Shown: in pieces, positions 1 to 42,808 of the stretch | How the letters are laid out: each line of letters begins with the position of its first letter | Numbering within the stretch: position 1 is the stretch's first letter | Source: a virus | Reading direction: 5' to 3' (one strand) | Length of the DNA: 42,808 nucleotides | Virus record (IMG/VR): IMGVR_UViG_3300025164_001013 | Coordinates: 1-42,808 of that record | Program-made: the position numbers and the translations under genes | The notes under the pieces: generated by a model | Database searches by the model: none | Seen by the model: the letters and a program-made list of their open reading frames with translations, nothing else | What the model was told of the DNA's origin: nothing

Positions 1-217
1 ATGCGCCGGCCAGCAGCCTCACGACCGTGAGCGTCGCCGCGCCCTCCGAGCGCGTCGAGCATGCGCCGGCCAGCAGCTTCACGTCGCCCACGACGACCCT
101 GGTGCCGCGCGTGCGCCACACGCGGTCGCGCAGCGCAGACGCCATCTGCACGAGCGTCCCGATCGTCGGCGGACCGGAGGACCGAAACGGTCTGTGCCGG
201 TAGATCTGCGCCGCCAT
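1..217 (-). CDS. 5' part of tail-fibre-like gene X, running off the window start; joins in frame to 41940..42808 if the record is circular
   Basis: ATG at 217..215, 9 nt after the stop of 227..655. High-GC3 frame giving MAAQIYRHRPF...GDVKLLAGACSTRSEGAATL. The codon phase continues exactly across coordinate 1 into the open frame at 42808. Confidence 0.4.
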   Translation of the reverse strand, partial: MAAQIYRHRPFRSSGPPTIGTLVQMASALRDRVWRTRGTRVVVGDVKLLAGACSTRSEGAATLTVVRLLAGA

Positions 218-226
218 GCTCGCGCC

Positions 227-655
227 TCAGGTGAGCAGTCGCGACGTGAGCGCTCCGGCCTCGAATCGAGCAATGTTGCCGGTCGTGATCACCCGCGAGG
301 TTTCGAGCGCACCGCGCCCGACAAAGTTCGCCTCCGTGCGAGTGGTTGCATGACGAAACAGACCGAAGTGGGTGATCGACGCTCCGCTCGACCATGATCC
401 AGTAGCAGCGGCGAACTCGATCTCAGTTGCGTTCGCGACCACGCATGGGTCCGCATCCGTTGCGACCGACCAGTCGGAGGCCGACGTGGCCTTGGCGGCA
501 TAGCCGGAGCCCGTCACCTCGTTGGCGGCTTGGCCGTCGCTGCCTGGGTCGCCCGTATGGAGCGACACCCAGAGCACTCCAGCGGGTGTGGTGGGAGAGC
601 CCTTGCCGAACAGCCAGTTGAGCAAGTGTCCCATCGTGAGTTTGCCTAGCGACAT
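227..655 (-). CDS. Small conserved phage virion protein, tail-fibre associated
   Basis: 142-aa ORF with high GC3. Pattern LLNWLFG...VSLHTGDPG...EVTGSGYA...ITHFGLF recalls a small phage structural family encoded beside fibres. Family name not recalled with certainty. Confidence 0.55.
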   Translation of the reverse strand: MSLGKLTMGHLLNWLFGKGSPTTPAGVLWVSLHTGDPGSDGQAANEVTGSGYAAKATSASDWSVATDADPCVVANATEIEFAAATGSWSSGASITHFGLFRHATTRTEANFVGRGALETSRVITTGNIARFEAGALTSRLLT

Positions 656-659
656 TTGT

Positions 660-1067
660 TCATTCTCCTACGCGCATGGTGACAGCCAGCAACGAGCCAG
701 CGCCAGCAATGGCGCATAACAGATATATCCACCGGTGCCACGCGGGCACCCTCAACGCTCGCTCGAGTCCTGTGATGCGCTCCAGCAGCTCTGTCTTGAC
801 CTCGCTCAAGCGCTCGAAGATTTCGCGACGCTGCGCGCCGAGGTCAGTGTCGAGGTCGCTGATCGTCTTGCGTAAGGCGATCGTAGCCGCGCGCACCCCC
901 AAGCGATCGCCCTCGCCGTCGAGCTCGCGGAGCAACCGATCGACCTTGGCTTCGACGTACCCGATGGAGCGGTGCAGCTCGCCGGCTGTGGGCTCGTGGT
1001 GTTGCGTCATCGCGCGCGGGTTCGGGTCGGTCTGCGCTTTCGCAAAGCGGTCATCGCGCATGCTCAT
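660..1067 (-). CDS. Coiled-coil protein with C-terminal transmembrane anchor
   Basis: ATG at 1067 forms an ATGA overlap with the stop of 1064..1555. Heptad-like central region and terminal hydrophobic helix WIYLLCAIAGAGSLLAV. The Arg-rich 23-codon upstream extension in the ORF track is rejected. Confidence 0.5.
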   Translation of the reverse strand: MSMRDDRFAKAQTDPNPRAMTQHHEPTAGELHRSIGYVEAKVDRLLRELDGEGDRLGVRAATIALRKTISDLDTDLGAQRREIFERLSEVKTELLERITGLERALRVPAWHRWIYLLCAIAGAGSLLAVTMRVGE

Positions 1068-1555
1068 GGCGCCTCCGTCATGAGTTCGTCGGCCGTCGGC
1101 ACCACGAGCTCGGCACCGTCTGGACTTGCTCCGCATAGGCCATCGAGGAGTGGACCGGACCTGATGCCCACCGGCCTCACGAGCGCGTACATGACATCGA
1201 GAGCGCGACGCATCTCCGTCTTGGCGGCCGCGAGATCGCCGCGCTCAATGGACTCACGTCCTCGAGAGGCATGCTGAAGCGCGGAAGCTGCGCCGCGCAC
1301 GCGCTCGAGCGAGCCGGTGATCGAGGCATCGGCGCGATCGCCGATGAAGCGCTCGATCGCGTCCACCCAGGTGAGGACCTCGCTCGCCATGGCGTTTGCG
1401 GTTACTAGCTGGGGCAGCTCTCCGGCACATGCTGGGCACGAGAGTGCAAGCATCAGCGCGGCGCTCACCTGCGCGAGCGGCGGCCAGGACGACAGCGCGT
1501 AGATGCCCACGGCGAGGGCGGTCGTGGCTAGCTGTCCGATTCGATGAAGCGACAC
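1064..1555 (-). CDS. Membrane protein (two N-terminal hydrophobic helices), function unknown
   Basis: 163-aa ORF. Helices LATTALAVGIYAL and VSAALMLALSCPA. Translationally coupled to the next gene. Confidence 0.5.
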   Translation of the reverse strand: MSLHRIGQLATTALAVGIYALSSWPPLAQVSAALMLALSCPACAGELPQLVTANAMASEVLTWVDAIERFIGDRADASITGSLERVRGAASALQHASRGRESIERGDLAAAKTEMRRALDVMYALVRPVGIRSGPLLDGLCGASPDGAELVVPTADELMTEAP

Positions 1556-1562
1556 GCGGCTC

Positions 1563-2852
1563 CTATGGCTTTGGCAGACGCATCGGTCCGCGTGAGGTGG
1601 GCAGGATCACGTAGGTGTTCTCTGCGTCGGTACCGCCCACCAGAACGTTGCGGTTGCCGTCGGTCGCTGACGCGGGCCACTTGTATCGATCCGGCAGCCG
1701 CAGCGCAGCGCGCCAGCTCACGCCGAGATCGAAGCTCGCCAGCAACCAATCCTGCGAGGTGTCTTCGTCGCGAGCGATGCAAGTCGTGACGCCGTTGCTG
1801 TGGCAGAGGCCCGATGCGTAGTAGAACGCGGGCGCGCGGCTCTGCTCGCCGTCGTAGCGCGCACCGACCTCGATCTGCGCGACCGACCATGTCTCGCCGG
1901 CGTCCTCGCTGCGCCAGAGCTGCCCGTTCAGCGTCGTGACGAGCACGACCGGGGAGGGCTCGCCCTCACCCTCGTCCCAGCACCAGCACGCGCTCGAGAT
2001 CCCGACCAGGCCGGGCTCGACCGTAGCTTGCGTCCAGGTCTCCCCATCGTCGTCGCTGTATTGTGCCCGTCCGCTACCGCCGCTATCGGTGCCGAGCGCC
2101 AGGATGCGAGTGCCGAGCGCAAGCACCCTCGAGAAGCCTCCCGTGAGTCCGCCGCCAAACGCGACGGGGGTGAGGCTCTCCCAGGTCTCGCCGTCGTCCG
2201 TGCCGCGTTGCAGCACCGGCGACTCGGTTGTCGACACGCCGACCGCGCACCAGATGTTGCCGTTCCACACCACGTCCGTCAGGAAGCCCGGCGCTGGTGA
2301 GGTGTCGGGTGATGGGTTGGTGAAATCAGTGCCGGTGAGTGAGTTGGCCGGCACCGTGCGGATGCGCCCCTCGAGCACGCTCGCGCTCACGTAGCCGACG
2401 AAGATCAGCTTGCGGTCGCCGAAATCCCCCGCGCCTCCATGCGCGATGCCGCGCGCAATCATGCCCGTGAGCACGGTAGAGGTCCATTCGTCGCCGTACA
2501 GGCTGCGGCACAAGAGACCTTGGGTGGAGCTGTTTTTCCCGACCGCGGCGAACATGCCGGTCTTACTGGCACCAGCGCCCGGCCCATAGCAGACATCGTC
2601 CAGCATCGTTGTCGTACCGCTCACCACCACGCTGGTCGCGATGTCGAGCTGCGGAAGGTAGAGGTTCGCCTCGAGGAACCGCAGCCACCTTGCGTGGTGC
2701 TGCTGGAACCAGTTGAAGTAGCCGGCTGGCGGTCGATAGCCGTTGGGGTATCCGCGATTTTTGAGCAGCTCGGTCGGCTCGACGGCTCCCGGATATCCAG
2801 CGGCCGCCTCATCGGCGAACCGCGGCAGCTCCTCTGGTCGTTTCTCGCTCAT
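1563..2852 (-). CDS. Tail fibre / receptor-binding protein with BNR (Asp-box) beta-propeller
   Basis: 429 aa. Four S-x-D-x-G-x-T-W Asp boxes (TDDGETW, SDDDGETW, SEDAGETW, SFDLGVSW). Lies directly after the baseplate wedge genes. Confidence 0.75.
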   Translation of the reverse strand: MSEKRPEELPRFADEAAAGYPGAVEPTELLKNRGYPNGYRPPAGYFNWFQQHHARWLRFLEANLYLPQLDIATSVVVSGTTTMLDDVCYGPGAGASKTGMFAAVGKNSSTQGLLCRSLYGDEWTSTVLTGMIARGIAHGGAGDFGDRKLIFVGYVSASVLEGRIRTVPANSLTGTDFTNPSPDTSPAPGFLTDVVWNGNIWCAVGVSTTESPVLQRGTDDGETWESLTPVAFGGGLTGGFSRVLALGTRILALGTDSGGSGRAQYSDDDGETWTQATVEPGLVGISSACWCWDEGEGEPSPVVLVTTLNGQLWRSEDAGETWSVAQIEVGARYDGEQSRAPAFYYASGLCHSNGVTTCIARDEDTSQDWLLASFDLGVSWRAALRLPDRYKWPASATDGNRNVLVGGTDAENTYVILPTSRGPMRLPKP

Positions 2853-2862
2853 GTCACCTCGC

Positions 2863-3459
2863 TCATGTCACCTCGCCATCGCTCACGCTGGCGAGCGCGC
2901 CGTAGGTCAGCCCGCGCCCGAGGTCATCGAAGACTTCGGTGCCGTCATCCGAGAACGCGAACACCTCGTCGATAGGTTCGCTGAACCACTCGAGCAGGCC
3001 ACGCACGCCAGCCGCGCGCGCGCGCTGCAAGATCTTCGCGATCTCGACACCGTCCAACTCCGTGATCGGCTCCTGCACATCGATCGTGAAGGCCGCCGGC
3101 GGCTCTTCACGAAGCTCCAGGTCCTTGCCCTCGACGAGCTTCTCGACGATAGCGATCACCTGCTCGGCTAGTCCGCTCGAGCGGTTGACCATGACCCTCG
3201 CCGCGATCCAGATCCGGTAGGATTCGTCGCCGCGCCCCTGGCGAGGCTGCCCGACGATGCGACCGAGGCGATCGAGCTGCACGCCTGCTGCGAGCGGCAG
3301 CTGCGTACGCACCAGCACGTCCCACAGGGCGTCCTCGATCTCCTGCACCTGCTTGAGCAAGCTGCTCAACAGAGCCTCGAAGACCGGCAGCCCGCGGAAC
3401 TGCGCGAGCGGCAGCCGCAACCCGTCCTCGACGTGGTTGTCGACGCGGGCCAGCGTCAT
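2863..3459 (-). CDS. Baseplate wedge protein (P2 gpI / DUF2612-like)
   Basis: ATG at 3459 in ATGA overlap with the stop of the J-like gene. Position immediately after baseplate J. The upstream 59 codons of the tracked ORF are Arg-rich and rejected. Confidence 0.55.
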   Translation of the reverse strand: MTLARVDNHVEDGLRLPLAQFRGLPVFEALLSSLLKQVQEIEDALWDVLVRTQLPLAAGVQLDRLGRIVGQPRQGRGDESYRIWIAARVMVNRSSGLAEQVIAIVEKLVEGKDLELREEPPAAFTIDVQEPITELDGVEIAKILQRARAAGVRGLLEWFSEPIDEVFAFSDDGTEVFDDLGRGLTYGALASVSDGEVT

Positions 3460-4679
3460 GCCGGGCTCCCGTTCAGCGTGATTCGGAAGCGGTCGTCCTC
3501 TGCCTCGGTGCTCAGCCTCGCGTACTGCGTTGGTCCGATCGCGACCGACGCCACACCGGTCGAGCCAGCCGTGACCTCGGTCTCGCCAATCCCGACGACG
3601 GCATCGAGCACGCCCGGCACATTCAGCACCGCGCACAGCACGCGCGACCGGAACGCGTCGTCGCCGAGCCCCCAGTAGCCGTTGCGCTCGGGCGTGTGCA
3701 CGGCTGCTCGAACGGCGTCGCGGAGCACGAGCCCGCTCACGCCCGCTCCGACCTCGACCGTTGCCGCGATGCCGACCCAGATCTCAACCAAGCTCGAAGG
3801 CGTGTAGCGCACCGTCTGCTCGTCGCCCTGCGAGTCCTGCACCTCGATCTCTTCCTCGCCGTGCGAGTAGATGCCAGCCGGCTTGTTGCTCCAGATCGAG
3901 TGGCCGATCGTCGTCGCGAGCCCTTCGCCCTCGCCCTGCACGGTCGCTTCGAAGCTGTGAGGTGGTAGCCCGGTCTGGAAATCGAACATGTGCGAGGTGT
4001 TCTCTCTCACCACCGCGTCCTCGACGTCGTCGAGCGCAATCAGGTCGGCGCGGATGCCGTCGACGGTGCCGCCACCCGCTTGCGCGAGCTCGGCCTCGCG
4101 GCGCGCGCGGAACAGCACGTCGGACTCGGGCGTGCTGTCGCCGAGCTCGGCGTCGAGCACGTTCGTGGCCGCGTTCCAGCCGCCGACCGATGTCTCGATC
4201 ACCGTGAGGGTCTCGGCGTTAGCAACGATTGGGCCGGGCGACTCGGCTTCCGCCGCGACATCATAGTCGCCGGCGCCGATCGACGTCACGGACTCGAGCG
4301 TGATGAAGCGCGCGCCGGGGTTGCCGTCGACGCTCACCACACTGCCGGCCGGCACCGTCGTCGCCGCATCGAGAGCGAGCGTGAGTTCCACGGTGCTGCG
4401 CTCGGCGTCCTTGCGGATCGAGCCCGTCAGCGCCGCGATAGCGTCGAGCTGCGCTGCCTCGGCCTGGTCCGGATCGCCCGCGGCGTAGACCGATTCTGCG
4501 AGCTCCCACAGCTCAGAGAGCTTGCGGGCCATCACGCCGTTCATTTGGCCCAGCACCGAGTGCGCCGACACGTCGAGCGTCGGGTCTATCGTGGCCTTCT
4601 GGTCGGCCTCAATCTCCGCGAGGATCACGGCGAGCGGCTTGCGACTGAAGCCTGTGTCGGTGACGCCGTAAGTGGGCAC
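3456..4679 (-). CDS. Baseplate J-like wedge protein
   Basis: 407 aa. N-terminus MPTYGVTDTGFSRKPL..IL.EIE and overall pattern typical of the Baseplate_J family. Synteny spike-J-I-fibre. Confidence 0.8.
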   Translation of the reverse strand: MPTYGVTDTGFSRKPLAVILAEIEADQKATIDPTLDVSAHSVLGQMNGVMARKLSELWELAESVYAAGDPDQAEAAQLDAIAALTGSIRKDAERSTVELTLALDAATTVPAGSVVSVDGNPGARFITLESVTSIGAGDYDVAAEAESPGPIVANAETLTVIETSVGGWNAATNVLDAELGDSTPESDVLFRARREAELAQAGGGTVDGIRADLIALDDVEDAVVRENTSHMFDFQTGLPPHSFEATVQGEGEGLATTIGHSIWSNKPAGIYSHGEEEIEVQDSQGDEQTVRYTPSSLVEIWVGIAATVEVGAGVSGLVLRDAVRAAVHTPERNGYWGLGDDAFRSRVLCAVLNVPGVLDAVVGIGETEVTAGSTGVASVAIGPTQYARLSTEAEDDRFRITLNGSPA

Positions 4680-4730
4680 GCTCGATCCTCTGCGAGCAAC
4701 GTACCGGCGGCTGAGGAGGCCCGGACCCCT

Positions 4731-5411
4731 CTAGGTGGCCTTGACCTTCGAGGCTGCGACGCTGCCCGCGGGAGTCAGCACGGCCGCGTCCCATGCAATC
4801 TTCGCGGCAGCGAAGGCCTCCGAGCCGGTGGCGCCGACTCCTGTGCCTAGCATCGTCGAGATCGCAGAATGCACCTTGCCCGCGAGCGCGACCGCATCAT
4901 CTGCCGACACGTCGCCGAGGTGCACGTAGTCCTCGTCGATCGCGATCGCTGGGCCGTCCTCGCGGCGGAGCACGAGCTTGCCCGATGGTTGCGCGCCGAG
5001 CTTGTTGGGCTCGGCCGGTGACAGCGCCGGGATCGCGTACGCGCCCGAGAGCCCGTGCGTCCGCAGGTCCTTCTGCCGGTGGATCTTCCCGTCGCCGATG
5101 AAGGCTTCGAGCGAGCATTCCGAAAACATCACCCACACGAAGTCGCCCGGGGCGAGCGGCAGGTGCACGAAGTAGCCGCCGCCGGCGGGATGTCCGATCG
5201 GCACGTCGCGCAGCTTCGGCAGCTGCTCGTGCGTGGTGGTGCCGTCGCGCTTCGGCAGCGCCAGCTCGATCTGGATCTCGACGTCGGCAACCTGACGCGC
5301 GGAGTCGTACGAGACGATGCGACCGGGCAGCGCGGTGTGGAGCGAGCGCCGGAAGGCCTCGAGTGCGGAGCGGATCACCTCGGTGAGGGTGGGGGTGGTG
5401 CCTGCCGTCAT
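4731..5411 (-). CDS. Baseplate central spike (Gp138 N-terminal / gpV / Mu gp45-like)
   Basis: 226 aa. LPGRIVSYD....ADVE motif and OB-fold-like N-terminus typical of Gp138_N spikes. Overlaps the hub gene stop by 4 nt. Confidence 0.65.
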   Translation of the reverse strand: MTAGTTPTLTEVIRSALEAFRRSLHTALPGRIVSYDSARQVADVEIQIELALPKRDGTTTHEQLPKLRDVPIGHPAGGGYFVHLPLAPGDFVWVMFSECSLEAFIGDGKIHRQKDLRTHGLSGAYAIPALSPAEPNKLGAQPSGKLVLRREDGPAIAIDEDYVHLGDVSADDAVALAGKVHSAISTMLGTGVGATGSEAFAAAKIAWDAAVLTPAGSVAASKVKAT

Positions 5412-6283
5412 ACCGATTTGCCCTCGCAGTCGACGTACCAGGGGCCGCCGTGTGTGTCGCCCAGGTAGGTGGCCTGCTCGACGCGATAGCGTCCTTGCGC
5501 GTGCGCGGCCTCGAGCTCGACGGCGCGGCCGGGGAAGATGTCGGGCTGCAGCAGCGCACGGAACTTGATCAAGCCGTCGCTGGCCGGCTCGGGGCTGCCG
5601 ATCAAGCCGGTGCCCGGGCCCAGCACGATGGCGCCGGCCCGCAGCGGCTTGCCCTGCTCGAGCATCTGCAGCTCGCCATCCTGCACCGACACCTGCAGGC
5701 CGAACGAGCGAGAGAGCTTCTGCAGCTCCTGCATGGCGTTGCCGGCGATCGCGAGCGGGCCGGCCGTCTGGTCGAAAAGCAGCTTGCCGTTCAGCTCCCC
5801 GAAGGCGTTGCCGGCAGACAAACCGGTCTTTTTGATCAGCGCATCGAAGACCTGCATCAAGCGCACGCCGGGCCGGAACGAAAGGCTGGCGCGGTTGCTG
5901 CGCTGCTCCTGCTCGGAGTCGCCGCTAGACAGCACCGTCACCCAGTCCGGCCCCTCGCGGTAGCTGTAGGCCTGGCGCATCTGTCCGAGGAAGATCTTCG
6001 GCAGCGTCGACTCCGTGGGCTCGAGCCCGATGCCGGCCAGTGCCGCGTTCACGTCGGGCGCGACCTCCGGCGCCGCGTAGCCGGCCTCGAGCTGCACGAC
6101 TGCCCCGCCTGCCTCCTGCAGCTCTTTGCGGTGGTCGCCGTTCAGGTTCGTGACCCGGATTTCGGCCGTGTTGGGCTCGGGCTCGAGCGACTTGTCGACC
6201 TCGAAGGTGACGCGCAGCCGCTCGAGCACGAGGCTCCCCACCGTGACCCGGCAGGCGCGCCGAAAGAGCTGCTGAGCGGCCAC
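5408..6283 (-). CDS. Baseplate hub protein (gpD / Mu gp44 / XkdQ-like)
   Basis: 291 aa. Position between plug and spike. Sequence pattern resembles XkdQ/late-control-D type hubs. Confidence 0.5.
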   Translation of the reverse strand: MAAQQLFRRACRVTVGSLVLERLRVTFEVDKSLEPEPNTAEIRVTNLNGDHRKELQEAGGAVVQLEAGYAAPEVAPDVNAALAGIGLEPTESTLPKIFLGQMRQAYSYREGPDWVTVLSSGDSEQEQRSNRASLSFRPGVRLMQVFDALIKKTGLSAGNAFGELNGKLLFDQTAGPLAIAGNAMQELQKLSRSFGLQVSVQDGELQMLEQGKPLRAGAIVLGPGTGLIGSPEPASDGLIKFRALLQPDIFPGRAVELEAAHAQGRYRVEQATYLGDTHGGPWYVDCEGKSV

Positions 6284-6286
6284 GCG

Positions 6287-6628
6287 TTAGCCCCCCGGGT
6301 TCTGCAGCGCGAGCTCCTCTACGTCGACGTAGACCAGCTGCACGCGCGTGCCGAGGTCGTCGAGCGTGGGCGGCAGCATGCTGCCCGTCGCGTCGACCGC
6401 CACCAGCGAGCCGGGCGGGCGACGCGTGCCCCGCACACGCCGCAAGAGCGGCCAGTCGAGCACGAGCTTGCACCGGTGGATGGACTCGCCGTGCTCGTCG
6501 GCCAGGCCGAGGTACCAACGGGCCTCGCGCTGATTCCATTGCAGCTCGAGCTGGTACTCGCGACCGTCGAGGCTCGTGCGCTGCGTGTAGTGGGGCACGC
6601 CAGGCGATAGCGGGATCAGGTGTGGCAT
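6287..6628 (-). CDS. Small baseplate plug-like protein
   Basis: 113 aa. The Y-x-L-x-L-x-W-N-x-R-x-x-x-W-Y-L pattern resembles plug proteins of minimal myophages. Synteny after the Dit-like gene. Confidence 0.45.
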   Translation of the reverse strand: MPHLIPLSPGVPHYTQRTSLDGREYQLELQWNQREARWYLGLADEHGESIHRCKLVLDWPLLRRVRGTRRPPGSLVAVDATGSMLPPTLDDLGTRVQLVYVDVEELALQNPGG

Positions 6629-7380
6629 CAGAACAGCCCTCCCGCCTCACCCAAGGCATGCAGAGCGCTCTGCTCTACCTCGACCGGCGGCTCTTTGGTC
6701 GTCTGCTTGCCCTTGCTGACCTGCTTCTCGGCGCGTGCCTCGGAGCTGGCGGGTGACCCCAGCGAGCTCTCGTTCACCTCGCGCTGCACGATCCGCACGT
6801 GCCGCAGCGACACCTGAAAGCGCAGCGAGGTGAAGGTGGTGACGTCTGCCGGCACGTCGAGGTCGGTGATGACCATGTCGGAATAATCGATCAGCGAGGT
6901 GTGGACGGTGACGAGCCGCCCTTGCTCTTTGATGGCCAGCAACTCGTTAAAGCAGTCCTTGACGCGGTCGAAGTCGGGATCGAAGCCGAGCACGCTCGCC
7001 TCACGCGACTCCTTGATGGCGAGCTCGCCGAGCGGTCCGACCCGCACGGCGGCCTCGCCAAGCCCAAACGGCAGTTTCGCGTTGACGGGGGGGACCTCGA
7101 CGGTCGTGATTACCGGGCGGGTGCCGTTCGCGTGCGACTCCGGGGGCCGCACGGGCTTGTTGCTGATCACACAATCGAGCGTGATCTCGTCGGGCTGCGC
7201 CACCACGTGGTCCGTCACCTCGCTGCCGCTCTCGACCGGGTGCGTGGTCACCTCGGCCGTGAATCGATGCCGCTCGGACACCGTGCAGTCGATCCAGACG
7301 CCACCGATGTGGGCGTTTTTGCTCTTGAAGGTGACGCCCAGCCCAAGCGCATCACCAGCGAGCGCTGCGAGGTCGGGCAT
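6628..7380 (-). CDS. Dit-like distal tail / baseplate hub protein
   Basis: 250 aa. The motif EVTTHPVESGSEVTDHV is typical of the Dit-like N-terminal domain. Immediately downstream of the tape measure (1-nt overlap). Confidence 0.55.
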   Translation of the reverse strand: MPDLAALAGDALGLGVTFKSKNAHIGGVWIDCTVSERHRFTAEVTTHPVESGSEVTDHVVAQPDEITLDCVISNKPVRPPESHANGTRPVITTVEVPPVNAKLPFGLGEAAVRVGPLGELAIKESREASVLGFDPDFDRVKDCFNELLAIKEQGRLVTVHTSLIDYSDMVITDLDVPADVTTFTSLRFQVSLRHVRIVQREVNESSLGSPASSEARAEKQVSKGKQTTKEPPVEVEQSALHALGEAGGLF

Positions 7381-9176
7381 CAGTCGACCTCCTCGCTCAG
7401 CGCTTCTTTGGCGTCGCGCAGCGCGCGCCCGAGCCCTTCCTCGGCGGCACGCCCGATCGCAGGCGCATCCTTGGGCGAGGCGTTGATCGTGGTGTTGGCG
7501 ATCACCTTCTGCTCTACAACTCGGGGCGAGACAGAAGGGGCACGCAGGGCGAGAGGCACGCCGCCGCCGAGGTGAGAGCGCAGGGACGAAGGCCCTGCGC
7601 CTCTGCCACCCGTGGCGCCGGTAAAGACGTCGACCACGGCTTTGCGCATCGCACCCCAGACGCCGCCGACAGTCTCAACGATCGCCCCGGAGACGGCCTG
7701 TACCACCGCCTGTTCCGCTACGGCTCTCACGTCCGTGCCAGTGTTGATGATCGGGCGTGTCCCTTGAACAGGTAGCTGCGGTCGCACAACCGGGCTAGCC
7801 GGGCTAGGCGGCTCGAGCTTCGGCCTCTCGCCCGTCTTCGGCAGCAGCTTGTCGATCAGCGCTCCGATGATCGGCAGGTCCCTTAGGAAGTTCACGAAGT
7901 GCTTGTCGATCTCCGAAAACCACTGCTCTGCCTCGCGCACCAACCGCACGAACTCTTCGAGTCCGAGGTTCCAGTTGTCGAGAAAACGCTTGGACGAACC
8001 GAGCCCGAAGAGCTTGTCGACCACCTCGCCGATCACACTCTTGCCCCCTCGGAAGAACGTGATGATGTCGTCGACCGCGAGGCCAACCAGGAAGAGCACA
8101 GCCGCCAGCTTGGCGCCCGCCAGGATGGCAGGCAGGAACGGCGCCAGCATGACGATGCCCATCACGAGAGCGCTGGCCGCCAGCGCGCCGATCGCCACGA
8201 GCGCGAGGTTGCTGTTGCGCGCGAGGTCGCCGAAGCCGCGGGTGAGGTTGCGCACGACCGCCCAGAAGCGCTTGCCGATCGGCAAAAACTGCGTGCCGAT
8301 GCGAGTCATCAGGTCTTTGACCTGGTCCTTCGCGGCGCGCGAGGCGTTGGCGTACTCGTGCGCGGTGCGCGCGGCGTCACCCTGCGCCTTCACGGTGTTG
8401 GACAAGATGAATTGGTAGCGGAGCTCGGTCTTCTCCGCGACGTTCATCTCCTGCACCTTCTTGCGAATTCCCTGTGCGTGCGCGAACTCCTGCAGCGTCG
8501 CATCGAGCAGCACCACACCGAAGCGTCGGAGGGGCTCCGCCTCGCCCGCGAGCCCAGCGCGCAGCGCGATCAACGCATCTGATTCGGCCGTGTTGAAGAA
8601 GCTCGCGAGGTCGATCGCGAGCTTTGCGATCGTGGTCGACATCTCGGCCGCGGCCTCGCTCGAGCCCGTCATAGGCCGCAGCATCGCCCCCATGGTGGCC
8701 GCGAAGCCGCGCAGCGTGAACTCGCTGCGGCCGACCTCGACGCTCATGGTGCGGCTCCACTGCCGCACTTGATCGGCCTGCGCCTCGAACGACTGATCGA
8801 TCACGTTCTCGGTCTCGACCGCGTCGCTGGCCAGGTCGATCATTCCCGCGGCCGCGCGCCGCACGCCGTGCAGCAGCGCCACGCCACCGAAGAGGCCTAC
8901 TACGCCGTCGAGGTTGCCGCGCAGCCCGGCGAACATCCCGCCCGCGCGTTGCGCCTGCGCGCCAACGCCAGCGAGGCTCGAGCCCGCGGCCGCCGCAGCA
9001 CCACCTACGCCCATTAAGCGCCCGCGGGCGTCACGCAGGCGGCCGTTGGCGTCGCGCACCGCTACATCGGCCTGCTTGACGGTGTTGCGTATTTTTGCGT
9101 ATGCCGCGTCCGCACGCTGCACCGACGCGCCGTCCAGCTGGATGCCGAACAGCGCAATGAGCTCGCGGACGATCAC
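7380..9176 (-). CDS. Tail tape measure protein
   Basis: 598 aa, Ala/Gly-rich with central hydrophobic helices. Located after the G/G-T chaperone pair. GTG start in GTGA overlap with the stop of the T frame. Confidence 0.85.
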   Translation of the reverse strand: MIVRELIALFGIQLDGASVQRADAAYAKIRNTVKQADVAVRDANGRLRDARGRLMGVGGAAAAAGSSLAGVGAQAQRAGGMFAGLRGNLDGVVGLFGGVALLHGVRRAAAGMIDLASDAVETENVIDQSFEAQADQVRQWSRTMSVEVGRSEFTLRGFAATMGAMLRPMTGSSEAAAEMSTTIAKLAIDLASFFNTAESDALIALRAGLAGEAEPLRRFGVVLLDATLQEFAHAQGIRKKVQEMNVAEKTELRYQFILSNTVKAQGDAARTAHEYANASRAAKDQVKDLMTRIGTQFLPIGKRFWAVVRNLTRGFGDLARNSNLALVAIGALAASALVMGIVMLAPFLPAILAGAKLAAVLFLVGLAVDDIITFFRGGKSVIGEVVDKLFGLGSSKRFLDNWNLGLEEFVRLVREAEQWFSEIDKHFVNFLRDLPIIGALIDKLLPKTGERPKLEPPSPASPVVRPQLPVQGTRPIINTGTDVRAVAEQAVVQAVSGAIVETVGGVWGAMRKAVVDVFTGATGGRGAGPSSLRSHLGGGVPLALRAPSVSPRVVEQKVIANTTINASPKDAPAIGRAAEEGLGRALRDAKEALSEEVD

Positions 9177-9412
9177 TGCTCAGCCTCCCGCTGCGCATCG
9201 GCCTCGAGCGCGTCAAACAGGTCGAGCGCGTCGTGCGCGTCGAGCATGTCGTCGAGCGACCAGTGCGTCTCGAGCTCGTGCAGGGTCACGTGCACGCGCT
9301 CCGAGGTTAGGATCCGCCAGAAGTCCCAGTTGAGCCGGTCGGGGACTGGACGACTGGGCCCTTTCGGAACGACTCGATGGCGGCCCTCACGTTCACCACG
9401 CCGCCTAAAAAA
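9173..9412 (-). CDS. -1 frame extension of the tail chaperone (G-T / E+E'-like fusion product; full product 9795..9406 joined to 9406..9173)
   Basis: An open -1 frame starts upstream of the slippery site and ends at 9173, coupled to the tape measure start. The shifted reading gives ...NFASFL-RRRGEREG...LNWDFWRILTSE... Confidence 0.65.
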   Translation of the reverse strand, partial: FFRRRGEREGRHRVVPKGPSRPVPDRLNWDFWRILTSERVHVTLHELETHWSLDDMLDAHDALDLFDALEADAQREAEQ

Positions 9413-9795
9413 CTCGCGAAGTTCACCCCGATCGCGAACAGCACAAAGCCGAGCCACTCCTGGTAGCGCGGCGGGAAGTGCAGCTGTGCCTGGCTGTCGA
9501 GCGGGATCCACGCGCCCGTGGCGTTCTGGAATGCGCCGCTCTTCGCGAACGCGTCCGAGAGCTCGATCAGATCCGCAGCGCAGAGAGAGCGCGCGAACTC
9601 CGAGACAGCGCCTCCGATGTCGACCTCCGTCTCGGTGATCTCCCCCAGCGTCTTGCGGCCATCGAGCACCGCGGCGAGCGTCGGGCCAGCGACCCGCAGC
9701 ACGATCGGCAAGAGCCTCAGCGCATCGTTGAGCCGGAGCTGCGTGACGCGATAGCTGTGCTCGCCGATGCGGCGCTCGTGCGCTTCGAGGGCCAT
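9307..9795 (-). CDS. Tail assembly chaperone (lambda G / P2 E-like, zero-frame product)
   Basis: ATG at 9795 overlaps the tube gene stop (TGATG). Lies between tube and tape measure. Contains the slippery heptamer near its 3' end. Confidence 0.7.
   Translation of the reverse strand: MALEAHERRIGEHSYRVTQLRLNDALRLLPIVLRVAGPTLAAVLDGRKTLGEITETEVDIGGAVSEFARSLCAADLIELSDAFAKSGAFQNATGAWIPLDSQAQLHFPPRYQEWLGFVLFAIGVNFASFLGGVVNVRAAIESFRKGPVVQSPTGSTGTSGGS
9406..9412 (-). promoter_or_regulatory. Programmed -1 ribosomal frameshift slippery heptamer T TTT TTA
   Basis: Minus strand reads AGT TTT TTA GGC in the zero frame (X XXY YYZ). The -1 frame is the one open to 9173. A GGCGGC(9405..9400)/GCCGCC(9384..9379) stem can form directly downstream. 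Confidence 0.65.
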
Positions 9796-10223
9796 CAGCT
9801 GCCGCCGCTGATCGAGACCAGGTGTGCGCAGCGGAACTTCCACTCGTTCGTGCCCGACGTCTTCGAGTACTTCGGGTCGGGGCCGCGCGCGATCCAGCAC
9901 TCCTTGGCGGTGTGCAGATCGTGGCCGAGCTCGTCCTTGATATACAGCGGCGCGACGCCAGCGCCGCCGCCCTCGAGCTTGTCGGCGGCGTGCACCGCCG
10001 TCAGCGCGCCGTTGTCCGGGTGCGTGTCGGTGAGGCGCAGCGTGACGGTGGCGCGGTCGTCGTTCGTTTGCTCGCGCGTGACGTCGCCGGTCGCGCCGAC
10101 CGAGTCTGTGAAGGCGTCGGCCTCGCGAGAGATCTCGACGAAGCTCTCATCGGCGAACCCCTCGATCGTGAGACCGGCCCACACGAAAGTCAGCTTCTTG
10201 GGGTTGCGCAGCTTGAGCGTCAC
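9795..10223 (-). CDS. Tail tube protein (DUF3277-like)
   Basis: 142 aa. Immediately after the sheath gene (ATGA-type overlap). The beta-rich sequence pattern is as in DUF3277 tube proteins. Confidence 0.7.
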   Translation of the reverse strand: MTLKLRNPKKLTFVWAGLTIEGFADESFVEISREADAFTDSVGATGDVTREQTNDDRATVTLRLTDTHPDNGALTAVHAADKLEGGGAGVAPLYIKDELGHDLHTAKECWIARGPDPKYSKTSGTNEWKFRCAHLVSISGGS

Positions 10224-11536
10224 ACCGCCACCTTGCCCTGGATCTGCACCGTGTGAATCGCACCAGCGCAGCGGCCGGTGAAGGCGATGTCGGGACCGAC
10301 GCGCGCAGCACGATCGACCGACGACATCGCCGCGACCTTCTTGGCCGTCACGCTATAGGGAGGATCGTCAGCAAGGCCGCCGACGTCGACCGCATTGCCG
10401 AGGCGGGCGTGCACCACGTTGACCAAGATCGCCGCGCCAGCATCCGTGTAGGGGATCTTCACCCGCTTCACGAGCTCGGCGAAAACGTCCTCTTGGATGC
10501 GCGCGTGCAACCAGTCGACGAATCGCGTGATGTCGGCGAACTCGCCGCCGGCGCTGAGCCCCGGGAAGGCAATCGACTTGCCCGCAACCTCGTAGTAGTA
10601 GTTGCCGCCCTTGTCGTGAATGGCGGTGCGCTCGGAGGTCTTGAGCGCTGATACCGTCACACCGCCGAGCGACTTGAAGGCCCAGGTGTCGCTGCCTGGA
10701 TCGCTCGGGAAGCGATCCCCCATCCACGCGGCGCCTGCGTACTGCAGGTTGTTCTCGCTGTAGATCGGCACCGTGCGGACGTAACCCGCAGCCACCAGTT
10801 GGCTGAGGATGCAGTCGGTGACGGTCGAGTCCTTGATCTCGCTGTCGGACAGCGTCGCCACGAACTGGATCTGGCGAGCCTCCGCGTAAGCAGCAGCGAC
10901 CAACACCTCGGCCGCGCCGTTGCTGTCGAGCAGGAGGCCGTACCACGCCGGGTCCTCGGCCGTGATGGCCGCGAGGTCCGCCGCGAGACCAGGATCTGCA
11001 GTCAGGTTCTCGACGCCGAGCTCGCTGTGCAGGTGCGTGCTGCGGATCGACGCGAGGTCGCCGGTCGCGACCGTCGTAACGGTCATGTGCGTGGTGTTGT
11101 CCGCGCAAGCGACGCCAGCGAGCGCGTCGATCATCGGCTGGATGGCGTCGATGATGCTCGCCACCGACGCGCTGCCCGGCACCGTGTAGGTGATCTCGGT
11201 GCCGTCGACGTCGAACAGGTACACGAAGCCCTCGGCGGTGCTCTTCGGCGTGAGCCTATAGGTGAACACCGGCGCCGTCGCGCGGCGGCCGACCTTCAGC
11301 GTGGTGATCTTCGGGTTTTGGGACAACACCGCTTGCGCGACCAGGTAGGCCGCGCTCGTGACCGCGAACCCGTCCGCCACCATCGCCTCGAGGGCGTCGG
11401 CGGCATCGTACGTGAGCACCCGCTGGCCGATCTGCACCGTGTGGTACGCGGCGATCAGCGGCACGCCGAAGCCTGCGCGCGTGAGGCTCGCGATTTCCTT
11501 GTCGATCGTGACTTGGACCAGCGTGTCGAGGCTCAT
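10220..11536 (-). CDS. Tail sheath protein (DUF3383-like)
   Basis: 438 aa. Position upstream of the tube. N-terminus MSL..LV.V.I.......TRAGFGVPLI is typical of DUF3383 sheaths. Confidence 0.8.
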   Translation of the reverse strand: MSLDTLVQVTIDKEIASLTRAGFGVPLIAAYHTVQIGQRVLTYDAADALEAMVADGFAVTSAAYLVAQAVLSQNPKITTLKVGRRATAPVFTYRLTPKSTAEGFVYLFDVDGTEITYTVPGSASVASIIDAIQPMIDALAGVACADNTTHMTVTTVATGDLASIRSTHLHSELGVENLTADPGLAADLAAITAEDPAWYGLLLDSNGAAEVLVAAAYAEARQIQFVATLSDSEIKDSTVTDCILSQLVAAGYVRTVPIYSENNLQYAGAAWMGDRFPSDPGSDTWAFKSLGGVTVSALKTSERTAIHDKGGNYYYEVAGKSIAFPGLSAGGEFADITRFVDWLHARIQEDVFAELVKRVKIPYTDAGAAILVNVVHARLGNAVDVGGLADDPPYSVTAKKVAAMSSVDRAARVGPDIAFTGRCAGAIHTVQIQGKVAV

Positions 11537-12120
11537 GGTGGCGGTCCTATCAGCTTGCCGGCGACCTGCAGATTCGCGGGAAGCGCGTCGCCGTCGATGT
11601 TACGGAGGTCTGAGGAGACCCGCACGCGGTTGAACCAACCGAGCGTCCCCACAGCGTGGTGCACGGCAAATGCCACTTCGAGATCGAAGAGCGCCTGCTG
11701 CTCGAGGCGGCCAAGCACGTCGTCGGCGAGGATCGAGATGTCGCCCATGCCGAGCAGCGCAACGCCCTGCCCTGCGAGCCAGTCGATCGTGCTCGGCAGC
11801 AGAGCCGATGCCTGTAGGCGATCCGCCCATTCGAGCGCGAAGCTACTCGGGTCTTGCTCCCGCGAGACGATTCGACACTGCACAGCGACCAGGCGGAGCC
11901 CGCAGGACGTGGCGTGGAAGTCGCTCCCGTCTCCAGGGTCAGCGAGTGTCAACGAGTCTGCACCGTCCTGACGGACGCTCACGATGCTGAGCTCGGCATA
12001 GGGCTTGTAAACCACCGCCGCTGCTTCGTGCTGCCACAGCACCGGGATCTGCTGCGGCGCCGTGCTCGACTCGATCCAGGCCCGTAGCGCTTCATAGAGC
12101 GTACTCCATTGGGCGGTCAT
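11533..12120 (-). CDS. Neck / tail terminator-like protein
   Basis: 195 aa. Position between the connector genes and the sheath. Coupled at both ends. Confidence 0.45.
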   Translation of the reverse strand: MTAQWSTLYEALRAWIESSTAPQQIPVLWQHEAAAVVYKPYAELSIVSVRQDGADSLTLADPGDGSDFHATSCGLRLVAVQCRIVSREQDPSSFALEWADRLQASALLPSTIDWLAGQGVALLGMGDISILADDVLGRLEQQALFDLEVAFAVHHAVGTLGWFNRVRVSSDLRNIDGDALPANLQVAGKLIGPPP

Positions 12121-12575
12121 TTGACCTCTGAGCTGATGGAGTTTCGGAGCTGGCCGTGGTGGATGAGAGGCGTGCTCGAGCCCTTGCGGGCCACAGTTGC
12201 GGGTGCATTGGGCGGAGCAATCCCGTCGGCGATCGCCTGCTTGACATCACCGACGACGACCTCGCCGAGCAACTCCAGTCCGTCGCGCAGAGTGCCATTG
12301 CCGGACAACGCCGCTGCCCCCACCGCTCGCAGGATCCCGAGGTAGCGCGTCTGGTGCCGGTCCACCGTGGATCGCAGAAAGGATCGCTGCGGGATCACGG
12401 TACTGCCGACCGTCGCGCCGTATTCGTGGACGGCGCCGATCTCCGCATTGGTGAGCGTCGATCCTCGGTGCTGGGCGCCGGCCTCTGTGCCCTGGATCCC
12501 CACCGTAAGCTCGCCGCGCTGGCCTGCAGCGCGCACCAGCTGTGCCCATCCTCGGTCGCGCTCCACGAGGGACAT
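12117..12575 (-). CDS. Head-tail joining / virion morphogenesis protein (HK97 gp10 / Mu G-like)
   Basis: ATG at 12575 overlaps the upstream stop (TGATG). The C-terminal motif PLIHHGQLRNSI is typical of this family. The remaining 216 upstream codons of the 368-aa tracked ORF are Arg/Gly-rich and rejected. Confidence 0.6.
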   Translation of the reverse strand: MSLVERDRGWAQLVRAAGQRGELTVGIQGTEAGAQHRGSTLTNAEIGAVHEYGATVGSTVIPQRSFLRSTVDRHQTRYLGILRAVGAAALSGNGTLRDGLELLGEVVVGDVKQAIADGIAPPNAPATVARKGSSTPLIHHGQLRNSISSEVK

Positions 12576-12862
12576 CAGAGCGCCACCGGGCCCCGGTAGG
12601 TCAGCCGCCTGAGGCGCAGATACGCGTCCAGATAGAGCGTGCTGCCGTCTTTTCGCACTAGCTTTGCGCGCTCCCCGAGTGGGCTCGACGCCACCACGTG
12701 CGCGGCGTAATAGCCCGCTCCCTCGTAGCTGCGCTCGCCCCACACCGCGGCGAAGACGACCCGGTGCGCTTCGTCGATCGCCGCCGCAACCACCGTCCCC
12801 GGCGCGTTCGCGAACTCGGGGAACCGGGATAGGAAGGTCGCGCTGGTCAGCAGCGTCGGCAC
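12575..12862 (-). CDS. Head-tail connector protein (DUF4054-like)
   Basis: 95 aa. The motif FLSRFPEFAN near the N-terminus is characteristic. Synteny after the capsid genes. Confidence 0.55.
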   Translation of the reverse strand: MPTLLTSATFLSRFPEFANAPGTVVAAAIDEAHRVVFAAVWGERSYEGAGYYAAHVVASSPLGERAKLVRKDGSTLYLDAYLRLRRLTYRGPVAL

Positions 12863-12865
12863 GCT

Positions 12866-13390
12866 TCAGCTCTTCGGGCTGGTTCCCGACTCCGGTCCGG
12901 CCTGCGGGTCGCCCTCGAGCTCGCGCAGTCGCGCGAGCAGCACCTTGGTGACGCTGACGCGCTCTTCTGCGCCGAGGAACGCCTCGAGCTGGTCGACGTC
13001 GTTGCTCGACCGCACGTGCTCGATGGCCGCCTTGGCGGCCATCGCCCGGAAGGCCGCCAGGTCGACCACGCCGCCCTCGGCGTCGTCCTGCTTGTCGCCC
13101 AGGCGCTGCGCTTCGTTGCGCGCCGCGTCCTTCGCGGTCCGCTCGGCAGGCGTGCGCGTCGCTTCGAGGTGCGCCGTCAGGGCTGCCGTCATCGTGACGA
13201 CCACCCAGCCCTTGCGCTGCCACAACGCGAACTGCGCGTTGCCGAGCGCGCGAGCGGCGAGCCCCGTCGAGACGGGGTTCTCTCCGGGGACGAGCCTCAC
13301 CGCGCCGCCGACCTTCTCGCCGGGCAGCTTGCCGAAGACCATCGAGAGGACCCTCGGTTGCGTGTTTCGGACCTTCACGAGGTCAGCCAT
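12866..13390 (-). CDS. Hypothetical head-module protein
   Basis: 174-aa ORF with high GC3, between the major capsid and connector genes. No motif recognised. Confidence 0.5.
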   Translation of the reverse strand: MADLVKVRNTQPRVLSMVFGKLPGEKVGGAVRLVPGENPVSTGLAARALGNAQFALWQRKGWVVVTMTAALTAHLEATRTPAERTAKDAARNEAQRLGDKQDDAEGGVVDLAAFRAMAAKAAIEHVRSSNDVDQLEAFLGAEERVSVTKVLLARLRELEGDPQAGPESGTSPKS

Positions 13391-13438
13391 GGGAACGATC
13401 TCCTTTGCGGGGCCGGCATGCGAGCTCGAGCCCGGGAA

Positions 13439-14410
13439 TCAGATGCCGTCCATGCGCGCGAGCGACAGCGGCTCGTAGATGGCCATGCCGCCGACGCGCG
13501 CCTCACACGGCACCTGGAAGGCGAGACCCTTGATCTGCGGCTCGTACTCGGTGAAGGGAAGCACCAGCATGAATTGCAGCGCCTGGGGGTTGTTCCAGTA
13601 CGTGAGCGCGGCGGGACCGCCGTCCTCGCCGGCCGTCTCGAGCTTGTGCCACGAGGCGATGTTGCGGATGTTCTGGGCGTTCTTCTTGAACACCGTGAGG
13701 ATTGAATCGCTGTTCTCGGCCGCGCCGTAGGGCGTGCCCGAGATGTAAGCGAGCCGCGTGGGAGGCAGCAGCAGCGAGTCGCTGAAGCGATTCTCGTGCG
13801 TGTTGAGGCCGACCTCGGCGTCGAGCGCCATCATGTCGGAAAGCACTTCCTTGGCGGTCTTGTCGCCGCCGTTCCACTTGGAGTCGGAACCGGTGCCGGG
13901 AGCGGCTGCCCCCAGGATGGGCAGGTTCGGATGCGTGAGCACGCCGCGCAGCTTCGAGGGCGCGTCGCCCACCGCTGCGATGCGGTCGATCAGGCGATCG
14001 ACAGCCGCACGCGCCGCGAGGCGCTTGCGCGCCGGAAGCGGTCGCCCGCTCTTCGCTGCGGCCCGCAGGTCCTGGCGGCTGTATTGGTAGCCGTCGCCGA
14101 GCGATCGGATCTTGCCCGTGACCTCGCTCACCACGACGTCCACCATCGGCAGGTCGTCGGCGTAGTTGGCGATAATCTTCGCAACGCCCGTCTGGTCCCA
14201 CTCGTCGTAGCTGTACGTCTCGGCGCCCGGATCGATCTCGGTGTTGATCGGAAAGTACAGCAGCGAGCGGAGCGGCGTGTAGCCGACCTCCGTCTCGATC
14301 GAGAGCTTGTGCATCAGCTCGCGCACGAGCACGGCCGTCTCGTTCGCGTCGAGACGGAACTCGGACGTGAGGTAGGTCGAGAGCAGTTGCTGGAGCTGTT
14401 CCTCGGTCAT
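13439..14410 (-). CDS. Major capsid protein (DUF2184-like, HK97 fold)
   Basis: 323 aa. GAGG Shine-Dalgarno sequence before the ATG. Sequence pattern and position after the DUF2213/decoration genes. Confidence 0.8.
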   Translation of the reverse strand: MTEEQLQQLLSTYLTSEFRLDANETAVLVRELMHKLSIETEVGYTPLRSLLYFPINTEIDPGAETYSYDEWDQTGVAKIIANYADDLPMVDVVVSEVTGKIRSLGDGYQYSRQDLRAAAKSGRPLPARKRLAARAAVDRLIDRIAAVGDAPSKLRGVLTHPNLPILGAAAPGTGSDSKWNGGDKTAKEVLSDMMALDAEVGLNTHENRFSDSLLLPPTRLAYISGTPYGAAENSDSILTVFKKNAQNIRNIASWHKLETAGEDGGPAALTYWNNPQALQFMLVLPFTEYEPQIKGLAFQVPCEARVGGMAIYEPLSLARMDGI

Positions 14411-14468
14411 TTCGAATGCCTCGTGTGAGTGTGGCTGTGGCTGTGGTGCCCGCCCGCCTAGCGCTCGA

Positions 14469-15242
14469 TTAGAGGAGCTCGATTTGCGCCAGACCGGCGC
14501 CGGTGCGGCCTTTGCAGAACTTCGCGTTGGGCACCAGTGCCGCAGTCGTGGTGTCGGCGTCGGCCCGGAACGCGCCGAGCTGCGATCCGCCCGAGCCCGA
14601 GGCGTAGCGGCAGTACACGGCGCCGCCCTCGTTGACCGTGCCCTCGGTGTTCACCCAGATGCGACCGCGGTGCTTGATCGAGATCGCGTCGCCGTCCTTG
14701 TAGCCGCCGGCGTTGGCCTCGCGGGCGGTGTCGCAGCGAGCGACGCCCAGGAAGGTGCCGGCCGTGATTTCTCCCGTGAGACGCGGCAGTCGGCATTGCT
14801 CGGCCTGCGAGGCTGCGCGGGGATCTGTGACGACGCCGATTCCGAACGGCACCTCTTGGCCCTGCGCGACGAGCGTCGCGGCCGTGATGTCGGACGAGCC
14901 GCCGGCGACCGCCACCGTCATGTCCGCGTCCTCGCTGGTGTTCTCGACGAGGATCTTGTTCGTGCTCGAGCCCTCGGCCGTGAAATCGCCCGAGGCCGCC
15001 TGCAGGTCCGACAGCAGCCCGTCGCGCACTTGCTGCGTGGTGCTGGTCGAGGCCGTGAAGCTCGCCTTTTCGACGCCGTTGATCGTCACCGTGTAGGCGC
15101 CATCGGCCGGCGTGGCGTCGACGGTGATCTCGACCAGCTTCTGCGTGGTCAGCACGCGGGAGATCACCTCGCTCAATCCCGTATCGACATCGCCGCCAGC
15201 CATTCCGGCTGCGGGGGCTTCGCTGTAGCTGAGCTGCGGCAT
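14469..15242 (-). CDS. Capsid decoration / cement protein (DUF2190-like C-terminus with extra N-terminal domain)
   Basis: 257 aa. AGGAGAG Shine-Dalgarno sequence 6 nt before the ATG. C-terminal beta-rich domain (GDAISIKHRGRIWV...) as in DUF2190 head proteins. Confidence 0.5.
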   Translation of the reverse strand: MPQLSYSEAPAAGMAGGDVDTGLSEVISRVLTTQKLVEITVDATPADGAYTVTINGVEKASFTASTSTTQQVRDGLLSDLQAASGDFTAEGSSTNKILVENTSEDADMTVAVAGGSSDITAATLVAQGQEVPFGIGVVTDPRAASQAEQCRLPRLTGEITAGTFLGVARCDTAREANAGGYKDGDAISIKHRGRIWVNTEGTVNEGGAVYCRYASGSGGSQLGAFRADADTTTAALVPNAKFCKGRTGAGLAQIELL

Positions 15243-15290
15243 CGGTTCTCTCCTGTCGTGGTTCGTATCGGGACCGTGCGCGCGGTCAGA

Positions 15291-16547
15291 TCACCAGGTG
15301 TGCGCCCAGGCGCGCGTGCGCTGCTCTTCGGCGTCCTGCCGACGCTTGTCGGCGGCGTCCTTGTCGTCCTTGCGCGCGCCGGCCGATCGATCGCTCTTGT
15401 CGTTCAGCGCGCGGCGCGCGCTGTCGTTGCGGTCGGTGGTGCGCTTGGTGACCTTCTCGTCCGCCGTCTCCGCGTCGAAGCGCGCCGACACGTAGTCGTC
15501 GCTCTTGCCCGTGAGGTCGAGCTTGTCGTCGAGCTTCTTGAGCACCGCCTCGCGGACCTGGCGATCGGTGAGACCGTCGTACTTGTAGTCCTTGTCGAGA
15601 ACCTTCGCGGCCGCAGCGACGACCGCGGTGCGGGCCGCCACGAGGGAGTCGAGCCGCTTGGGATCCTCGAGCTCGGTGATCTTCTTCTTGCCGTCCGCCA
15701 CGTCCTTCTCGAGGCCGTCTGCGCGACCTGCCGCCTTGTCGCGCTCCGAGGTCAGCTGCGTGATCTGCTCGTCACGCACGAGCAGCGCCTTGCCGACGTG
15801 GGGTGCCAGCGCCTTGGGGATCTCGTAGTCGACGCCATCGATTCGGATCGTGATCAGGTCCATCGGCTTGCGCGCTCCGGGTGACGGTGGGTGCGATACA
15901 TAACTTACCGGCGGCTCAGGAGACCCGGACGCGTCGAAGCACTCTTCGAGGACCGCGCCCTCGGCGCCCAGGTCGAGATCTCCCTTGGCGTCGAGCTTCA
16001 GCCTCACGTCCTTGCCCTGCCGTCCCCAGTTCTCCGGCCCGAGCGCTACGTGGTTGTAGACGATGCGCCGTTGAATGGCGTCGTAGGGCTCACCGGTCGT
16101 GACGTGCGGACCGTACAGCGAGCCGTCGAAGCGACCCGACGCCACCTCGATCGCGCAGTCGTAGCCGCACGACAGCTCGACGCGATCGCGGCGCTCGACG
16201 CCGTCGATCATGTGCGCATCAACCACCGTCATCGAGGCAGCGACGTGCACGCCGTCGCCGTCGCGACGCACGTCATCGCCGACGTGGCCTACGCCGTAGC
16301 TGCGCACGTTGGTGGGCTTCACCATCTCGGGCGGGTGCAGGTCGGTGACGGGCGCGCCGCGCAGGCTCGCCAGCGAGTCCTCGCGGAACACCTCGTCGGG
16401 TGGCCGGAGCTCGCGCACGGTCGTACCGTCGGCGCGTCTGTAATTGAAGACGCCTACGCGAGTCGGATGGCCGTCGACGCGCAGGAAGCCCTGCGAGGTG
16501 CGCCGGCCCTTCGTCGGCAGACGCGAGAAGTCGTAGCGCGCGGGCAC
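15291..16547 (-). CDS. Scaffold / prohead protease-like protein (DUF2213-like) with charged coiled-coil C-terminus
   Basis: 418 aa. N-terminal pattern GFLRV....TR.GV..Y is typical of DUF2213. Lys/Asp-rich helical tail typical of scaffolds. Confidence 0.6.
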   Translation of the reverse strand: MPARYDFSRLPTKGRRTSQGFLRVDGHPTRVGVFNYRRADGTTVRELRPPDEVFREDSLASLRGAPVTDLHPPEMVKPTNVRSYGVGHVGDDVRRDGDGVHVAASMTVVDAHMIDGVERRDRVELSCGYDCAIEVASGRFDGSLYGPHVTTGEPYDAIQRRIVYNHVALGPENWGRQGKDVRLKLDAKGDLDLGAEGAVLEECFDASGSPEPPVSYVSHPPSPGARKPMDLITIRIDGVDYEIPKALAPHVGKALLVRDEQITQLTSERDKAAGRADGLEKDVADGKKKITELEDPKRLDSLVAARTAVVAAAAKVLDKDYKYDGLTDRQVREAVLKKLDDKLDLTGKSDDYVSARFDAETADEKVTKRTTDRNDSARRALNDKSDRSAGARKDDKDAADKRRQDAEEQRTRAWAHTW

Positions 16548-16581
16548 GCCTCGACCTTAGAGGTCGGTGAGGAGGCCCGCT

Positions 16582-16815
16582 CTACTGCCAGCCGCCTGCG
16601 TACTTCGGCGCCTCGATGCCGCGGGCTCGGAAGTGCTGCTCGCGCAGCCCGAGCAGCCGCTTCCACATCGCAGACTGGTCGCGCTGCAGGGCACCGAGCG
16701 AATACCAGACGTTCTCGGGGAGCTCGCCCGTCTCGTCGAGGTAGGCGAGCGCAATCGCCTCCGCGCCTGCGGGGTCGTCTTTCTGGACGTTGTCGTACAG
16801 CTCCACTGCCCTCAT
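16582..16815 (-). CDS. Small protein coupled to the Mu F-like gene (candidate immunity/partner protein)
   Basis: ATG at 16815 in ATGA overlap with the stop of 16812..18509. 77 aa, acidic N-terminal half. High GC3. Confidence 0.45.
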   Translation of the reverse strand: MRAVELYDNVQKDDPAGAEAIALAYLDETGELPENVWYSLGALQRDQSAMWKRLLGLREQHFRARGIEAPKYAGGWQ

Positions 16816-18509
16816 TTTATCGTCCAGCCAATGCGCTCGAGCTCGGTCGCCAGGACCGTACGCTCGTAGGCTTTCAAGCCTGGCACGACGTCGGCAAAAA
16901 GACGAGCCGCCGACGCGGGGCGGGGCACCGAGTCCGTGCGGCGTTTGTAGGCGATAGCCGTCTCTTCGAGCACGCGCAGCACCTTGGCCTCCGACCATCC
17001 GGTCAGCACCTGCAAGCGCGAGCAGACCACGGCGATCATGTCGTCATAGGACCGCAGAAGGTTGCTCACCGGCGCCCACTGGCCTGTCTTCTTCGACACT
17101 TCTGGCAGTCCAAGCACGTCGCTTCCCTGGGGGCGGCCCTTGATGCCGAGCAGCTTCCGGGTAGTACGGCGGGAGAGGACCTCCGTCACCACCTCCTCCA
17201 CCAGCAGGCCGGACAGCGCGTAGAAGATCTCCGGCCCGTGGCCATGAATGGTCTCGTGAAAGAGGGTGTTTATGGACTTTCGGTGTAGGTCCGTGAGCTG
17301 GGCGCCGCTTCCCTTGGCGAGCTCTGCCGTGGCCTCCGACAACTGCTGCGCGACTACGGGGTCGATGGTCATCTCTCCGGTGTCGGTCTTCCACGATGCC
17401 CGGATGCCAGGACCAGGACTCGCAACCGTCACCACGTCATCGCTCGGAAGTGCTGGCTTTTGGACAGCGCGCAGGCTGCGTTGCACGAAAGACCGCGCCG
17501 CCGCCCGAGCGGCCTTGCCACCGTCCTTTGCCTGCCAGCCCTTGGCGATTGACGCCCGGGCGCCGCGCGCACGCGACGTCGTCTGCTGCGGCGTAGCGGC
17601 CGGAGCGGCGGCCGGTGCAGCCGCCGGCGGCTGCACGCCCATCGCCACGAGCAGCTTGTCGACCACGGGGATCGCCGAGCACCTGCAGCGCACGTCGCCG
17701 CCAGGGTGGTTGTGGCCGCCGGCCGCGTTGGTGACCGGCGCCGAGTCCCAGCGGCAGCGCTGGCCATCGAGCACGCGGTGATGCGGGCGCACCCGCTCGT
17801 CCTGCGAGGTGCTCCAGTCGTACTCCGCGATTCCGAGGCGCGTTTGCCGCACGCGCGTGAGCTCGCCGTTCAGCTTGCCGACCTGGTCGACGGCGATCAG
17901 GTTCGCGCGCGAGCGTGCGAGACCGAGCTCGCGTTGCAGGTCCCTCGAGATGTCCTCGACGCGTCGACCCTCGCGCACGCCGCGCAACGCAGCGGCCTCG
18001 ATCCGTGCGAGCGCCTCAGTGCCGAGCGATCCAATCAGCTTCACGTTCTGCTTGGCGAACGCTTCGAGCTGCGCCTGCTGGTCCTCGGCGACGGGCAGCG
18101 GGTTGAAGCCGGTCTGTAGCTTGAGCGTGGCGCCGAGCTCGGCCTTGTTGCGTGCCGCGACATCGACGGCGATCGTGCGCACGGCCGTGTCGATCCGCTG
18201 CTCGTTGACACGGGCCTCGTAGTCGGCGACCGCACGCGCCATCGCGTGCTCGACGTCGTCGGCAGGCGCGTCACGGCGCTCGAGCTCGCGTGCGTGCGCG
18301 AGGATCGCCGGCATACGCGGCAGCAGGTGCTCGCGCACCGCGGCCCCGAGCTCCGCCACCATGCCGCGCAGCAAGATCGAGTAGCGCAGCGCCGCGGCGT
18401 TGGGGAACGCTGGCGGACGCACGCGAGTACTCGGCCGGCGTGCGAGGCCGCGCTCGCGTGCAAGCTCGCGCCGCATCCGCAGCTCGAGCGCCTTCTCGGG
18501 CCGCAGCAC
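16812..18509 (-). CDS. Head morphogenesis protein (SPP1 gp7 / Mu F family) with C-terminal HExxH domain
   Basis: 565 aa. The Mu F core has the conserved ...DERVRPHHRVLDG...RCRC motif (residues about 100-285). An Ala/Pro linker follows, then a 220-aa domain carrying HETIH (17244..17258). Confidence 0.8.
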   Translation of the reverse strand: MLRPEKALELRMRRELARERGLARRPSTRVRPPAFPNAAALRYSILLRGMVAELGAAVREHLLPRMPAILAHARELERRDAPADDVEHAMARAVADYEARVNEQRIDTAVRTIAVDVAARNKAELGATLKLQTGFNPLPVAEDQQAQLEAFAKQNVKLIGSLGTEALARIEAAALRGVREGRRVEDISRDLQRELGLARSRANLIAVDQVGKLNGELTRVRQTRLGIAEYDWSTSQDERVRPHHRVLDGQRCRWDSAPVTNAAGGHNHPGGDVRCRCSAIPVVDKLLVAMGVQPPAAAPAAAPAATPQQTTSRARGARASIAKGWQAKDGGKAARAAARSFVQRSLRAVQKPALPSDDVVTVASPGPGIRASWKTDTGEMTIDPVVAQQLSEATAELAKGSGAQLTDLHRKSINTLFHETIHGHGPEIFYALSGLLVEEVVTEVLSRRTTRKLLGIKGRPQGSDVLGLPEVSKKTGQWAPVSNLLRSYDDMIAVVCSRLQVLTGWSEAKVLRVLEETAIAYKRRTDSVPRPASAARLFADVVPGLKAYERTVLATELERIGWTIK

Positions 18510-18511
18510 CG

Positions 18512-19951
18512 CTACTCCTCTGGCTCGAGATCAGGCTCGGGCTTCGGTGCGTTCGGATCGATCGGCTCGGGTGGGTTCTCGAGGCGGTCTACGGCGTTCT
18601 CGACGCCCAACTTGAGCATGGTCTCGCGCGCCTCGACGTCGATGCGGGTCTCGGCAGACCAGCCCCCTGGACCGAAGCGCGAGAGCGCTACCTCTTCGGG
18701 AAACAGCACCTGCGCGTGGACATAGGCCACATCGGATTCTGCCTTCAGGTTCTCGATCTCGGCCTGCTCCTTCGCGGTCGGCGTCCAGAGGGGCTTGAAA
18801 CAAATGTCCCACGACTCCGGCTCGCCGCCCTGCTCGTGCCACAGCATCGCGAAGAGCTTGCGGAGCTGCGGCTTGACCTGGGCCTCGCGCTCGGCTGCGC
18901 ACTGGTCGCGAAACCATCGCAGGTCCGACTCGCCGGTGGCGTTCAGGCCCGACGGTGATTGCCCGAACGCGATGGTGGCCGGCATGCGGGCCGCGGCTGC
19001 GAAGCGCAGCACGAACATCTGCATCACCTCCGGCACGCCGGTCAACGGAGTCGGCTTGCGCTCGAACTCCTCGCCGTCCGCGTCGAGCAGCACCGCCCGC
19101 ACGGTCGAGCGGGCGAGGTCCATCATTTCCATGCGGGCGTGGATGACGTCGCCGCCGCCCGCTGCCATCTGGTCGGCGAAGCCCCGCATCTTGAACACCG
19201 CCTGCGCGACGTCGGCCATCAGGTGAGCGACCGAGCCCCACGTGGTCTCGAAGTCTTGCAGCACCTCGTGCACGCGCTGCAGCACCGACTGGTCCCAGCC
19301 CATCAGCGTGCGACGCTTGGTGGGAGTCGTGCGAGCTCCGCGGAAGATCAACATTCGCGATTCGTGAATCGCGAATCCGCCGGCGGCCGAGGAGGTGACG
19401 GGCCCGGACGAGGGCACGCGCGTGATGCGGTAGAGCTGCGGTCGGCCGTACTTCGGCGCGCGCGGGTCCTCGTAGTAGCTCAGGACCTGCATGTCGCGCC
19501 GATCGAAGGCGGTCAGGAACGTGACCTTCTTGACCTTCGCGGGATCGAGCGGATCGATCTCCCCGAGCCCGTCCTCGACACCCACATACACGCCCCCACC
19601 ACCGAAGAGCCTTCCCCAAGTGAGGCCTTCGACGAAAGCCTCGTGTCCGCCGAGCTCGCACCAGCGAGCCATTAGGGCGTTTGCCTGCTGCGAGTCGTCG
19701 CAGGTGAGCTCGAAGCCCGAGCGCATCATTTCGTCGACGGGCAGCTCACAGACGCGCGCCGCGAGGTCGTTGCCGTCGTAGAGGTTCTCGAGCTCGGAGT
19801 CGCTCAGCGGGATCGACAGCGCGAACGCCTGGCCGCGGCGCTTGTCCCGCAGCACGTTACCGAGACCGGTGATGGTGTTGATCCAGCCGTCGTGGCGGAT
19901 CTGCCGCCACACGTGCTCGACAGTGGATCGACTCAGTACGCCTCGCTGCAT
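18512..19951 (-). CDS. Portal protein (DUF1073-like)
   Basis: ATG at 19951, 4 nt after the terL stop. 479 aa. Position between terL and Mu F. The upstream 82 Arg/Pro/Ser-rich codons of the tracked ORF are rejected. Confidence 0.8.
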   Translation of the reverse strand: MQRGVLSRSTVEHVWRQIRHDGWINTITGLGNVLRDKRRGQAFALSIPLSDSELENLYDGNDLAARVCELPVDEMMRSGFELTCDDSQQANALMARWCELGGHEAFVEGLTWGRLFGGGGVYVGVEDGLGEIDPLDPAKVKKVTFLTAFDRRDMQVLSYYEDPRAPKYGRPQLYRITRVPSSGPVTSSAAGGFAIHESRMLIFRGARTTPTKRRTLMGWDQSVLQRVHEVLQDFETTWGSVAHLMADVAQAVFKMRGFADQMAAGGGDVIHARMEMMDLARSTVRAVLLDADGEEFERKPTPLTGVPEVMQMFVLRFAAAARMPATIAFGQSPSGLNATGESDLRWFRDQCAAEREAQVKPQLRKLFAMLWHEQGGEPESWDICFKPLWTPTAKEQAEIENLKAESDVAYVHAQVLFPEEVALSRFGPGGWSAETRIDVEARETMLKLGVENAVDRLENPPEPIDPNAPKPEPDLEPEE

Positions 19952-19955
19952 TCGA

Positions 19956-21464
19956 TCACCGGTTCTCGAGCGCCTTGCGCCAGCGCTCCATCCCCACCGT
20001 ATCCAGCTCTGAGAAGGCCCGGGACGCGGCGTCGATCTGGTCGGCGTGCTTGCCTTCCGGGAAGGCCTCGGCCTCGGAGAAGAAGCTACCGTTCCACTCG
20101 CCCCGCACCACCTTGACGTTCTGGGCCTCGGCCTGCGTGCTGAGCGGGCTCGCGTAGGTGATCTTGTCCTCCTTGGCGACGAGCGTGCGGACCACATGGC
20201 CGGGCAGCATGCGCTTGAGCTCCTGCGCCTGCGCCTTGCCGGCCTGGCCTGGGTCCTGCCAGCACGCCTGCACTACCTTCGGGCCGTCCTGCTGGGCTGT
20301 GGTCTGGATCAGCGCCCGCACCTGCCCCGGCGAGCCCCGGAGGCTCACGACGTCCTCGAGCCAGAATCCTCCGTCCGAGTCGATGGCCATCAGGACGCCG
20401 CGCGTCCACGACGGGTCGGGGTTCTCTGGTGTGGGCTTGCTGGCCGCGAGGTCCCAGCCACGCGCGCGCCTGATCACCTTCGCCCGTGGGCACGGCTTGT
20501 CGACTACCTCGAAGAAGCCGCGTTGGAAGTACAGGCCCGCGGCCGGCGCGATGTTCCAGTTGCCCTTGCGCAGGCGCAGGCGCTCGACGCTCTGCAACGA
20601 GTGCAGGTTCGCCTCGTAGCCGGGATCACCGTCACGCAAGATCTTGTTGTCGTCGAGGGTTGCGGGGATGAAGGTGAAGCTCTTGGGCGGGATGCGACGG
20701 CCGTTGGTGTCGACCATCTCGGGGTGCTGCGCCTCGAGCTCCTCGCGGCTGTCGCTCCAGTGCAGCTGATCGTCGCGGCGGTAGAACCACCGCACGACGC
20801 CGGACCGCTCGGGGATGGCGTAGCCGTCGGCGTCGATCCACCAGTCGACGAGCCTGCGCACCCAACCGCCGACGGGATCGCTCGCCGGGACCGGGTTCAT
20901 GGTGGCGCGCACGTACGCGCGCACGTGCGACAGCGAGCGAGAGCGGCTCAACAAGTACCAGAACTGCGACTCGAGGAAGTGCGGCAGCTCTTCGAAGTGG
21001 ATGCCCGCGTACGCTTTGCTTTGGTGTTGTTGGGTGTTGAGCGCGTGTTGCAGGTGCGAGAGCTTGACCGATCCCCCAGCCGGCAGCGCCCAGGACAGCT
21101 CGGTCGTGTTGGAGCGCGCACCGAAGCGCGGATAGTGGGCGAGCGTCTCGGACCAGATCGACTCCGCGCCTTTGAGCTCGCCGGTCGTGCGCCGAAAAAT
21201 GATCGCGTTAAAGCGCGGATCGTCGAAGTAGCGGGTCGGGTAGATGGCCTGCGACCAGCTCTTGCCGCCGCCGGCGCCGCCACCGAAGAACACGATGTCG
21301 GCGTCGGACGAGAAGAACGCTGTCTGGGGGCCTTGCTGCGGCGCGATGCCGACCGACCACCAGTGCTTGCCGCAGGTGCAGATGTGTTCGCAGGCCGAGA
21401 GTCCGTCGTCGAGCAGCCTGCGCGCGTAGACGGCAACGCGCTCGGGCGGATGCCCGCACCTCAC
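19956..21464 (-). CDS. terL: Terminase large subunit
   Basis: 502 aa. Walker A FFGGGAGGGKS. C-terminal nuclease-like region. GTG start overlapping the upstream stop. Confidence 0.9.
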   Translation of the reverse strand: MRCGHPPERVAVYARRLLDDGLSACEHICTCGKHWWSVGIAPQQGPQTAFFSSDADIVFFGGGAGGGKSWSQAIYPTRYFDDPRFNAIIFRRTTGELKGAESIWSETLAHYPRFGARSNTTELSWALPAGGSVKLSHLQHALNTQQHQSKAYAGIHFEELPHFLESQFWYLLSRSRSLSHVRAYVRATMNPVPASDPVGGWVRRLVDWWIDADGYAIPERSGVVRWFYRRDDQLHWSDSREELEAQHPEMVDTNGRRIPPKSFTFIPATLDDNKILRDGDPGYEANLHSLQSVERLRLRKGNWNIAPAAGLYFQRGFFEVVDKPCPRAKVIRRARGWDLAASKPTPENPDPSWTRGVLMAIDSDGGFWLEDVVSLRGSPGQVRALIQTTAQQDGPKVVQACWQDPGQAGKAQAQELKRMLPGHVVRTLVAKEDKITYASPLSTQAEAQNVKVVRGEWNGSFFSEAEAFPEGKHADQIDAASRAFSELDTVGMERWRKALENR

Positions 21465-21892
21465 GGCGCCTCGTCGCGCACCCGAATGCCCGCCTTGCGA
21501 AGAAATTCAGCGGGGCTCAGGCCGTGGTTGAAGCGTGCCTTAGTGAGGATGGCGTTGACGACCCGCAGGCTGCGACGGAACCGGCTGTGCCGCTTGGCGC
21601 ACGCCTTGGCGCAGTAGTCGTGGTTTCCGGTGCGGCGCACAAACATCTTACTGCACCCGGGGCACTGCGCGGCGCCGAAGTTCCGCCGGCGCAGCGCGTG
21701 CACGTCGAAGACGGGACGCTCGCTGCTGAACGTCGCCGGCGTCGGCTCGCCTCGCGCGTGGGCGGCGCCGACGTTGCAGCCTTGGCAGGGTCCCAGCTGC
21801 GAGGGCCGCTGCTGCGCGTGCTCGTGCCGGCGCACGCACGCGGCGCGTGTCAGCACGCACCGCAGGGGCACGCACCGGAAGGTGTCAGCCAC
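21461..21892 (-). CDS. Double zinc-ribbon protein between terS and terL
   Basis: GTG at 21892 overlaps the terS stop. The Cys4 module FRC..L.C.L.R..C...PC.GC..G..H.RGEP is paralogous to 22448..23017. Second module is QCPGC...DYCAKAC. Confidence 0.5.
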   Translation of the reverse strand: MADTFRCVPLRCVLTRAACVRRHEHAQQRPSQLGPCQGCNVGAAHARGEPTPATFSSERPVFDVHALRRRNFGAAQCPGCSKMFVRRTGNHDYCAKACAKRHSRFRRSLRVVNAILTKARFNHGLSPAEFLRKAGIRVRDEAP

Positions 21893-22451
21893 CGTCGGCC
21901 TTTGGCTTGACCCGGCCCGCGCCCGGATAGTGGTAGTGCACGACCGCGCCCGTCGCCGGCAGCGGCGCGCCGTCCTTGCCGGTGTGCTCGTGCTTCTCGA
22001 CCACGAGCCCGACGATCTTGGCCAGCAACGCCAGCGCGCCGAGCTTGTCGTGCTGCTTGACCGCCTGGCCGTGCCGGCCATCGCTGCCGAAGATGTCCCG
22101 CACCTCAGCGACCGCGTACAGCTGATCGGCGGTGAGGCTCTTTGAGGCCTTGAGGCTCACGCGATCGGAATCCCACTGCGCCACCTGCCCGACGTCCGAG
22201 GTCGCCAGCACGAGCAGCCGCCCCACTACGCTCTCGAGGCTGACCCCGAGCTTCGAGCACACGTCGCTGGCGCGCCTCTTGAGCTCGGCCTGCAGGTCGG
22301 GGTCGCGCAGCATCTCGTAGGCGCGCTCTCGAGCGCTACGCGCCGGAGCCCCGGCCGCGCGGGCCGCACGCGCGCCGTTGAAGTCTTTGAGGTACTCGAG
22401 CACGAACACGTCGCGCTTGAACGTCGATCGCTGGCGGCCCTTCTTCTTCAC
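21885..22451 (-). CDS. terS: Terminase small subunit (Terminase_2-like)
   Basis: GTG at 22451 in GTGA overlap with the upstream stop. The motif F..EYLKDFNGA.AA..AG is typical of P27-type small terminases. Confidence 0.7.
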   Translation of the reverse strand: MKKKGRQRSTFKRDVFVLEYLKDFNGARAARAAGAPARSARERAYEMLRDPDLQAELKRRASDVCSKLGVSLESVVGRLLVLATSDVGQVAQWDSDRVSLKASKSLTADQLYAVAEVRDIFGSDGRHGQAVKQHDKLGALALLAKIVGLVVEKHEHTGKDGAPLPATGAVVHYHYPGAGRVKPKADGG

Positions 22452-23017
22452 CCTGCGACGCCTCCGAACCGAGCGGCGAGCTGCTCGACGGCCTCGAGGC
22501 TTGCGCACTCGATCTCGAGCCTACCGAGCCGCACCAGGAAGGGCGCCGGCGGCAGCTTGCCGGTCAGCGTCACGACCTCGAAGCTGGCTGTGCAGTCCTG
22601 GCAGGTGGCGGTTCTTGTCTTGGGCATAATCGGCTCCTCGGTGGTGGGCTCGGGCTCGGCGGCCTGGGTGGGGGTCGCAGTGGTGATGGGCGGGGCAGGT
22701 TCCGGCACAGCAGCCGCAGCGGCGGCAGCGGCAGCCGCCTTGCGCGACTTCTGAAACCCCCACGCGATGTGGCCGCGCTTCTTTGGAGCGGCGATCGGGA
22801 TCGAGGCCGGCACGGGTGAGCCGATCGCGGGCGCGTCATGGTGCGGCTCGCCGCGCCGGTGCGAGATCCCGATCGGGCACTCGGTGCAGGGGGTGCGGCC
22901 GTTCTTTCGATCGGCGCCGTTGTCGCGCACGTACCGTAGCGCGCAGGTCGAGCGCGAGAGCTTGATGCGCAGCCGATCGCAGCGGAAGTGCTCGGCCATG
23001 TGCAGGGCGAAGGTCAT
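22448..23017 (-). CDS. Cys4 zinc-finger protein with Ala10/Pro-rich linker
   Basis: ATG at 23017 in ATGA overlap with the Dam stop. N-terminal module FRCDRLRIKLSRSTC...PCTECPIG..HRRGEP. Alanine tract encoded by a GCN repeat at about 22700..22740. Confidence 0.5.
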   Translation of the reverse strand: MTFALHMAEHFRCDRLRIKLSRSTCALRYVRDNGADRKNGRTPCTECPIGISHRRGEPHHDAPAIGSPVPASIPIAAPKKRGHIAWGFQKSRKAAAAAAAAAAVPEPAPPITTATPTQAAEPEPTTEEPIMPKTRTATCQDCTASFEVVTLTGKLPPAPFLVRLGRLEIECASLEAVEQLAARFGGVAG

Positions 23018-23943
23018 GCGGCCAGCACCGGACCCAGCGGCCCGAACACCTTGCGGAACAGCGGCAGCTTGGGGCCCGAGTAGAAGATGGCCTGCGCGTA
23101 GCGGTTGCCGCTGTGTGGCGAGCCGTCGTGGGCCAGGAACGAGATGCGGGGAGGGAAGCAGACAGGGAGCTTCCCCAGCAGCGCGCGCTGCCACGCCGTG
23201 TCCGTGCAGGCGTTGACGAGCAGCACGCCGGCGCTGAAGTCGAAGCCGGCGCCCTCGAGGAAGCGGCGCGCGAACTGCTCGCACAGCGGATCGCTGTAGG
23301 GCGGGTTGAGAAAGAGCGTCGAGGACTTCCACGGCTGCGTGAGGCCGTTCTGCGCGACCGTGTAGTAGCGCTGCGCCCCCACCACCGCCTGCGCGCGATC
23401 GTTGCTGGCGGGGTCGAGCTCGATAGAGCCCAACACCCGGCGGACCATCTCGATGATCGCGGGCGGGGTGCCCCAAGCGTCGCCGTCGAAGTCGCTGGCG
23501 GACGTCACGGCGGCGAGGTCGGGGGCGCGCTTGCCGGACTCGACGCGTGATCGAGCGGTCTCCAGACGCGCGGACCACTCACCGGCATCGAGCTTGGCCA
23601 TCTTCTCGTATCGCGCGACGTCCTGTCGCGTAAGGCCCAAGCGTTTGAGCTCGCGAGACTTCGACGGCGGCAAAACCTGTTCGGTTTCCGACAGGTTCTT
23701 GCGCGGCCTGCCACCTCCGGTTGGGTGCTGCTCCATCTCGAGCGTGAACTCGCCGATCCTGCGTTCGTAGCGGCGCCCCAGCACGTAGGTGTCGGCGTGC
23801 GCGATGCCCACGACCCTGTGGCGCCGGGTGTACTCCTCGATCGCCTTCACCTTGTCGCGAATCTCGACGGCTTCGTCGACGCTCTTAACCTCGGACAAGA
23901 GCGCGCAGGCCTTCTCGAGCGAAGCCGTGATGGCGAGCGTCAA
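23014..23943 (-). CDS. Phage DNA N6-adenine methyltransferase (Dam-like)
   Basis: 309 aa. Catalytic motif LFLNPPYS. Family pattern of phage N6A methylases with a helical N-terminal domain. Confidence 0.8.
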   Translation of the reverse strand: MTLAITASLEKACALLSEVKSVDEAVEIRDKVKAIEEYTRRHRVVGIAHADTYVLGRRYERRIGEFTLEMEQHPTGGGRPRKNLSETEQVLPPSKSRELKRLGLTRQDVARYEKMAKLDAGEWSARLETARSRVESGKRAPDLAAVTSASDFDGDAWGTPPAIIEMVRRVLGSIELDPASNDRAQAVVGAQRYYTVAQNGLTQPWKSSTLFLNPPYSDPLCEQFARRFLEGAGFDFSAGVLLVNACTDTAWQRALLGKLPVCFPPRISFLAHDGSPHSGNRYAQAIFYSGPKLPLFRKVFGPLGPVLAA

Positions 23944-24797
23944 GGCACGGCCTCCATGACCAGACCGAATGGACGCATGCCTCTCGTGAACGCCTCGCCG
24001 CGGTCGCCGACGTAGAAGACCGCGATGTCCTCGCGAATCGGGATACCGTTGCAGTCAACGTCCTGGCGCCCCTCTGCGAATAGCACCTTGGCCACACGCC
24101 CCAGCCGCTGAAACCACTCGGACCCAGTACCTGGGCGACTGATCACCGCGATACCCTGCCGAAACGATCCTGCTGCGAACTCGGCCACGAGCCTGGAGAG
24201 CAGCCCCCTCCGGCTCGCGGAGACATGCACGATCACCGTCGACGCGCTCCATCGATCCGGCTCGTCTCCCGTGATTACGAGGGCATCGGGTCCTGCTAGC
24301 TCTAAGAGCGCGCTGAAGACGGGCCCGTGGATCCCAAGTTTTTCGCGACTGTACTCCGGATCCCATGACGGGCTTGCAACCAGTGGTCCTTCGGCTCTCC
24401 GAAGAATCCTCGCCTTCCCAAGCGCGATCCGTTCGGCAAACTCGACGCTCGGAACCTTGGCCAGCCGCTCAGCTCGATACACTTCTTGATTAGAAAATCC
24501 GTAGTTCCTGATCGTGTCTTGCTTGGTCACCCTGGTAGCGCTTTGCGTCTTCGGACTTGGCCCGGGCTTCGCCAGGGCGATGCCAATGGTTATTTCCCCA
24601 ATTCTGCGCTTCGCGATTTGCACTAACTCCCAGGCGGCCGCATGAGCTTCTCCCCCGCGATCACGTGCTTCGGCATATGAGCGCAGTGCCTCCGCCTGTG
24701 ATTGCATCTCCCTAAGCTCCCAAAGGTCACTGCATTCGACCAGCGCCGTGCGCGCTGACTCGATTTTTTGAAGTGTGGTGATTTGCATCTGCGTCAT
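23940..24797 (-). CDS. Dam-like paralog lacking the NPPY catalytic motif
   Basis: ATG at 24797 in ATGA overlap. Collinear similarity to 23014..23943 over its whole length, but the NPPY position reads VHVSAS. Its 5' third is visibly less GC-rich. Confidence 0.55.
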   Translation of the reverse strand: MTQMQITTLQKIESARTALVECSDLWELREMQSQAEALRSYAEARDRGGEAHAAAWELVQIAKRRIGEITIGIALAKPGPSPKTQSATRVTKQDTIRNYGFSNQEVYRAERLAKVPSVEFAERIALGKARILRRAEGPLVASPSWDPEYSREKLGIHGPVFSALLELAGPDALVITGDEPDRWSASTVIVHVSASRRGLLSRLVAEFAAGSFRQGIAVISRPGTGSEWFQRLGRVAKVLFAEGRQDVDCNGIPIREDIAVFYVGDRGEAFTRGMRPFGLVMEAVP

Positions 24798-25372
24798 GCC
24801 TCCTCCCTCGCCGACTGCGGCAGCACAGCGCCGACCTCGCCCGCTCGAGCCGCCCACGAGCCGATAAGGATCGCCGGCGCCGACTCTTGCCCGACCACGG
24901 GCCCGACCGCTCCGCTGTCCTGCACGACGAGGCGCGCGCGCACGAGCTCGGCCGCCTTCGCGGTTTCACGTGACACGCGACCGATACCGACAGCGTCGCG
25001 CCAGCGCTGCGGATCGACGGTGAGGCGCCGCGTGTTGGGCTGCCGGCACGACACCCACGCAAGCCGCCAGCTCGCACGCGTCTCGCCTGAACCGAGCAGG
25101 CTCGCGAAGCTGCGCTTGCCACCTCGGTGATGCACGGGCGGCCGCTCGAGCACGAGCACGCACGGCACGCTCGCGAGTGCGAAGAGCTGCACGGCCGCGG
25201 CCACGACTGCGCGGACGGCCTCGAAGTCGAGCCCGTCGACCTCGCCCCACTGCACGAGCCGGCCCTGCCCCCAGATGGCCCAGCCGGCGTGGCGGCCGGG
25301 GTCGACCGCCAGCACGACGCAGCGGTGCGGTCGGTAGCTCGCCTGGCGGCGTGGCTTCTTGGGCCGCTTCAT
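24794..25372 (-). CDS. RuvC-like Holliday junction resolvase
   Basis: ATG at 25372 in ATGA overlap. VVLAVDPGRHAGWAIW (first catalytic Asp motif) and C-terminal ESAPAILIG. Confidence 0.65.
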   Translation of the reverse strand: MKRPKKPRRQASYRPHRCVVLAVDPGRHAGWAIWGQGRLVQWGEVDGLDFEAVRAVVAAAVQLFALASVPCVLVLERPPVHHRGGKRSFASLLGSGETRASWRLAWVSCRQPNTRRLTVDPQRWRDAVGIGRVSRETAKAAELVRARLVVQDSGAVGPVVGQESAPAILIGSWAARAGEVGAVLPQSAREEA

Positions 25373-25827
25373 GGGCAACACCCGGCTGCTCTTGCCTCCT
25401 CTTCGAGCTGAGCGGCGCTCACCTCTCCGAATGCGCGCTTCCTTTTCCCCAGCTCTTCGGCTGGCCACGGAGACCGGCGCACGACCAGCACGCGCGCCAT
25501 CGCGCCGGGCAACTGCACGTAACGCAACGCGATGTCGGTGCGTGTCGAGCACCAGCAGCACACCGTTGCGCGTCGCCGCACCGGGTTTCCGTGTTGGCCG
25601 AAGGTCCGTTTGCCCGCGTCGTCGAGCACTTCCTCGTGCAGGACCGCCGCAGCGCATCCGCATGCCGGACAATGCACGACGGTGCCGGCGGCGAACGATG
25701 CGTCGATCTGGGCCTGCAGCGCTTTCGCAGCCGCGAGCCCTGCGGCGGCAAGAGCAGCGGTCGCGGTGACGGTTTGTGACGGCTCCGGGGGCGCGAGCGC
25801 GAGCTCAAGCGGCACTGGCTGCGTCAT
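25369..25827 (-). CDS. Cys-rich hypothetical protein
   Basis: ATG at 25827 in ATGA overlap. 152 aa, with HCPACGC and CCWC clusters. The rest of the 418-aa tracked ORF is rejected. Confidence 0.45.
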   Translation of the reverse strand: MTQPVPLELALAPPEPSQTVTATAALAAAGLAAAKALQAQIDASFAAGTVVHCPACGCAAAVLHEEVLDDAGKRTFGQHGNPVRRRATVCCWCSTRTDIALRYVQLPGAMARVLVVRRSPWPAEELGKRKRAFGEVSAAQLEEEARAAGCCP

Positions 25828-25979
25828 GCGGCTCCTTGGGCGTCCACACGCTCTCTGGCGGCTGCCAGCTGCCGGCGGAGGCCGTCCGCTTGCTGCGCGT
25901 AGCGAGGCGCCTCGGCGAGCTGGTCCGCCACCTGCTCGCGCGTCGAGGGTGGGCGGGGCTGCTTGGTTGCCTCGCTCAT
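25824..25979 (-). CDS. 51-aa ORF, possibly the orphaned original C-terminus of the initiator
   Basis: ATG at 25979 in ATGA overlap with the DnaC-like stop. Its codons 9-21 (PPSTREQVADQLA) are encoded by the 39-bp repeat also found at the initiator 3' end. Confidence 0.35.
   Translation of the reverse strand: MSEATKQPRPPSTREQVADQLAEAPRYAQQADGLRRQLAAARERVDAQGAA
25914..25952. repeat. 39-bp perfect direct repeat (partner 26674..26712) bracketing the DnaC-like gene
   Basis: GGCGAGCTGGTCCGCCACCTGCTCGCGCGTCGAGGGTGG is present at both positions. The flanks differ. Confidence 0.9.
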
Positions 25980-26656
25980 CCCGCACCCCGCAGGTCTGGG
26001 CCGGTGTCCCGAACCCACGCCACGACCTTGAGCCGCGATTCGATCCGCGGGTCTCGGTACGCCTCGATGGCCTGCTCGCGCGCCAGGTTGGTGGTGATGA
26101 GCGTTCGGGCGCCTTGCCGGGCCTCGAGCAGCTCGCGCAGTGCCAGCACCATCCACTCTCGGTCGCGGCTGTGCTCCGTCCCGAGGTCGTCGAGCACCAG
26201 CAGGCGCGTCGCGAGCATCCGCTCCTGTTCGGCCGTTGCGTCGAGAGCCCGACTGGCGAAGGCCCGCACAACCGACGCGGCGGGGCGCTGTAGGCCGCCG
26301 AACTGTGCGAGCGCCATTGCGGCCGCGACCGTCTTGCCGCAGCCGGCTCCGCCCTGAAGCACGAGCACGGGCGGCTTGCCGGGCGCGAGCCAGCGCTCGG
26401 CCGCCCGCTGTGAGGTGCCGCGCGGCTCGAGTCGCCCTCGCACGAGAGCGTCCATGACCGGACCTGTGAGTGCCAACGCGACCCCCGAGACCCGGATCCG
26501 TTCGCGACGCTGGTCGCGCTCGATGTTCTGCCTGGCCTCGTGCTTGCCGCGCTCATGCTCGAGCGCGGCCTCGTCGTCGACGGCGCCTGAGCGCTCGACG
26601 CGCGCCAGCACGTCCCGCAGTGCATCTCCGAGTCGAGCGGTCACGCGTCCACCCAT
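25976..26656 (-). CDS. DnaC/IstB-like AAA+ helicase loader
   Basis: Walker A LQGGAGCGKT, Walker B LLVLDDLG. ATG at 26656; alternative GTG at 26644 in GTGA overlap. Confidence 0.8.
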   Translation of the reverse strand: MGGRVTARLGDALRDVLARVERSGAVDDEAALEHERGKHEARQNIERDQRRERIRVSGVALALTGPVMDALVRGRLEPRGTSQRAAERWLAPGKPPVLVLQGGAGCGKTVAAAMALAQFGGLQRPAASVVRAFASRALDATAEQERMLATRLLVLDDLGTEHSRDREWMVLALRELLEARQGARTLITTNLAREQAIEAYRDPRIESRLKVVAWVRDTGPDLRGAG

Positions 26657-27432
26657 TCCGGGTTTGGCTCGCGGGCGAGCTGGTCCGCCACCTGCTCGCG
26701 CGTCGAGGGTGGCAGGATGCCGCTCGCGCGCTGCGGCTGTGGCTCCGGCGCGTCGTCGACCCACTGCTCGAGCTGGGCGAGCAGCACCGCGAGACCGAGG
26801 TGGCGCGCCCGGACCTGCGAGTCGCGCTTGAATCTCTGGCAGGCCGCACGGAAGAGCTCGAGCGCCGTGGTGCCGCGCTCGGCCGCGAGACGCTCGAGCA
26901 GCGGAACGACGGCTCCAATGCGAGTCCGCATGACCCCGCTCGTCGTCAGCCCGCCAGCGCCGTCCCATGCGTCGGCCAGCTCGCGCTGGGACTGGGACTG
27001 GGTGGGACTGCGTGGGACTGGGACGGGGTGGGACTGCGTGGGACTGGGACTGTGGGACTGGTGGCCCGCAGGCGCGCGCGCGTTCTCGCTCTCTTCTGGT
27101 AAGATTGCGTATTCATTTGAGATCTTAAAGTCTTGAGGAGAGGATTCAGAGATCGCGCGCGGAGCAGTCCCACCAGTCCCACCCGGTTTTGGTACCGATT
27201 TTGGGGTGGGACTGGGGTGGGATTCCGTCGTGGGACTGGGGTGGGACTGGGGTGGGATTCCGTCGTGGGACTGGTGGGACTGGGACTGCGTGGGACTGGT
27301 GGCCGCGAGCTGGCGGGTCACGGCGCCGAGTAGCTCCACCTCGGGACCGAAGCCGGGCTCGCGGCAGAGTCGTGCGCGTACGACCCCGAGCGCGGCGATC
27401 GCGGTCTCGAGCGATTCTTGCCGACGTGCCAT
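26641..27432 (-). CDS. Replication initiator candidate (lambda O-like organisation) containing the origin
   Basis: ATG at 27432 preceded by GGGGGA. 263 aa. The central low-complexity linker (SHPSPT/PTQSQS) is encoded by the iteron arrays. Directly upstream of the DnaC-like gene. Confidence 0.6.
   Translation of the reverse strand: MARRQESLETAIAALGVVRARLCREPGFGPEVELLGAVTRQLAATSPTQSQSHQSHDGIPPQSHPSPTTESHPSPTPKSVPKPGGTGGTAPRAISESSPQDFKISNEYAILPEESENARAPAGHQSHSPSPTQSHPVPVPRSPTQSQSQRELADAWDGAGGLTTSGVMRTRIGAVVPLLERLAAERGTTALELFRAACQRFKRDSQVRARHLGLAVLLAQLEQWVDDAPEPQPQRASGILPPSTREQVADQLAREPNPEWVDA
26987..27297. repeat. Origin of replication: two iteron arrays flanking an AT-rich segment
   Basis: Left array: TGGGACT x8 plus 1 variant (26987..27059). 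AT-rich stretch at about 27091..27150. Two inverted copies of AGTCCCA (27166..27172, 27175..27181). Right array: TGGGACT x7 plus 2 TGGGATT variants (27207..27297), including a perfect 35-bp tandem duplication (27203..27237 and 27238..27272). Confidence 0.75.
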
Positions 27433-27482
27433 CACCAGTCCCCCAGGCGGCGTTTGTTGGTGCGGACCAAGGGCGCCTCCGA

Positions 27483-27992
27483 TCAGGAAGGTTCGACCGT
27501 GGGGGGCTCGTCGGTGTCGAGGTCGTCGTCGCTCTCGTCGCGCTTCTCGGGCAGGCGTCGGCTCTTGGGTGTGCGTGGGCGCTGGAATTCGGGCTGCGAG
27601 AAGCCGGCCTGGCACTCCTCGGCCGTCATGGTGCGGGCTGCGACGGCCTCGCCGGTGTCGTCGCGGCGGAGGATCATCGACTTGCCGATCCAGTCCGCGT
27701 ACCAGGTGCAGGACACGATGCGGTCCTCGCTCTGTCGGCGCACGACACCGGCGAGCTCAACGCGCTCGACGGCGAGGCCGTCGATCTTCCCTTTGTAGTG
27801 ATCGCTCTGGCGCTTCTTCTCTGCCTCGAGCGCCGAGAGGTCGTCTTCGATCTTCGCCAAGCGCATCGCGCGCTCGTTGAACTCCGTTTGGGTGAGCCTG
27901 CACGCGAGTACGCGCGACTCGGTCTGGTTGGTCTGTTGGATGGGCTCTTCGCCCGGGCTGCTGGCTGCGTTCGACGGTGGCTTCTTGGGCAC
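27483..27992 (-). CDS. Coiled-coil hypothetical protein with acidic tail
   Basis: GTG at 27992 preceded by GGAGGAGG 7 nt upstream. 169 aa. High GC3. Confidence 0.5.
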   Translation of the reverse strand: MPKKPPSNAASSPGEEPIQQTNQTESRVLACRLTQTEFNERAMRLAKIEDDLSALEAEKKRQSDHYKGKIDGLAVERVELAGVVRRQSEDRIVSCTWYADWIGKSMILRRDDTGEAVAARTMTAEECQAGFSQPEFQRPRTPKSRRLPEKRDESDDDLDTDEPPTVEPS

Positions 27993-28054
27993 GGTGGGTC
28001 CTCCTCCGGAAGCGCGTGCGTACTGACTGCGCGGGGTGTTGAGATACGGGCGAG

Positions 28055-28270
28055 TCAGAACCTCCCTGCGCCGCCTGCGCGGGCAGCGGCGTCGTCGCTC
28101 TGCGGGGGGGTGCAGAGCGCGGCTGCGTCGGGCTGCGACGCAGGGAGCGGTGGCGGGGGCGCGGCGTAGTAGCAGGGCATGCACAGGCCGCGCGTCTGAT
28201 CGAGGTCGAGGCGCTGCGTTTGCGTGCTTGCGGGCAGCAGGCAGCGCTTGCAGCGCTCGAGCGGCTTCAC
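28055..28270 (-). CDS. Small zinc-ribbon protein
   Basis: GTG at 28270 in GTGA overlap. CKRC...CMPC. Very high GC3 in this frame only. Confidence 0.45.
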   Translation of the reverse strand: MKPLERCKRCLLPASTQTQRLDLDQTRGLCMPCYYAAPPPPLPASQPDAAALCTPPQSDDAAARAGGAGRF

Positions 28271-28410
28271 GCGGCACCTCGTTCGGCGCGCCGCATCACC
28301 GAGACAGCGCTCGCAGCGTCGTGCGAGTAGCCGTAGGACGGCGCTCCGCGCGTAGGCGCAGCAGAGGCGCCGCAGCCGTCGAGCAACGCGACATAAAGCG
28401 CACGGATCAT
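28267..28410 (-). CDS. 47-aa hypothetical ORF
   Basis: ATG at 28410 in ATGA overlap with the upstream stop. Moderate GC3. Weak call. Confidence 0.3.
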   Translation of the reverse strand: MIRALYVALLDGCGASAAPTRGAPSYGYSHDAASAVSVMRRAERGAA

Positions 28411-28745
28411 GACGTCGTCTCGATGCGGTCGAGAAAAAGGTCCGCGCCCCCACGTGCGTCGGCTGGCTCCGAAGGGGCAGAAGAGGCAGCCCGGAAGGGC
28501 GCGGATCTTTGGACGCCGTCGAGCGCGCGGCACAACTCGCGCAGCACTGGCGATGCGCTCGCGAGCGCATCGGTTTCGCCGACAGGCACTCTCACCGAGC
28601 ACTGCGACCGGCAGCGCGCGCACAGTCCGCGCGCGTATTCGTGCGGGAGCATCGTCTCTCCGCAGACGCACACGATCCTGGCAGGAGCGGGCGCTGGGCG
28701 CAGTTCGACGATGCGGTCGAGCAGCTCGGGGGACGAATCGATCAC
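28407..28745 (-). CDS. Small zinc-ribbon protein
   Basis: GTG at 28745 in GTGA overlap. CVCG...CARC motif. 112 aa. Confidence 0.45.
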   Translation of the reverse strand: MIDSSPELLDRIVELRPAPAPARIVCVCGETMLPHEYARGLCARCRSQCSVRVPVGETDALASASPVLRELCRALDGVQRSAPFRAASSAPSEPADARGGADLFLDRIETTS

Positions 28746-29029
28746 AACGCGCCTCCGCTTCGGATCTGGGCCCGCTGTTGCGGGCTGAGCCCGTCTTCTG
28801 GACGCCGAGCGCACAGCAGATCGATCGTCCGCGAAGCGCTCTCGACCGTGGCGCGCCGCACCGACTCGCCGATCAGGTGCGCGAGCAGGTCGGAGCGGTG
28901 AGGCGCTGCGGGCTCTCGTGCTGCGAGCGGAAGGCCATCGATCGGCATCGGCCCGCGCGGCTGCCGAGAGAGCAGGTCGGCGCGCAGGAAGAGCGAGAGC
29001 GGCGAGGGCGAGCGAGCGAGCAGCGTCAA
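28742..29029 (-). CDS. Hypothetical protein
   Basis: High-GC3 frame. TTG at 29029 overlaps the upstream stop (TTGA). Alternative ATG at 28948. Start uncertain. Confidence 0.4.
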   Translation of the reverse strand: MTLLARSPSPLSLFLRADLLSRQPRGPMPIDGLPLAAREPAAPHRSDLLAHLIGESVRRATVESASRTIDLLCARRPEDGLSPQQRAQIRSGGAL

Positions 29030-29241
29030 GGCGCACCTCCGTCGGCCACGCCGGCGTCGCCGGCGTCGTCTTCGTCGGCCAGGTATGACCGGCACCAGTC
29101 CCGCACCTGGTCCGAGCGCGGGGTCGTGGAGTCGGCCGCGTACGCAGCGCGCGCCAGCAGGTACACGCAGCCGGTCGCGATCCCGATCGCGACGCTCAGC
29201 CCGAAGCGCTCGAGTGGTGAGACGGGGCGATGCGTCTTCAT
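29026..29241 (-). CDS. Small membrane protein
   Basis: ATG at 29241 in ATGA overlap. One hydrophobic helix FGLSVAIGIATGCVYLL. Acidic tail. Confidence 0.45.
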   Translation of the reverse strand: MKTHRPVSPLERFGLSVAIGIATGCVYLLARAAYAADSTTPRSDQVRDWCRSYLADEDDAGDAGVADGGAP

Positions 29242-29732
29242 CGCGGCCTCCCGCGCTCGATCGTCCTGCGCGCCCACGCCGCCGCTTCGAGCGCCGCGTC
29301 CGCGAGCTCGAGGGCTTCGTGCTCGATCGCCTCGAGGTCCAGCGTCGACAGCTCGCCGTCCTCGAGCGCGCGCGCAATCTCGCGCGGCACGTCGGCGGCC
29401 TGGTCGGCGACGGCCGCGATGCGGGCCACGTGGTTATCGGCGTGCAGCACCGCGGCATCGAGCAGCACCTGCGCGCCGTGCGCGGCGGCCTGCCAACGAA
29501 TCAGCTCGAGCGCCCAAGCGCGCGGACCCGCGGCGACGTGCAGCACCGACGGCGCGTGAGGCTCGTGCATGTGCCCCCAGCGCGACACGTGCGGACGGTC
29601 GGTGCCGGTGGCGTCGGCGAGCTGCTCGTGTGTCAGCTGCGCGCGGTCGGTGGCGAGCCGCTGCGCGCGCGCCAGTGAGGGCTTTAGGTGCTTGGGCCGC
29701 AGCACGGCGGGGCGCAGCTTGGGAGCGTTCAT
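29238..29732 (-). CDS. HTH DNA-binding regulator (CII-position)
   Basis: ATG at 29732 in ATGA overlap. Helix-turn-helix THEQLADATGTDRPHVSRW. Third gene of the early operon. Confidence 0.55.
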   Translation of the reverse strand: MNAPKLRPAVLRPKHLKPSLARAQRLATDRAQLTHEQLADATGTDRPHVSRWGHMHEPHAPSVLHVAAGPRAWALELIRWQAAAHGAQVLLDAAVLHADNHVARIAAVADQAADVPREIARALEDGELSTLDLEAIEHEALELADAALEAAAWARRTIERGRPR

Positions 29733-30256
29733 GGCGTCGGCTCCTCGGTGTCGATCTCGTGCACCCCGAGGCGGCGCGGTGGCAGCGGGCCCGCAAAGCG
29801 GCACGCCTCGCGCAGCTGATCGAGGTGGTAGGCGAGTAGCCCGAGATCGCCTGCCTCACCCACCACCGCGCCGAGCATCCGCTGAGCGCTCGACTGCACG
29901 CGCTCGAGTACTTCGAGCCGCTCGTGCAGCCAGCTCGCGATCGGCTTGGCGGTGTCCTCGTCGTAGCCGTGGCGCTCGCAGGCCTCGACGTGAGTGGCGA
30001 TCGTGGTCTGCTCTTCGGTGAGCAGGAAGCGCTTGAGCCGCAGCTCCTCGATCAGGGGAGTGAGGCGGTCGACCAGCGCAGCCACGATGCCGTCGCAGTG
30101 ATCGCAGTCGTCGTGGTAGCCGTCCTTGGCCGACCGCAGCGCGTCGAGCACGATGGTCGCGGCGTCGTCCCTGCACGACCGCGCAGGCACGGGCTCGGGC
30201 GCGTCGGTGGCTTCCGCGAGCTCGGGGCCCGCGGTATCGATCGGGCATGTGGTCAT
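29729..30256 (-). CDS. Hypothetical early protein
   Basis: ATG at 30256 in ATGA overlap with the Cro-like stop. 175 aa, acidic. HDDCDHCD cluster. Confidence 0.5.
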   Translation of the reverse strand: MTTCPIDTAGPELAEATDAPEPVPARSCRDDAATIVLDALRSAKDGYHDDCDHCDGIVAALVDRLTPLIEELRLKRFLLTEEQTTIATHVEACERHGYDEDTAKPIASWLHERLEVLERVQSSAQRMLGAVVGEAGDLGLLAYHLDQLREACRFAGPLPPRRLGVHEIDTEEPTP

Positions 30257-30501
30257 GGCGCGAGGCGCTCCGTTGTCGCGGGACGTCGCGTCCGTCTTGG
30301 CCAAGCACCCGGATCGATCCCGATGACGTCACGAATCTTGAGCGCGAGCCCGAGTCCTGGGCCGCGCTCTCCCAGCTCGAGCGCTGAGAGCATCGATTGC
30401 GAGGTTTCGAGCTGTGGCGCCGCCGCTTCCTGGCTGAGGCCTTGAGCCTCGCGCCAAGCCAGTAGCAGGAGCCTCGGATGCGCAGGATCGTCACGTTCCA
30501 C
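30253..30501 (-). CDS. Cro-like XRE-family HTH repressor
   Basis: 82 aa. HTH GLSQEAAAPQLETSQSMLSALELG. Divergent from the CI-like gene. GTG start. Confidence 0.7.
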   Translation of the reverse strand: MERDDPAHPRLLLLAWREAQGLSQEAAAPQLETSQSMLSALELGERGPGLGLALKIRDVIGIDPGAWPRRTRRPATTERLAP

Positions 30502-30574
30502 GCCCTTCTAACTACTTCCGTGGGTGCCCAAAGTCAACACTTCCGTGGTTGAGGTCAAAACTATAGTCGTGGTC
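30502..30574. promoter_or_regulatory. Immunity switch region with divergent promoters and candidate operators
   Basis: ACTTCCGTGG direct repeat at 30514..30523 and 30539..30548. Minus strand: TTGACT (30537..30532), 17 nt, TAGTTA (30514..30509), 7 nt before the Cro-like GTG. Plus strand: TATAGT (30562..30567), 7 nt before the CI-like ATG, with no good -35. Confidence 0.45.
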
Positions 30575-30955
30575 ATGGACTCGTTGGCCACGAAACGATT
30601 GGGCTACTTGCTGCGGTGGCTGCGGCAGCGTGACGGCCTGAGCCAGAAGGCGATGAGCAAGCGGATCGGTTGCTCGCAGGCGCAAGTCGACAAGCTCGAG
30701 AACGGCAAGACCGACAAGGCCGGCGTGCTGTGGATCGAGCAGGTCTGCGAGGAGTTTGAAATCCCGTGGGGCTACTTCGCAGAGCCCGGGCAGGCGCAGC
30801 TTGATCCGGCCGCGTACATGCGGGAGCACGCAGGCGCGGGGCGCCTCGAGGCGGTTGCGCGCGAGGTCGCGAGGGTGAGCGCGGGGCTCGAGGAGCTGAA
30901 GGCTCAGAAGCGCGACGAGCCGCCAAGCTCGACACGCAAGCGCACAGGCAGGTGA
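30575..30955 (+). CDS. CI-like XRE-family repressor
   Basis: ATG at 30575 (the tracked ORF starts at GTG 30524). HTH GLSQKAMSKRIGCSQAQVDKLENG. C-terminal helical region. Confidence 0.7.
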   Translation: MDSLATKRLGYLLRWLRQRDGLSQKAMSKRIGCSQAQVDKLENGKTDKAGVLWIEQVCEEFEIPWGYFAEPGQAQLDPAAYMREHAGAGRLEAVAREVARVSAGLEELKAQKRDEPPSSTRKRTGR

Positions 30956-30959
30956 GCGC

Positions 30960-31625
30960 TCAGGGAATGACCAGGCGCACGCTGTTCCAGCGATAGCCGG
31001 ACTCAAAGGTCATCGTGCCGTCCTGCATGTTGAACGAGCGCGCTCCGCAGGTGGTCGAGACCGCGCTTCCGCGGACGTCCATGTAGCTCTGGACGTAGCA
31101 GTCTTGGGCGGGACGAGCGGTCCCGACGGGCGTGCACGTCAGGTTCGCCCCGCACGCCCCAGGCGCGAATGGATCCTGTCCGAAGATCTCGCGGTCGCAG
31201 AAGATGAACACCGCGCCCGCGAGGTCGGTGATGGGTCGGTCTCCGATGTCCACCTCGGCATAGAAGACGGTCGACGTGGAGAAGCCAACAGGGTCCGTGT
31301 AGTCGACGCGACGGCCCGCCTCGATGTTGCACGTTGTCTGCAGCACGGTGGGCTCAGCGGGCTCCTGCGCGGCTGCGTCGCCCGGTCCGCCGTCGGCGCT
31401 TGCGGCATCGACCATCGCGTTGCCAGCGTCCTGCAGGGCGCCGCCTACGCCCGCGGCAGCGTCGGCGATGATGCTCCCAATCCCGCCCGTTTCCATCCCG
31501 GCGCCTGCGTCAGCGATCACCTCACCAGCGTCCATCATCGCGCCACCCACCGCGTGCGTCGCTGGCTCCGAACACGCGACCACGACACCAGCAATGAGAC
31601 CGGCCACCAAGGTTCGCTTGTCCAT
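30960..31625 (-). CDS. Secreted Cys-rich lipoprotein (moron)
   Basis: Signal peptide with lipobox GVVVAC. Gly/Ala/Asp-rich linker. C-terminal domain with at least 6 Cys. Convergent with the CI-like gene (4-bp gap). Confidence 0.6.
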   Translation of the reverse strand: MDKRTLVAGLIAGVVVACSEPATHAVGGAMMDAGEVIADAGAGMETGGIGSIIADAAAGVGGALQDAGNAMVDAASADGGPGDAAAQEPAEPTVLQTTCNIEAGRRVDYTDPVGFSTSTVFYAEVDIGDRPITDLAGAVFIFCDREIFGQDPFAPGACGANLTCTPVGTARPAQDCYVQSYMDVRGSAVSTTCGARSFNMQDGTMTFESGYRWNSVRLVIP

Positions 31626-31646
31626 CGAGATCCCCTCTGCTGTTCG

Positions 31647-32291
31647 CTACGGACTGATGCTCTCGCTCTTGCCGAAGAGCGCTGCCAAGTGCCCGCGCTC
31701 CTGCATCCAAGTCAGCTGGCCGTCGCCATTGCGCTGCGCGTAGCTCAGTAAGAAGCCCGACTTGGCCACCGGTGCCTTGTAGCGGTTTTCCTTCCATGCA
31801 CGGTAGGCCGCCTCGGAGCTGTACACGTCGATGACTACCGGGTCACGGCCCCGGGCGAGCAACACGATTAGCGCGCGGAGCTCGTCGGCCGTGGGGGTCT
31901 TCGCCTCGACGACCACTCGCGCGCCGTACGCGGTCTCGGCGGGCCTCTCGCCGGCTGAGTGCGGCTTCCAACTCTCAAGGACGACCGCGGACAGAGCTGA
32001 CGCAGGCGCGACCGCGGGACGCGACACCCTCGGGCCGACGGCGGACGGTAGTGGGCCGGGCGCGGATCTGCATTGAAGCCACCCTATGAACACGATCAGG
32101 AACAGCAGGGCGCCAGAGAACGGGCGGAGACACCCTGAGCGCTTCGGCGCAGGCGAGGCAGCTTCCGACAGCCCCGCGCCGGCGATGGTCGGCGCCGCGG
32201 TCCGCTGACGCATCGGACGGCCGCACTGCGGACAGCTCGCCGCCGCATCGCTCACCTTGCGGCCGCAGTCGCCGCACTTGACCAGCGCCAT
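31647..32291 (-). CDS. Membrane-anchored zinc-ribbon protein (moron)
   Basis: ATG at 32291 preceded by GGGGGA. N-terminal CGDCG...CPQCG ribbon, one TM helix LLFLIVFIGWL, and a 130-aa extracytoplasmic domain. Confidence 0.55.
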   Translation of the reverse strand: MALVKCGDCGRKVSDAAASCPQCGRPMRQRTAAPTIAGAGLSEAASPAPKRSGCLRPFSGALLFLIVFIGWLQCRSAPGPLPSAVGPRVSRPAVAPASALSAVVLESWKPHSAGERPAETAYGARVVVEAKTPTADELRALIVLLARGRDPVVIDVYSSEAAYRAWKENRYKAPVAKSGFLLSYAQRNGDGQLTWMQERGHLAALFGKSESISP

Positions 32292-32386
32292 CGAAACCGT
32301 CCCCCGCCCGGCAGCCCGGACGGCGGAGATCTGCCTCAGGAGCGGATGCCCGGTCAACGAACGCGGAACAATCAACCACAAAAGTA

Positions 32387-32415
32387 TTGACAGCGCGGCG
32401 AGCGACAACTACGTT
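32387..32415 (+). promoter_or_regulatory. Promoter of the rightward operon (leaderless geometry)
   Basis: TTGACA (32387..32392), 17 nt, TACGTT (32410..32415). The ATG of the first gene (32423) is 7 nt after the -10. Confidence 0.4.
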
Positions 32416-32422
32416 TGTGTTC

Positions 32423-32668
32423 ATGCCCTCGTCACTCACCCCCATCCCGCCCCTCCTCCCGGTCCCCTCCGCCACGCCTCACCTGCGCGACCTGCTCGAG
32501 CAGCAGAAGCGCGAGGCGGTCGCCCGCAGCCTCCGCGAGCACAGCGCCGCGTGGGCGGCCGCGCAGGCGTTCGCACCGCCGGTCGAGTGGCCCGAGCCCG
32601 CCGGCTGCTCGCGCGACTGGGCCTGCTACCTGGCGGACGGCCACAGGGGCGGGTGCTGCCGTGACTGA
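32423..32668 (+). CDS. Hypothetical protein
   Basis: ATG at 32423. 81 aa. High GC3. Confidence 0.45.
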   Translation: MPSSLTPIPPLLPVPSATPHLRDLLEQQKREAVARSLREHSAAWAAAQAFAPPVEWPEPAGCSRDWACYLADGHRGGCCRD

Positions 32669-32858
32669 GCGCGCGCGCCGCCCCGTGATCGTCTTCCGCA
32701 CCGCGCGTGCGCCCAGCTTCGCCCGCTGCTCGTGCGGCTGCGGGTCCTCGCTCGCTGGCCTGCGCTGCTGGTCGTGGCTCGAGCGCGACGGCAGCCCCGC
32801 CTACGGGTCGATCGGCTGCGTGTTTCCCGAGCGTGCGCTGCGCATCTCGGTGACCTGA
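32661..32858 (+). CDS. Small Cys-rich hypothetical protein
   Basis: GTG at 32661 overlaps the upstream stop by 8 nt. CSCGCG cluster. Confidence 0.4.
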   Translation: MTERARRPVIVFRTARAPSFARCSCGCGSSLAGLRCWSWLERDGSPAYGSIGCVFPERALRISVT

Positions 32859-32870
32859 CCTGAAAGGACC

Positions 32871-33146
32871 ATGGACGTGAACGAACATCTACAGGCAGTC
32901 CAGGACGCTGCGTGGTCGCTCAAGGACCTCTGCGACGACCTCGCACCGCGCAAGCTTGGCGAGCGCGACGTCGCGACGCTGCAAAGCGTGCTGCGCGACC
33001 TCGGTCGGCTCGAGCAGAAGCTGGTCGGTATCCGCGACAAGCGCAAGCGCGACAAGGGCGACGAGCCCGAGCCGCAGAGCAACGGCAGCAGCAGCACGGA
33101 GCCCGCGCAGCGCGCGCTCCAGACGGAGGATCCCAATGTCTTCTGA
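32871..33146 (+). CDS. Hypothetical helical protein
   Basis: 91-aa ORF. ATG preceded by GAAAGGA. Confidence 0.5.
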   Translation: MDVNEHLQAVQDAAWSLKDLCDDLAPRKLGERDVATLQSVLRDLGRLEQKLVGIRDKRKRDKGDEPEPQSNGSSSTEPAQRALQTEDPNVF

Positions 33147-33678
33147 GACCACCACCACCACCGAGGCGCTCGCGGCGCACAAGCCGCGCATGCCGCTGTT
33201 CGAGCTCGTAGCCCGCACGCTCGACGTGCTGGCCGAGATCGACCTCGCGGACGGAGAGGTCAGCGCCGCCGCCGACGACGTGCTGCGCGAGCTCGGGGTG
33301 TCGCTCGAGGAGCGCGCCGAGGCCTACGCGGCGGTGTGCCGACTGCTCGGCGAGGAGGCGGAGGCCTGCGATCGCTTCGTCGAGACCTACCAGAAGCGCG
33401 CGAAGCGCAAGCGCGCCCACGCCGACGCGCTCAAGCACCGGCTCTTCGAGGCCATGCTGTCGCTGGGCATCAAGAGGATCACGGGCCCGACCGCCACGGC
33501 GGCGATCCAGAAGAGCGCGCCATCGCTCGAACTGCTGGTCGCTGAGACCGAGGTGCCCGACCGCTTCGCGCGCACGCGACGCGAGGTCGACAAGGCCGCG
33601 ATCAAAGATGCGCTCAAGGGCGGTGAGGCCATCGACTGGGCGCGTCTCACGCAGTCCGAGCATCTCAGGTTCAGGTAG
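33136..33678 (+). CDS. Siphovirus Gp157-like protein
   Basis: ATG at 33136 preceded by GGAGGA. 180 aa. Collinear with the Gp157 family pattern (coiled-coil region, ...IKRITGPTATAAIQKS..., C-terminal GGEAIDWARL). Confidence 0.65.
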   Translation: MSSETTTTTEALAAHKPRMPLFELVARTLDVLAEIDLADGEVSAAADDVLRELGVSLEERAEAYAAVCRLLGEEAEACDRFVETYQKRAKRKRAHADALKHRLFEAMLSLGIKRITGPTATAAIQKSAPSLELLVAETEVPDRFARTRREVDKAAIKDALKGGEAIDWARLTQSEHLRFR

Positions 33679-33708
33679 TCAGTGTCAGTCAGGAAAGAGA
33701 GAACAGCC

Positions 33709-34791
33709 ATGCAGACCGCAACCGCAACCATCGCAGACCCGACCGACGCCGGAGCACCGGCAACGCTCGTCCACACGCCGCAGAGCGCCGCGCCGCTCGC
33801 CACCACGTCACGTGCTGTGCTGATGCGCCAGTACCTGGCCGAGGAGGCCGAGATCCGCGGGTTGGTCAAGCAGTTCATCGGCTCGCAGATGTCCGAGGGC
33901 GACGACTACGGAGTCATCCCCGGCACCAACAAGCCGACGCTGCTCAAGCCCGGCGCCGAGAAGCTCGTGGCGCTCTTCAACGTCGAGCCGCACTTTGAGG
34001 TCACCAACCGCATCGAGCAGTGGGAGGGGAGCGGGCTCTTCCACTACGAGCTCACGGTGCACCTCAAGGAGCGCTCGACCGGCATCGTGCGCGCGGTCGG
34101 GCTCGGCAGCGCCAACAGCCGCGAGGGCCGCTACCGCTGGCGCAACGGCGAACGCCTGTGTCCGAGCTGCGGCAAGGCCACGATCATCAAGGGCAAGGAG
34201 GAATACGGCGGGGGATTCGTCTGCTTCGCCAAGAAGGGCGGCTGCGGCGCGAAGTTCCGGGACGACGACGCCGCCATCACCGAGCAGCAGGTCGGCAAGG
34301 TCGAGAACGACGACACCTTCACGCTCGTCAACACGATCCTGAAGATGGCCAAGAAGCGCGCGCTGGTGGACGGCGCGATCGCGCTCGCGCGGTGCAGCGA
34401 CATCTTCACGCAGGACGTCGAGGACCTCGGCGACCACCTGCCAGAGGACCGCAGCGTCAAGCCACGTGGCGCGCAGCAACCGCAGCGCGCAAGCAAGCCC
34501 GAGAGCAAGCCGACCGCCAAAGAGCCGAAGCGCCCGCTCTTCAGCAAAAACGCAAAATGGTCAGGCGCCGAGCAGTGGGCGGGCAAGCCGCTCGACACCG
34601 CGCCGCTCGACGCGCTGCGCGAGTACTTCGAGGCCTACCGCGCAGCACACGAGGCCTGCGAGGACGCACGGATCGGCCTGATGATGCGTGAGCACATCGG
34701 CCTCATCGAGGCCGCGATGGCGTCCAAAGAGCCGCGCGTCGAACCCGACACCGCGAACGGTGAGGCCTTCGACGTCGAAGTGGTGCGGTGA
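33709..34791 (+). CDS. Candidate single-strand annealing / recombination protein with inserted Cys4 zinc ribbon
   Basis: ATG at 33709 after AGGAAAGAGAG. Motifs KPTLLKPGAEKL and ILKMAKKRALVDGAI...FTQD recall Rad52/Sak-type phage annealing proteins. Insert CPSCG...CFAKKGGCG. Position after Gp157. Family not certain. Confidence 0.45.
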   Translation: MQTATATIADPTDAGAPATLVHTPQSAAPLATTSRAVLMRQYLAEEAEIRGLVKQFIGSQMSEGDDYGVIPGTNKPTLLKPGAEKLVALFNVEPHFEVTNRIEQWEGSGLFHYELTVHLKERSTGIVRAVGLGSANSREGRYRWRNGERLCPSCGKATIIKGKEEYGGGFVCFAKKGGCGAKFRDDDAAITEQQVGKVENDDTFTLVNTILKMAKKRALVDGAIALARCSDIFTQDVEDLGDHLPEDRSVKPRGAQQPQRASKPESKPTAKEPKRPLFSKNAKWSGAEQWAGKPLDTAPLDALREYFEAYRAAHEACEDARIGLMMREHIGLIEAAMASKEPRVEPDTANGEAFDVEVVR

Positions 34792-35435
34792 TGCCGGCAC
34801 CAGTAGACCTGACCGGTCGGAGATTTGGAAAGCTGGTGGTGCTCAAGCTCGGGGCTAGGCGTAACGAGGCACGCGTTTGGATCTGCCTGTGCGACTGCAA
34901 CACGACCACCTCCGTGATTGGCCGCAACCTGGGGAACGGGCACACGCGCTCCTGCGGTTGCGCTCGCGTGCATCACGGAGAGTATGCGGGCGACTCGCTT
35001 CCATCGCCCGAGCTCGCGGCATGGAGAGCAATGATCGCGCGTTGCTCGAATCCGAAGAACCGCGTCTGGCACAACTACGGCGGGCGTGGCATTCGCGTTT
35101 GCGACCGATGGTCAGGATCGTTCAAAAACTTTCTGTCAGACATGGGGCGTCGCCCGTCTGACCGGCACTCGATCGATCGCGTCAACAACGACGGCAACTA
35201 CGAGCCCAGCAACTGCCGGTGGGCGCTCGCCGTTGAGCAGTCGAACAATCGCCGAGGCATCAAGCGCATCGTCGTTGGCGACGTAGCTCTGTCAGCGCCC
35301 GAGTGGTCACGAATCACCGGCATCCACAAGGACACGATCCACGGGCGCATCGAGCGCGGCTGGGATCCGGAGCTCGCGGTCAGCGCTGCACCTGATCGCT
35401 CAATGAAAGGGAGGCGATATGCTTTCGCTAAGTGA
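34791..35435 (+). CDS. HNH/AP2-like phage endonuclease-family protein
   Basis: Pattern L.GRRFGKL.V....W.C.CDC....V....L..G.T.SCGC followed by YGGRGI.VC.RW..F..F..DMG.RP...SIDR..N.G.YEP.NCRWA...Q.NN. Visibly less GC-rich than its neighbours. Confidence 0.6.
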   Translation: MPAPVDLTGRRFGKLVVLKLGARRNEARVWICLCDCNTTTSVIGRNLGNGHTRSCGCARVHHGEYAGDSLPSPELAAWRAMIARCSNPKNRVWHNYGGRGIRVCDRWSGSFKNFLSDMGRRPSDRHSIDRVNNDGNYEPSNCRWALAVEQSNNRRGIKRIVVGDVALSAPEWSRITGIHKDTIHGRIERGWDPELAVSAAPDRSMKGRRYAFAK

Positions 35436-36105
35436 CCACCTTAAGCCGTGGTCGGAACTCAACATTGCTTGCATCGACTTCGAGACCACTGGACCAGACC
35501 CGAAGACCTGCGAGCCCGTCGAGCTCGCGGTCGTGCGCTTCGAGGGCGGCGAGGTCGTCTCCCGCTACTCGACGCTGATCGAGCCCGATGCTGCGATCCC
35601 GCCCGAGGCGACGGCCATCCACGGCATCACCGACGAGATGGTGCGCGAGAGAGGCACGGCGGCGAGCATGGCGTGGGCGGACGCGCAGCATCTACTGCGT
35701 GGCGCCATCCCGTGCGCCTACCACGCGCCGTTCGACCGCACGATTCTGCACCGCATAATGGTCGACGCGCTCGACGGCCAGGCCGTGGCGCGGTGGCTCG
35801 AGCTCGAAACCGCGTGGCCGTGGCTCGACCCGCTCGTATGGGTGCGGCAGCTCGATCGCTTCGTCGCCGGCAAGGGCCGGCACACGCTCAGCGCTGCGTG
35901 CGCGCGGCGCGGCATCGTGCTCGAGGGTGCCCACCGTGCCGCGGCCGATGCCGAGGCGGCGGGGCGCCTGCTCTTCCATCCGAGCCTTCGCGCGCTCGGC
36001 GGCAGCTCGACCATCAGCGAGGTGCTGCGCCGGCAGTCCGCGACGGCCGCCGACCAGCAAGCCGACTTCGAGCGGTGGCGTGCCAGCCAGCCGGTGCAGC
36101 CGTGA
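35419..36105 (+). CDS. DnaQ-like DEDDh 3'-5' exonuclease
   Basis: AAAGGGAGG Shine-Dalgarno sequence. ExoI ACIDFETTG, ExoII AYHAPFD, ExoIII HRAAADAEA. Confidence 0.8.
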   Translation: MLSLSDHLKPWSELNIACIDFETTGPDPKTCEPVELAVVRFEGGEVVSRYSTLIEPDAAIPPEATAIHGITDEMVRERGTAASMAWADAQHLLRGAIPCAYHAPFDRTILHRIMVDALDGQAVARWLELETAWPWLDPLVWVRQLDRFVAGKGRHTLSAACARRGIVLEGAHRAAADAEAAGRLLFHPSLRALGGSSTISEVLRRQSATAADQQADFERWRASQPVQP

Positions 36106-36323
36106 GCGCTCACCTCGAGGTGGTGCAGGACGCCACCATCGATGCGCCGGCCGTCAGCTACCCGGTGACCGGCGCCGACATCCGGGCACTGGCCACCCGC
36201 TACGCCGGCCTCTCGTGCGACACCCGCGTGGCGCTGAAGGCTTCCGCTCTCGACTACGGTCGCCGGGTGGACGGTGCGGCGCGCGAGCAGCGCGCCGAGC
36301 TGGTGCGGGCGGGTGCACGATGA
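36102..36323 (+). CDS. Hypothetical protein
   Basis: GTG in GTGA overlap. 73 aa. High GC3. Confidence 0.4.
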   Translation: MSAHLEVVQDATIDAPAVSYPVTGADIRALATRYAGLSCDTRVALKASALDYGRRVDGAAREQRAELVRAGAR

Positions 36324-36622
36324 CCGCACGAAGCTACCGGAGCAACGCCGCGGCTTGGGCACACGCATACTGCAACACTACCGAGCTACTGCTGAGCGGC
36401 AGAGCGTGCGCGGAAGCGCTGCGCCGGCCGCACTCCCTAGCAGCCTTCTGTCGCGCGCGCGCCGCTGGTGGTGATTTTCCACCGACCGCCTGGGCATGGC
36501 TGTGGTGGGCCGCTTGGGTGTGGTGCACCGAATTCGCGCGAATCGTCGCGTTGCGCGCACGCGGCAGCTCACGACCCGCCGCGTCCGAAGAAGCCGCGAA
36601 GAGCAAGAAGGCGAGGGCGTGA
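36320..36622 (+). CDS. Hypothetical Trp-rich protein
   Basis: ATG in ATGA overlap. 100 aa. Confidence 0.4.
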   Translation: MTARSYRSNAAAWAHAYCNTTELLLSGRACAEALRRPHSLAAFCRARAAGGDFPPTAWAWLWWAAWVWCTEFARIVALRARGSSRPAASEEAAKSKKARA

Positions 36623-36771
36623 CGCTCGGCAGACCTGGTACCAACGGCGCGCTGCCGCGCATCGCGTTCGCGAATCTGTGGGACTCGATTCACGGCAAGC
36701 GCCCCGGCTGCTCGTGGGACGCCAACCCGTGGGTGTGGGCGATCAGCTTTCAGAGGGTCGAGCAGCCGTGA
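36619..36771 (+). CDS. Hypothetical 50-aa protein
   Basis: GTG in GTGA overlap. Confidence 0.35.
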   Translation: MTLGRPGTNGALPRIAFANLWDSIHGKRPGCSWDANPWVWAISFQRVEQP

Positions 36772-36968
36772 CCCGCGACCTCGCCCGCATCGCCTCCGCG
36801 CTCGAGCGCATCGCGGCCGCGCTCGAGCTGGGCTCGCACGCGCGCAAGCGCTCGACGGGCAAGACCAAGCGCGCACGTCCGCAGTACCGGCCGCCGGCGC
36901 CGACCGTGCCGATCGACGACATCTCGAGAGAGCGCGCCAAGCAGGCGCTGCGGAGGGCGGGGTTGTGA
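36768..36968 (+). CDS. Hypothetical 66-aa protein
   Basis: GTG in GTGA overlap. Basic C-terminus. Confidence 0.4.
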   Translation: MTRDLARIASALERIAAALELGSHARKRSTGKTKRARPQYRPPAPTVPIDDISRERAKQALRRAGL

Positions 36969-37345
36969 TCGGTGACGGGCTGCACCGGGTGCACGCAGCG
37001 CCTGCCGCGGGCAAGGGCGGCAACAGCGTCGACATTGGCGCGGTGAGATGGCGCGGCGAGTCCAGCGCAGGCGCGCCAAAGCGCGAGATGGCGCATCGAA
37101 TCGCCACGTGCTGGAACGTGCTCGAGGGTTGGCCGACCGCCGCGCTCGAAGCGGGCTGTCTGCGCGAGGTGGACGATGCCGCGCTCGCGTTGTTGTCCGC
37201 GCTCGAGGGCGAGACCCTGACACAGGAGGGCAACCTTGCGCGCGAGCGTCTGCGCGCAGCATTCGCCGCGCGTGACCCTCAGCAGGACCTGTCTGGCGGC
37301 AGGCCGGCCGACTGCGACGACTGCTACCCGCCGAAAGATGCCTGA
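36965..37345 (+). CDS. Hypothetical protein upstream of int
   Basis: GTG in GTGA overlap. 126 aa. Confidence 0.4.
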   Translation: MIGDGLHRVHAAPAAGKGGNSVDIGAVRWRGESSAGAPKREMAHRIATCWNVLEGWPTAALEAGCLREVDDAALALLSALEGETLTQEGNLARERLRAAFAARDPQQDLSGGRPADCDDCYPPKDA

Positions 37346-39020
37346 CCGTCCGCCCAGCTTGCGGCCACCGGCCGGCCCGCGCGACAAGCGCCCGATGGGC
37401 AGCGGGTCGATCGAGGAGCGCGACGGCCGCCACCGCGTGCGGGTAAGGGTCGCGGGCCGCAAGCGCACGCTCGGCACCTACGCGACCCACGCCGAGGCGG
37501 CAGCGGTGCTCGAAGCGGCGCTAGAGCAGCTCTCGGCCGACCGCACCGCAAGCCCCGGCGCCACCACGCTGCGCGATTGGATCGCGCGCTGGCTCGAACA
37601 GCGCCACCTCTCGGGTGTCGTGCGCTCGGTCTACGACGACGAGTCACGCTTGCGCGCGCACGTGCTCTCTGAGCCGTGGGCCGACGACGCGCTCGACCAG
37701 ATCGACCGCCGCACCGTGCGGGCATGGGCGATCTCGATGCTGTCGCGCGAGGGCCGACGCCACGCCGGCGACGGCAAGCTGGTCAGCACCGGCCGGCGGC
37801 TCTCGCGCCACACCGTCAGCCACGTGCTCGCGACCCTGCGGGTGTGCCTGCGCGACGCCGTCGAACTCGGGCTGCTCGACGAGAACCCAGCCGCCGGCGT
37901 GCGGGTGCCGGCCGCGCAGTACACGCACGAGCCCTGGACGTACCTCACACAGGGCGAGATCGACGCGCTGCTGTCGTGCGAGCTCGTGCCCGCGCCGTAT
38001 CGGCTTCTCTACCGGGTCGCCATCTACACCGGCCTGCGCAAGGGCGAGCTCTGGGGCCTGCGCTGGGGCGACTGCTACCTCGACCACGCGACCCCGCACC
38101 TGATGGTGCGCCGCTCAAGGTCCGCAGCCCCGAAGAACGGCAAGATCCGAATGGTGCCGTTGCTCGGGCAGGCACGGGAGGCGCTCGAGCAGATGAACTC
38201 CATTTGTTCAGATTTGGCCCCTGATCGTTCAGCCGAAGGGGGTGATCGTTCAGCCGACCTCGTCTTCCCGGCACCCGACGGCTCGATGCGCGCGCGCTGG
38301 AACGACGCTCGGTGGAAGCAGCGCCGCAAGCCCTACACCACGGCCGACGGCGAGCGCCGCCACATCACCGAGCCCGGCTACCGCGAGCTCGCCGGCATCA
38401 AGCGCCACGTGCGCTTCCACGACCTGCGGCACACGTGCGCGAGCCATCTGCTGATGGGCACCTGGGGCCGAGCGTGGCGGCTCGAGGAGGTGCGGGATTT
38501 GCTCGGCCACAGCGACACCGCGGTCACGCAACGCTACGCCCACCTGGCGCCCGATCGCCTGCACGCCGCGGCCGCGGCGACGGTGCTCGAGCGGCCCCAG
38601 ACTGGCCCCACGGCACACGCTGCGAGCACCGCGGGCAGCGTGATCGGCGCCGACAACGCGCTGCAATCGCTGGACATTGCGCGGGGAGCCATCTCCGAGA
38701 TTCGAACTCGGGACCGACGGTTTACGAAACCGGTCGGGAGTGACGGACGTCATGGTGCTTTCGGCCCGTTGGGGCTGGCGTGGGGCCACGAAGCGCATGA
38801 GCTGGCGATCGACATTCTGCGGCGCGCCGCGCGCGGTGATGCCGTGCCTATCGAGGCAGCACACGGACTCGCTCAAGCCGTAGCCTCACACAAGGCGTTC
38901 AGGCTTGCCGCTGCCGTCCTGGCAGAGCTCGGCCAGCCCACGGCCCAGTCGCTGGCGGTCACACTCGCCGTGCTCGTTACGGAGGCGCTCGAGCGCACGC
39001 CGGAGGCCGGTCATGGCTGA
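37338..39020 (+). CDS. int: Tyrosine integrase with a long C-terminal extension that crosses the attP core
   Basis: Motifs GLRKGELWGLRWGD, HDLRHTCASHLL, LGHSDTAVTQRYAHL. No stop codon until 39020, about 150 codons after the catalytic Tyr. Alternative start at 37395. Confidence 0.85.
   Translation: MPDRPPSLRPPAGPRDKRPMGSGSIEERDGRHRVRVRVAGRKRTLGTYATHAEAAAVLEAALEQLSADRTASPGATTLRDWIARWLEQRHLSGVVRSVYDDESRLRAHVLSEPWADDALDQIDRRTVRAWAISMLSREGRRHAGDGKLVSTGRRLSRHTVSHVLATLRVCLRDAVELGLLDENPAAGVRVPAAQYTHEPWTYLTQGEIDALLSCELVPAPYRLLYRVAIYTGLRKGELWGLRWGDCYLDHATPHLMVRRSRSAAPKNGKIRMVPLLGQAREALEQMNSICSDLAPDRSAEGGDRSADLVFPAPDGSMRARWNDARWKQRRKPYTTADGERRHITEPGYRELAGIKRHVRFHDLRHTCASHLLMGTWGRAWRLEEVRDLLGHSDTAVTQRYAHLAPDRLHAAAAATVLERPQTGPTAHAASTAGSVIGADNALQSLDIARGAISEIRTRDRRFTKPVGSDGRHGAFGPLGLAWGHEAHELAIDILRRAARGDAVPIEAAHGLAQAVASHKAFRLAAAVLAELGQPTAQSLAVTLAVLVTEALERTPEAGHG
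38687..38733 (-). other. attP core: 3' 47 nt of a tRNA-Thr(CGU)-like gene (anticodon arm, variable loop, T arm, 3' acceptor strand)
   Basis: Minus strand reads CCGGT-TTCGTAA-ACCGT-CGGTC-CCGAG-TTCGAAT-CTCGG-AGATGGC-T. No D arm or complementary 5' acceptor strand lies upstream, so this is a fragment and not a gene. Confidence 0.6.
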
Positions 39021-39033
39021 CCCGGAGGGACAG

Positions 39034-39129
39034 CTAGCTCGGCGACGAGAGCACGTCGCCGTCCTCGCCCGCGATCTCTATCGCGAGGGGCGCATCGGTA
39101 TCGCCGTATGTGCTGGTGTAGCGAATCAT
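39034..39129 (-). pseudogene. Truncated copy of the 105-aa post-fibre ORF (31 codons)
   Basis: The first 27 codons are identical at nucleotide level to 41863..41943. The sequence then switches to 8 bp matching fibre Y (40138..40145) and stops. Confidence 0.45.
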
Positions 39130-39130
39130 G
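39049..39130. repeat. 82-bp perfect direct repeat (partner 41863..41944)
   Basis: Identical strings GAGCACGTCGCCGTCCTCGCCCGCGATCTCTATCGCGAGGGGCGCATCGGTATCGCCGTATGTGCTGGTGTAGCGAATCATG at both positions. Confidence 0.9.
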
Positions 39131-40505
39131 CCGCGAGCCCCGTGGTAGCGGTGATGTAGGCGCGAATGAAAGCATCCAACTCCGAGGACGCATCCTCGAC
39201 CATGATCAGTAGATAGAATTTGCCACCCGACACACTCGGGTGCCCGACGTTGATCGCATCTACACTGTCGCATCCCGATGTGCCGGTGAACGCCGGCGAT
39301 ATCGCTGCGCCGTCGAGCTTGCCCACAAGCCCACTCGCCAAAAACTCAATGCTGGCGGTATGCCAGGCTGTGTCCGCAGCCGGGCTCGACAGTGTTATTT
39401 GTTGCAGCCCTCCGGGCTCGGGCTCGGCCTCCATAACAAAACTGCCACCACTGCGGTACAGCGCTGCATCGCCCGGACCACACAGCACGGCGCATGGTGC
39501 CATGACGCCCGACGCGTGTTGCGTCACAACGAAATACATTCGAATGCGGCGACCGCTCGACAACGATATTGCTGTGTTGGTCAGGATGTCGTCAGCGTCG
39601 TTTGGTACCGTGTACGGGAGGTTGTTTGGCCCTCCACTCGCCACATATAGAGGCTGCAAGCTCGCTGTTGCCTGCGTGCAGTGATAGGTGCCCCATCGAT
39701 CGTTGAGCTGCGAGACGTTCGCACCGTTTAGCGTGACGTTCGCCGCGGACACCTCGAGCCAGACGTGCCGCGTGAAGCCAGTGCCATTGGTGACGACGGC
39801 ATCCCATGTCGCTGCGACGACGATCTCGTCATACGCGGTGGACGCGCCGTCGTGTACGGTGAGCCGCAGCACAATCGCTGCGGATGGAGCGCTGGGCGTA
39901 AATGTGCTGATAAGCGACGTGTCATCGCCGAATACGCCCGCTCCACCACTCTGCACGGTCCACTCGTACGTATAGCTCCCGGTTCCACCAGACGCTCCCA
40001 CTCCGGCGAGGACAGCAACCCCGTTGGCCCAAGACGTAGGAGCTAAGCCTGCGTCTACCGTCAGACTCACCCCGAGCGTCGCCGCGCCCTCCGAGCGCGT
40101 CGAGCATGCGCCGGCCAGCAGCCTCACGACCGCATTCGGCGACGAGAGCACGTCGCCGAATGCGATCGGCACCTCGCCGGCCGTCGTGATCGCGACGACT
40201 TCCACCGCGCACCGCCGGCGATCGTCCAGCGACACGCTAAACGCGCGCACAGCCACCACCCCTGGCGTAGCAAGCGCCACCTGTCTGAGCACGGCGCGCG
40301 CCAACCGCAGATTCGGGTGCTTGACGAAGACCAGCTGGAACCACGGCACCCCTACCCGTGAGTCCAAAAACCATTCGCCGAGAAACGTGCGGAATCGGAT
40401 TCGCAGGCTCTGCACCACAGCATCGGCGCCGACCGCTAGGCTGAGCCGTCCCTGCGTGATCGTCAGGTCCCCGGTCGCCAGATCGAGCCTAATATCACTA
40501 CTCAT
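39126..40505 (-). CDS. Tail fibre Y: baseplate-wedge-like N-domain, conserved junction, PKD/Ig-like domain, LamG/ConA-like lectin domain
   Basis: 459 aa. N-terminus has DAVVQSLRIRFRTFLGEWFLD..VGVP (gp25/W/XkdS-type pattern). Junction VVRLLAGACSTRSEGAATL. YTYEWTVQSGG Ig-like repeat. Beta-rich C-terminus of about 230 aa. Confidence 0.7.
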   Translation of the reverse strand: MSSDIRLDLATGDLTITQGRLSLAVGADAVVQSLRIRFRTFLGEWFLDSRVGVPWFQLVFVKHPNLRLARAVLRQVALATPGVVAVRAFSVSLDDRRRCAVEVVAITTAGEVPIAFGDVLSSPNAVVRLLAGACSTRSEGAATLGVSLTVDAGLAPTSWANGVAVLAGVGASGGTGSYTYEWTVQSGGAGVFGDDTSLISTFTPSAPSAAIVLRLTVHDGASTAYDEIVVAATWDAVVTNGTGFTRHVWLEVSAANVTLNGANVSQLNDRWGTYHCTQATASLQPLYVASGGPNNLPYTVPNDADDILTNTAISLSSGRRIRMYFVVTQHASGVMAPCAVLCGPGDAALYRSGGSFVMEAEPEPGGLQQITLSSPAADTAWHTASIEFLASGLVGKLDGAAISPAFTGTSGCDSVDAINVGHPSVSGGKFYLLIMVEDASSELDAFIRAYITATTGLAA

Positions 40506-40508
40506 CGC

Positions 40509-40934
40509 TCACCTCTGCCGCACAGGCGGCTGCGCGTCCTGCAGGGCCCGCGCAGCCGCGGCCTGCGGGTCGAGGCCTTCCCGGCGGGCCTCGTCGTAGG
40601 CCATGCGCGCACGCTGGGCGGCCTCCGCTCGACGCCGCGGCTCGGCAGCGTCGGCGGCCGTGAGTGAGACGTACCGGCGCCAGAGATCGATCTCTCGCGT
40701 GCGTACCTCACGCTCTCGCTGCTCTGCAGCGAAGCTGCGCTCTTCAAGCACCCGCAGCCCGCGCCCAAGAGCCTCCGCGGACGCGCGAATGGGGGTGAGG
40801 TCGTCATCTCGCGCGAATCCATCCAGGTACACCCAGGCACCGCCCGCGAGCGACGTGAGCACGCCGACCGCAGACCAGAAGGTGCCGGAGCTGAGCACTT
40901 GCCGCGCTGAGCTCCAGGTGTCTCGTGGCGCCAC
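40509..40934 (-). CDS. N-terminally anchored coiled-coil membrane protein
   Basis: 141 aa. TM helix FWSAVGVLTSLAGGAWVYL followed by an Arg/Glu-rich helix. Tightly packed between neighbours. Confidence 0.5.
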   Translation of the reverse strand: MAPRDTWSSARQVLSSGTFWSAVGVLTSLAGGAWVYLDGFARDDDLTPIRASAEALGRGLRVLEERSFAAEQREREVRTREIDLWRRYVSLTAADAAEPRRRAEAAQRARMAYDEARREGLDPQAAAARALQDAQPPVRQR

Positions 40935-40936
40935 AC

Positions 40937-41626
40937 CTAGGTCACTCCTATCGAGATGGTGGCAGGGCTCGGGCCGAGCAGCTCACGGTGCACTTCGTGC
41001 AGCTCGAGTAGCGGGAACCGCAGGCGGAGATCGGTGCTGGCCAGCGCTGCGCGCCACTGCTGCCACAGCGGCGAGCGCGGCGCCACGATCCACTGACCGC
41101 CCATGCCGCCGACCGGCGAGCCGCGCCCCTCGAAGCGACGAACGTAGGGGTTGCGGGTGGTGTGACCGACGGTCGCATGTGCATCGACCACGCAGTCCAC
41201 GCAGCCGGCGGTGCAGAGCGCATCGCGCAGCCGATCGGCGAGGCCCCCGTCGCCCGCCTCACCACGTGACCCGCCGCTGCTGCACGCATAGAGCGCTACT
41301 CGCAGCCGCGGCGAGCAGCCGTGGTGGACGAGCGCGCGCGCGAGGTCACGCACAGAGGAGTTGTCGAAGCCGACCTGCAGGCCGGTCTGGTAGCCGTGGC
41401 AGAAGCAGGCCAGCAGATCGATCGGGCCCGCGGCTCCGAGCCGCGACAGGGACTCCAGGACGTGCTTACGCCGCTCTGGCGCAGTCCGGGTGCAGTCGAT
41501 GCTCTGCACGGATGTGCTCGGCAGATGATGGAGCTGCGCGAACGCTCGAGCCTCGGGCGCGAACGCTCCTGAGTAGTCACGGCGGCCGCGCGAATCGCGG
41601 TCGGGCGTGAGGATGAGGGCGCGCAT
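40937..41626 (-). CDS. Putative clan-CD (caspase-like) cysteine peptidase
   Basis: ATG at 41626 overlaps the upstream stop (TGATG). 229 aa. Hydrophobic strand then His-Gly (LLACFCHGY), followed by a hydrophobic strand then Ala-Cys (RVALYACSSGG), as in caspase-fold enzymes. Assignment by motif only. Confidence 0.35.
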   Translation of the reverse strand: MRALILTPDRDSRGRRDYSGAFAPEARAFAQLHHLPSTSVQSIDCTRTAPERRKHVLESLSRLGAAGPIDLLACFCHGYQTGLQVGFDNSSVRDLARALVHHGCSPRLRVALYACSSGGSRGEAGDGGLADRLRDALCTAGCVDCVVDAHATVGHTTRNPYVRRFEGRGSPVGGMGGQWIVAPRSPLWQQWRAALASTDLRLRFPLLELHEVHRELLGPSPATISIGVT

Positions 41627-41943
41627 CAGCAGCACCTCGGCGTAACGATCCACTCCACCGCGACCTCGCGAGTGCCACCCGCGGTCGTGATGCGCCAGGC
41701 GACGCAGAAGAGCGCGGGCACGCTCGGTTCTAGGATCATCCCCCAATCGATCACCCACATGAGTCCGGCCCCGCCATTGATCACGATGGCCGAAAACCCG
41801 TCATTGCCACCAAGACACGCGCCCGTTGGTGTGCGCACCTTCAGCGCGCCGCTGGTGACCTCGAGCACGTCGCCGTCCTCGCCCGCGATCTCTATCGCGA
41901 GGGGCGCATCGGTATCGCCGTATGTGCTGGTGTAGCGAATCAT
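41626..41943 (-). CDS. Post-fibre small beta-rich protein (candidate tail-fibre chaperone)
   Basis: ATG at 41943 in ATGA overlap with the fibre X stop. 105 aa. Its 5' 82 bp are duplicated after fibre Y. Confidence 0.5.
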   Translation of the reverse strand: MIRYTSTYGDTDAPLAIEIAGEDGDVLEVTSGALKVRTPTGACLGGNDGFSAIVINGGAGLMWVIDWGMILEPSVPALFCVAWRITTAGGTREVAVEWIVTPRCC

Positions 41944-42808
41944 GGCGTCCAGTCCTCTCCGTAGTAGCTTTCAAGTAGAGCTACCACCGCATCGCGTCGC
42001 GCCGCTGTGCCGCCCTTGCACACGACGATCGCCATCATGCGCCCGCCAAACGCATTGCCCGACGGCAGTCCCATCCTGTGTCCGAGGTTCACCTGCGTGC
42101 ACTCGTATTCGGTGCGCACCATGCCGCTGGCATCCGGGACGTCATAGGTGCCGCCTCCGGCCGAGTCTAGGGCCACGTGAAGCAGCCCGTCGGCGTCATC
42201 CATCCACCCCGAATACAGGTACGGATTGCTGATGTCGTTGTCTACTGTCGCAGTGCTGCTGCATTCGCGCACCGTGCTATCACCGTCCACGTAAGCCTGG
42301 CAGCGCACGATATTCGACGTCATCACCCGCGCTCTGATCACCTTGCCGGTATCGCCGGAAGAATCCGAGTAGTCTACTATGGTGCGCGTGGTTGATGCGT
42401 CGCTTATGGAAAACACCACGAAGCACGCTAAGGCGTCACTCGATGCAGCGAGCCCAGCGAAACCCGACGCCAATCGATAATGTTCAGATTCGGCGCGAGT
42501 AAAACCTACGTACGCTCGGTTGTTGACGCACATGCCGTCGGGACTCGGCGTGGGCTGATAGCTCCCCGTCTCTTGCGTCACGTGGTTTGCGTACGAGCTC
42601 GAGTCCGACCACTGCGACGCTGTGGCGTTCTCGGCGATCAACAGGTGCACGCAATCTGTCCCGAGCAGTGTCAGGAGGTCTGACACAAGCGTCTCCCACG
42701 CAGGGACATCGACCGTGAGCGTCGCCGCGCCCTCCGAGCGCGTCGAGCATGCGCCGGCCAGCAGCCTCACGACCGTGAGCGTCGCCGCGCCCTCCGAGCG
42801 CGTCGAGC
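41940..42808 (-). CDS. Tail fibre X, 3' part (frame open to the window end)
   Basis: No in-frame stop between 42770 and 42808. Encodes ...STRSEGAATLTVVRLLAGACSTRSEGAATLTVDVPAWE... followed by a 276-aa C-terminal domain. Less GC-rich than the core genome. Confidence 0.6.
   Translation of the reverse strand, partial: STRSEGAATLTVVRLLAGACSTRSEGAATLTVDVPAWETLVSDLLTLLGTDCVHLLIAENATASQWSDSSSYANHVTQETGSYQPTPSPDGMCVNNRAYVGFTRAESEHYRLASGFAGLAASSDALACFVVFSISDASTTRTIVDYSDSSGDTGKVIRARVMTSNIVRCQAYVDGDSTVRECSSTATVDNDISNPYLYSGWMDDADGLLHVALDSAGGGTYDVPDASGMVRTEYECTQVNLGHRMGLPSGNAFGGRMMAIVVCKGGTAARRDAVVALLESYYGEDWTP
42710..42808. repeat. 60-bp junction unit, 1.65 copies at the window end (further copies at 1..82 and 40074..40132)
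   Basis: 42749..42808 is identical to 1..60. 42710..42748 equals unit positions 22-60. 61..82 is a variant of positions 1-22. 40074..40132 equals unit positions 29-60 plus 1-27. Confidence 0.9.

Follow-up and report, generated by a model that had tools for sequence, protein, structure and literature searches.

The locus raises the question of why a minor head protein of the Mu F/SPP1 gp7 family should continue into an additional C-terminal domain with an HExxH motif, and what a small gene overlapping its stop codon does beside it. The initial annotation of the window (the whole 42,808-nucleotide stretch of viral DNA analysed here) had proposed a metallopeptidase effector delivered with the virion, together with a cognate inhibitor.

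The fusion gene and its head-module setting

The gene of the Mu F-zincin fusion protein, an open reading frame translating into 565 amino acids, occupies positions 16812..18509 of the minus strand. It starts with GTG, which is preceded 6-11 nt upstream by GAGGAG and lies 3 nt past the stop codon of the portal gene, and exactly the same 565-aa protein is encoded by a called gene of the ENA contig k141_128813. The portal gene itself (18512..19951, minus strand; Phage_portal_3, Pfam E 1.2e-82), called as a 479-aa gene directly upstream, belongs to the context of the locus and lies outside the pair formed by the domain and the small ORF. The head module, in a genome with a GC content of 68%, has the order TerS, TerL, portal, Mu F, small ORF, DUF2213, cement protein and major capsid protein. 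Next downstream lies a gene of the DUF2213 / Pa193_gp24 type for a head maturation protease or scaffold (15291..16547, minus strand; PF09979, E 5.8e-36; PHROG 530, E 1.5e-85), so that the module has a maturation protein of its own. In the related phage RHEph04, the Mu F protein consists of 274 aa and lacks the zincin-like domain, which, together with the window's own DUF2213 gene, suggests that the domain is accessory. The possibility that the domain is itself the head maturation protease was considered and rejected, as this role falls to DUF2213 and the domain is missing from related Mu F proteins. The window also encodes a tyrosine integrase (37236..39020, plus strand; Pfam Phage_integrase, E 1.8e-21), indicating that the element is temperate.

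The assignment of the 565-aa product to the Mu F/SPP1 gp7 family, made in the initial annotation, was borne out by three models. PF04233 matched the Phage_Mu_F / SPP1 gp7 core at residues 169-280 (17670..18005, minus strand; E 2.2e-18), TIGR01641 (SPP1 gp7) covered residues 173-283 (E 1.8e-19), and PHROG 324 'head morphogenesis' spanned residues 18-285; the first two passed their curated cut-offs (67.4 vs 29.6 bits and 70.1 vs 39.65 bits, respectively). Targeting to capsid and portal is presumably the task of this core. Between the core and the C-terminal domain, just where it had been described before, an Ala/Pro-rich linker could be read from the sequence at about residues 287-320 (17550..17651, minus strand).

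The zincin-like C-terminal domain

In the AF2 model, residues ~321-565 (16815..17549, minus strand) fold confidently as an independent domain (pLDDT 93.8, pTM 0.92), the first five residues of the query (321-325) having a pLDDT <50. An N-terminal helix is followed by three strands, then by a helix with HExxH at its end (domain residues 87-102) and by a helix bearing the Glu residues (112-134). The stretch LFHETIHGH, previously read as an HExxH motif at 17244..17258, was found in the protein: HETIH (H418, E419, H422), predicted to be the zinc-binding and catalytic motif from the alignments and from its helix in the model, maps to 17258..17244 on the minus strand. LLVEEVVTE stands at about residues 434-442, and the conserved Glu helix, E438-E439-V-V-T-E443-V-L-S-R447, is encoded at 17169..17198 (minus strand). 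Whether HETIH is surrounded by a metallopeptidase-like fold, a point on which the initial annotation had staked its proposal, can be judged from the order of elements, which is that of zincins, and from a Foldseek comparison with the PDB, in which the best 29 matches were all zinc peptidases of M4, M1, M9 or M49 (DPP III); the top ones are gluzincins, although the matches are weak (E 0.025-0.5, TM 0.36-0.44, identity about 10-13%). Through such weak matches, the modelled domain appears to have a gluzincin-like zinc metallopeptidase fold of an undescribed family.

In thermolysin, the acidic pair E166/D170 is situated on the helix after HExxH. The window domain likewise combines HExxH with two acidic residues spaced by one turn of the helix, E-x-x-x-E against the ExxxD of gluzincins, and its best, if weak, structural matches are the thermolysin-like gluzincins (MEROPS M4: ProA, LasB, aureolysin and thermolysin) and M1 aminopeptidases. 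Unlike the M4 and M1 enzymes, it has no propeptide or secretion signal and is far smaller, with about 235 residues; the spacing between HExxH and the acidic residues (16/20 residues for E439/E443) is a further difference from gluzincins. E439 and E443 are candidates for the third zinc ligand and the His-orienting acid, and the conserved Tyr could stabilise the transition state.

A lone HExxH may occur by chance in a protein of 565 aa. The family of the domain, recovered by an exhaustive HMMER search (E<=1e-3) after word-indexed searches of proteins, whether started from the C-domain or from its 43-sequence alignment, had yielded solely two chimeric pieces of the window, comprises 58 representative clusters; HExxH stands at the aligned position in 53 of the 56 full-length homologues, which is more than chance. 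The conservation of the motif, which the initial annotation had named as decisive for its proposal, is thereby seen across the family, the motif being missing in three representatives (P0013, P0049 and P0053). Invariant or nearly so in the domain alignment are H418, E419, H422, E438, E439, E443, R447, Y488, R335 and G378; E443 is strictly invariant, while E438, E439 and R447 are conserved in at least 90%. The three representatives without HExxH, as well as the weak structural likeness to real peptidases, would suit a zincin-like fold that is catalytically dead or has no peptidase function, e.g., a metal-dependent binding module, in which case the fusion would be purely structural and would extend Mu F in the head. 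We consider this highly improbable, since H, E, H, E-x-x-x-E, R and Y are near-invariant while the sequences otherwise share just 25-35% identity, a pattern that points to selection on a catalytic site.

No named family had been recognised in the domain by the initial annotation, and the database searches agree. In Pfam, no C-domain match was obtained for the window protein at E<=10 or, with MPTase-PolyVal included, for any of 57 members at E<=0.01; neither NCBIfam nor PADLOC gave a match to the domain, and a profile search of PDB sequences returned chance matches only (a designed helical protein and protein A repeats). Against PHROGs, 3 of 43 members weakly matched phrog_35295, a family of unknown function, and nothing else was hit; the best Foldseek match in BFVD was no better than E 0.1. 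A tblastn search of 50,697 phage genomes with the C-domain gave nothing at E<=1, a metagenome scan with the patterns HE[TVA]IHGHG and VEEVVTE returned just two copies of one already-known contig, and no relatives were found in the GTDB genome scans.

The small partner gene and the carriers of the pair

The translationally coupled partner gene (16582..16815, minus strand) encodes 77 aa and starts at the ATG of the ATGA (16812..16815) that overlaps the fusion stop codon, exactly as the initial annotation had it; its composition is of the coding type for this genome (GC3 0.88, GC2 0.42). A small ORF is found at the 3' end of the domain in 19/19 complete loci. In 10 distinct loci, among them L004, L005, L006, L008, L009, L010, L015, L022 and L032/33, the ORF abutting this end was identified by HMM as a homologue of the partner, in either orientation, so that the conservation of the small ORF beside the domain, another point on which the proposal had been made to depend, was found as well. 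Seven of the ten are co-directional with the domain; five of these were examined closely, and the partner overlaps the stop codon in three and begins 11-15 nt past it in two. The other three (L009, L010 and L015) are convergent, with the partner on the opposite strand and 4-nt 3' overlaps. The same 3' end is abutted in the remaining 9 of the 19 complete loci by a divergent ORF of 54-84 aa with weak similarity to the partner family (hhalign E 0.025 to 1e-4, at low probabilities). These nine were not accepted as proven partner homologues, as they are missed by jackhmmer started from the window protein; judging by their sequences, they may be regarded as positional equivalents with weak similarity.

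The partner family comprises 16 clusters, three of which are the window's own protein or its assembly fragments. In the AF2 model (pLDDT 91.3), the 77-aa protein is a four-helix structure with a conserved disordered C-terminal tail, whose motif LGKPVPxYxG looks like a peptide docking onto a partner. No match of this fold to any known inhibitor or immunity protein was found, and neither PADLOC nor PHROGs contains a model for the small protein. Some copies are orphans: in L017 and L020 they stand beside integrases and a BstA_C gene, and in L018 they form a tandem pair in a bacterial chromosome. By analogy, these copies resemble orphan immunity genes. Homologues occur in chromosomal loci with regulators and a T2SSE ATPase, where no HExxH gene was found within 4.5 kb; such non-phage contexts suggest that the function of the family may be broader.

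The latter loci, the all-helical bundle unlike known peptidase inhibitors, and the position of one orphan directly after an integrase, which is a typical site for excisionase-like genes, would also agree with an ejected peptidase effector whose small neighbour is not its inhibitor and serves instead as a co-effector, a substrate adaptor or a regulatory/DNA-binding passenger of the cassette. This arrangement seems to us quite unlikely: the tight abutment at the 3' end in both orientations, behind unrelated carriers, is the classic pattern of a binding partner of the C-domain, and the putative docking tail speaks for the same.

The Pfam Mu F domain is present in 32 of 57 family members, other carriers have an N-terminal Portal_Mu or Phage_portal_3 module, and in some InPase or AAA_18 precedes Mu F. 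The fusion of the domain to Mu F or portal modules is thus near-exclusive, and no non-phage secretion carrier bearing the domain was found. P0004 and P0005 share ~100 bits with the window protein in the C-domain and 0-20 bits in the N-terminal region, and, overall, similarities in the N-terminal region and in the C-domain correlate with a Spearman coefficient of 0.22. The C-terminal domain with its small ORF also stands behind unrelated N-terminal carriers, which is a hallmark of polymorphic toxins: the domain and the small gene shuffle as a cassette between carriers.

The tie to Mu F and portal modules, the flexible Ala/Pro linker separating the two domains and the presence of two domain copies each in P0047 and P0058 could be understood as well if the zincin domain were a processing peptidase acting in cis or in the capsid, which cuts the fusion at the linker or, as the head matures or ahead of ejection, trims further proteins inside it; the small protein would then be an assembly chaperone or timer, and no host target would be involved. 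A processing role has been proposed for zincin domains of virion-packaged polyvalent proteins (Iyer et al., 2017; PMC5512222). For the present family we regard it as unlikely, considering that the two-domain proteins have nothing else to release, that a DUF2213 maturation protein is already in the head module and related phages lack the domain, and that partners on the opposite strand (L009, L010, L015) and orphans next to integrases (L017, L020) are hard to fit to a chaperone of a late operon.

Known systems and the proposed function

The architecture itself, a MuF protein with a metallopeptidase C-terminus, is not new (Jamet et al., 2017; Iyer et al., 2017). A 'MuF phage-capsid-like system' was described by Zhang et al. 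(2012; PMC3482391), and among 191 MuF toxins, found in temperate phages, 20% were reported to carry a metallopeptidase domain and 89% to be followed by a short ORF (Jamet et al., 2017; PMC5576092). The window protein resembles these MuF polymorphic toxins in the N-terminal Mu F/SPP1 gp7 part encoded right after the portal, the variable enzymatic C-terminal domain, the short ORF directly after it as a putative immunity gene, the temperate nature of the element and the occurrence of the C-domain on unrelated carriers. It differs from them in that the C-domain matches no Pfam toxin or peptidase model, the partner gene is at times convergent and not downstream, and toxicity is here a predicted property. 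Identity with the Ct_MAD domain of Jamet et al. was considered and seems improbable: the HMM positions read (1-19 and 84-126 of 251) are devoid of HExxH, the Ct_MAD consensus at the positions read is only weakly conserved where the window domain has its strongest motif, and the C-terminus of Mu gp30 is a PBECR RNase (Iyer et al., 2017; PMC5512222).

For the metallopeptidases of phage and plasmid polyvalent proteins (Pfam MPTase-PolyVal), Iyer, Burroughs, Anand, de Souza and Aravind described a zincin core composed of an N-terminal helix with a three-stranded sheet, an HExxH helix and a Glu helix (Iyer et al., 2017; PMC5512222). The window domain has the same order of core elements and is likewise fused to virion-targeting modules, Mu F included, with predicted delivery together with DNA; in contrast to the giant multi-effector polyvalent proteins, the members of its family are mostly simple two-domain proteins, and a dedicated small partner gene is not among the described features of the former. 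The pair of Tox-ALFMetallopeptidase and Imm-SuFu (Zhang et al., 2012) is likewise made up of an HExxH peptidase as the C-terminal toxin and a small immunity gene beside it, orphan copies of which occur elsewhere, but both of its families are unrelated in sequence to those described here, and delivery in our case would proceed by the capsid, not by a secretion system. New here are thus two families, the domain and its small partner, which no database names and which fit the known MuF toxin/immunity pattern.

Taken together, these data make us lean, if cautiously, towards a Mu F minor head protein with an undescribed gluzincin-like cargo domain that is ejected as an effector and is accompanied by a 77-aa immunity protein or inhibitor. 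Through its Mu F core, the fusion would enter the procapsid in a few copies at the portal, and the Ala/Pro linker would leave the peptidase domain free as cargo. Exiting the capsid with the DNA, the cargo, a putative protease, would then act on proteins of the host or of a competitor in the cell just infected; toxicity of a protein injected in few copies is not a given. The linkage of the two genes is what suggests that the 77-aa protein may bind the peptidase domain, and by inhibiting it the protein would keep the producing or lysogenic cell unharmed. The peptidase domain and the small gene would move jointly as a cassette between capsid-targeting carriers.

A further step, which we put forward as a rather doubtful one, is that the small partner family might serve specifically to inhibit zincin effectors delivered by capsids and might itself have been recruited for defence. 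Should it hold, the orphans beside integrases and a BstA abortive-infection gene, as well as the chromosomal tandem pair, would protect cells or lysogens from injected peptidases, and a protease-versus-inhibitor arms race would be fought with virion cargo, the cassette hopping between Mu F and portal carriers.

Among the MuF toxins, nucleotide pyrophosphokinase domains are reported to have been the subject of a study (PMC12226406); for a peptidase domain on MuF, our search of the literature found nothing comparable. The annotation gap grows by two unnamed families, the domain with 58 clusters and the partner with 16. Little explored so far is the part that proteins entering the cell along with phage DNA play in conflicts of phages with hosts and with one another. 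The locus provides a zincin domain that is compact, modelled with confidence and marked by a clear catalytic signature, a strictly linked 77-aa partner, and natural orphan copies of the latter; with this pair it should be practicable to ask which proteins an injected protease cleaves, and whether its inhibitor serves cells or prophages as a defence.

Neighbourhood and anatomy of the Mu F-zincin gene

The window, with a GC content of about 68%, covers nearly all of the 42.9-kb ENA metagenome contig k141_128813 (ERZ27254818), and its left half is occupied by a virion module on the minus strand. At the head of this module stand the genes of the small and large terminase, followed on the same strand by those of a portal protein (Phage_portal_3; 18512..19951), the Mu F-zincin protein (16812..18509), its 77-aa partner (16582..16815) and a DUF2213/Pa193_gp24 head protease or scaffold (15291..16547), after which come, in order, a cement protein, a PF09950 major capsid protein and E217-like neck and tail genes. 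The presence of a tyrosine integrase gene (37236..39020) indicates that the element is temperate. A Dam-type DNA methyltransferase gene (PF05869; 23014-23943, minus strand) is situated two genes (189 and 188 aa) upstream of the small terminase, and an RNase_T-family exonuclease gene (35419-36105, plus strand) is found in the other arm, near the integrase.

The Mu F/SPP1 gp7 core, which the initial annotation had recognized in the 565-aa product, was located at residues 169-280 (PF04233, E 2e-18; TIGR01641, E 2e-19), and the proposed Ala/Pro-rich linker at about residues 287-320. The C-terminal region indeed contains LFHETIHGH, with H418-H422 encoded at 17258..17244, as well as the acidic stretch LLVEEVVTE, and its assignment to no named family was confirmed by the complete lack of matches in Pfam, NCBIfam, PADLOC and PDB sequences. 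The 77-aa ORF overlaps the stop codon of the Mu F-zincin gene, as was noted previously, its start being the ATG within ATGA; its codon-position GC is like that of a genuine gene (GC3 0.88). As regards architecture, the toxin-like reading of the Mu F-HExxH protein and the adjacent small ORF is supported. Third-position GC is lower in the part of the gene encoding the C-terminal domain (16812-17549, 0.79) than in the Mu F part (17610-18509, 0.89), which weakly suggests that the domain was acquired more recently.

Conservation and predicted fold of the C-terminal domain

An exhaustive HMMER search with the C-terminal domain (residues 321-565) against 1.84 billion cluster representatives yielded 58 clusters at E<=1e-3, 13 of which also pass E<=1e-10, and an iterated profile demonstrated that the entire unit of ~235 residues is common to the family. 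Only 3 of 43 members reached a PHROG, the unannotated phrog_35295; searches of 50,697 phage genomes and, by the patterns tried, of GTDB representatives gave no match, and a word-indexed protein search returned nothing but fragments of the window itself. The sole matches of the latter search, P0001 and P0002, are chimeric ORFs, the first part of which is the same locus translated out-of-frame or from the opposite strand; their make-up suggests artefacts of assembly or gene calling rather than homologues. In P0047 and P0058, the iterated profile detected the HExxH domain twice per polypeptide.

AlphaFold2 modelled the domain with high confidence on the basis of a 43-sequence alignment (pLDDT 93.8, pTM 0.92). 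The model comprises a helix (domain residues 12-25), three strands (40-42, 51-53 and 60-62), a second helix (64-78), a helix with HExxH at its end (87-102), a helix bearing Glu residues and R447 (112-134) and a four-helix C-terminal subdomain with Y488 just before it; this order of elements is that of the zincin core described by Iyer et al. (2017, PMC5512222). On the Glu-bearing helix just after the one with HExxH, a single turn separates E439 from E443. Gluzincins arrange their third zinc ligand and the acid orienting the His in this way (E166/D170 in thermolysin), and by analogy we infer that E439 and E443 are candidates for these roles. All 29 best Foldseek matches in the PDB were zinc peptidases, namely those of M4 (ProA, LasB, aureolysin, thermolysin, vibriolysin) and M1 (LTA4 hydrolase, ERAP1, IRAP, cold aminopeptidase), M9 collagenase and DPP III, yet with E values of 0.025-0.5 and TM scores of 0.36-0.44, and a BFVD structure search gave nothing below E 0.1, the weak matches including SprT-like, IrrE-like and polyvalent proteins. 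We conclude from the model that the domain is probably a gluzincin-type zincin of a divergent family, having no close relative solved or catalogued. Its overall sequence identity is low (22-33% in the alignment of 43 sequences); nevertheless, R335, G378, H418, E419, H422, E438, E439, E443, R447 and Y488 are invariant or at least 90% conserved there, and 53 of the 56 full-length members have HExxH at the equivalent alignment position. A zincin-like module without catalysis, for which the remoteness of the structural matches would speak, appears very improbable in view of this conservation.

Carriers of the domain and small ORFs at its 3' end

The domain is nearly confined to proteins with capsid-targeting Mu F or portal modules. 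Pfam Phage_Mu_F was found upstream of it in 32 of 57 members; other members have an N-terminal Portal_Mu or Phage_portal_3 (P0008, P0041) or an extra domain ahead of Mu F (InPase in P0027, AAA_18 in P0018). The IMG/VR phage locus L003 encodes (933-5474) a 1513-aa Mu F protein ending in the same zincin domain, and in the middle of this protein about nine repeats of ~95 residues, each ending in a 'FWxxY/H..K'-like pattern, were discerned by eye. Similarity of the N-terminal regions correlated weakly with that of the C-domains (Spearman 0.22, 741 pairs), and P0004 and P0005, which possess the second and third closest C-domains (~100 bits), have N-terminal regions without detectable similarity to that in the window (0-20 bits); the domain has therefore moved from one carrier to another, the trait by which the C-termini of polymorphic toxins are defined. 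Judging from sequence comparison, the morphogenetic role of Mu F can apparently do without the domain, because short Mu F proteins occur in the cultured relatives nearest to it over the first 300 residues (in the one inspected, Rhizobium phage RHEph04, 274 aa with 33% identity to the N-terminal part in the window); as a further point, the maturation protein DUF2213 is encoded separately in the window. A peptidase acting in cis or inside the capsid as a processing enzyme, for which the small protein would be a chaperone, is an alternative that we regard as unlikely.

On the contigs of the closest homologues, the HExxH gene is directly followed by an evident homologue of the 77-aa protein, which has 78 aa and a 4-nt overlap at L004, 74 aa at L005 (in another head module), 82 aa and an overlap at L006 and 100 aa at L008. 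At L008 an additional 159-aa gene of unknown function (5664-6143, minus strand) separates the partner from the DUF2213 gene. An HMM built from these homologues and applied to all loci translated in six frames revealed further co-directional partners (L022, L032/33) and also partners on the opposite strand (L009, L010-12, L015/16), which run towards the HExxH gene and overlap its 3' end by 4 nt, so that the partner adjoins the C-domain in 10 distinct loci in either orientation. The inverted partners at L009 (903-1292), L010 (973-1350) and L015 (4501-4776) reside within otherwise one-directional head modules and, at 91-129 aa, are extended at the N-terminus. Members of the family share the motif W-T-P-E-N...IA-R-A-F-L-E-E-x-G-D-[LIV]-P...[LM]-R-x-x-H-F-x-[KR]-L-G-K-P-V-P-x-Y-x-G; in the AlphaFold2 model (pLDDT 91) four helices form a bundle and the conserved C-terminal tail is disordered. 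Pfam, PHROG and PADLOC hold no model of the partner, and the PDB gave no informative structure match.

The other nine distinct loci with downstream sequence (L002/13/14, L003, L024/25, L026, L027, L028/30, L031, L034 and L035) all have a different small ORF (54-84 aa) at the 3' end of the C-domain, located at or over the stop codon in seven of them, starting ~80 nt downstream at L031 and convergent at L002. These ORFs have in common with the partner family an N-terminal pattern, D/ND-x-x-A-A ... hydrophobic ... L-Q-D/T-D/E. They were not reached by jackhmmer seeded with the 77-aa protein; with the L024 ORF as query, the top non-self matches among 5013 fragments were its positional counterparts at L031 and L035 (E about 3e-3), and hhalign between the two groups reported low probabilities and E values of 0.025 to 1e-4. 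Since these statistics are weak, we consider the ORFs positional equivalents of the partner, their remote homology being possible. A genuine effector whose small neighbour is no inhibitor seems quite unlikely.

Partner homologues occur sometimes away from the C-domain, as the reciprocal test revealed. P0069 (L017:4501-4794) immediately follows a tyrosine integrase and adjoins a BstA_C abortive-infection gene, P0068 (L020:3925-4257) lies ~1 kb past a tyrosine integrase, and P0073 belongs to a tandem pair of paralogues (90 and 87 aa) on a bacterial chromosome (L018:4218-4764 / L019:2051-2597; GCA_033612695.1), flanked by a cupin gene and a T2SSE-type ATPase, beyond which are response regulators with a PatA_N domain. 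The vicinity of the tandem pair contained no phage genes, and no HExxH domain was found within 4.5 kb of any of these orphans.

Proposed function and relation to known systems

Mu F/SPP1 gp7 proteins are portal-associated minor head proteins, and enzymatic domains on them are thought to enter the cell with DNA (Zhang et al., 2012, PMC3482391; Iyer et al., 2017, PMC5512222; Jamet et al., 2017, PMC5576092). The Mu F-zincin fusion would be packaged in few copies, the peptidase would reach the next host cell and cut proteins of the host or of rival elements, and the 77-aa protein would bind and silence it in the producer or lysogen. We somewhat favour this reading of a packaged and injected peptidase effector silenced at home. 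The convergent partners, which cannot belong to the late transcript, and the orphans by integrases both fit an immunity gene expressed apart from virion production.

The Mu F capsid system is listed among toxin delivery routes (Zhang et al., 2012), zincin metallopeptidases are the most frequent domain in virion-delivered polyvalent proteins (Iyer et al., 2017), and among the MuF polymorphic toxins of temperate phages 20% have metallopeptidase domains and 89% are followed by a short ORF (Jamet et al., 2017). [quoted passage not shown] The Mu F-metallopeptidase architecture is therefore already known and as such will not surprise specialists; the zincin family and the partner family themselves are undescribed. 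For the former, Pfam and NCBIfam have no model, PHROGs are nearly empty of it and the phage-genome and GTDB-pattern searches were blank. The domain and its partner make up a clean, well-modelled pair suited to experiment, and the orphan partners hint at a possible role in counter-defence that, if true, would be of greater interest.

Follow-up and report, generated by a model that had tools for sequence, protein, structure and literature searches.

Genome context and the integrase gene

The window analyzed here is the whole 42,808-nt stretch of virus record IMGVR_UViG_3300025164_001013. Its integrase gene (int) contains a tRNA fragment, in antisense, within a long 3' extension. The locus raises the question of whether the phage attachment site (attP) lies inside the gene of the enzyme that acts on it, and of what would become of the integrase (Int) on integration. 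The reading we favor, at a probability of roughly 85%, is that the phage is a temperate myovirus with a circular or circularly permuted genome of 42.8 kb, that the 3' part of its own tyrosine-integrase gene contains the whole of attP, and that integration would truncate Int. The features are collected in Table 1.

Table 1. Features of the int-attP region, in window coordinates
Feature	Position (nt)	Strand	Basis and remarks
int	37338..39020	+	lambda-type tyrosine integrase; 560 aa from ATG 37338, 541 aa from ATG 37395 in public assemblies
Catalytic domain	37944..38552	+	Pfam PF00589 match; RYAHL tyrosine motif at its end
Int disordered linker (attP region of the DNA)	38586..38786	+	AlphaFold pLDDT; residues ~398-464 of 541
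Candidate P-arm site	38595..38610	+	motif search; CCCCAGACTGGCCCCA (CCCCA-N6-CCCCA); putative function
attP core, tRNA-Thr(CGU) 3' half	38685..38732	-	read from sequence; 48 nt, tRNA positions 28-75
Anticodon loop TTCGTAA, predicted strand-exchange (overlap) region	38722..38728	-	tRNA positions 32-38; crossover discussed in text
Candidate P'-arm site	38770..38785	-	motif search; CCCCACGCCAGCCCCA, inverted relative to the P-arm site
Int C-terminal four-helix domain	38787..39017	+	tail profile, AlphaFold; predicted to be lost on integration

As an independent contig (L015, 42,949 nt) runs across the end of the window into its start, the 42.8-kb genome is circular or circularly permuted. Only phage genes, structural and early, were found around int, and sheath, baseplate wedge, tape measure and portal genes identify the genome as myovirus-type. 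Both observations agree with the first-pass annotation, which had described a myovirus-type genome and, from the phage genes on both sides, an attP rather than an attL or attR. The host is probably a myxobacterium. A megablast search with positions 36000-42808 gave no DNA match among deposited phages.

The plus-strand open reading frame covers 37236..39020 (594 codons) and has no in-frame stop before 39018. ATG 37338 is the likely start of int; it overlaps the stop of the upstream ORF and opens an N-terminus, 'RPPSLR..KRPMG', that is common to P0002 and P0005. Gene callers start int at ATG 37395, which yields the 541-aa P0001, and this numbering is used below. The Pfam Phage_integrase match (PF00589, E 1.8e-21) covers residues 237-439 of the 594-codon frame and ends near nt 38552. 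About 155 int codons follow, close to the 150 or so that had been noted between the RYAHL motif and 39020.

The catalytic residues R215, K247, H342, R345, H372 and Y381 are invariant across 49 homologues. The top Foldseek match of the AlphaFold model was full-length lambda Int (1z1b_A, E 1e-10, 404 columns aligned), and residues 4-51 were modeled as a three-stranded sheet and a helix. The model is best explained by a lambda-type arm-binding domain at the N-terminus, followed by core-binding and catalytic domains. The 541-aa product is identical in three independent assemblies (ENA, Logan and JGI), and for this reason the loss of an int stop codon through a sequencing error was rejected.

Beyond the catalytic domain, AlphaFold pLDDT is below 50 at residues 398-401 and 403-461. 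Four helices follow (465-480, 486-496, 502-510 and 515-533; pLDDT 79-97), and the tail modeled alone has a mean pLDDT of 85.5. This model is best explained by a disordered linker (about 65 residues) that leads into a conserved four-helix domain (about 75 residues). No Pfam family matched the tail, nor did any PDB fold with E <2. The domain is present in 55 of the best 120 Int homologues, and some homologues are without any extension.

Long spurious ORFs are common in DNA of 70% G+C, and the ORF list for the window contains many that exceed 150 aa and overlap one another. The extension might then be a chance open frame, with Int ending near the catalytic domain and attP lying simply downstream of int. 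The GC content by codon position is less typical in the tail (0.83/0.54/0.73) than in the catalytic part (0.68/0.52/0.87), with the third position of the tail below the first. As this measure left the coding of the tail undecided, it was replaced by a profile-versus-shuffle test. The tail scored 45.0 bits against a profile from 46 other tails, whereas the maximum of 2000 shuffles was 10.8 and the other five frames gave 2 bits or less. The chance frame is also at odds with the absence of an in-frame stop, the confident predicted fold, the identical ORF from three assemblies and the presence of the domain in 729 representative proteins. It is essentially refuted and hardly deserves credence. Judged by sequence comparison, the int extension is a genuine, translated, conserved domain.

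The tRNA-Thr fragment and its flanking motifs

An antisense tRNA-Thr(CGT) 3' fragment of 47 nt had been proposed inside the int extension. The fragment was confirmed and measures 48 nt. On the minus strand it consists of the anticodon stem and loop (CGT at 38724-38726), the variable loop CGGTC and the T arm CCGAG-TTCGAAT-CTCGG, followed by the acceptor 3' strand AGATGGC, the discriminator T and CC. D arm and 5' acceptor strand are missing and, as predicted, ARAGORN detected no complete tRNA in the window. A search of Rfam with the half-molecule gave no tRNA match, only a weak one to the tRNA-like mascRNA (E 0.48). Folding of the fragment alone was no better than that of shuffles (z -0.59), which is expected because it is half a tRNA.

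An unbroken run of 31 nucleotides (T arm, acceptor and TCC) is the same in the fragment and in genuine tRNA-Thr genes. In comparisons with complete tRNA-Thr(CGU) genes, among them genes from GC-rich MAGs of the Polyangiales, Sandaracinaceae and Myxococcales, 42-45 of 49 positions agree (best GC-rich matches, 42-44 of 49); the differences include a compensatory pair in the T stem. The first-pass annotation had foreseen a host tRNA-Thr(CGU) gene sharing the 3' 45-50 nt. Genes with an exact 31-nt block were found, but the exact host tRNA was not: a 41-nt core pattern had no match in 185,579 species genomes. A 27-nt core scan gave no match in the IMG/VR collection, which was without the window's own contig, and a 28-nt scan of JGI metagenomes returned only AT-rich, non-host tRNA-Thr genes.

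Related phage loci preserve the same elements. The T stem of the window is perfectly paired and differs from those of L019 and L021 by compensatory pairs, and the acceptor strand AGATGGCTCC is common to all three. The shared acceptor strand and the compensatory changes point to a tRNA function of the fragment. The sister phages L019 and L064 match tRNA-Thr(CGU) genes of Polyangiales type, those of L063 and L050, without a difference over 46 nt and 47 nt, respectively.

The core is flanked by an inverted pair of CCCCA-N6-CCCCA motifs. The window holds four matches to this pattern, compared with 0.02 expected by chance, and outside the int region they are confined to an unrelated repeat array. 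In L019, L021 and L064, the left motif lies 10 nt nearer the core than in the window, while the right motif is at +85/+96 from the core end in all four. The left and right 16-mers of L019 are exact inverted copies. The pair is a candidate for arm-type sites.

Five phage loci, the window and four relatives, have kept the tRNA core together with the 16-mer on each side of it. The codon phase of the core is 0 in the window versus 1 in the relatives, and indels on either side restore the frame. The retention of these sites, although they are translated in another frame, supports constraint on the linker at the level of DNA.

It could be argued that the fragment is an inactive relic of an old attachment site, or a recombination scar, and that the phage integrates elsewhere or never. 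Its differences from the nearest tRNA-Thr(CGU) genes (4-7 of 49 positions) would fit such a history, as would the failure to find either the exact host tRNA or an integrated copy. Nevertheless, a relic would not be expected to keep a perfectly paired T stem that differs from those of its relatives only by compensatory pairs, or an acceptor strand and both paired motifs at conserved offsets despite the frame change. The catalytic residues of Int are intact, and the sister phages match host tRNAs exactly over 46-47 nt. We consider a relic improbable and prefer a functional attP.

Integrated relatives and the proposed reaction

The first-pass annotation had looked to integrated relatives for the position of the junctions, and these agree with the proposed site. 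In four short-form relatives, two at tRNA-Gly (L022 and L023) and two at tRNA-Thr(CGU) (L024 and L050), the 3' end of int falls within a complete tRNA gene of opposite orientation, and host genes follow. The int stop of L050 is a TAA made by tRNA positions 7-9. An integrated copy (attL/attR) of the window's own phage was not found, and the evidence for integration comes from relatives whose Int is 43-64% identical.

Three IMG/VR relatives (L068-L070) added no integrated close relative. In one of them, L069, a tRNA-Thr-like fragment is located downstream of int, the opposite arrangement.

Identity to the tRNA begins at position 32 in L021, 30 in L019 and 28 in the window, so the crossover would have to lie at or 3' of the anticodon loop. 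In the anticodon-centred class of tRNA attachment sites (Islander), attP contains the 3' half of the tRNA gene, starting at the anticodon loop, and the tRNA is regenerated; by analogy with this class, we infer a crossover within the anticodon loop (PMC4383910). Int would recombine this region of attP with a host tRNA-Thr(CGU) gene, which would be rebuilt by the 3' half supplied by the phage. At the other junction, int would be joined to the 5' half of the tRNA, read in antisense, and would stop after 5-7 new codons; the sequence is expected to continue into the tRNA-Thr(CGU) 5' half as ...TTTACGAAACCGTTGCTCTACC... The P' site would move to the far prophage end together with the DNA that encodes the last 96 residues and with them the four-helix domain, and excision would restore full-length int.

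The joining was carried out in silico between window int, cut at the anticodon loop, and 11 Myxococcota tRNA-Thr 5' halves. The products were 450-452 aa long. In the predicted prophage Int, 5-7 residues replace the last 96, a loss within the range of about 95-110 codons proposed before.

The truncated integrase is expected to have altered, probably lower, activity, by analogy with IntP and IntX of Myxococcus phage Mx8. This expected effect is drawn entirely from Mx8, the tail of which is not detectably homologous. A more modest view accepts attP within int and the truncation as real and denies them regulatory meaning: the overlap would reflect genome compaction, and the tail would be dispensable or independent. 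That Pfam and PDB comparisons assign the tail no known fold or function agrees with this view, as does the existence of homologues lacking the extension. On the other hand, the tail is kept across hundreds of divergent integrases with many different tRNA targets, which speaks for a selected function that is linked to the free, unintegrated state. Moreover, the prophage form of Mx8 Int has been reported to have altered recombination properties (PMC6070905). Truncation without regulatory meaning therefore seems to us rather unlikely, and a functional difference between the two Int forms is preferred.

Proteins consisting of little but the tail may be the other product of this reaction. The best 150 of the 729 tail-domain representatives are mostly proteins of 64-135 aa. 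Among the 30 of them that were read, many show a tRNA-antisense peptide followed by the tail. Two short tail-only proteins were viewed in context (one of them at the DNA level) and had no int upstream. The identity of these short proteins is ambiguous: they may be orphaned prophage ends, and some of them could be fragments or stand-alone genes.

These observations can be joined into a broader proposal, which we put forward tentatively and at slightly less than even odds. Window Int may belong to a large lineage of integrases from Myxococcota phages and islands that has not been described before and is separate from Mx8 and Mx9 Int. Its members would have a complete attP (a tRNA 3' half with two arm-type sites of 16 bp in inverted orientation) in the disordered linker. 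Only the DNA of this linker would be constrained, being read in different frames. Integration would detach the conserved four-helix domain, of unrecognised fold, which would serve as an inbuilt switch of directionality or activity, and the 64-135-aa tail-only ORFs would be the orphaned halves at prophage ends. If this is true, such ORFs would be a sequence marker for integrated versus free forms.

Significance and comparison with known systems

An int gene that is rewritten by its own integration, as in Mx8, would recur in a separate, large integrase lineage with other tRNA targets and another virion type, and would no longer be peculiar to one or two phages of Myxococcus. The locus also offers a clean natural case of attP DNA sites overlapping a protein-coding linker, with selection on the DNA and not on the peptide. 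Int/attP pairs of this kind, whose tRNA targets can be predicted, may serve as integration tools in the poorly tractable Polyangiales-type myxobacteria, and the presence or absence of the tail could tell free phage from prophage forms in metagenomes.

The closest parallel is Mx8. Its Int is of similar size (~530-560 aa), and attP with its flanking sequences lies in the 3' part of int, past the catalytic domain. Its core is likewise an antisense 3' piece of a tRNA gene, in which a T-arm-like sequence codes for the peptide 'STGLEPV' of Mx8 Int. Both phages would have Myxococcota hosts, that of the window being probable. For Mx8, Magrini et al. in 1999 reportedly found 112 residues replaced by 13. 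The first-pass annotation had drawn this parallel for a different tRNA and a myovirus-type genome. The arrangement of attP within int stands, but the two integrases are analogous and not orthologous. BLASTP similarity to window Int is limited to the N-terminal 198 aa (residues 32-218; 33% identity, E 4e-15), and the catalytic domain and tail are not aligned. The tail profile of the window family gave no significant match to the Mx8 tail in hmmsearch or hhalign. The target is tRNA-Asp in Mx8 versus tRNA-Thr(CGU) here, and the window genome, with its sheath, is not that of an Mx8-like phage. Integration of Mx8 into the tRNA-Asp gene trnD turns IntP into IntX, in which a short C-terminal segment takes the place of about 100 residues (PMC6070905).

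The Int of phage Mx9 (548 aa) likewise extends well beyond the catalytic tyrosine. Its attP is said to have been placed inside int by Julien in 2003. Window Int has no significant BLASTP similarity to it (best E 0.23), and no similarity was found between the two tails: that of Mx9 is a Pfam HTH_17 (excisionase-type) domain, whereas that of the window is a four-helix domain without counterpart in Pfam or the PDB. On these alignments, the window integrase is an orthologue of neither Mx8 nor Mx9 Int. Mx9 integration follows a principle similar to that of Mx8 (PMC6070905).

The SSV1-type integrases share with the window phage an attP inside the integrase gene; they differ in their archaeal hosts and integrase lineage. 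SSV-type integration splits int into two separated parts, in contrast to the mere trimming of a C-terminal accessory domain. In these archaeal fuselloviruses, attP lies within int, so that integration into a tRNA gene alters the int gene (PMC4383910, PMC8371274). With the ordinary lambda/P4-type integrases that target tRNA genes, window Int appears to share a heterobivalent architecture with an arm-binding N-domain, as modeled (best PDB match, lambda Int). There, however, attP is outside the int coding sequence and Int is unchanged by integration. Precedents for the principle are Mx8 and Mx9 (PMC6070905, PMC4383910), and what is new here is the different integrase lineage.

Reading frame and C-terminal domain of the integrase

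The tyrosine integrase gene of the window (int) lies in an ORF at 37236..39020 on the + strand with no internal stop codon. Its likely start is ATG 37338, which overlaps the stop codon of the upstream ORF and opens an N-terminus (RPPSLR..KRPMG) common to the closest homologues; in public annotations the gene begins at 37395, for a product of 541 aa (P0001). Pfam places the end of the Phage_integrase domain at residue 439 of the 594-codon ORF (~nt 38552), and ~155 codons follow, in agreement with the first-pass annotation that the frame stays open past the catalytic motif to 39020. Loss of a stop codon to sequencing error was ruled out because three independent assemblies encode an identical Int. 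The AlphaFold2 model of Int, built with 49 homologues, was confident (mean pLDDT 83), and its best PDB match was full-length lambda Int including the arm-binding domain (1z1b_A, E 1e-10, 404 aligned columns). All six catalytic residues (R215, K247, H342, R345, H372 and Y381) are invariant in the 49 homologues.

By itself, a 150-codon open frame in 70% G+C DNA is weak proof of coding, and codon-position GC was ambiguous for the extension. A profile was built on the C-terminal 100 residues of 46 other long-form homologues (integrases carrying the tail), with the window's own sequence left out. Against this profile the window tail scored 45.0 bits, compared with at best 10.8 bits for composition-preserving shuffles (n = 2000) and ≤2 bits for the other five reading frames of the tail DNA. 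In the full Int model, residues 398-401 and 403-461 had pLDDT <50 and were followed by a four-helix domain with pLDDT 79-97 (helices 465-480, 486-496, 502-510 and 515-533). The tail modelled alone adopted the same fold (mean pLDDT 85.5). Searching 1.84 billion representatives with the tail profile returned 729 proteins; neither Pfam nor the PDB folds (best E 2.6) gave a match. The profile score relative to the shuffles, the confident domain model and the 729 tail proteins settle the question: the extension is genuine protein.

A tRNA-Thr fragment as attP core within the linker

As the first-pass annotation had described, the 3' part of a tRNA-Thr lies antisense within int. It comprises the anticodon stem and loop, variable loop CGGTC, T arm CCGAG-TTCGAAT-CTCGG, acceptor 3' strand AGATGGC, discriminator T and CC, with no D arm or 5' acceptor strand. 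ARAGORN found no tRNA in the entire window, as predicted. A 31-nt run is identical to bona fide tRNA-Thr genes, and complete tRNA-Thr(CGU) genes agree with the fragment at 42-45 of 49 positions, among them genes from GC-rich Polyangiales, Sandaracinaceae and Myxococcales MAGs. Mismatches to the Myxococcota genes include position 27, position 44 and one T-loop base; the compensatory T-stem pair 52/62 also differs, being A-T instead of G-C. Judged by these matches, the fragment is clearly tRNA-derived. A host tRNA-Thr(CGU) gene would share this 3' segment; the exact host tRNA was not found with a 41-nt core in 185,579 species genomes or with a 27-nt core in the IMG/VR collection without the window's own contig.

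Coordinates of the attP elements and of the direct repeats among the tail-fibre genes
Feature	Position	Strand	Remark
tRNA fragment, tRNA positions 28-75	38685-38732	-	read from sequence
Anticodon CGT, within anticodon loop TTCGTAA	38724-38726	-	part of tRNA fragment
CCCCA-N6-CCCCA paired motif, left of core	38595-38610		5-locus DNA alignment
CCCCA-N6-CCCCA inverted, right of core	38770-38785		5-locus DNA alignment
85-nt direct repeat	39049-39133 and 41863-41947		99% identical
23-nt direct repeat	39039-39061 and 40136-40158		
64-nt direct repeat	40069-40132 and 42712-42775		

The acceptor strand and anticodon arm are common to the fragments of the window, L019 (phage contig of 60.5 kb, in the bin of a Polyangiales MAG; Int P0005, 64% identical) and the phage locus L021, and the changes between their T stems are fully compensatory (CCGAG/CTCGG, TCGGG/CCCGA and ACGGG/CCCGT, respectively). 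L019 and L064 (Int P0007) are sister phages of the window phage; the attP of L019 shares 46 nt exactly, and that of L064 47 nt exactly, with complete tRNA-Thr(CGU) genes of L063 (uncultured delta proteobacterium MAG) and L050 (Polyangiales MAG). Strand exchange would take place at or 3' of the anticodon loop, since the tRNA-identical stretch starts at positions 28, 30 and 32 in the window, L019 and L021, respectively. This placement fits the anticodon-centred class of tRNA att sites (PMC4383910). At the L063 tRNA-Thr (150-226), exact identity with the L064 attP extends 3 nt past the CC end (..GGCTCCCAT); as no int was detectable in the 8-kb L063 locus, these 3 nt may have arisen by chance or be left from an earlier integration.

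The tRNA core is located exactly in the low-confidence linker (residues 398-464, nt 38586-38786). A DNA alignment of the five phage loci with acceptor strand AGATGGCTCC (window, L019, L021, L064 and L065) contains three blocks conserved amid divergent DNA, namely the core, a left motif and a right motif. The right motif has an equal offset from the core in the window, L019, L021 and L064 and is shifted by a 9-nt insertion in L065. The left motif is 10 nt farther from the core in the window, and L065 has one CCCCA only on this side. In L019 each of the two flanking 16-mers is the exact inverted copy of the other. The whole window holds four occurrences of the paired motif against 0.02 expected, two flanking the core and two within an unrelated GGGACTG repeat array. 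The two flanking motifs are candidate arm-type sites for the lambda-like N-terminal domain. The codon phase of the core is 0 in the window (peptide ..AISEIRTRDRRFTKPV..) versus 1 in the four relatives (..SHLRDLNPRPTVYE..), and indels on either side of the attP region restore the common frame of the catalytic domain and tail. Because the elements are conserved despite the phase change and these indels, they are maintained as DNA, not as peptide, in a linker that tolerates any sequence.

Form and further features of the phage genome

An ENA contig of 42,949 nt (L015), from one of the three independent assemblies, reads through from the last to the first nucleotides of the window. This shows a circular or circularly permuted genome free of host DNA, which upholds the assignment of the site as attP, not attL or attR. 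PHROGs matches to portal, head protease, major head protein, neck, tail sheath, tape measure and baseplate wedge indicate a myovirus-type phage, as had been proposed. On its upstream side, int is preceded by early genes and a gene for an HTH repressor-like protein. A DNA-level search of deposited phages found none similar. Overall, the initial observation is confirmed and its interpretation supported.

The window begins and ends with an identical 60-nt sequence (1-60 and 42749-42808). Assembly overlap was rejected because the independent contig L015 carries both copies in tandem; the identity is a real 60-nt (20-aa, ..STRSEGAATLTVVRLLAGAC..) tandem duplication in a 361-aa tail-fibre-like gene spanning the window junction. 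Direct repeats link the tail-fibre genes (39034-39133, 40069-40158, 41863-41947 and 42712-42775). A 31-aa hybrid ORF at 39034-39129(-), whose end is 14 nt away from the int stop, combines the first 27 residues of a 105-aa ORF (41626-41943, -) with 'SSPS' as in a 459-aa ORF (GDVLSSP), and resembles a remnant of recombination at a shared 13-nt 'GDVL' junction. In the 459-aa protein (39126-40505, -), a gp25-like baseplate wedge / sheath-initiator domain occupies the N-terminus (residues 1-114; PHROG 120, Pfam Sheath_initiator). The repeated linker is where this domain is fused to ~330 C-terminal residues that match no family, and the gene is unusually placed at the very end of the tail module, adjoining attP. 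The common RLLAGACSTRSEGAATL linker suggests module exchange between the two fibre-like proteins. Elsewhere, at 26985-27300, dense GGGACTG / GTGGGACTG repeats flank an AT-rich stretch of ~100 nt (27085-27160), with inverted repeat copies (CAGTCCCAC) at 27166-27184; the strongest GC- and AT-skew anomaly of the window falls at 27001-28000. This layout resembles either iterons surrounding a replication origin or an operator array.

Integrated forms and comparison with Mx8 and Mx9

For 11 Myxococcota tRNA-Thr(CGU) genes, the window int was fused in silico to the tRNA 5' half, with the junction in the anticodon loop. Every fusion gave a predicted product of 450-452 aa, ending in ...RFTKPLLY[H/R/L/P] or ...PLLYQLS before the stop. 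The last 96 residues of Int would be exchanged for 5-7 new ones, in line with the ~95-110 codons anticipated. Integration would shift the entire four-helix domain and the P' motif, one of the candidate arm-type sites, to the opposite prophage end, and the truncation would presumably have a functional effect.

Among the best 120 Int homologues, 55 have the tail domain, most of them with a recognisable tRNA-antisense peptide between it and the catalytic domain; these peptides derive from many different tRNAs (e.g. GIEPATFSLGS, ESNLRPSASE and GTRTPDPRLRRP). About two dozen of the 120 are short forms ending just past such a peptide. Long forms occur in phage contexts with no complete tRNA (L019, L021, Mx8). 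Short forms adjoin complete antisense tRNA genes with host genes beyond, as for P0030 at tRNA-Gly(CCC) in loci L022 and L023 and P0098 at tRNA-Thr(CGU) in locus L024. The int of L050 ends in ...SHLRDLNPRPTVYETVALPLS at a TAA made by tRNA positions 7-9, and a host threonine-aldolase-like gene follows. The proposed change of the Int C-terminus on integration is thus seen in relatives (L022, L023, L024 and L050); an integrated copy of the window phage was not found. The top 150 of the 729 tail-domain representatives are mostly 64-135 aa, and many of the 30 sequences read consist of a tRNA-antisense peptide and then the tail. Two tail-only proteins viewed in context had no int upstream. In locus L071 the fragment keeps CCA, with no complete tRNA and with host-like genes on one side. 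Tail-only proteins fit, though not conclusively, orphaned Int C-termini at far prophage ends, and the reciprocal integration product seems to exist.

The arrangement had been likened to that of Myxococcus phage Mx8, and the attP-within-int principle is indeed shared, the target here being tRNA-Thr(CGU). Magrini et al. 1999 reportedly found that Mx8 IntP loses 112 residues and gains 13 to become IntX, that IntX is less active, and that attP function requires flanking sequences within int. Integration of Mx8, whose attP is located inside int, gives rise to a recombinant gene that has a new 3' end and changes the properties of the integrase; Mx9 integration is similar in principle (PMC6070905). 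Islander explicitly allows integrases that extend across attP, such as those of Mx8 and SSV (PMC4383910). The title of Tojo & Komano 2003, as cited in PMC11610982, describes the C-terminal segment as dispensable for excision.

In Mx9 Int, an excisionase-type helix-turn-helix (Pfam HTH_17, residues 489-537; Mx9 integration region L067, 607-2250) is preceded by a tRNA-D-arm-like peptide, ARALPTEL, so its detachable part may be a Xis-like DNA-binding module. A distant relative, L069 (IMGVR_UViG_3300033067_002443, 4170-4240), encodes a 397-aa Int (39% identical) without tail; its int is closely followed, on the strand opposite to the window's case, by a tRNA-Thr-like fragment (antisense peptide WSHFRDLNSRPTVYE). 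It is a different int/attP arrangement in the same broad family.

Only residues 32-218 of the window Int align with Mx8 Int (33% identity), and the tails are unrelated. Mx9 Int has no significant similarity, and its tail is an HTH_17 domain whereas that of the window is a four-helix domain. By these comparisons the window Int is an orthologue of neither, and so it is a third integrase lineage of the same architecture, with another C-terminal accessory domain, tRNA target and virion type. The mechanism is already known from Mx8; the modest new points are that a complete attP is conserved in a disordered linker independently of frame, and how large the family is.

Follow-up and report, generated by a model that had tools for sequence, protein, structure and literature searches.

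The locus described here belongs to an uncultured soil phage, a temperate myovirus of the Pam3/E217 type, whose 42,808-nt sequence was analysed over its whole length and is called the window below. The genes of the locus are all encoded on the (-) strand. Two of them, X and Y, share an exact match of 59 nt on the coding strand, the longest that they have in common (Table 1). It contains a 57-nt core, exact at 40074-40130 and 42717-42773 and present with two mismatches at 29-85, for which shuffled sequences give 0 expected matches. Gene X runs from 217 to 1 and then from 42808 to 41940; if the window is circular, it encodes 361 aa, of which the leader takes 45, the three units 20 each and the rest of the protein 256, and a gene of this length is also called on an ENA contig (L002/L004). 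The ENA contig k141_2802405 has 42949 nt, which corresponds to the 42808 nt of the window plus the 141-nt k-mer overlap of a circular contig. The first 60 nt of the window are identical to its last 60 nt because the cut falls inside the X array. The arrangement of the locus was found again in independent assemblies, and a JGI contig from a different sample gives a second support, with 99.96% identity over 10.2 kb.

Table 1. Positions of the features of the locus in the window.
Feature	Position	Strand	Remarks
X 5' part	1..217	-	start codon 217..215; GC3 0.91 in this frame
X leader, 45 codons	217..83	-	followed by unit 1 and part of unit 2 (82..1)
60-nt tandem array	42711..42808 + 1-82	-	three 20-codon units, V(K/R)LLAGACSTRSEGAATLTV
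X 3' part	41940..42808	-	remaining array 42808..42711, then 256-aa C-terminal module; GC3 0.72
Second repeat, copy A	41863..41947	-	X stop codon and first 27 codons of the 105-codon gene, ends GGCGACGTGCTC (GDVL)
105-codon gene downstream of X	41626..41943	-	no relative beyond this phage
238-codon gene	40937..41653	-	relatives 36-39% identical in fibre regions of L040 and L077
141-codon gene	40509..40934	-	no assigned function
Gene Y	39126..40505	-	459 aa; protein on 6 contigs
Sheath-initiator domain (Y residues 1-127)	40125..40505	-	phrog_120, E 1.4e-29; PF10934
23-nt exact repeat CGGCGACGTGCTCTCGTCGCCGA (GDVLSSP)	40136..40158	-	just before the Y linker; partner at 39039-39061, in the 31-codon ORF
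Y linker, single copy	40074..40132	-	59 nt identical to the X array; holds 5 nt of the unit-to-unit junction (CGGTC|GTGAGG)
Degenerate stub 3' of the Y linker	40053..40073	-	GGG GTG AGT CTG ACG GTA GAC (G VSL TVD)
Y C-terminal module	39130..40052	-	PKD-like plus ~230 aa; GC3 0.68
Second repeat, copy B	39049..39133	-	Y stop codon and first 27 codons of the 31-codon ORF
31-codon hybrid ORF	39034..39129	-	27 codons of the 105-codon gene, then SSPS-stop
Tyrosine integrase, 541 aa	37395..39020	+	PF00589
Gap where relatives encode the sheath initiator	4680..4730	-	51 nt, between spike (5411..4731) and baseplate-J wedge (4679..3456)

In X, the units follow each other head to tail with a period of 60 nt, a multiple of 3, and thus form a coding minisatellite in which units 2 and 3 are identical and unit 1 differs by 2 nt. 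The original prediction, made from the window alone, had described a 59-60-nt sequence in phase in Y, tandem copies of it in X and a direct orientation throughout; we confirmed the exact copy in Y and the three units in X, and the orientation is direct for all copies of this repeat and of a second one described below. The number of units in X is uncertain. Only one of the eight leader-side contigs that reach the array crosses it, the module-side contigs begin 96-165 nt within it, and the proteins recorded in databases, from short-read assemblies, carry 1, 3 or 5 units. Short coding arrays like this one break most metagenome assemblies right at the fibre genes.

The N-terminal part of Y had been considered baseplate-wedge-like, but it turned out to be the only sheath initiator of the genome. 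Residues 1-127 match chain 7yfz_X, the gp21 protein of Pam3 (E 2e-14), as well as five other solved sheath initiators, and the family match spans the whole domain (PF10934 on the called gene). In a six-frame search of the genome with a profile built from 67 relatives, Y was the sole sheath-initiator ORF; the next sheath-initiator match to Y is at most 51% identical, and the monomer model reached a pLDDT of 35. In all of the 80 IMG/VR relatives, the sheath initiator is a stand-alone gene of 117-155 aa (median 121) located between spike and wedge J and directly before J (80/80), whereas in the window it is fused, in a protein of 459 aa, and found at the far end of the fibre cluster. A fused C-terminal extension like that of Y is present in none of these 80 relatives and in none of 200 GenBank phages, and lectin-like C-terminal extensions on sheath initiators are rare (3 among the best 150 representatives). 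In the literature, sheath initiators are structurally essential: six of them form a ring that engages the first layer of the sheath in a beta-sheet handshake, and the C-terminal arm contacts the wedge (PMC9942802, PMC13450770) and moves in contraction (PMC13450770).

The modular organisation that had been proposed for the locus was borne out. The linker lies in phase at the boundary between N- and C-terminal parts in both genes, and in Y it starts where sheath-initiator proteins usually end. The N-terminal parts of X and Y are indeed unrelated, and no significant similarity was detected between their C-terminal parts. That of X is without recognisable family, with a weak match to phrog_10356. 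That of Y probably consists of a PKD-like domain and a beta-rich module, putatively receptor-binding; it is 54% identical to a protein of another phage (P0002, from the unrelated short contig L001) that has a different N-terminus and no linker, and it is only through this homologue that the predicted PKD-like domain could be recovered, and the LamG/ConA-like domain predicted beside it was not confirmed. Both C-terminal modules have a GC content of 0.61 versus 0.68 for the genome and a GC3 of 0.68-0.72 versus 0.83-0.88, and the linker has a native-like GC3 of 0.95; by this measure leader and linker are native and both C-terminal modules foreign, and the module limits match the linker end and the stop codon. 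The stub behind the Y linker resembles a unit start (GTG AGG CTG) followed by the codons at which X leaves the array (ACG GTC GAT), in an alignment picked post hoc. Both structure models that were built were uninformative (pLDDT 35-38).

Both C-terminal modules are followed by the same 82-nt sequence, which is the 5' end of the 105-codon gene, whose ATG overlaps the X stop codon; this second repeat is exact over 82 nt and 99% identical over 85 nt. The 12-mer GGCGACGTGCTC occurs three times in the window, always at these junctions. The flanks of the linker had been described as lacking similarity and as less GC-rich: the first statement does not fully hold in view of the 82-nt and 23-nt repeats, and the second holds for the C-terminal modules. 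Each module is thus bordered by short conserved sequences, the 59-nt linker on the 5' side and the 82-nt repeat on the 3' side, and this bracketing is the geometry expected from cassette replacement by homologous recombination. A microhomology junction is recognisable by the 23-nt duplication. The 31-codon ORF probably retains in its tail what was once the 3' end of the sheath-initiator gene, now displaced, and an ancestral end '...FGDVLSSPS-stop' is compatible with the C-terminal length of the sheath-initiator family.

On the whole, we think it probable that ordinary recombination grafted a receptor-binding module onto the sole sheath initiator of the phage, and that the repeat is both a scar and a substrate of recombination rather than a host-range switch. 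The sheath-initiator gene would have been stand-alone before the graft. General or microhomology-mediated recombination (template switching or unequal exchange), with no dedicated recombinase, would have copied onto its 3' end a block made of the connector, the Y module and the opening 27 codons of the 105-codon gene; this block would amount to another allele of the X locus. On the right, the junction would fall within a microhomology of 12-13 nt coding for GDVL, and the displaced SSPS-stop would persist behind it. The identical linker copies may be young, or may have been homogenised by gene conversion. In both proteins, the 20-aa connector would join an N-terminal attachment part to a C-terminal putative receptor-binding module, and the array, which one assembly crosses with 3 units, is an in-frame minisatellite. 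Crossing-over between the direct repeats would lose the sheath initiator and be a dead end, and the viable changes would be in unit number, that is in spacer length, and by conversion between the X and Y connectors. The phage would then probably display two binding modules, one on a short fibre and the other sixfold, attached to the ring of sheath initiators. No collection contains a close relative of this phage, so that what the ancestor looked like and in which order the changes came are inferred only.

Another hypothesis is that the 20-aa unit has been kept for a role in the protein, as a shaft repeat, hinge or docking peptide, its nucleotide identity being a by-product. Such a role would fit with the in-frame position of the unit at domain boundaries in X and Y alike and with its native codon composition, and tandem copies would lengthen a stalk. 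We nevertheless find this doubtful: it leaves unexplained the identity at all synonymous sites across 59 nt, and the peptide is found in no other protein among 5.8 billion. Furthermore, the wedge protein of the window (Wedge1) contains no cysteine, and a disulfide dock as in Pam3 is therefore unlikely (PMC9942802); the structure models were uninformative on this point.

One could also imagine, though we give this no better chance, that the repeats are active and that unequal exchange and gene conversion between the X array and the Y connector in replicating concatemers keep varying both the spacer and the pairing of module and anchor, the latter being the sheath initiator or the leader of the fibre. 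In run SRR3972149, two truncated proteins (P0010 and P0160) consist of a variant sheath initiator joined to at least 3-4 tandem X-type units. They are possible assembly chimeras, but they speak against our main reading in so far as exchange may be more active than a one-off scar; under the present hypothesis they would be glimpses of such products. As the sheath initiator moves its C-terminal arm in contraction, a module tethered to it could couple receptor engagement to sheath triggering.

The original prediction went further and regarded the linker as a dedicated joint for swapping cassettes, with a deletion between direct copies that would place the Y module behind the X leader and switch host range. 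Part of this stands: the linker copies are identical, in phase and direct, shared sequence lies on either side of both modules, the modules are of foreign composition and the copy number differs between assemblies. However, the linker is not common to other phages. One check that had been proposed was whether it borders different modules in related phages; no such case was found among the 5.8 billion proteins, nor in the four sets of DNA sequences searched, its DNA being absent, beyond this phage, from IMG/VR, JGI metagenome contigs, GTDB genomes and GenBank phages; a linker private to one phage is therefore not a shared exchange joint. As for the switch, a deletion of 40133..42709 takes out the only sheath initiator and is therefore probably lethal, although deletion genomes could in principle be complemented in co-infection. 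Neither a fusion of the leader with the Y module nor one of the sheath initiator with the X module exists among the recorded proteins. We thus consider a dedicated joint unlikely.

It is much less likely still that the repeat is a collapsed or chimeric assembly path and the gene arrangement not real. Most contigs do end within the array, the SRC catalogue of read-run assemblies yields its proteins with 1, 3 and 5 units together with many errors, and the fragments joining sheath initiator and array could be graph chimeras formed via the 59-nt repeat. On the other hand, the independent k=141 contig k141_2802405 is 100% identical to the window over 17691 nt spanning the end join, with the three array units present, and it crosses the array unambiguously, since the 59-nt repeat is shorter than a 141-mer and no 141-mer recurs in a three-unit array. 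In addition, at least two other samples gave single contigs that contain the Y linker together with both copies of the 82-nt repeat. The repeat itself is real.

That the repeats are targets of a site-specific recombinase (the neighbouring tyrosine integrase or an invertase), in the manner of shufflons or of the Mu G segment, is hardly credible: the tyrosine integrase gene does converge on the 31-codon ORF, with stop codons 13 nt apart, but the copies are all direct and none inverted, the junctions resemble microhomology joins rather than a common core site, and the Pfam-annotated genes of the contig tables, which cover the window except for ~24400-29100, include this integrase (PF00589) as the only such enzyme and no invertase. 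A diversity-generating retroelement was also considered; unlike template and variable repeats, the copies show no difference over 59 nt and over 82 nt, at adenines or elsewhere, and no reverse transcriptase is found among the Pfam-annotated genes in the contig tables, which covered part of the genome.

The grafting that we propose would provide a base-resolved example of how a second receptor-binding module is gained, by a block that microhomologies allowed to be added to an essential protein of the baseplate. It would also indicate that a sheath initiator can carry large display domains at its C-terminus, which could be useful for host-range engineering in simple myophages and tailocins. Finally, it calls for caution, since direct repeats around fibre modules do not amount to a switch where an essential gene intervenes.

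Compared with the simple myophages Pam3, phi92 and E217, the window has the same other baseplate-module genes in the same order, and residues 1-127 of Y match their stand-alone sheath initiators in sequence (Pam3 gp21, 7yfz; phi92 gp139; E217 gp34/35). Its own sheath initiator, in contrast, is displaced by ~5 kb, to where the fibre cluster ends beside the integrase, and bears a 330-aa C-terminal extension. The Mu G segment with Gin, the P1 C segment with Cin and R64 with Rci rely on inverted repeats recombined by a dedicated enzyme, and the change is reversible. As in these systems, a constant N-terminal part could be joined to alternative C-terminal cassettes lying nearby, but the repeats of the window are direct, no invertase was seen in the contig tables and the crossover product would be without an essential gene. 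In Streptococcus thermophilus phages, collagen-like repeats reportedly flank the variable region of the antireceptor and were proposed as recombination points by Duplessis and Moineau in 2001. There too, repeated coding motifs border a variable, putative receptor-binding region, but the repeats are of another type, in another phage group, and the motifs are common across phages. [quoted passage not shown] This resembles the in-frame tandem duplication of a short coding segment within fibre gene X, except that the piece duplicated in T4 is part of the adhesin tip and that of the window a connector upstream of the binding module. A further likeness is with gp37/gp38 of T-even phages, where conserved motifs mediate the exchange of long tail fibres (Tetart et al. 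1998, via PMC3157838). According to that account, short conserved sequences flank hypervariable adhesin segments, much as they border the modules of the window, and exchange occurs in or beside them by general recombination with no dedicated enzyme. The T-even motifs, as they are presented there, are common to many phages and similar but not identical, whereas the linker of the window is private, exact at the DNA level and tandem, and it links two genes of one genome. The locus is thus a variant of known tail-fibre mosaicism, and the variant itself is new.

The window encodes a 42.8-kb temperate myovirus with integrase, terminase, portal, capsid, sheath and tube proteins, and it has a simple baseplate of the Pam3/E217 type, with a Dit-like tube initiator, plug, hub, spike, baseplate-J wedge and Wedge1. 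Residues 1-127 of Y, one of the two tail proteins that carry the 20-residue linker, belong to the sheath initiators (phrog_120, E 1.4e-29). The called gene is assigned PF10934, and this part matches chain 7yfz_X of Pam3 gp21 (E 2e-14) as well as further solved sheath initiators. The Pam3 and phi92 proteins form a hexameric ring from which the sheath grows and which clasps the wedge, and the C-terminal arm of the sheath initiator shifts on contraction (PMC9942802; PMC13450770).

We compared the locus with 80 IMG/VR relatives of the sheath-initiator domain. In 80 out of 80, the genes come in the order Dit, plug, hub, spike, sheath initiator, J, Wedge1, and the sheath initiator stands alone as a protein of 117-155 aa (median 121). 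In the window, the gene is missing from this universal slot between spike and wedge J (compared with the related contigs L005-L084), where a gap of 51 nt is found; it is displaced by about 5 kb and adjoins the integrase. A profile built from 67 relatives and run against the six frames of the genome gave one match, which is Y (E 1.4e-38). Altogether, the single profile match, the short spike-J gap and the gene order of the relatives show that Y is the only sheath initiator of this phage; it now stands at the far end of the fibre cluster and bears an extension of 330 aa. In the 200 GenBank phages matching Y, no extension past the sheath-initiator part is seen. Of the best 150 among 4143 matches in 1.84 billion representative proteins, three have an additional 170-280 aa at the C-terminus, in one case with a weak Laminin_G_3 match; sheath-initiator fusions thus exist but are rare. 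The neighboring tyrosine integrase is long (541 aa), and since only 13 nt separate its stop from that of the 31-codon ORF downstream of Y, attP cannot lie between them.

Coordinates of the features discussed; genes of the X and Y locus lie on the minus strand throughout this part of the window
Feature	Coordinates	Strand	Remark
Gene X	start 217, past position 1, on from 42808 to 41940	minus	tail protein with linker array
Gene Y	39126-40505	minus	sheath initiator, linker, C-terminal module
105-codon gene	41626-41943	minus	downstream of X
31-codon ORF	39034-39129	minus	downstream of Y
57-nt linker core, Y	40074-40130		exact
57-nt linker core, X	42717-42773		exact
57-nt linker core, X	29-85		2 mismatches
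Second direct repeat, after Y	39049-39133
Second direct repeat, after X	41863-41947
Spike-J gap	4680-4730		spike end 4731, J start 4679
Integrase	37395-39020
Gp80-like protein	227-655		just upstream of X
14-nt tandem duplication	2844-2876		perfect
TGGGAC region	26987-27302		blocks 26987-27064 and 27202-27302
Inverted TGGGAC copies	27165-27183		two
AT-rich stretch	27085-27150		about 70 nt

The first 60 nt of the window are identical to its last 60 nt because the sequence has been cut inside the array of linker units of X, the second tail protein. Terminal redundancy or attL/attR sites were considered for these ends and ruled out, as a circular ENA contig spans the join. This contig, k141_2802405, has 42949 nt, which corresponds to the 42808 nt of the window and the k-mer overlap of 141 nt that a circular MEGAHIT contig carries; over 17691 nt spanning the join, it agrees with the circularised window at every position (100% identity), and it has three units. 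On the circle, X is a protein of 361 aa, in which a leader of 45 residues is followed by three units of 20 residues each, V(K/R)LLAGACSTRSEGAATLTV, and by a C-terminal part of 256 residues. The Y copy stands in the same context on a JGI contig of a different sample (99.96% identity over 10.2 kb). Taken together, the two contigs establish that the repeat is real, in phase and no artefact of the window ends. The claim of identical, in-phase copies in X and Y is hence borne out, and an assembly artefact is very unlikely. On the coding strand, the longest stretch shared without a mismatch by the two genes measures 59 nt, and judged by 100 shuffles no match of the 57-nt core is expected. Scanning the locus for promoters and terminators returned nothing above the shuffled expectation.

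The number of units in the array is more difficult to establish. The protein cluster of X contains versions with 1, 3 and 5 units, which come from error-rich short-read assemblies. One of the eight contigs reaching the array from the leader side spans it; two are shown to stop inside, four are reported as ending in similar places and one stops just before, while contigs on the module side start 96, 102 and 165 nt into the array. This fits heterogeneity in unit number, or longer arrays in some samples. We also tried to deduce the unit number from the stops of the k=141 contigs (117, 105, 165 and 96 nt in), which fit neither a pure array of at least 4 units nor a simple mixture of 2 and 3 units. 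Contigs end inside the array in at least five samples (L087, L088, L091, L092 and L093), as do the window ends, and one k=141 assembly spans it; as a consequence, metagenome gene catalogues usually lack this fibre gene or have it in pieces. Two truncated database proteins from run SRR3972149, P0010 and P0160, agree in a variant sheath-initiator allele with five substitutions (S3R, V83A, A88G, F89V, D95G), followed by at least 3-4 linker units of the X type. They could be genuine products of conversion or duplication, or else chimeras of the assembly graph made through the 59-nt repeat.

The original prediction held that the DNA flanking the linkers shows no similarity and is less GC-rich. The second part stands, since the C-terminal modules have a lower GC3 (0.72 in X, 0.68 in Y) than core tail genes (0.83-0.88), the X leader (0.91) and the linker copies (0.95), but the first does not, as two further repeats are present. 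From their composition, both modules look imported and the linker native. The first of them, listed above as the second direct repeat (82 nt without a mismatch, 85 nt at 99% identity), runs from the stop codon of each C-terminal module through the first 27 codons of the next gene, which is a complete 105-codon gene after X and a 31-codon stump after Y. Both modules are thus preceded by the linker (5') and followed by the same 82 nt (3'). At its end, the stump reads ...GDVL-SSPS-stop, and an exact second copy of its final 23 nt (CGGCGACGTGCTCTCGTCGCCGA) is found in Y just ahead of the linker, encoding ...FGDVLSSP-NAVVRLL... there. The 12-mer GGCGACGTGCTC, encoding GDVL, has three occurrences in the window, all of them at these junctions. 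Finally, the Y linker includes the 5 nt CGGTC, found in X only at a unit-to-unit junction, and is directly followed by a degenerate stub (GTG AGT CTG ACG GTA GAC) that appears to resemble the beginning of a further unit joined to the exit of the X array.

We propose that the ancestor had a stand-alone sheath-initiator gene ending in ...FGDVLSSPS-stop and abutting the 3' end of the integrase; the length resulting from such an end agrees with the family. A block comprising the linker, the Y module and the first 27 codons of the 105-codon gene, as would be expected of an alternative allele of the X locus, would have been copied into the 3' end of this gene. The right-hand junction would lie at a 12-13-nt GDVL microhomology common to the 105-codon and sheath-initiator genes, leaving a duplication of 23 nt and a 31-codon hybrid ORF that finishes with the former sheath-initiator end. 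This could have proceeded by a double template switch, or by an unequal exchange followed by a microhomology deletion. No close relative shows the ancestral state, so these steps are inferred; a graft of this kind, which would account for all the pieces, is most likely. The full identity over 59 nt beside a diverged stub suggests that the event was recent or that gene conversion with the X array still goes on.

One would also wonder whether the repeats could switch host range, as first proposed, by a deletion fusing the X leader to the Y module. The geometry of this deletion is correct, but the interval lost holds the only sheath initiator, and crossing-over between the 82-nt copies would lose it likewise. 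No leader-to-Y-module fusion protein was recorded in the searches with X and Y against 5.8 billion proteins. Deletion products are most likely dead ends, and direct repeats can therefore persist. Viable changes can consist of variation in unit number, gene conversion between copies or the reciprocal 2.6-kb duplication.

The same searches returned only the clusters of this phage and P0002, a homologue of the Y module (54% identical) with a different N-terminus and without the linker. No match was found for a 33-nt linker core in IMG/VR, or for a 27-nt core in JGI metagenome contigs and GTDB genomes. The linker is therefore no joint common to phages, and the idea that it borders other modules in related phages finds no support; as far as sequence databases can tell, it is private to this lineage. 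Similarly, the 105-codon protein and the 141-codon protein encoded nearby have no relatives in IMG/VR or the protein database.

As predicted, the C-terminal parts of X and Y appear unrelated, with no significant similarity by BLASTP or hhalign and only a 28-column motif (E 0.027). On the other hand, the LamG/ConA domain proposed for Y could not be recovered: neither module gave a significant match to this fold in Pfam or in PDB sequence and profile searches. The Y extension contains a PKD-like stretch, below the Pfam cut-off in Y and above it in P0002, and the X module matched no family. AlphaFold2 models had a mean pLDDT of 35 for Y (three-sequence alignment) and 38 for X (single sequence), too low to be of use. 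P0002, the sole homologue of the Y module, lies on the unrelated short contig L001 (JGI sample 3300010391, 1773 nt); it has a short, unrelated Thr/Asn-rich N-terminus and is preceded by two small genes unlike those of the window. This setting implies that the module travels between unrelated phage backgrounds. Two roles considered for the linker were rejected: a lipobox (LLAGAC), as inspection showed charged residues within the six preceding positions in every copy, and a Pam3-style disulfide docking through its cysteine (PMC9942802), as the Wedge1 protein has no cysteine.

Other features of the window deserve mention. The 142-aa protein encoded beside X matches Pfam Gp80, "Podophage GP4 fiber I protein" (E 9e-26), so that a myovirus here carries a fibre component of podophages; in the relative L077, its homologue directly follows that of the 238-codon gene of the locus. 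Where the Wedge1 stop meets the start of a BNR-repeat fibre gene, a 14-nt tandem duplication (GAGGTGACATGAGC, coding strand) doubles the ATGA stop/start overlap, one more minor trace of slippage at the border of two genes. Elsewhere, more than 20 copies of the hexamer TGGGAC form two blocks flanking an AT-rich stretch, with two further copies inverted; the arrangement resembles the iteron or operator arrays of control regions or origins.

With regard to known systems, an inversion switch is ruled out because the repeats are direct, and a diversity-generating retroelement because the copies are identical. What is unusual here is a displaced sheath initiator with a grafted, putative binding module, whose junctions are clearly readable. 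Small in-frame duplications reportedly occur in T4 gp37 and, together with motif recombination in T-even phages, offer the nearest parallel. The closest known system is the recombination at conserved motifs in T-even tail-fibre genes, as discussed in PMC3157838.
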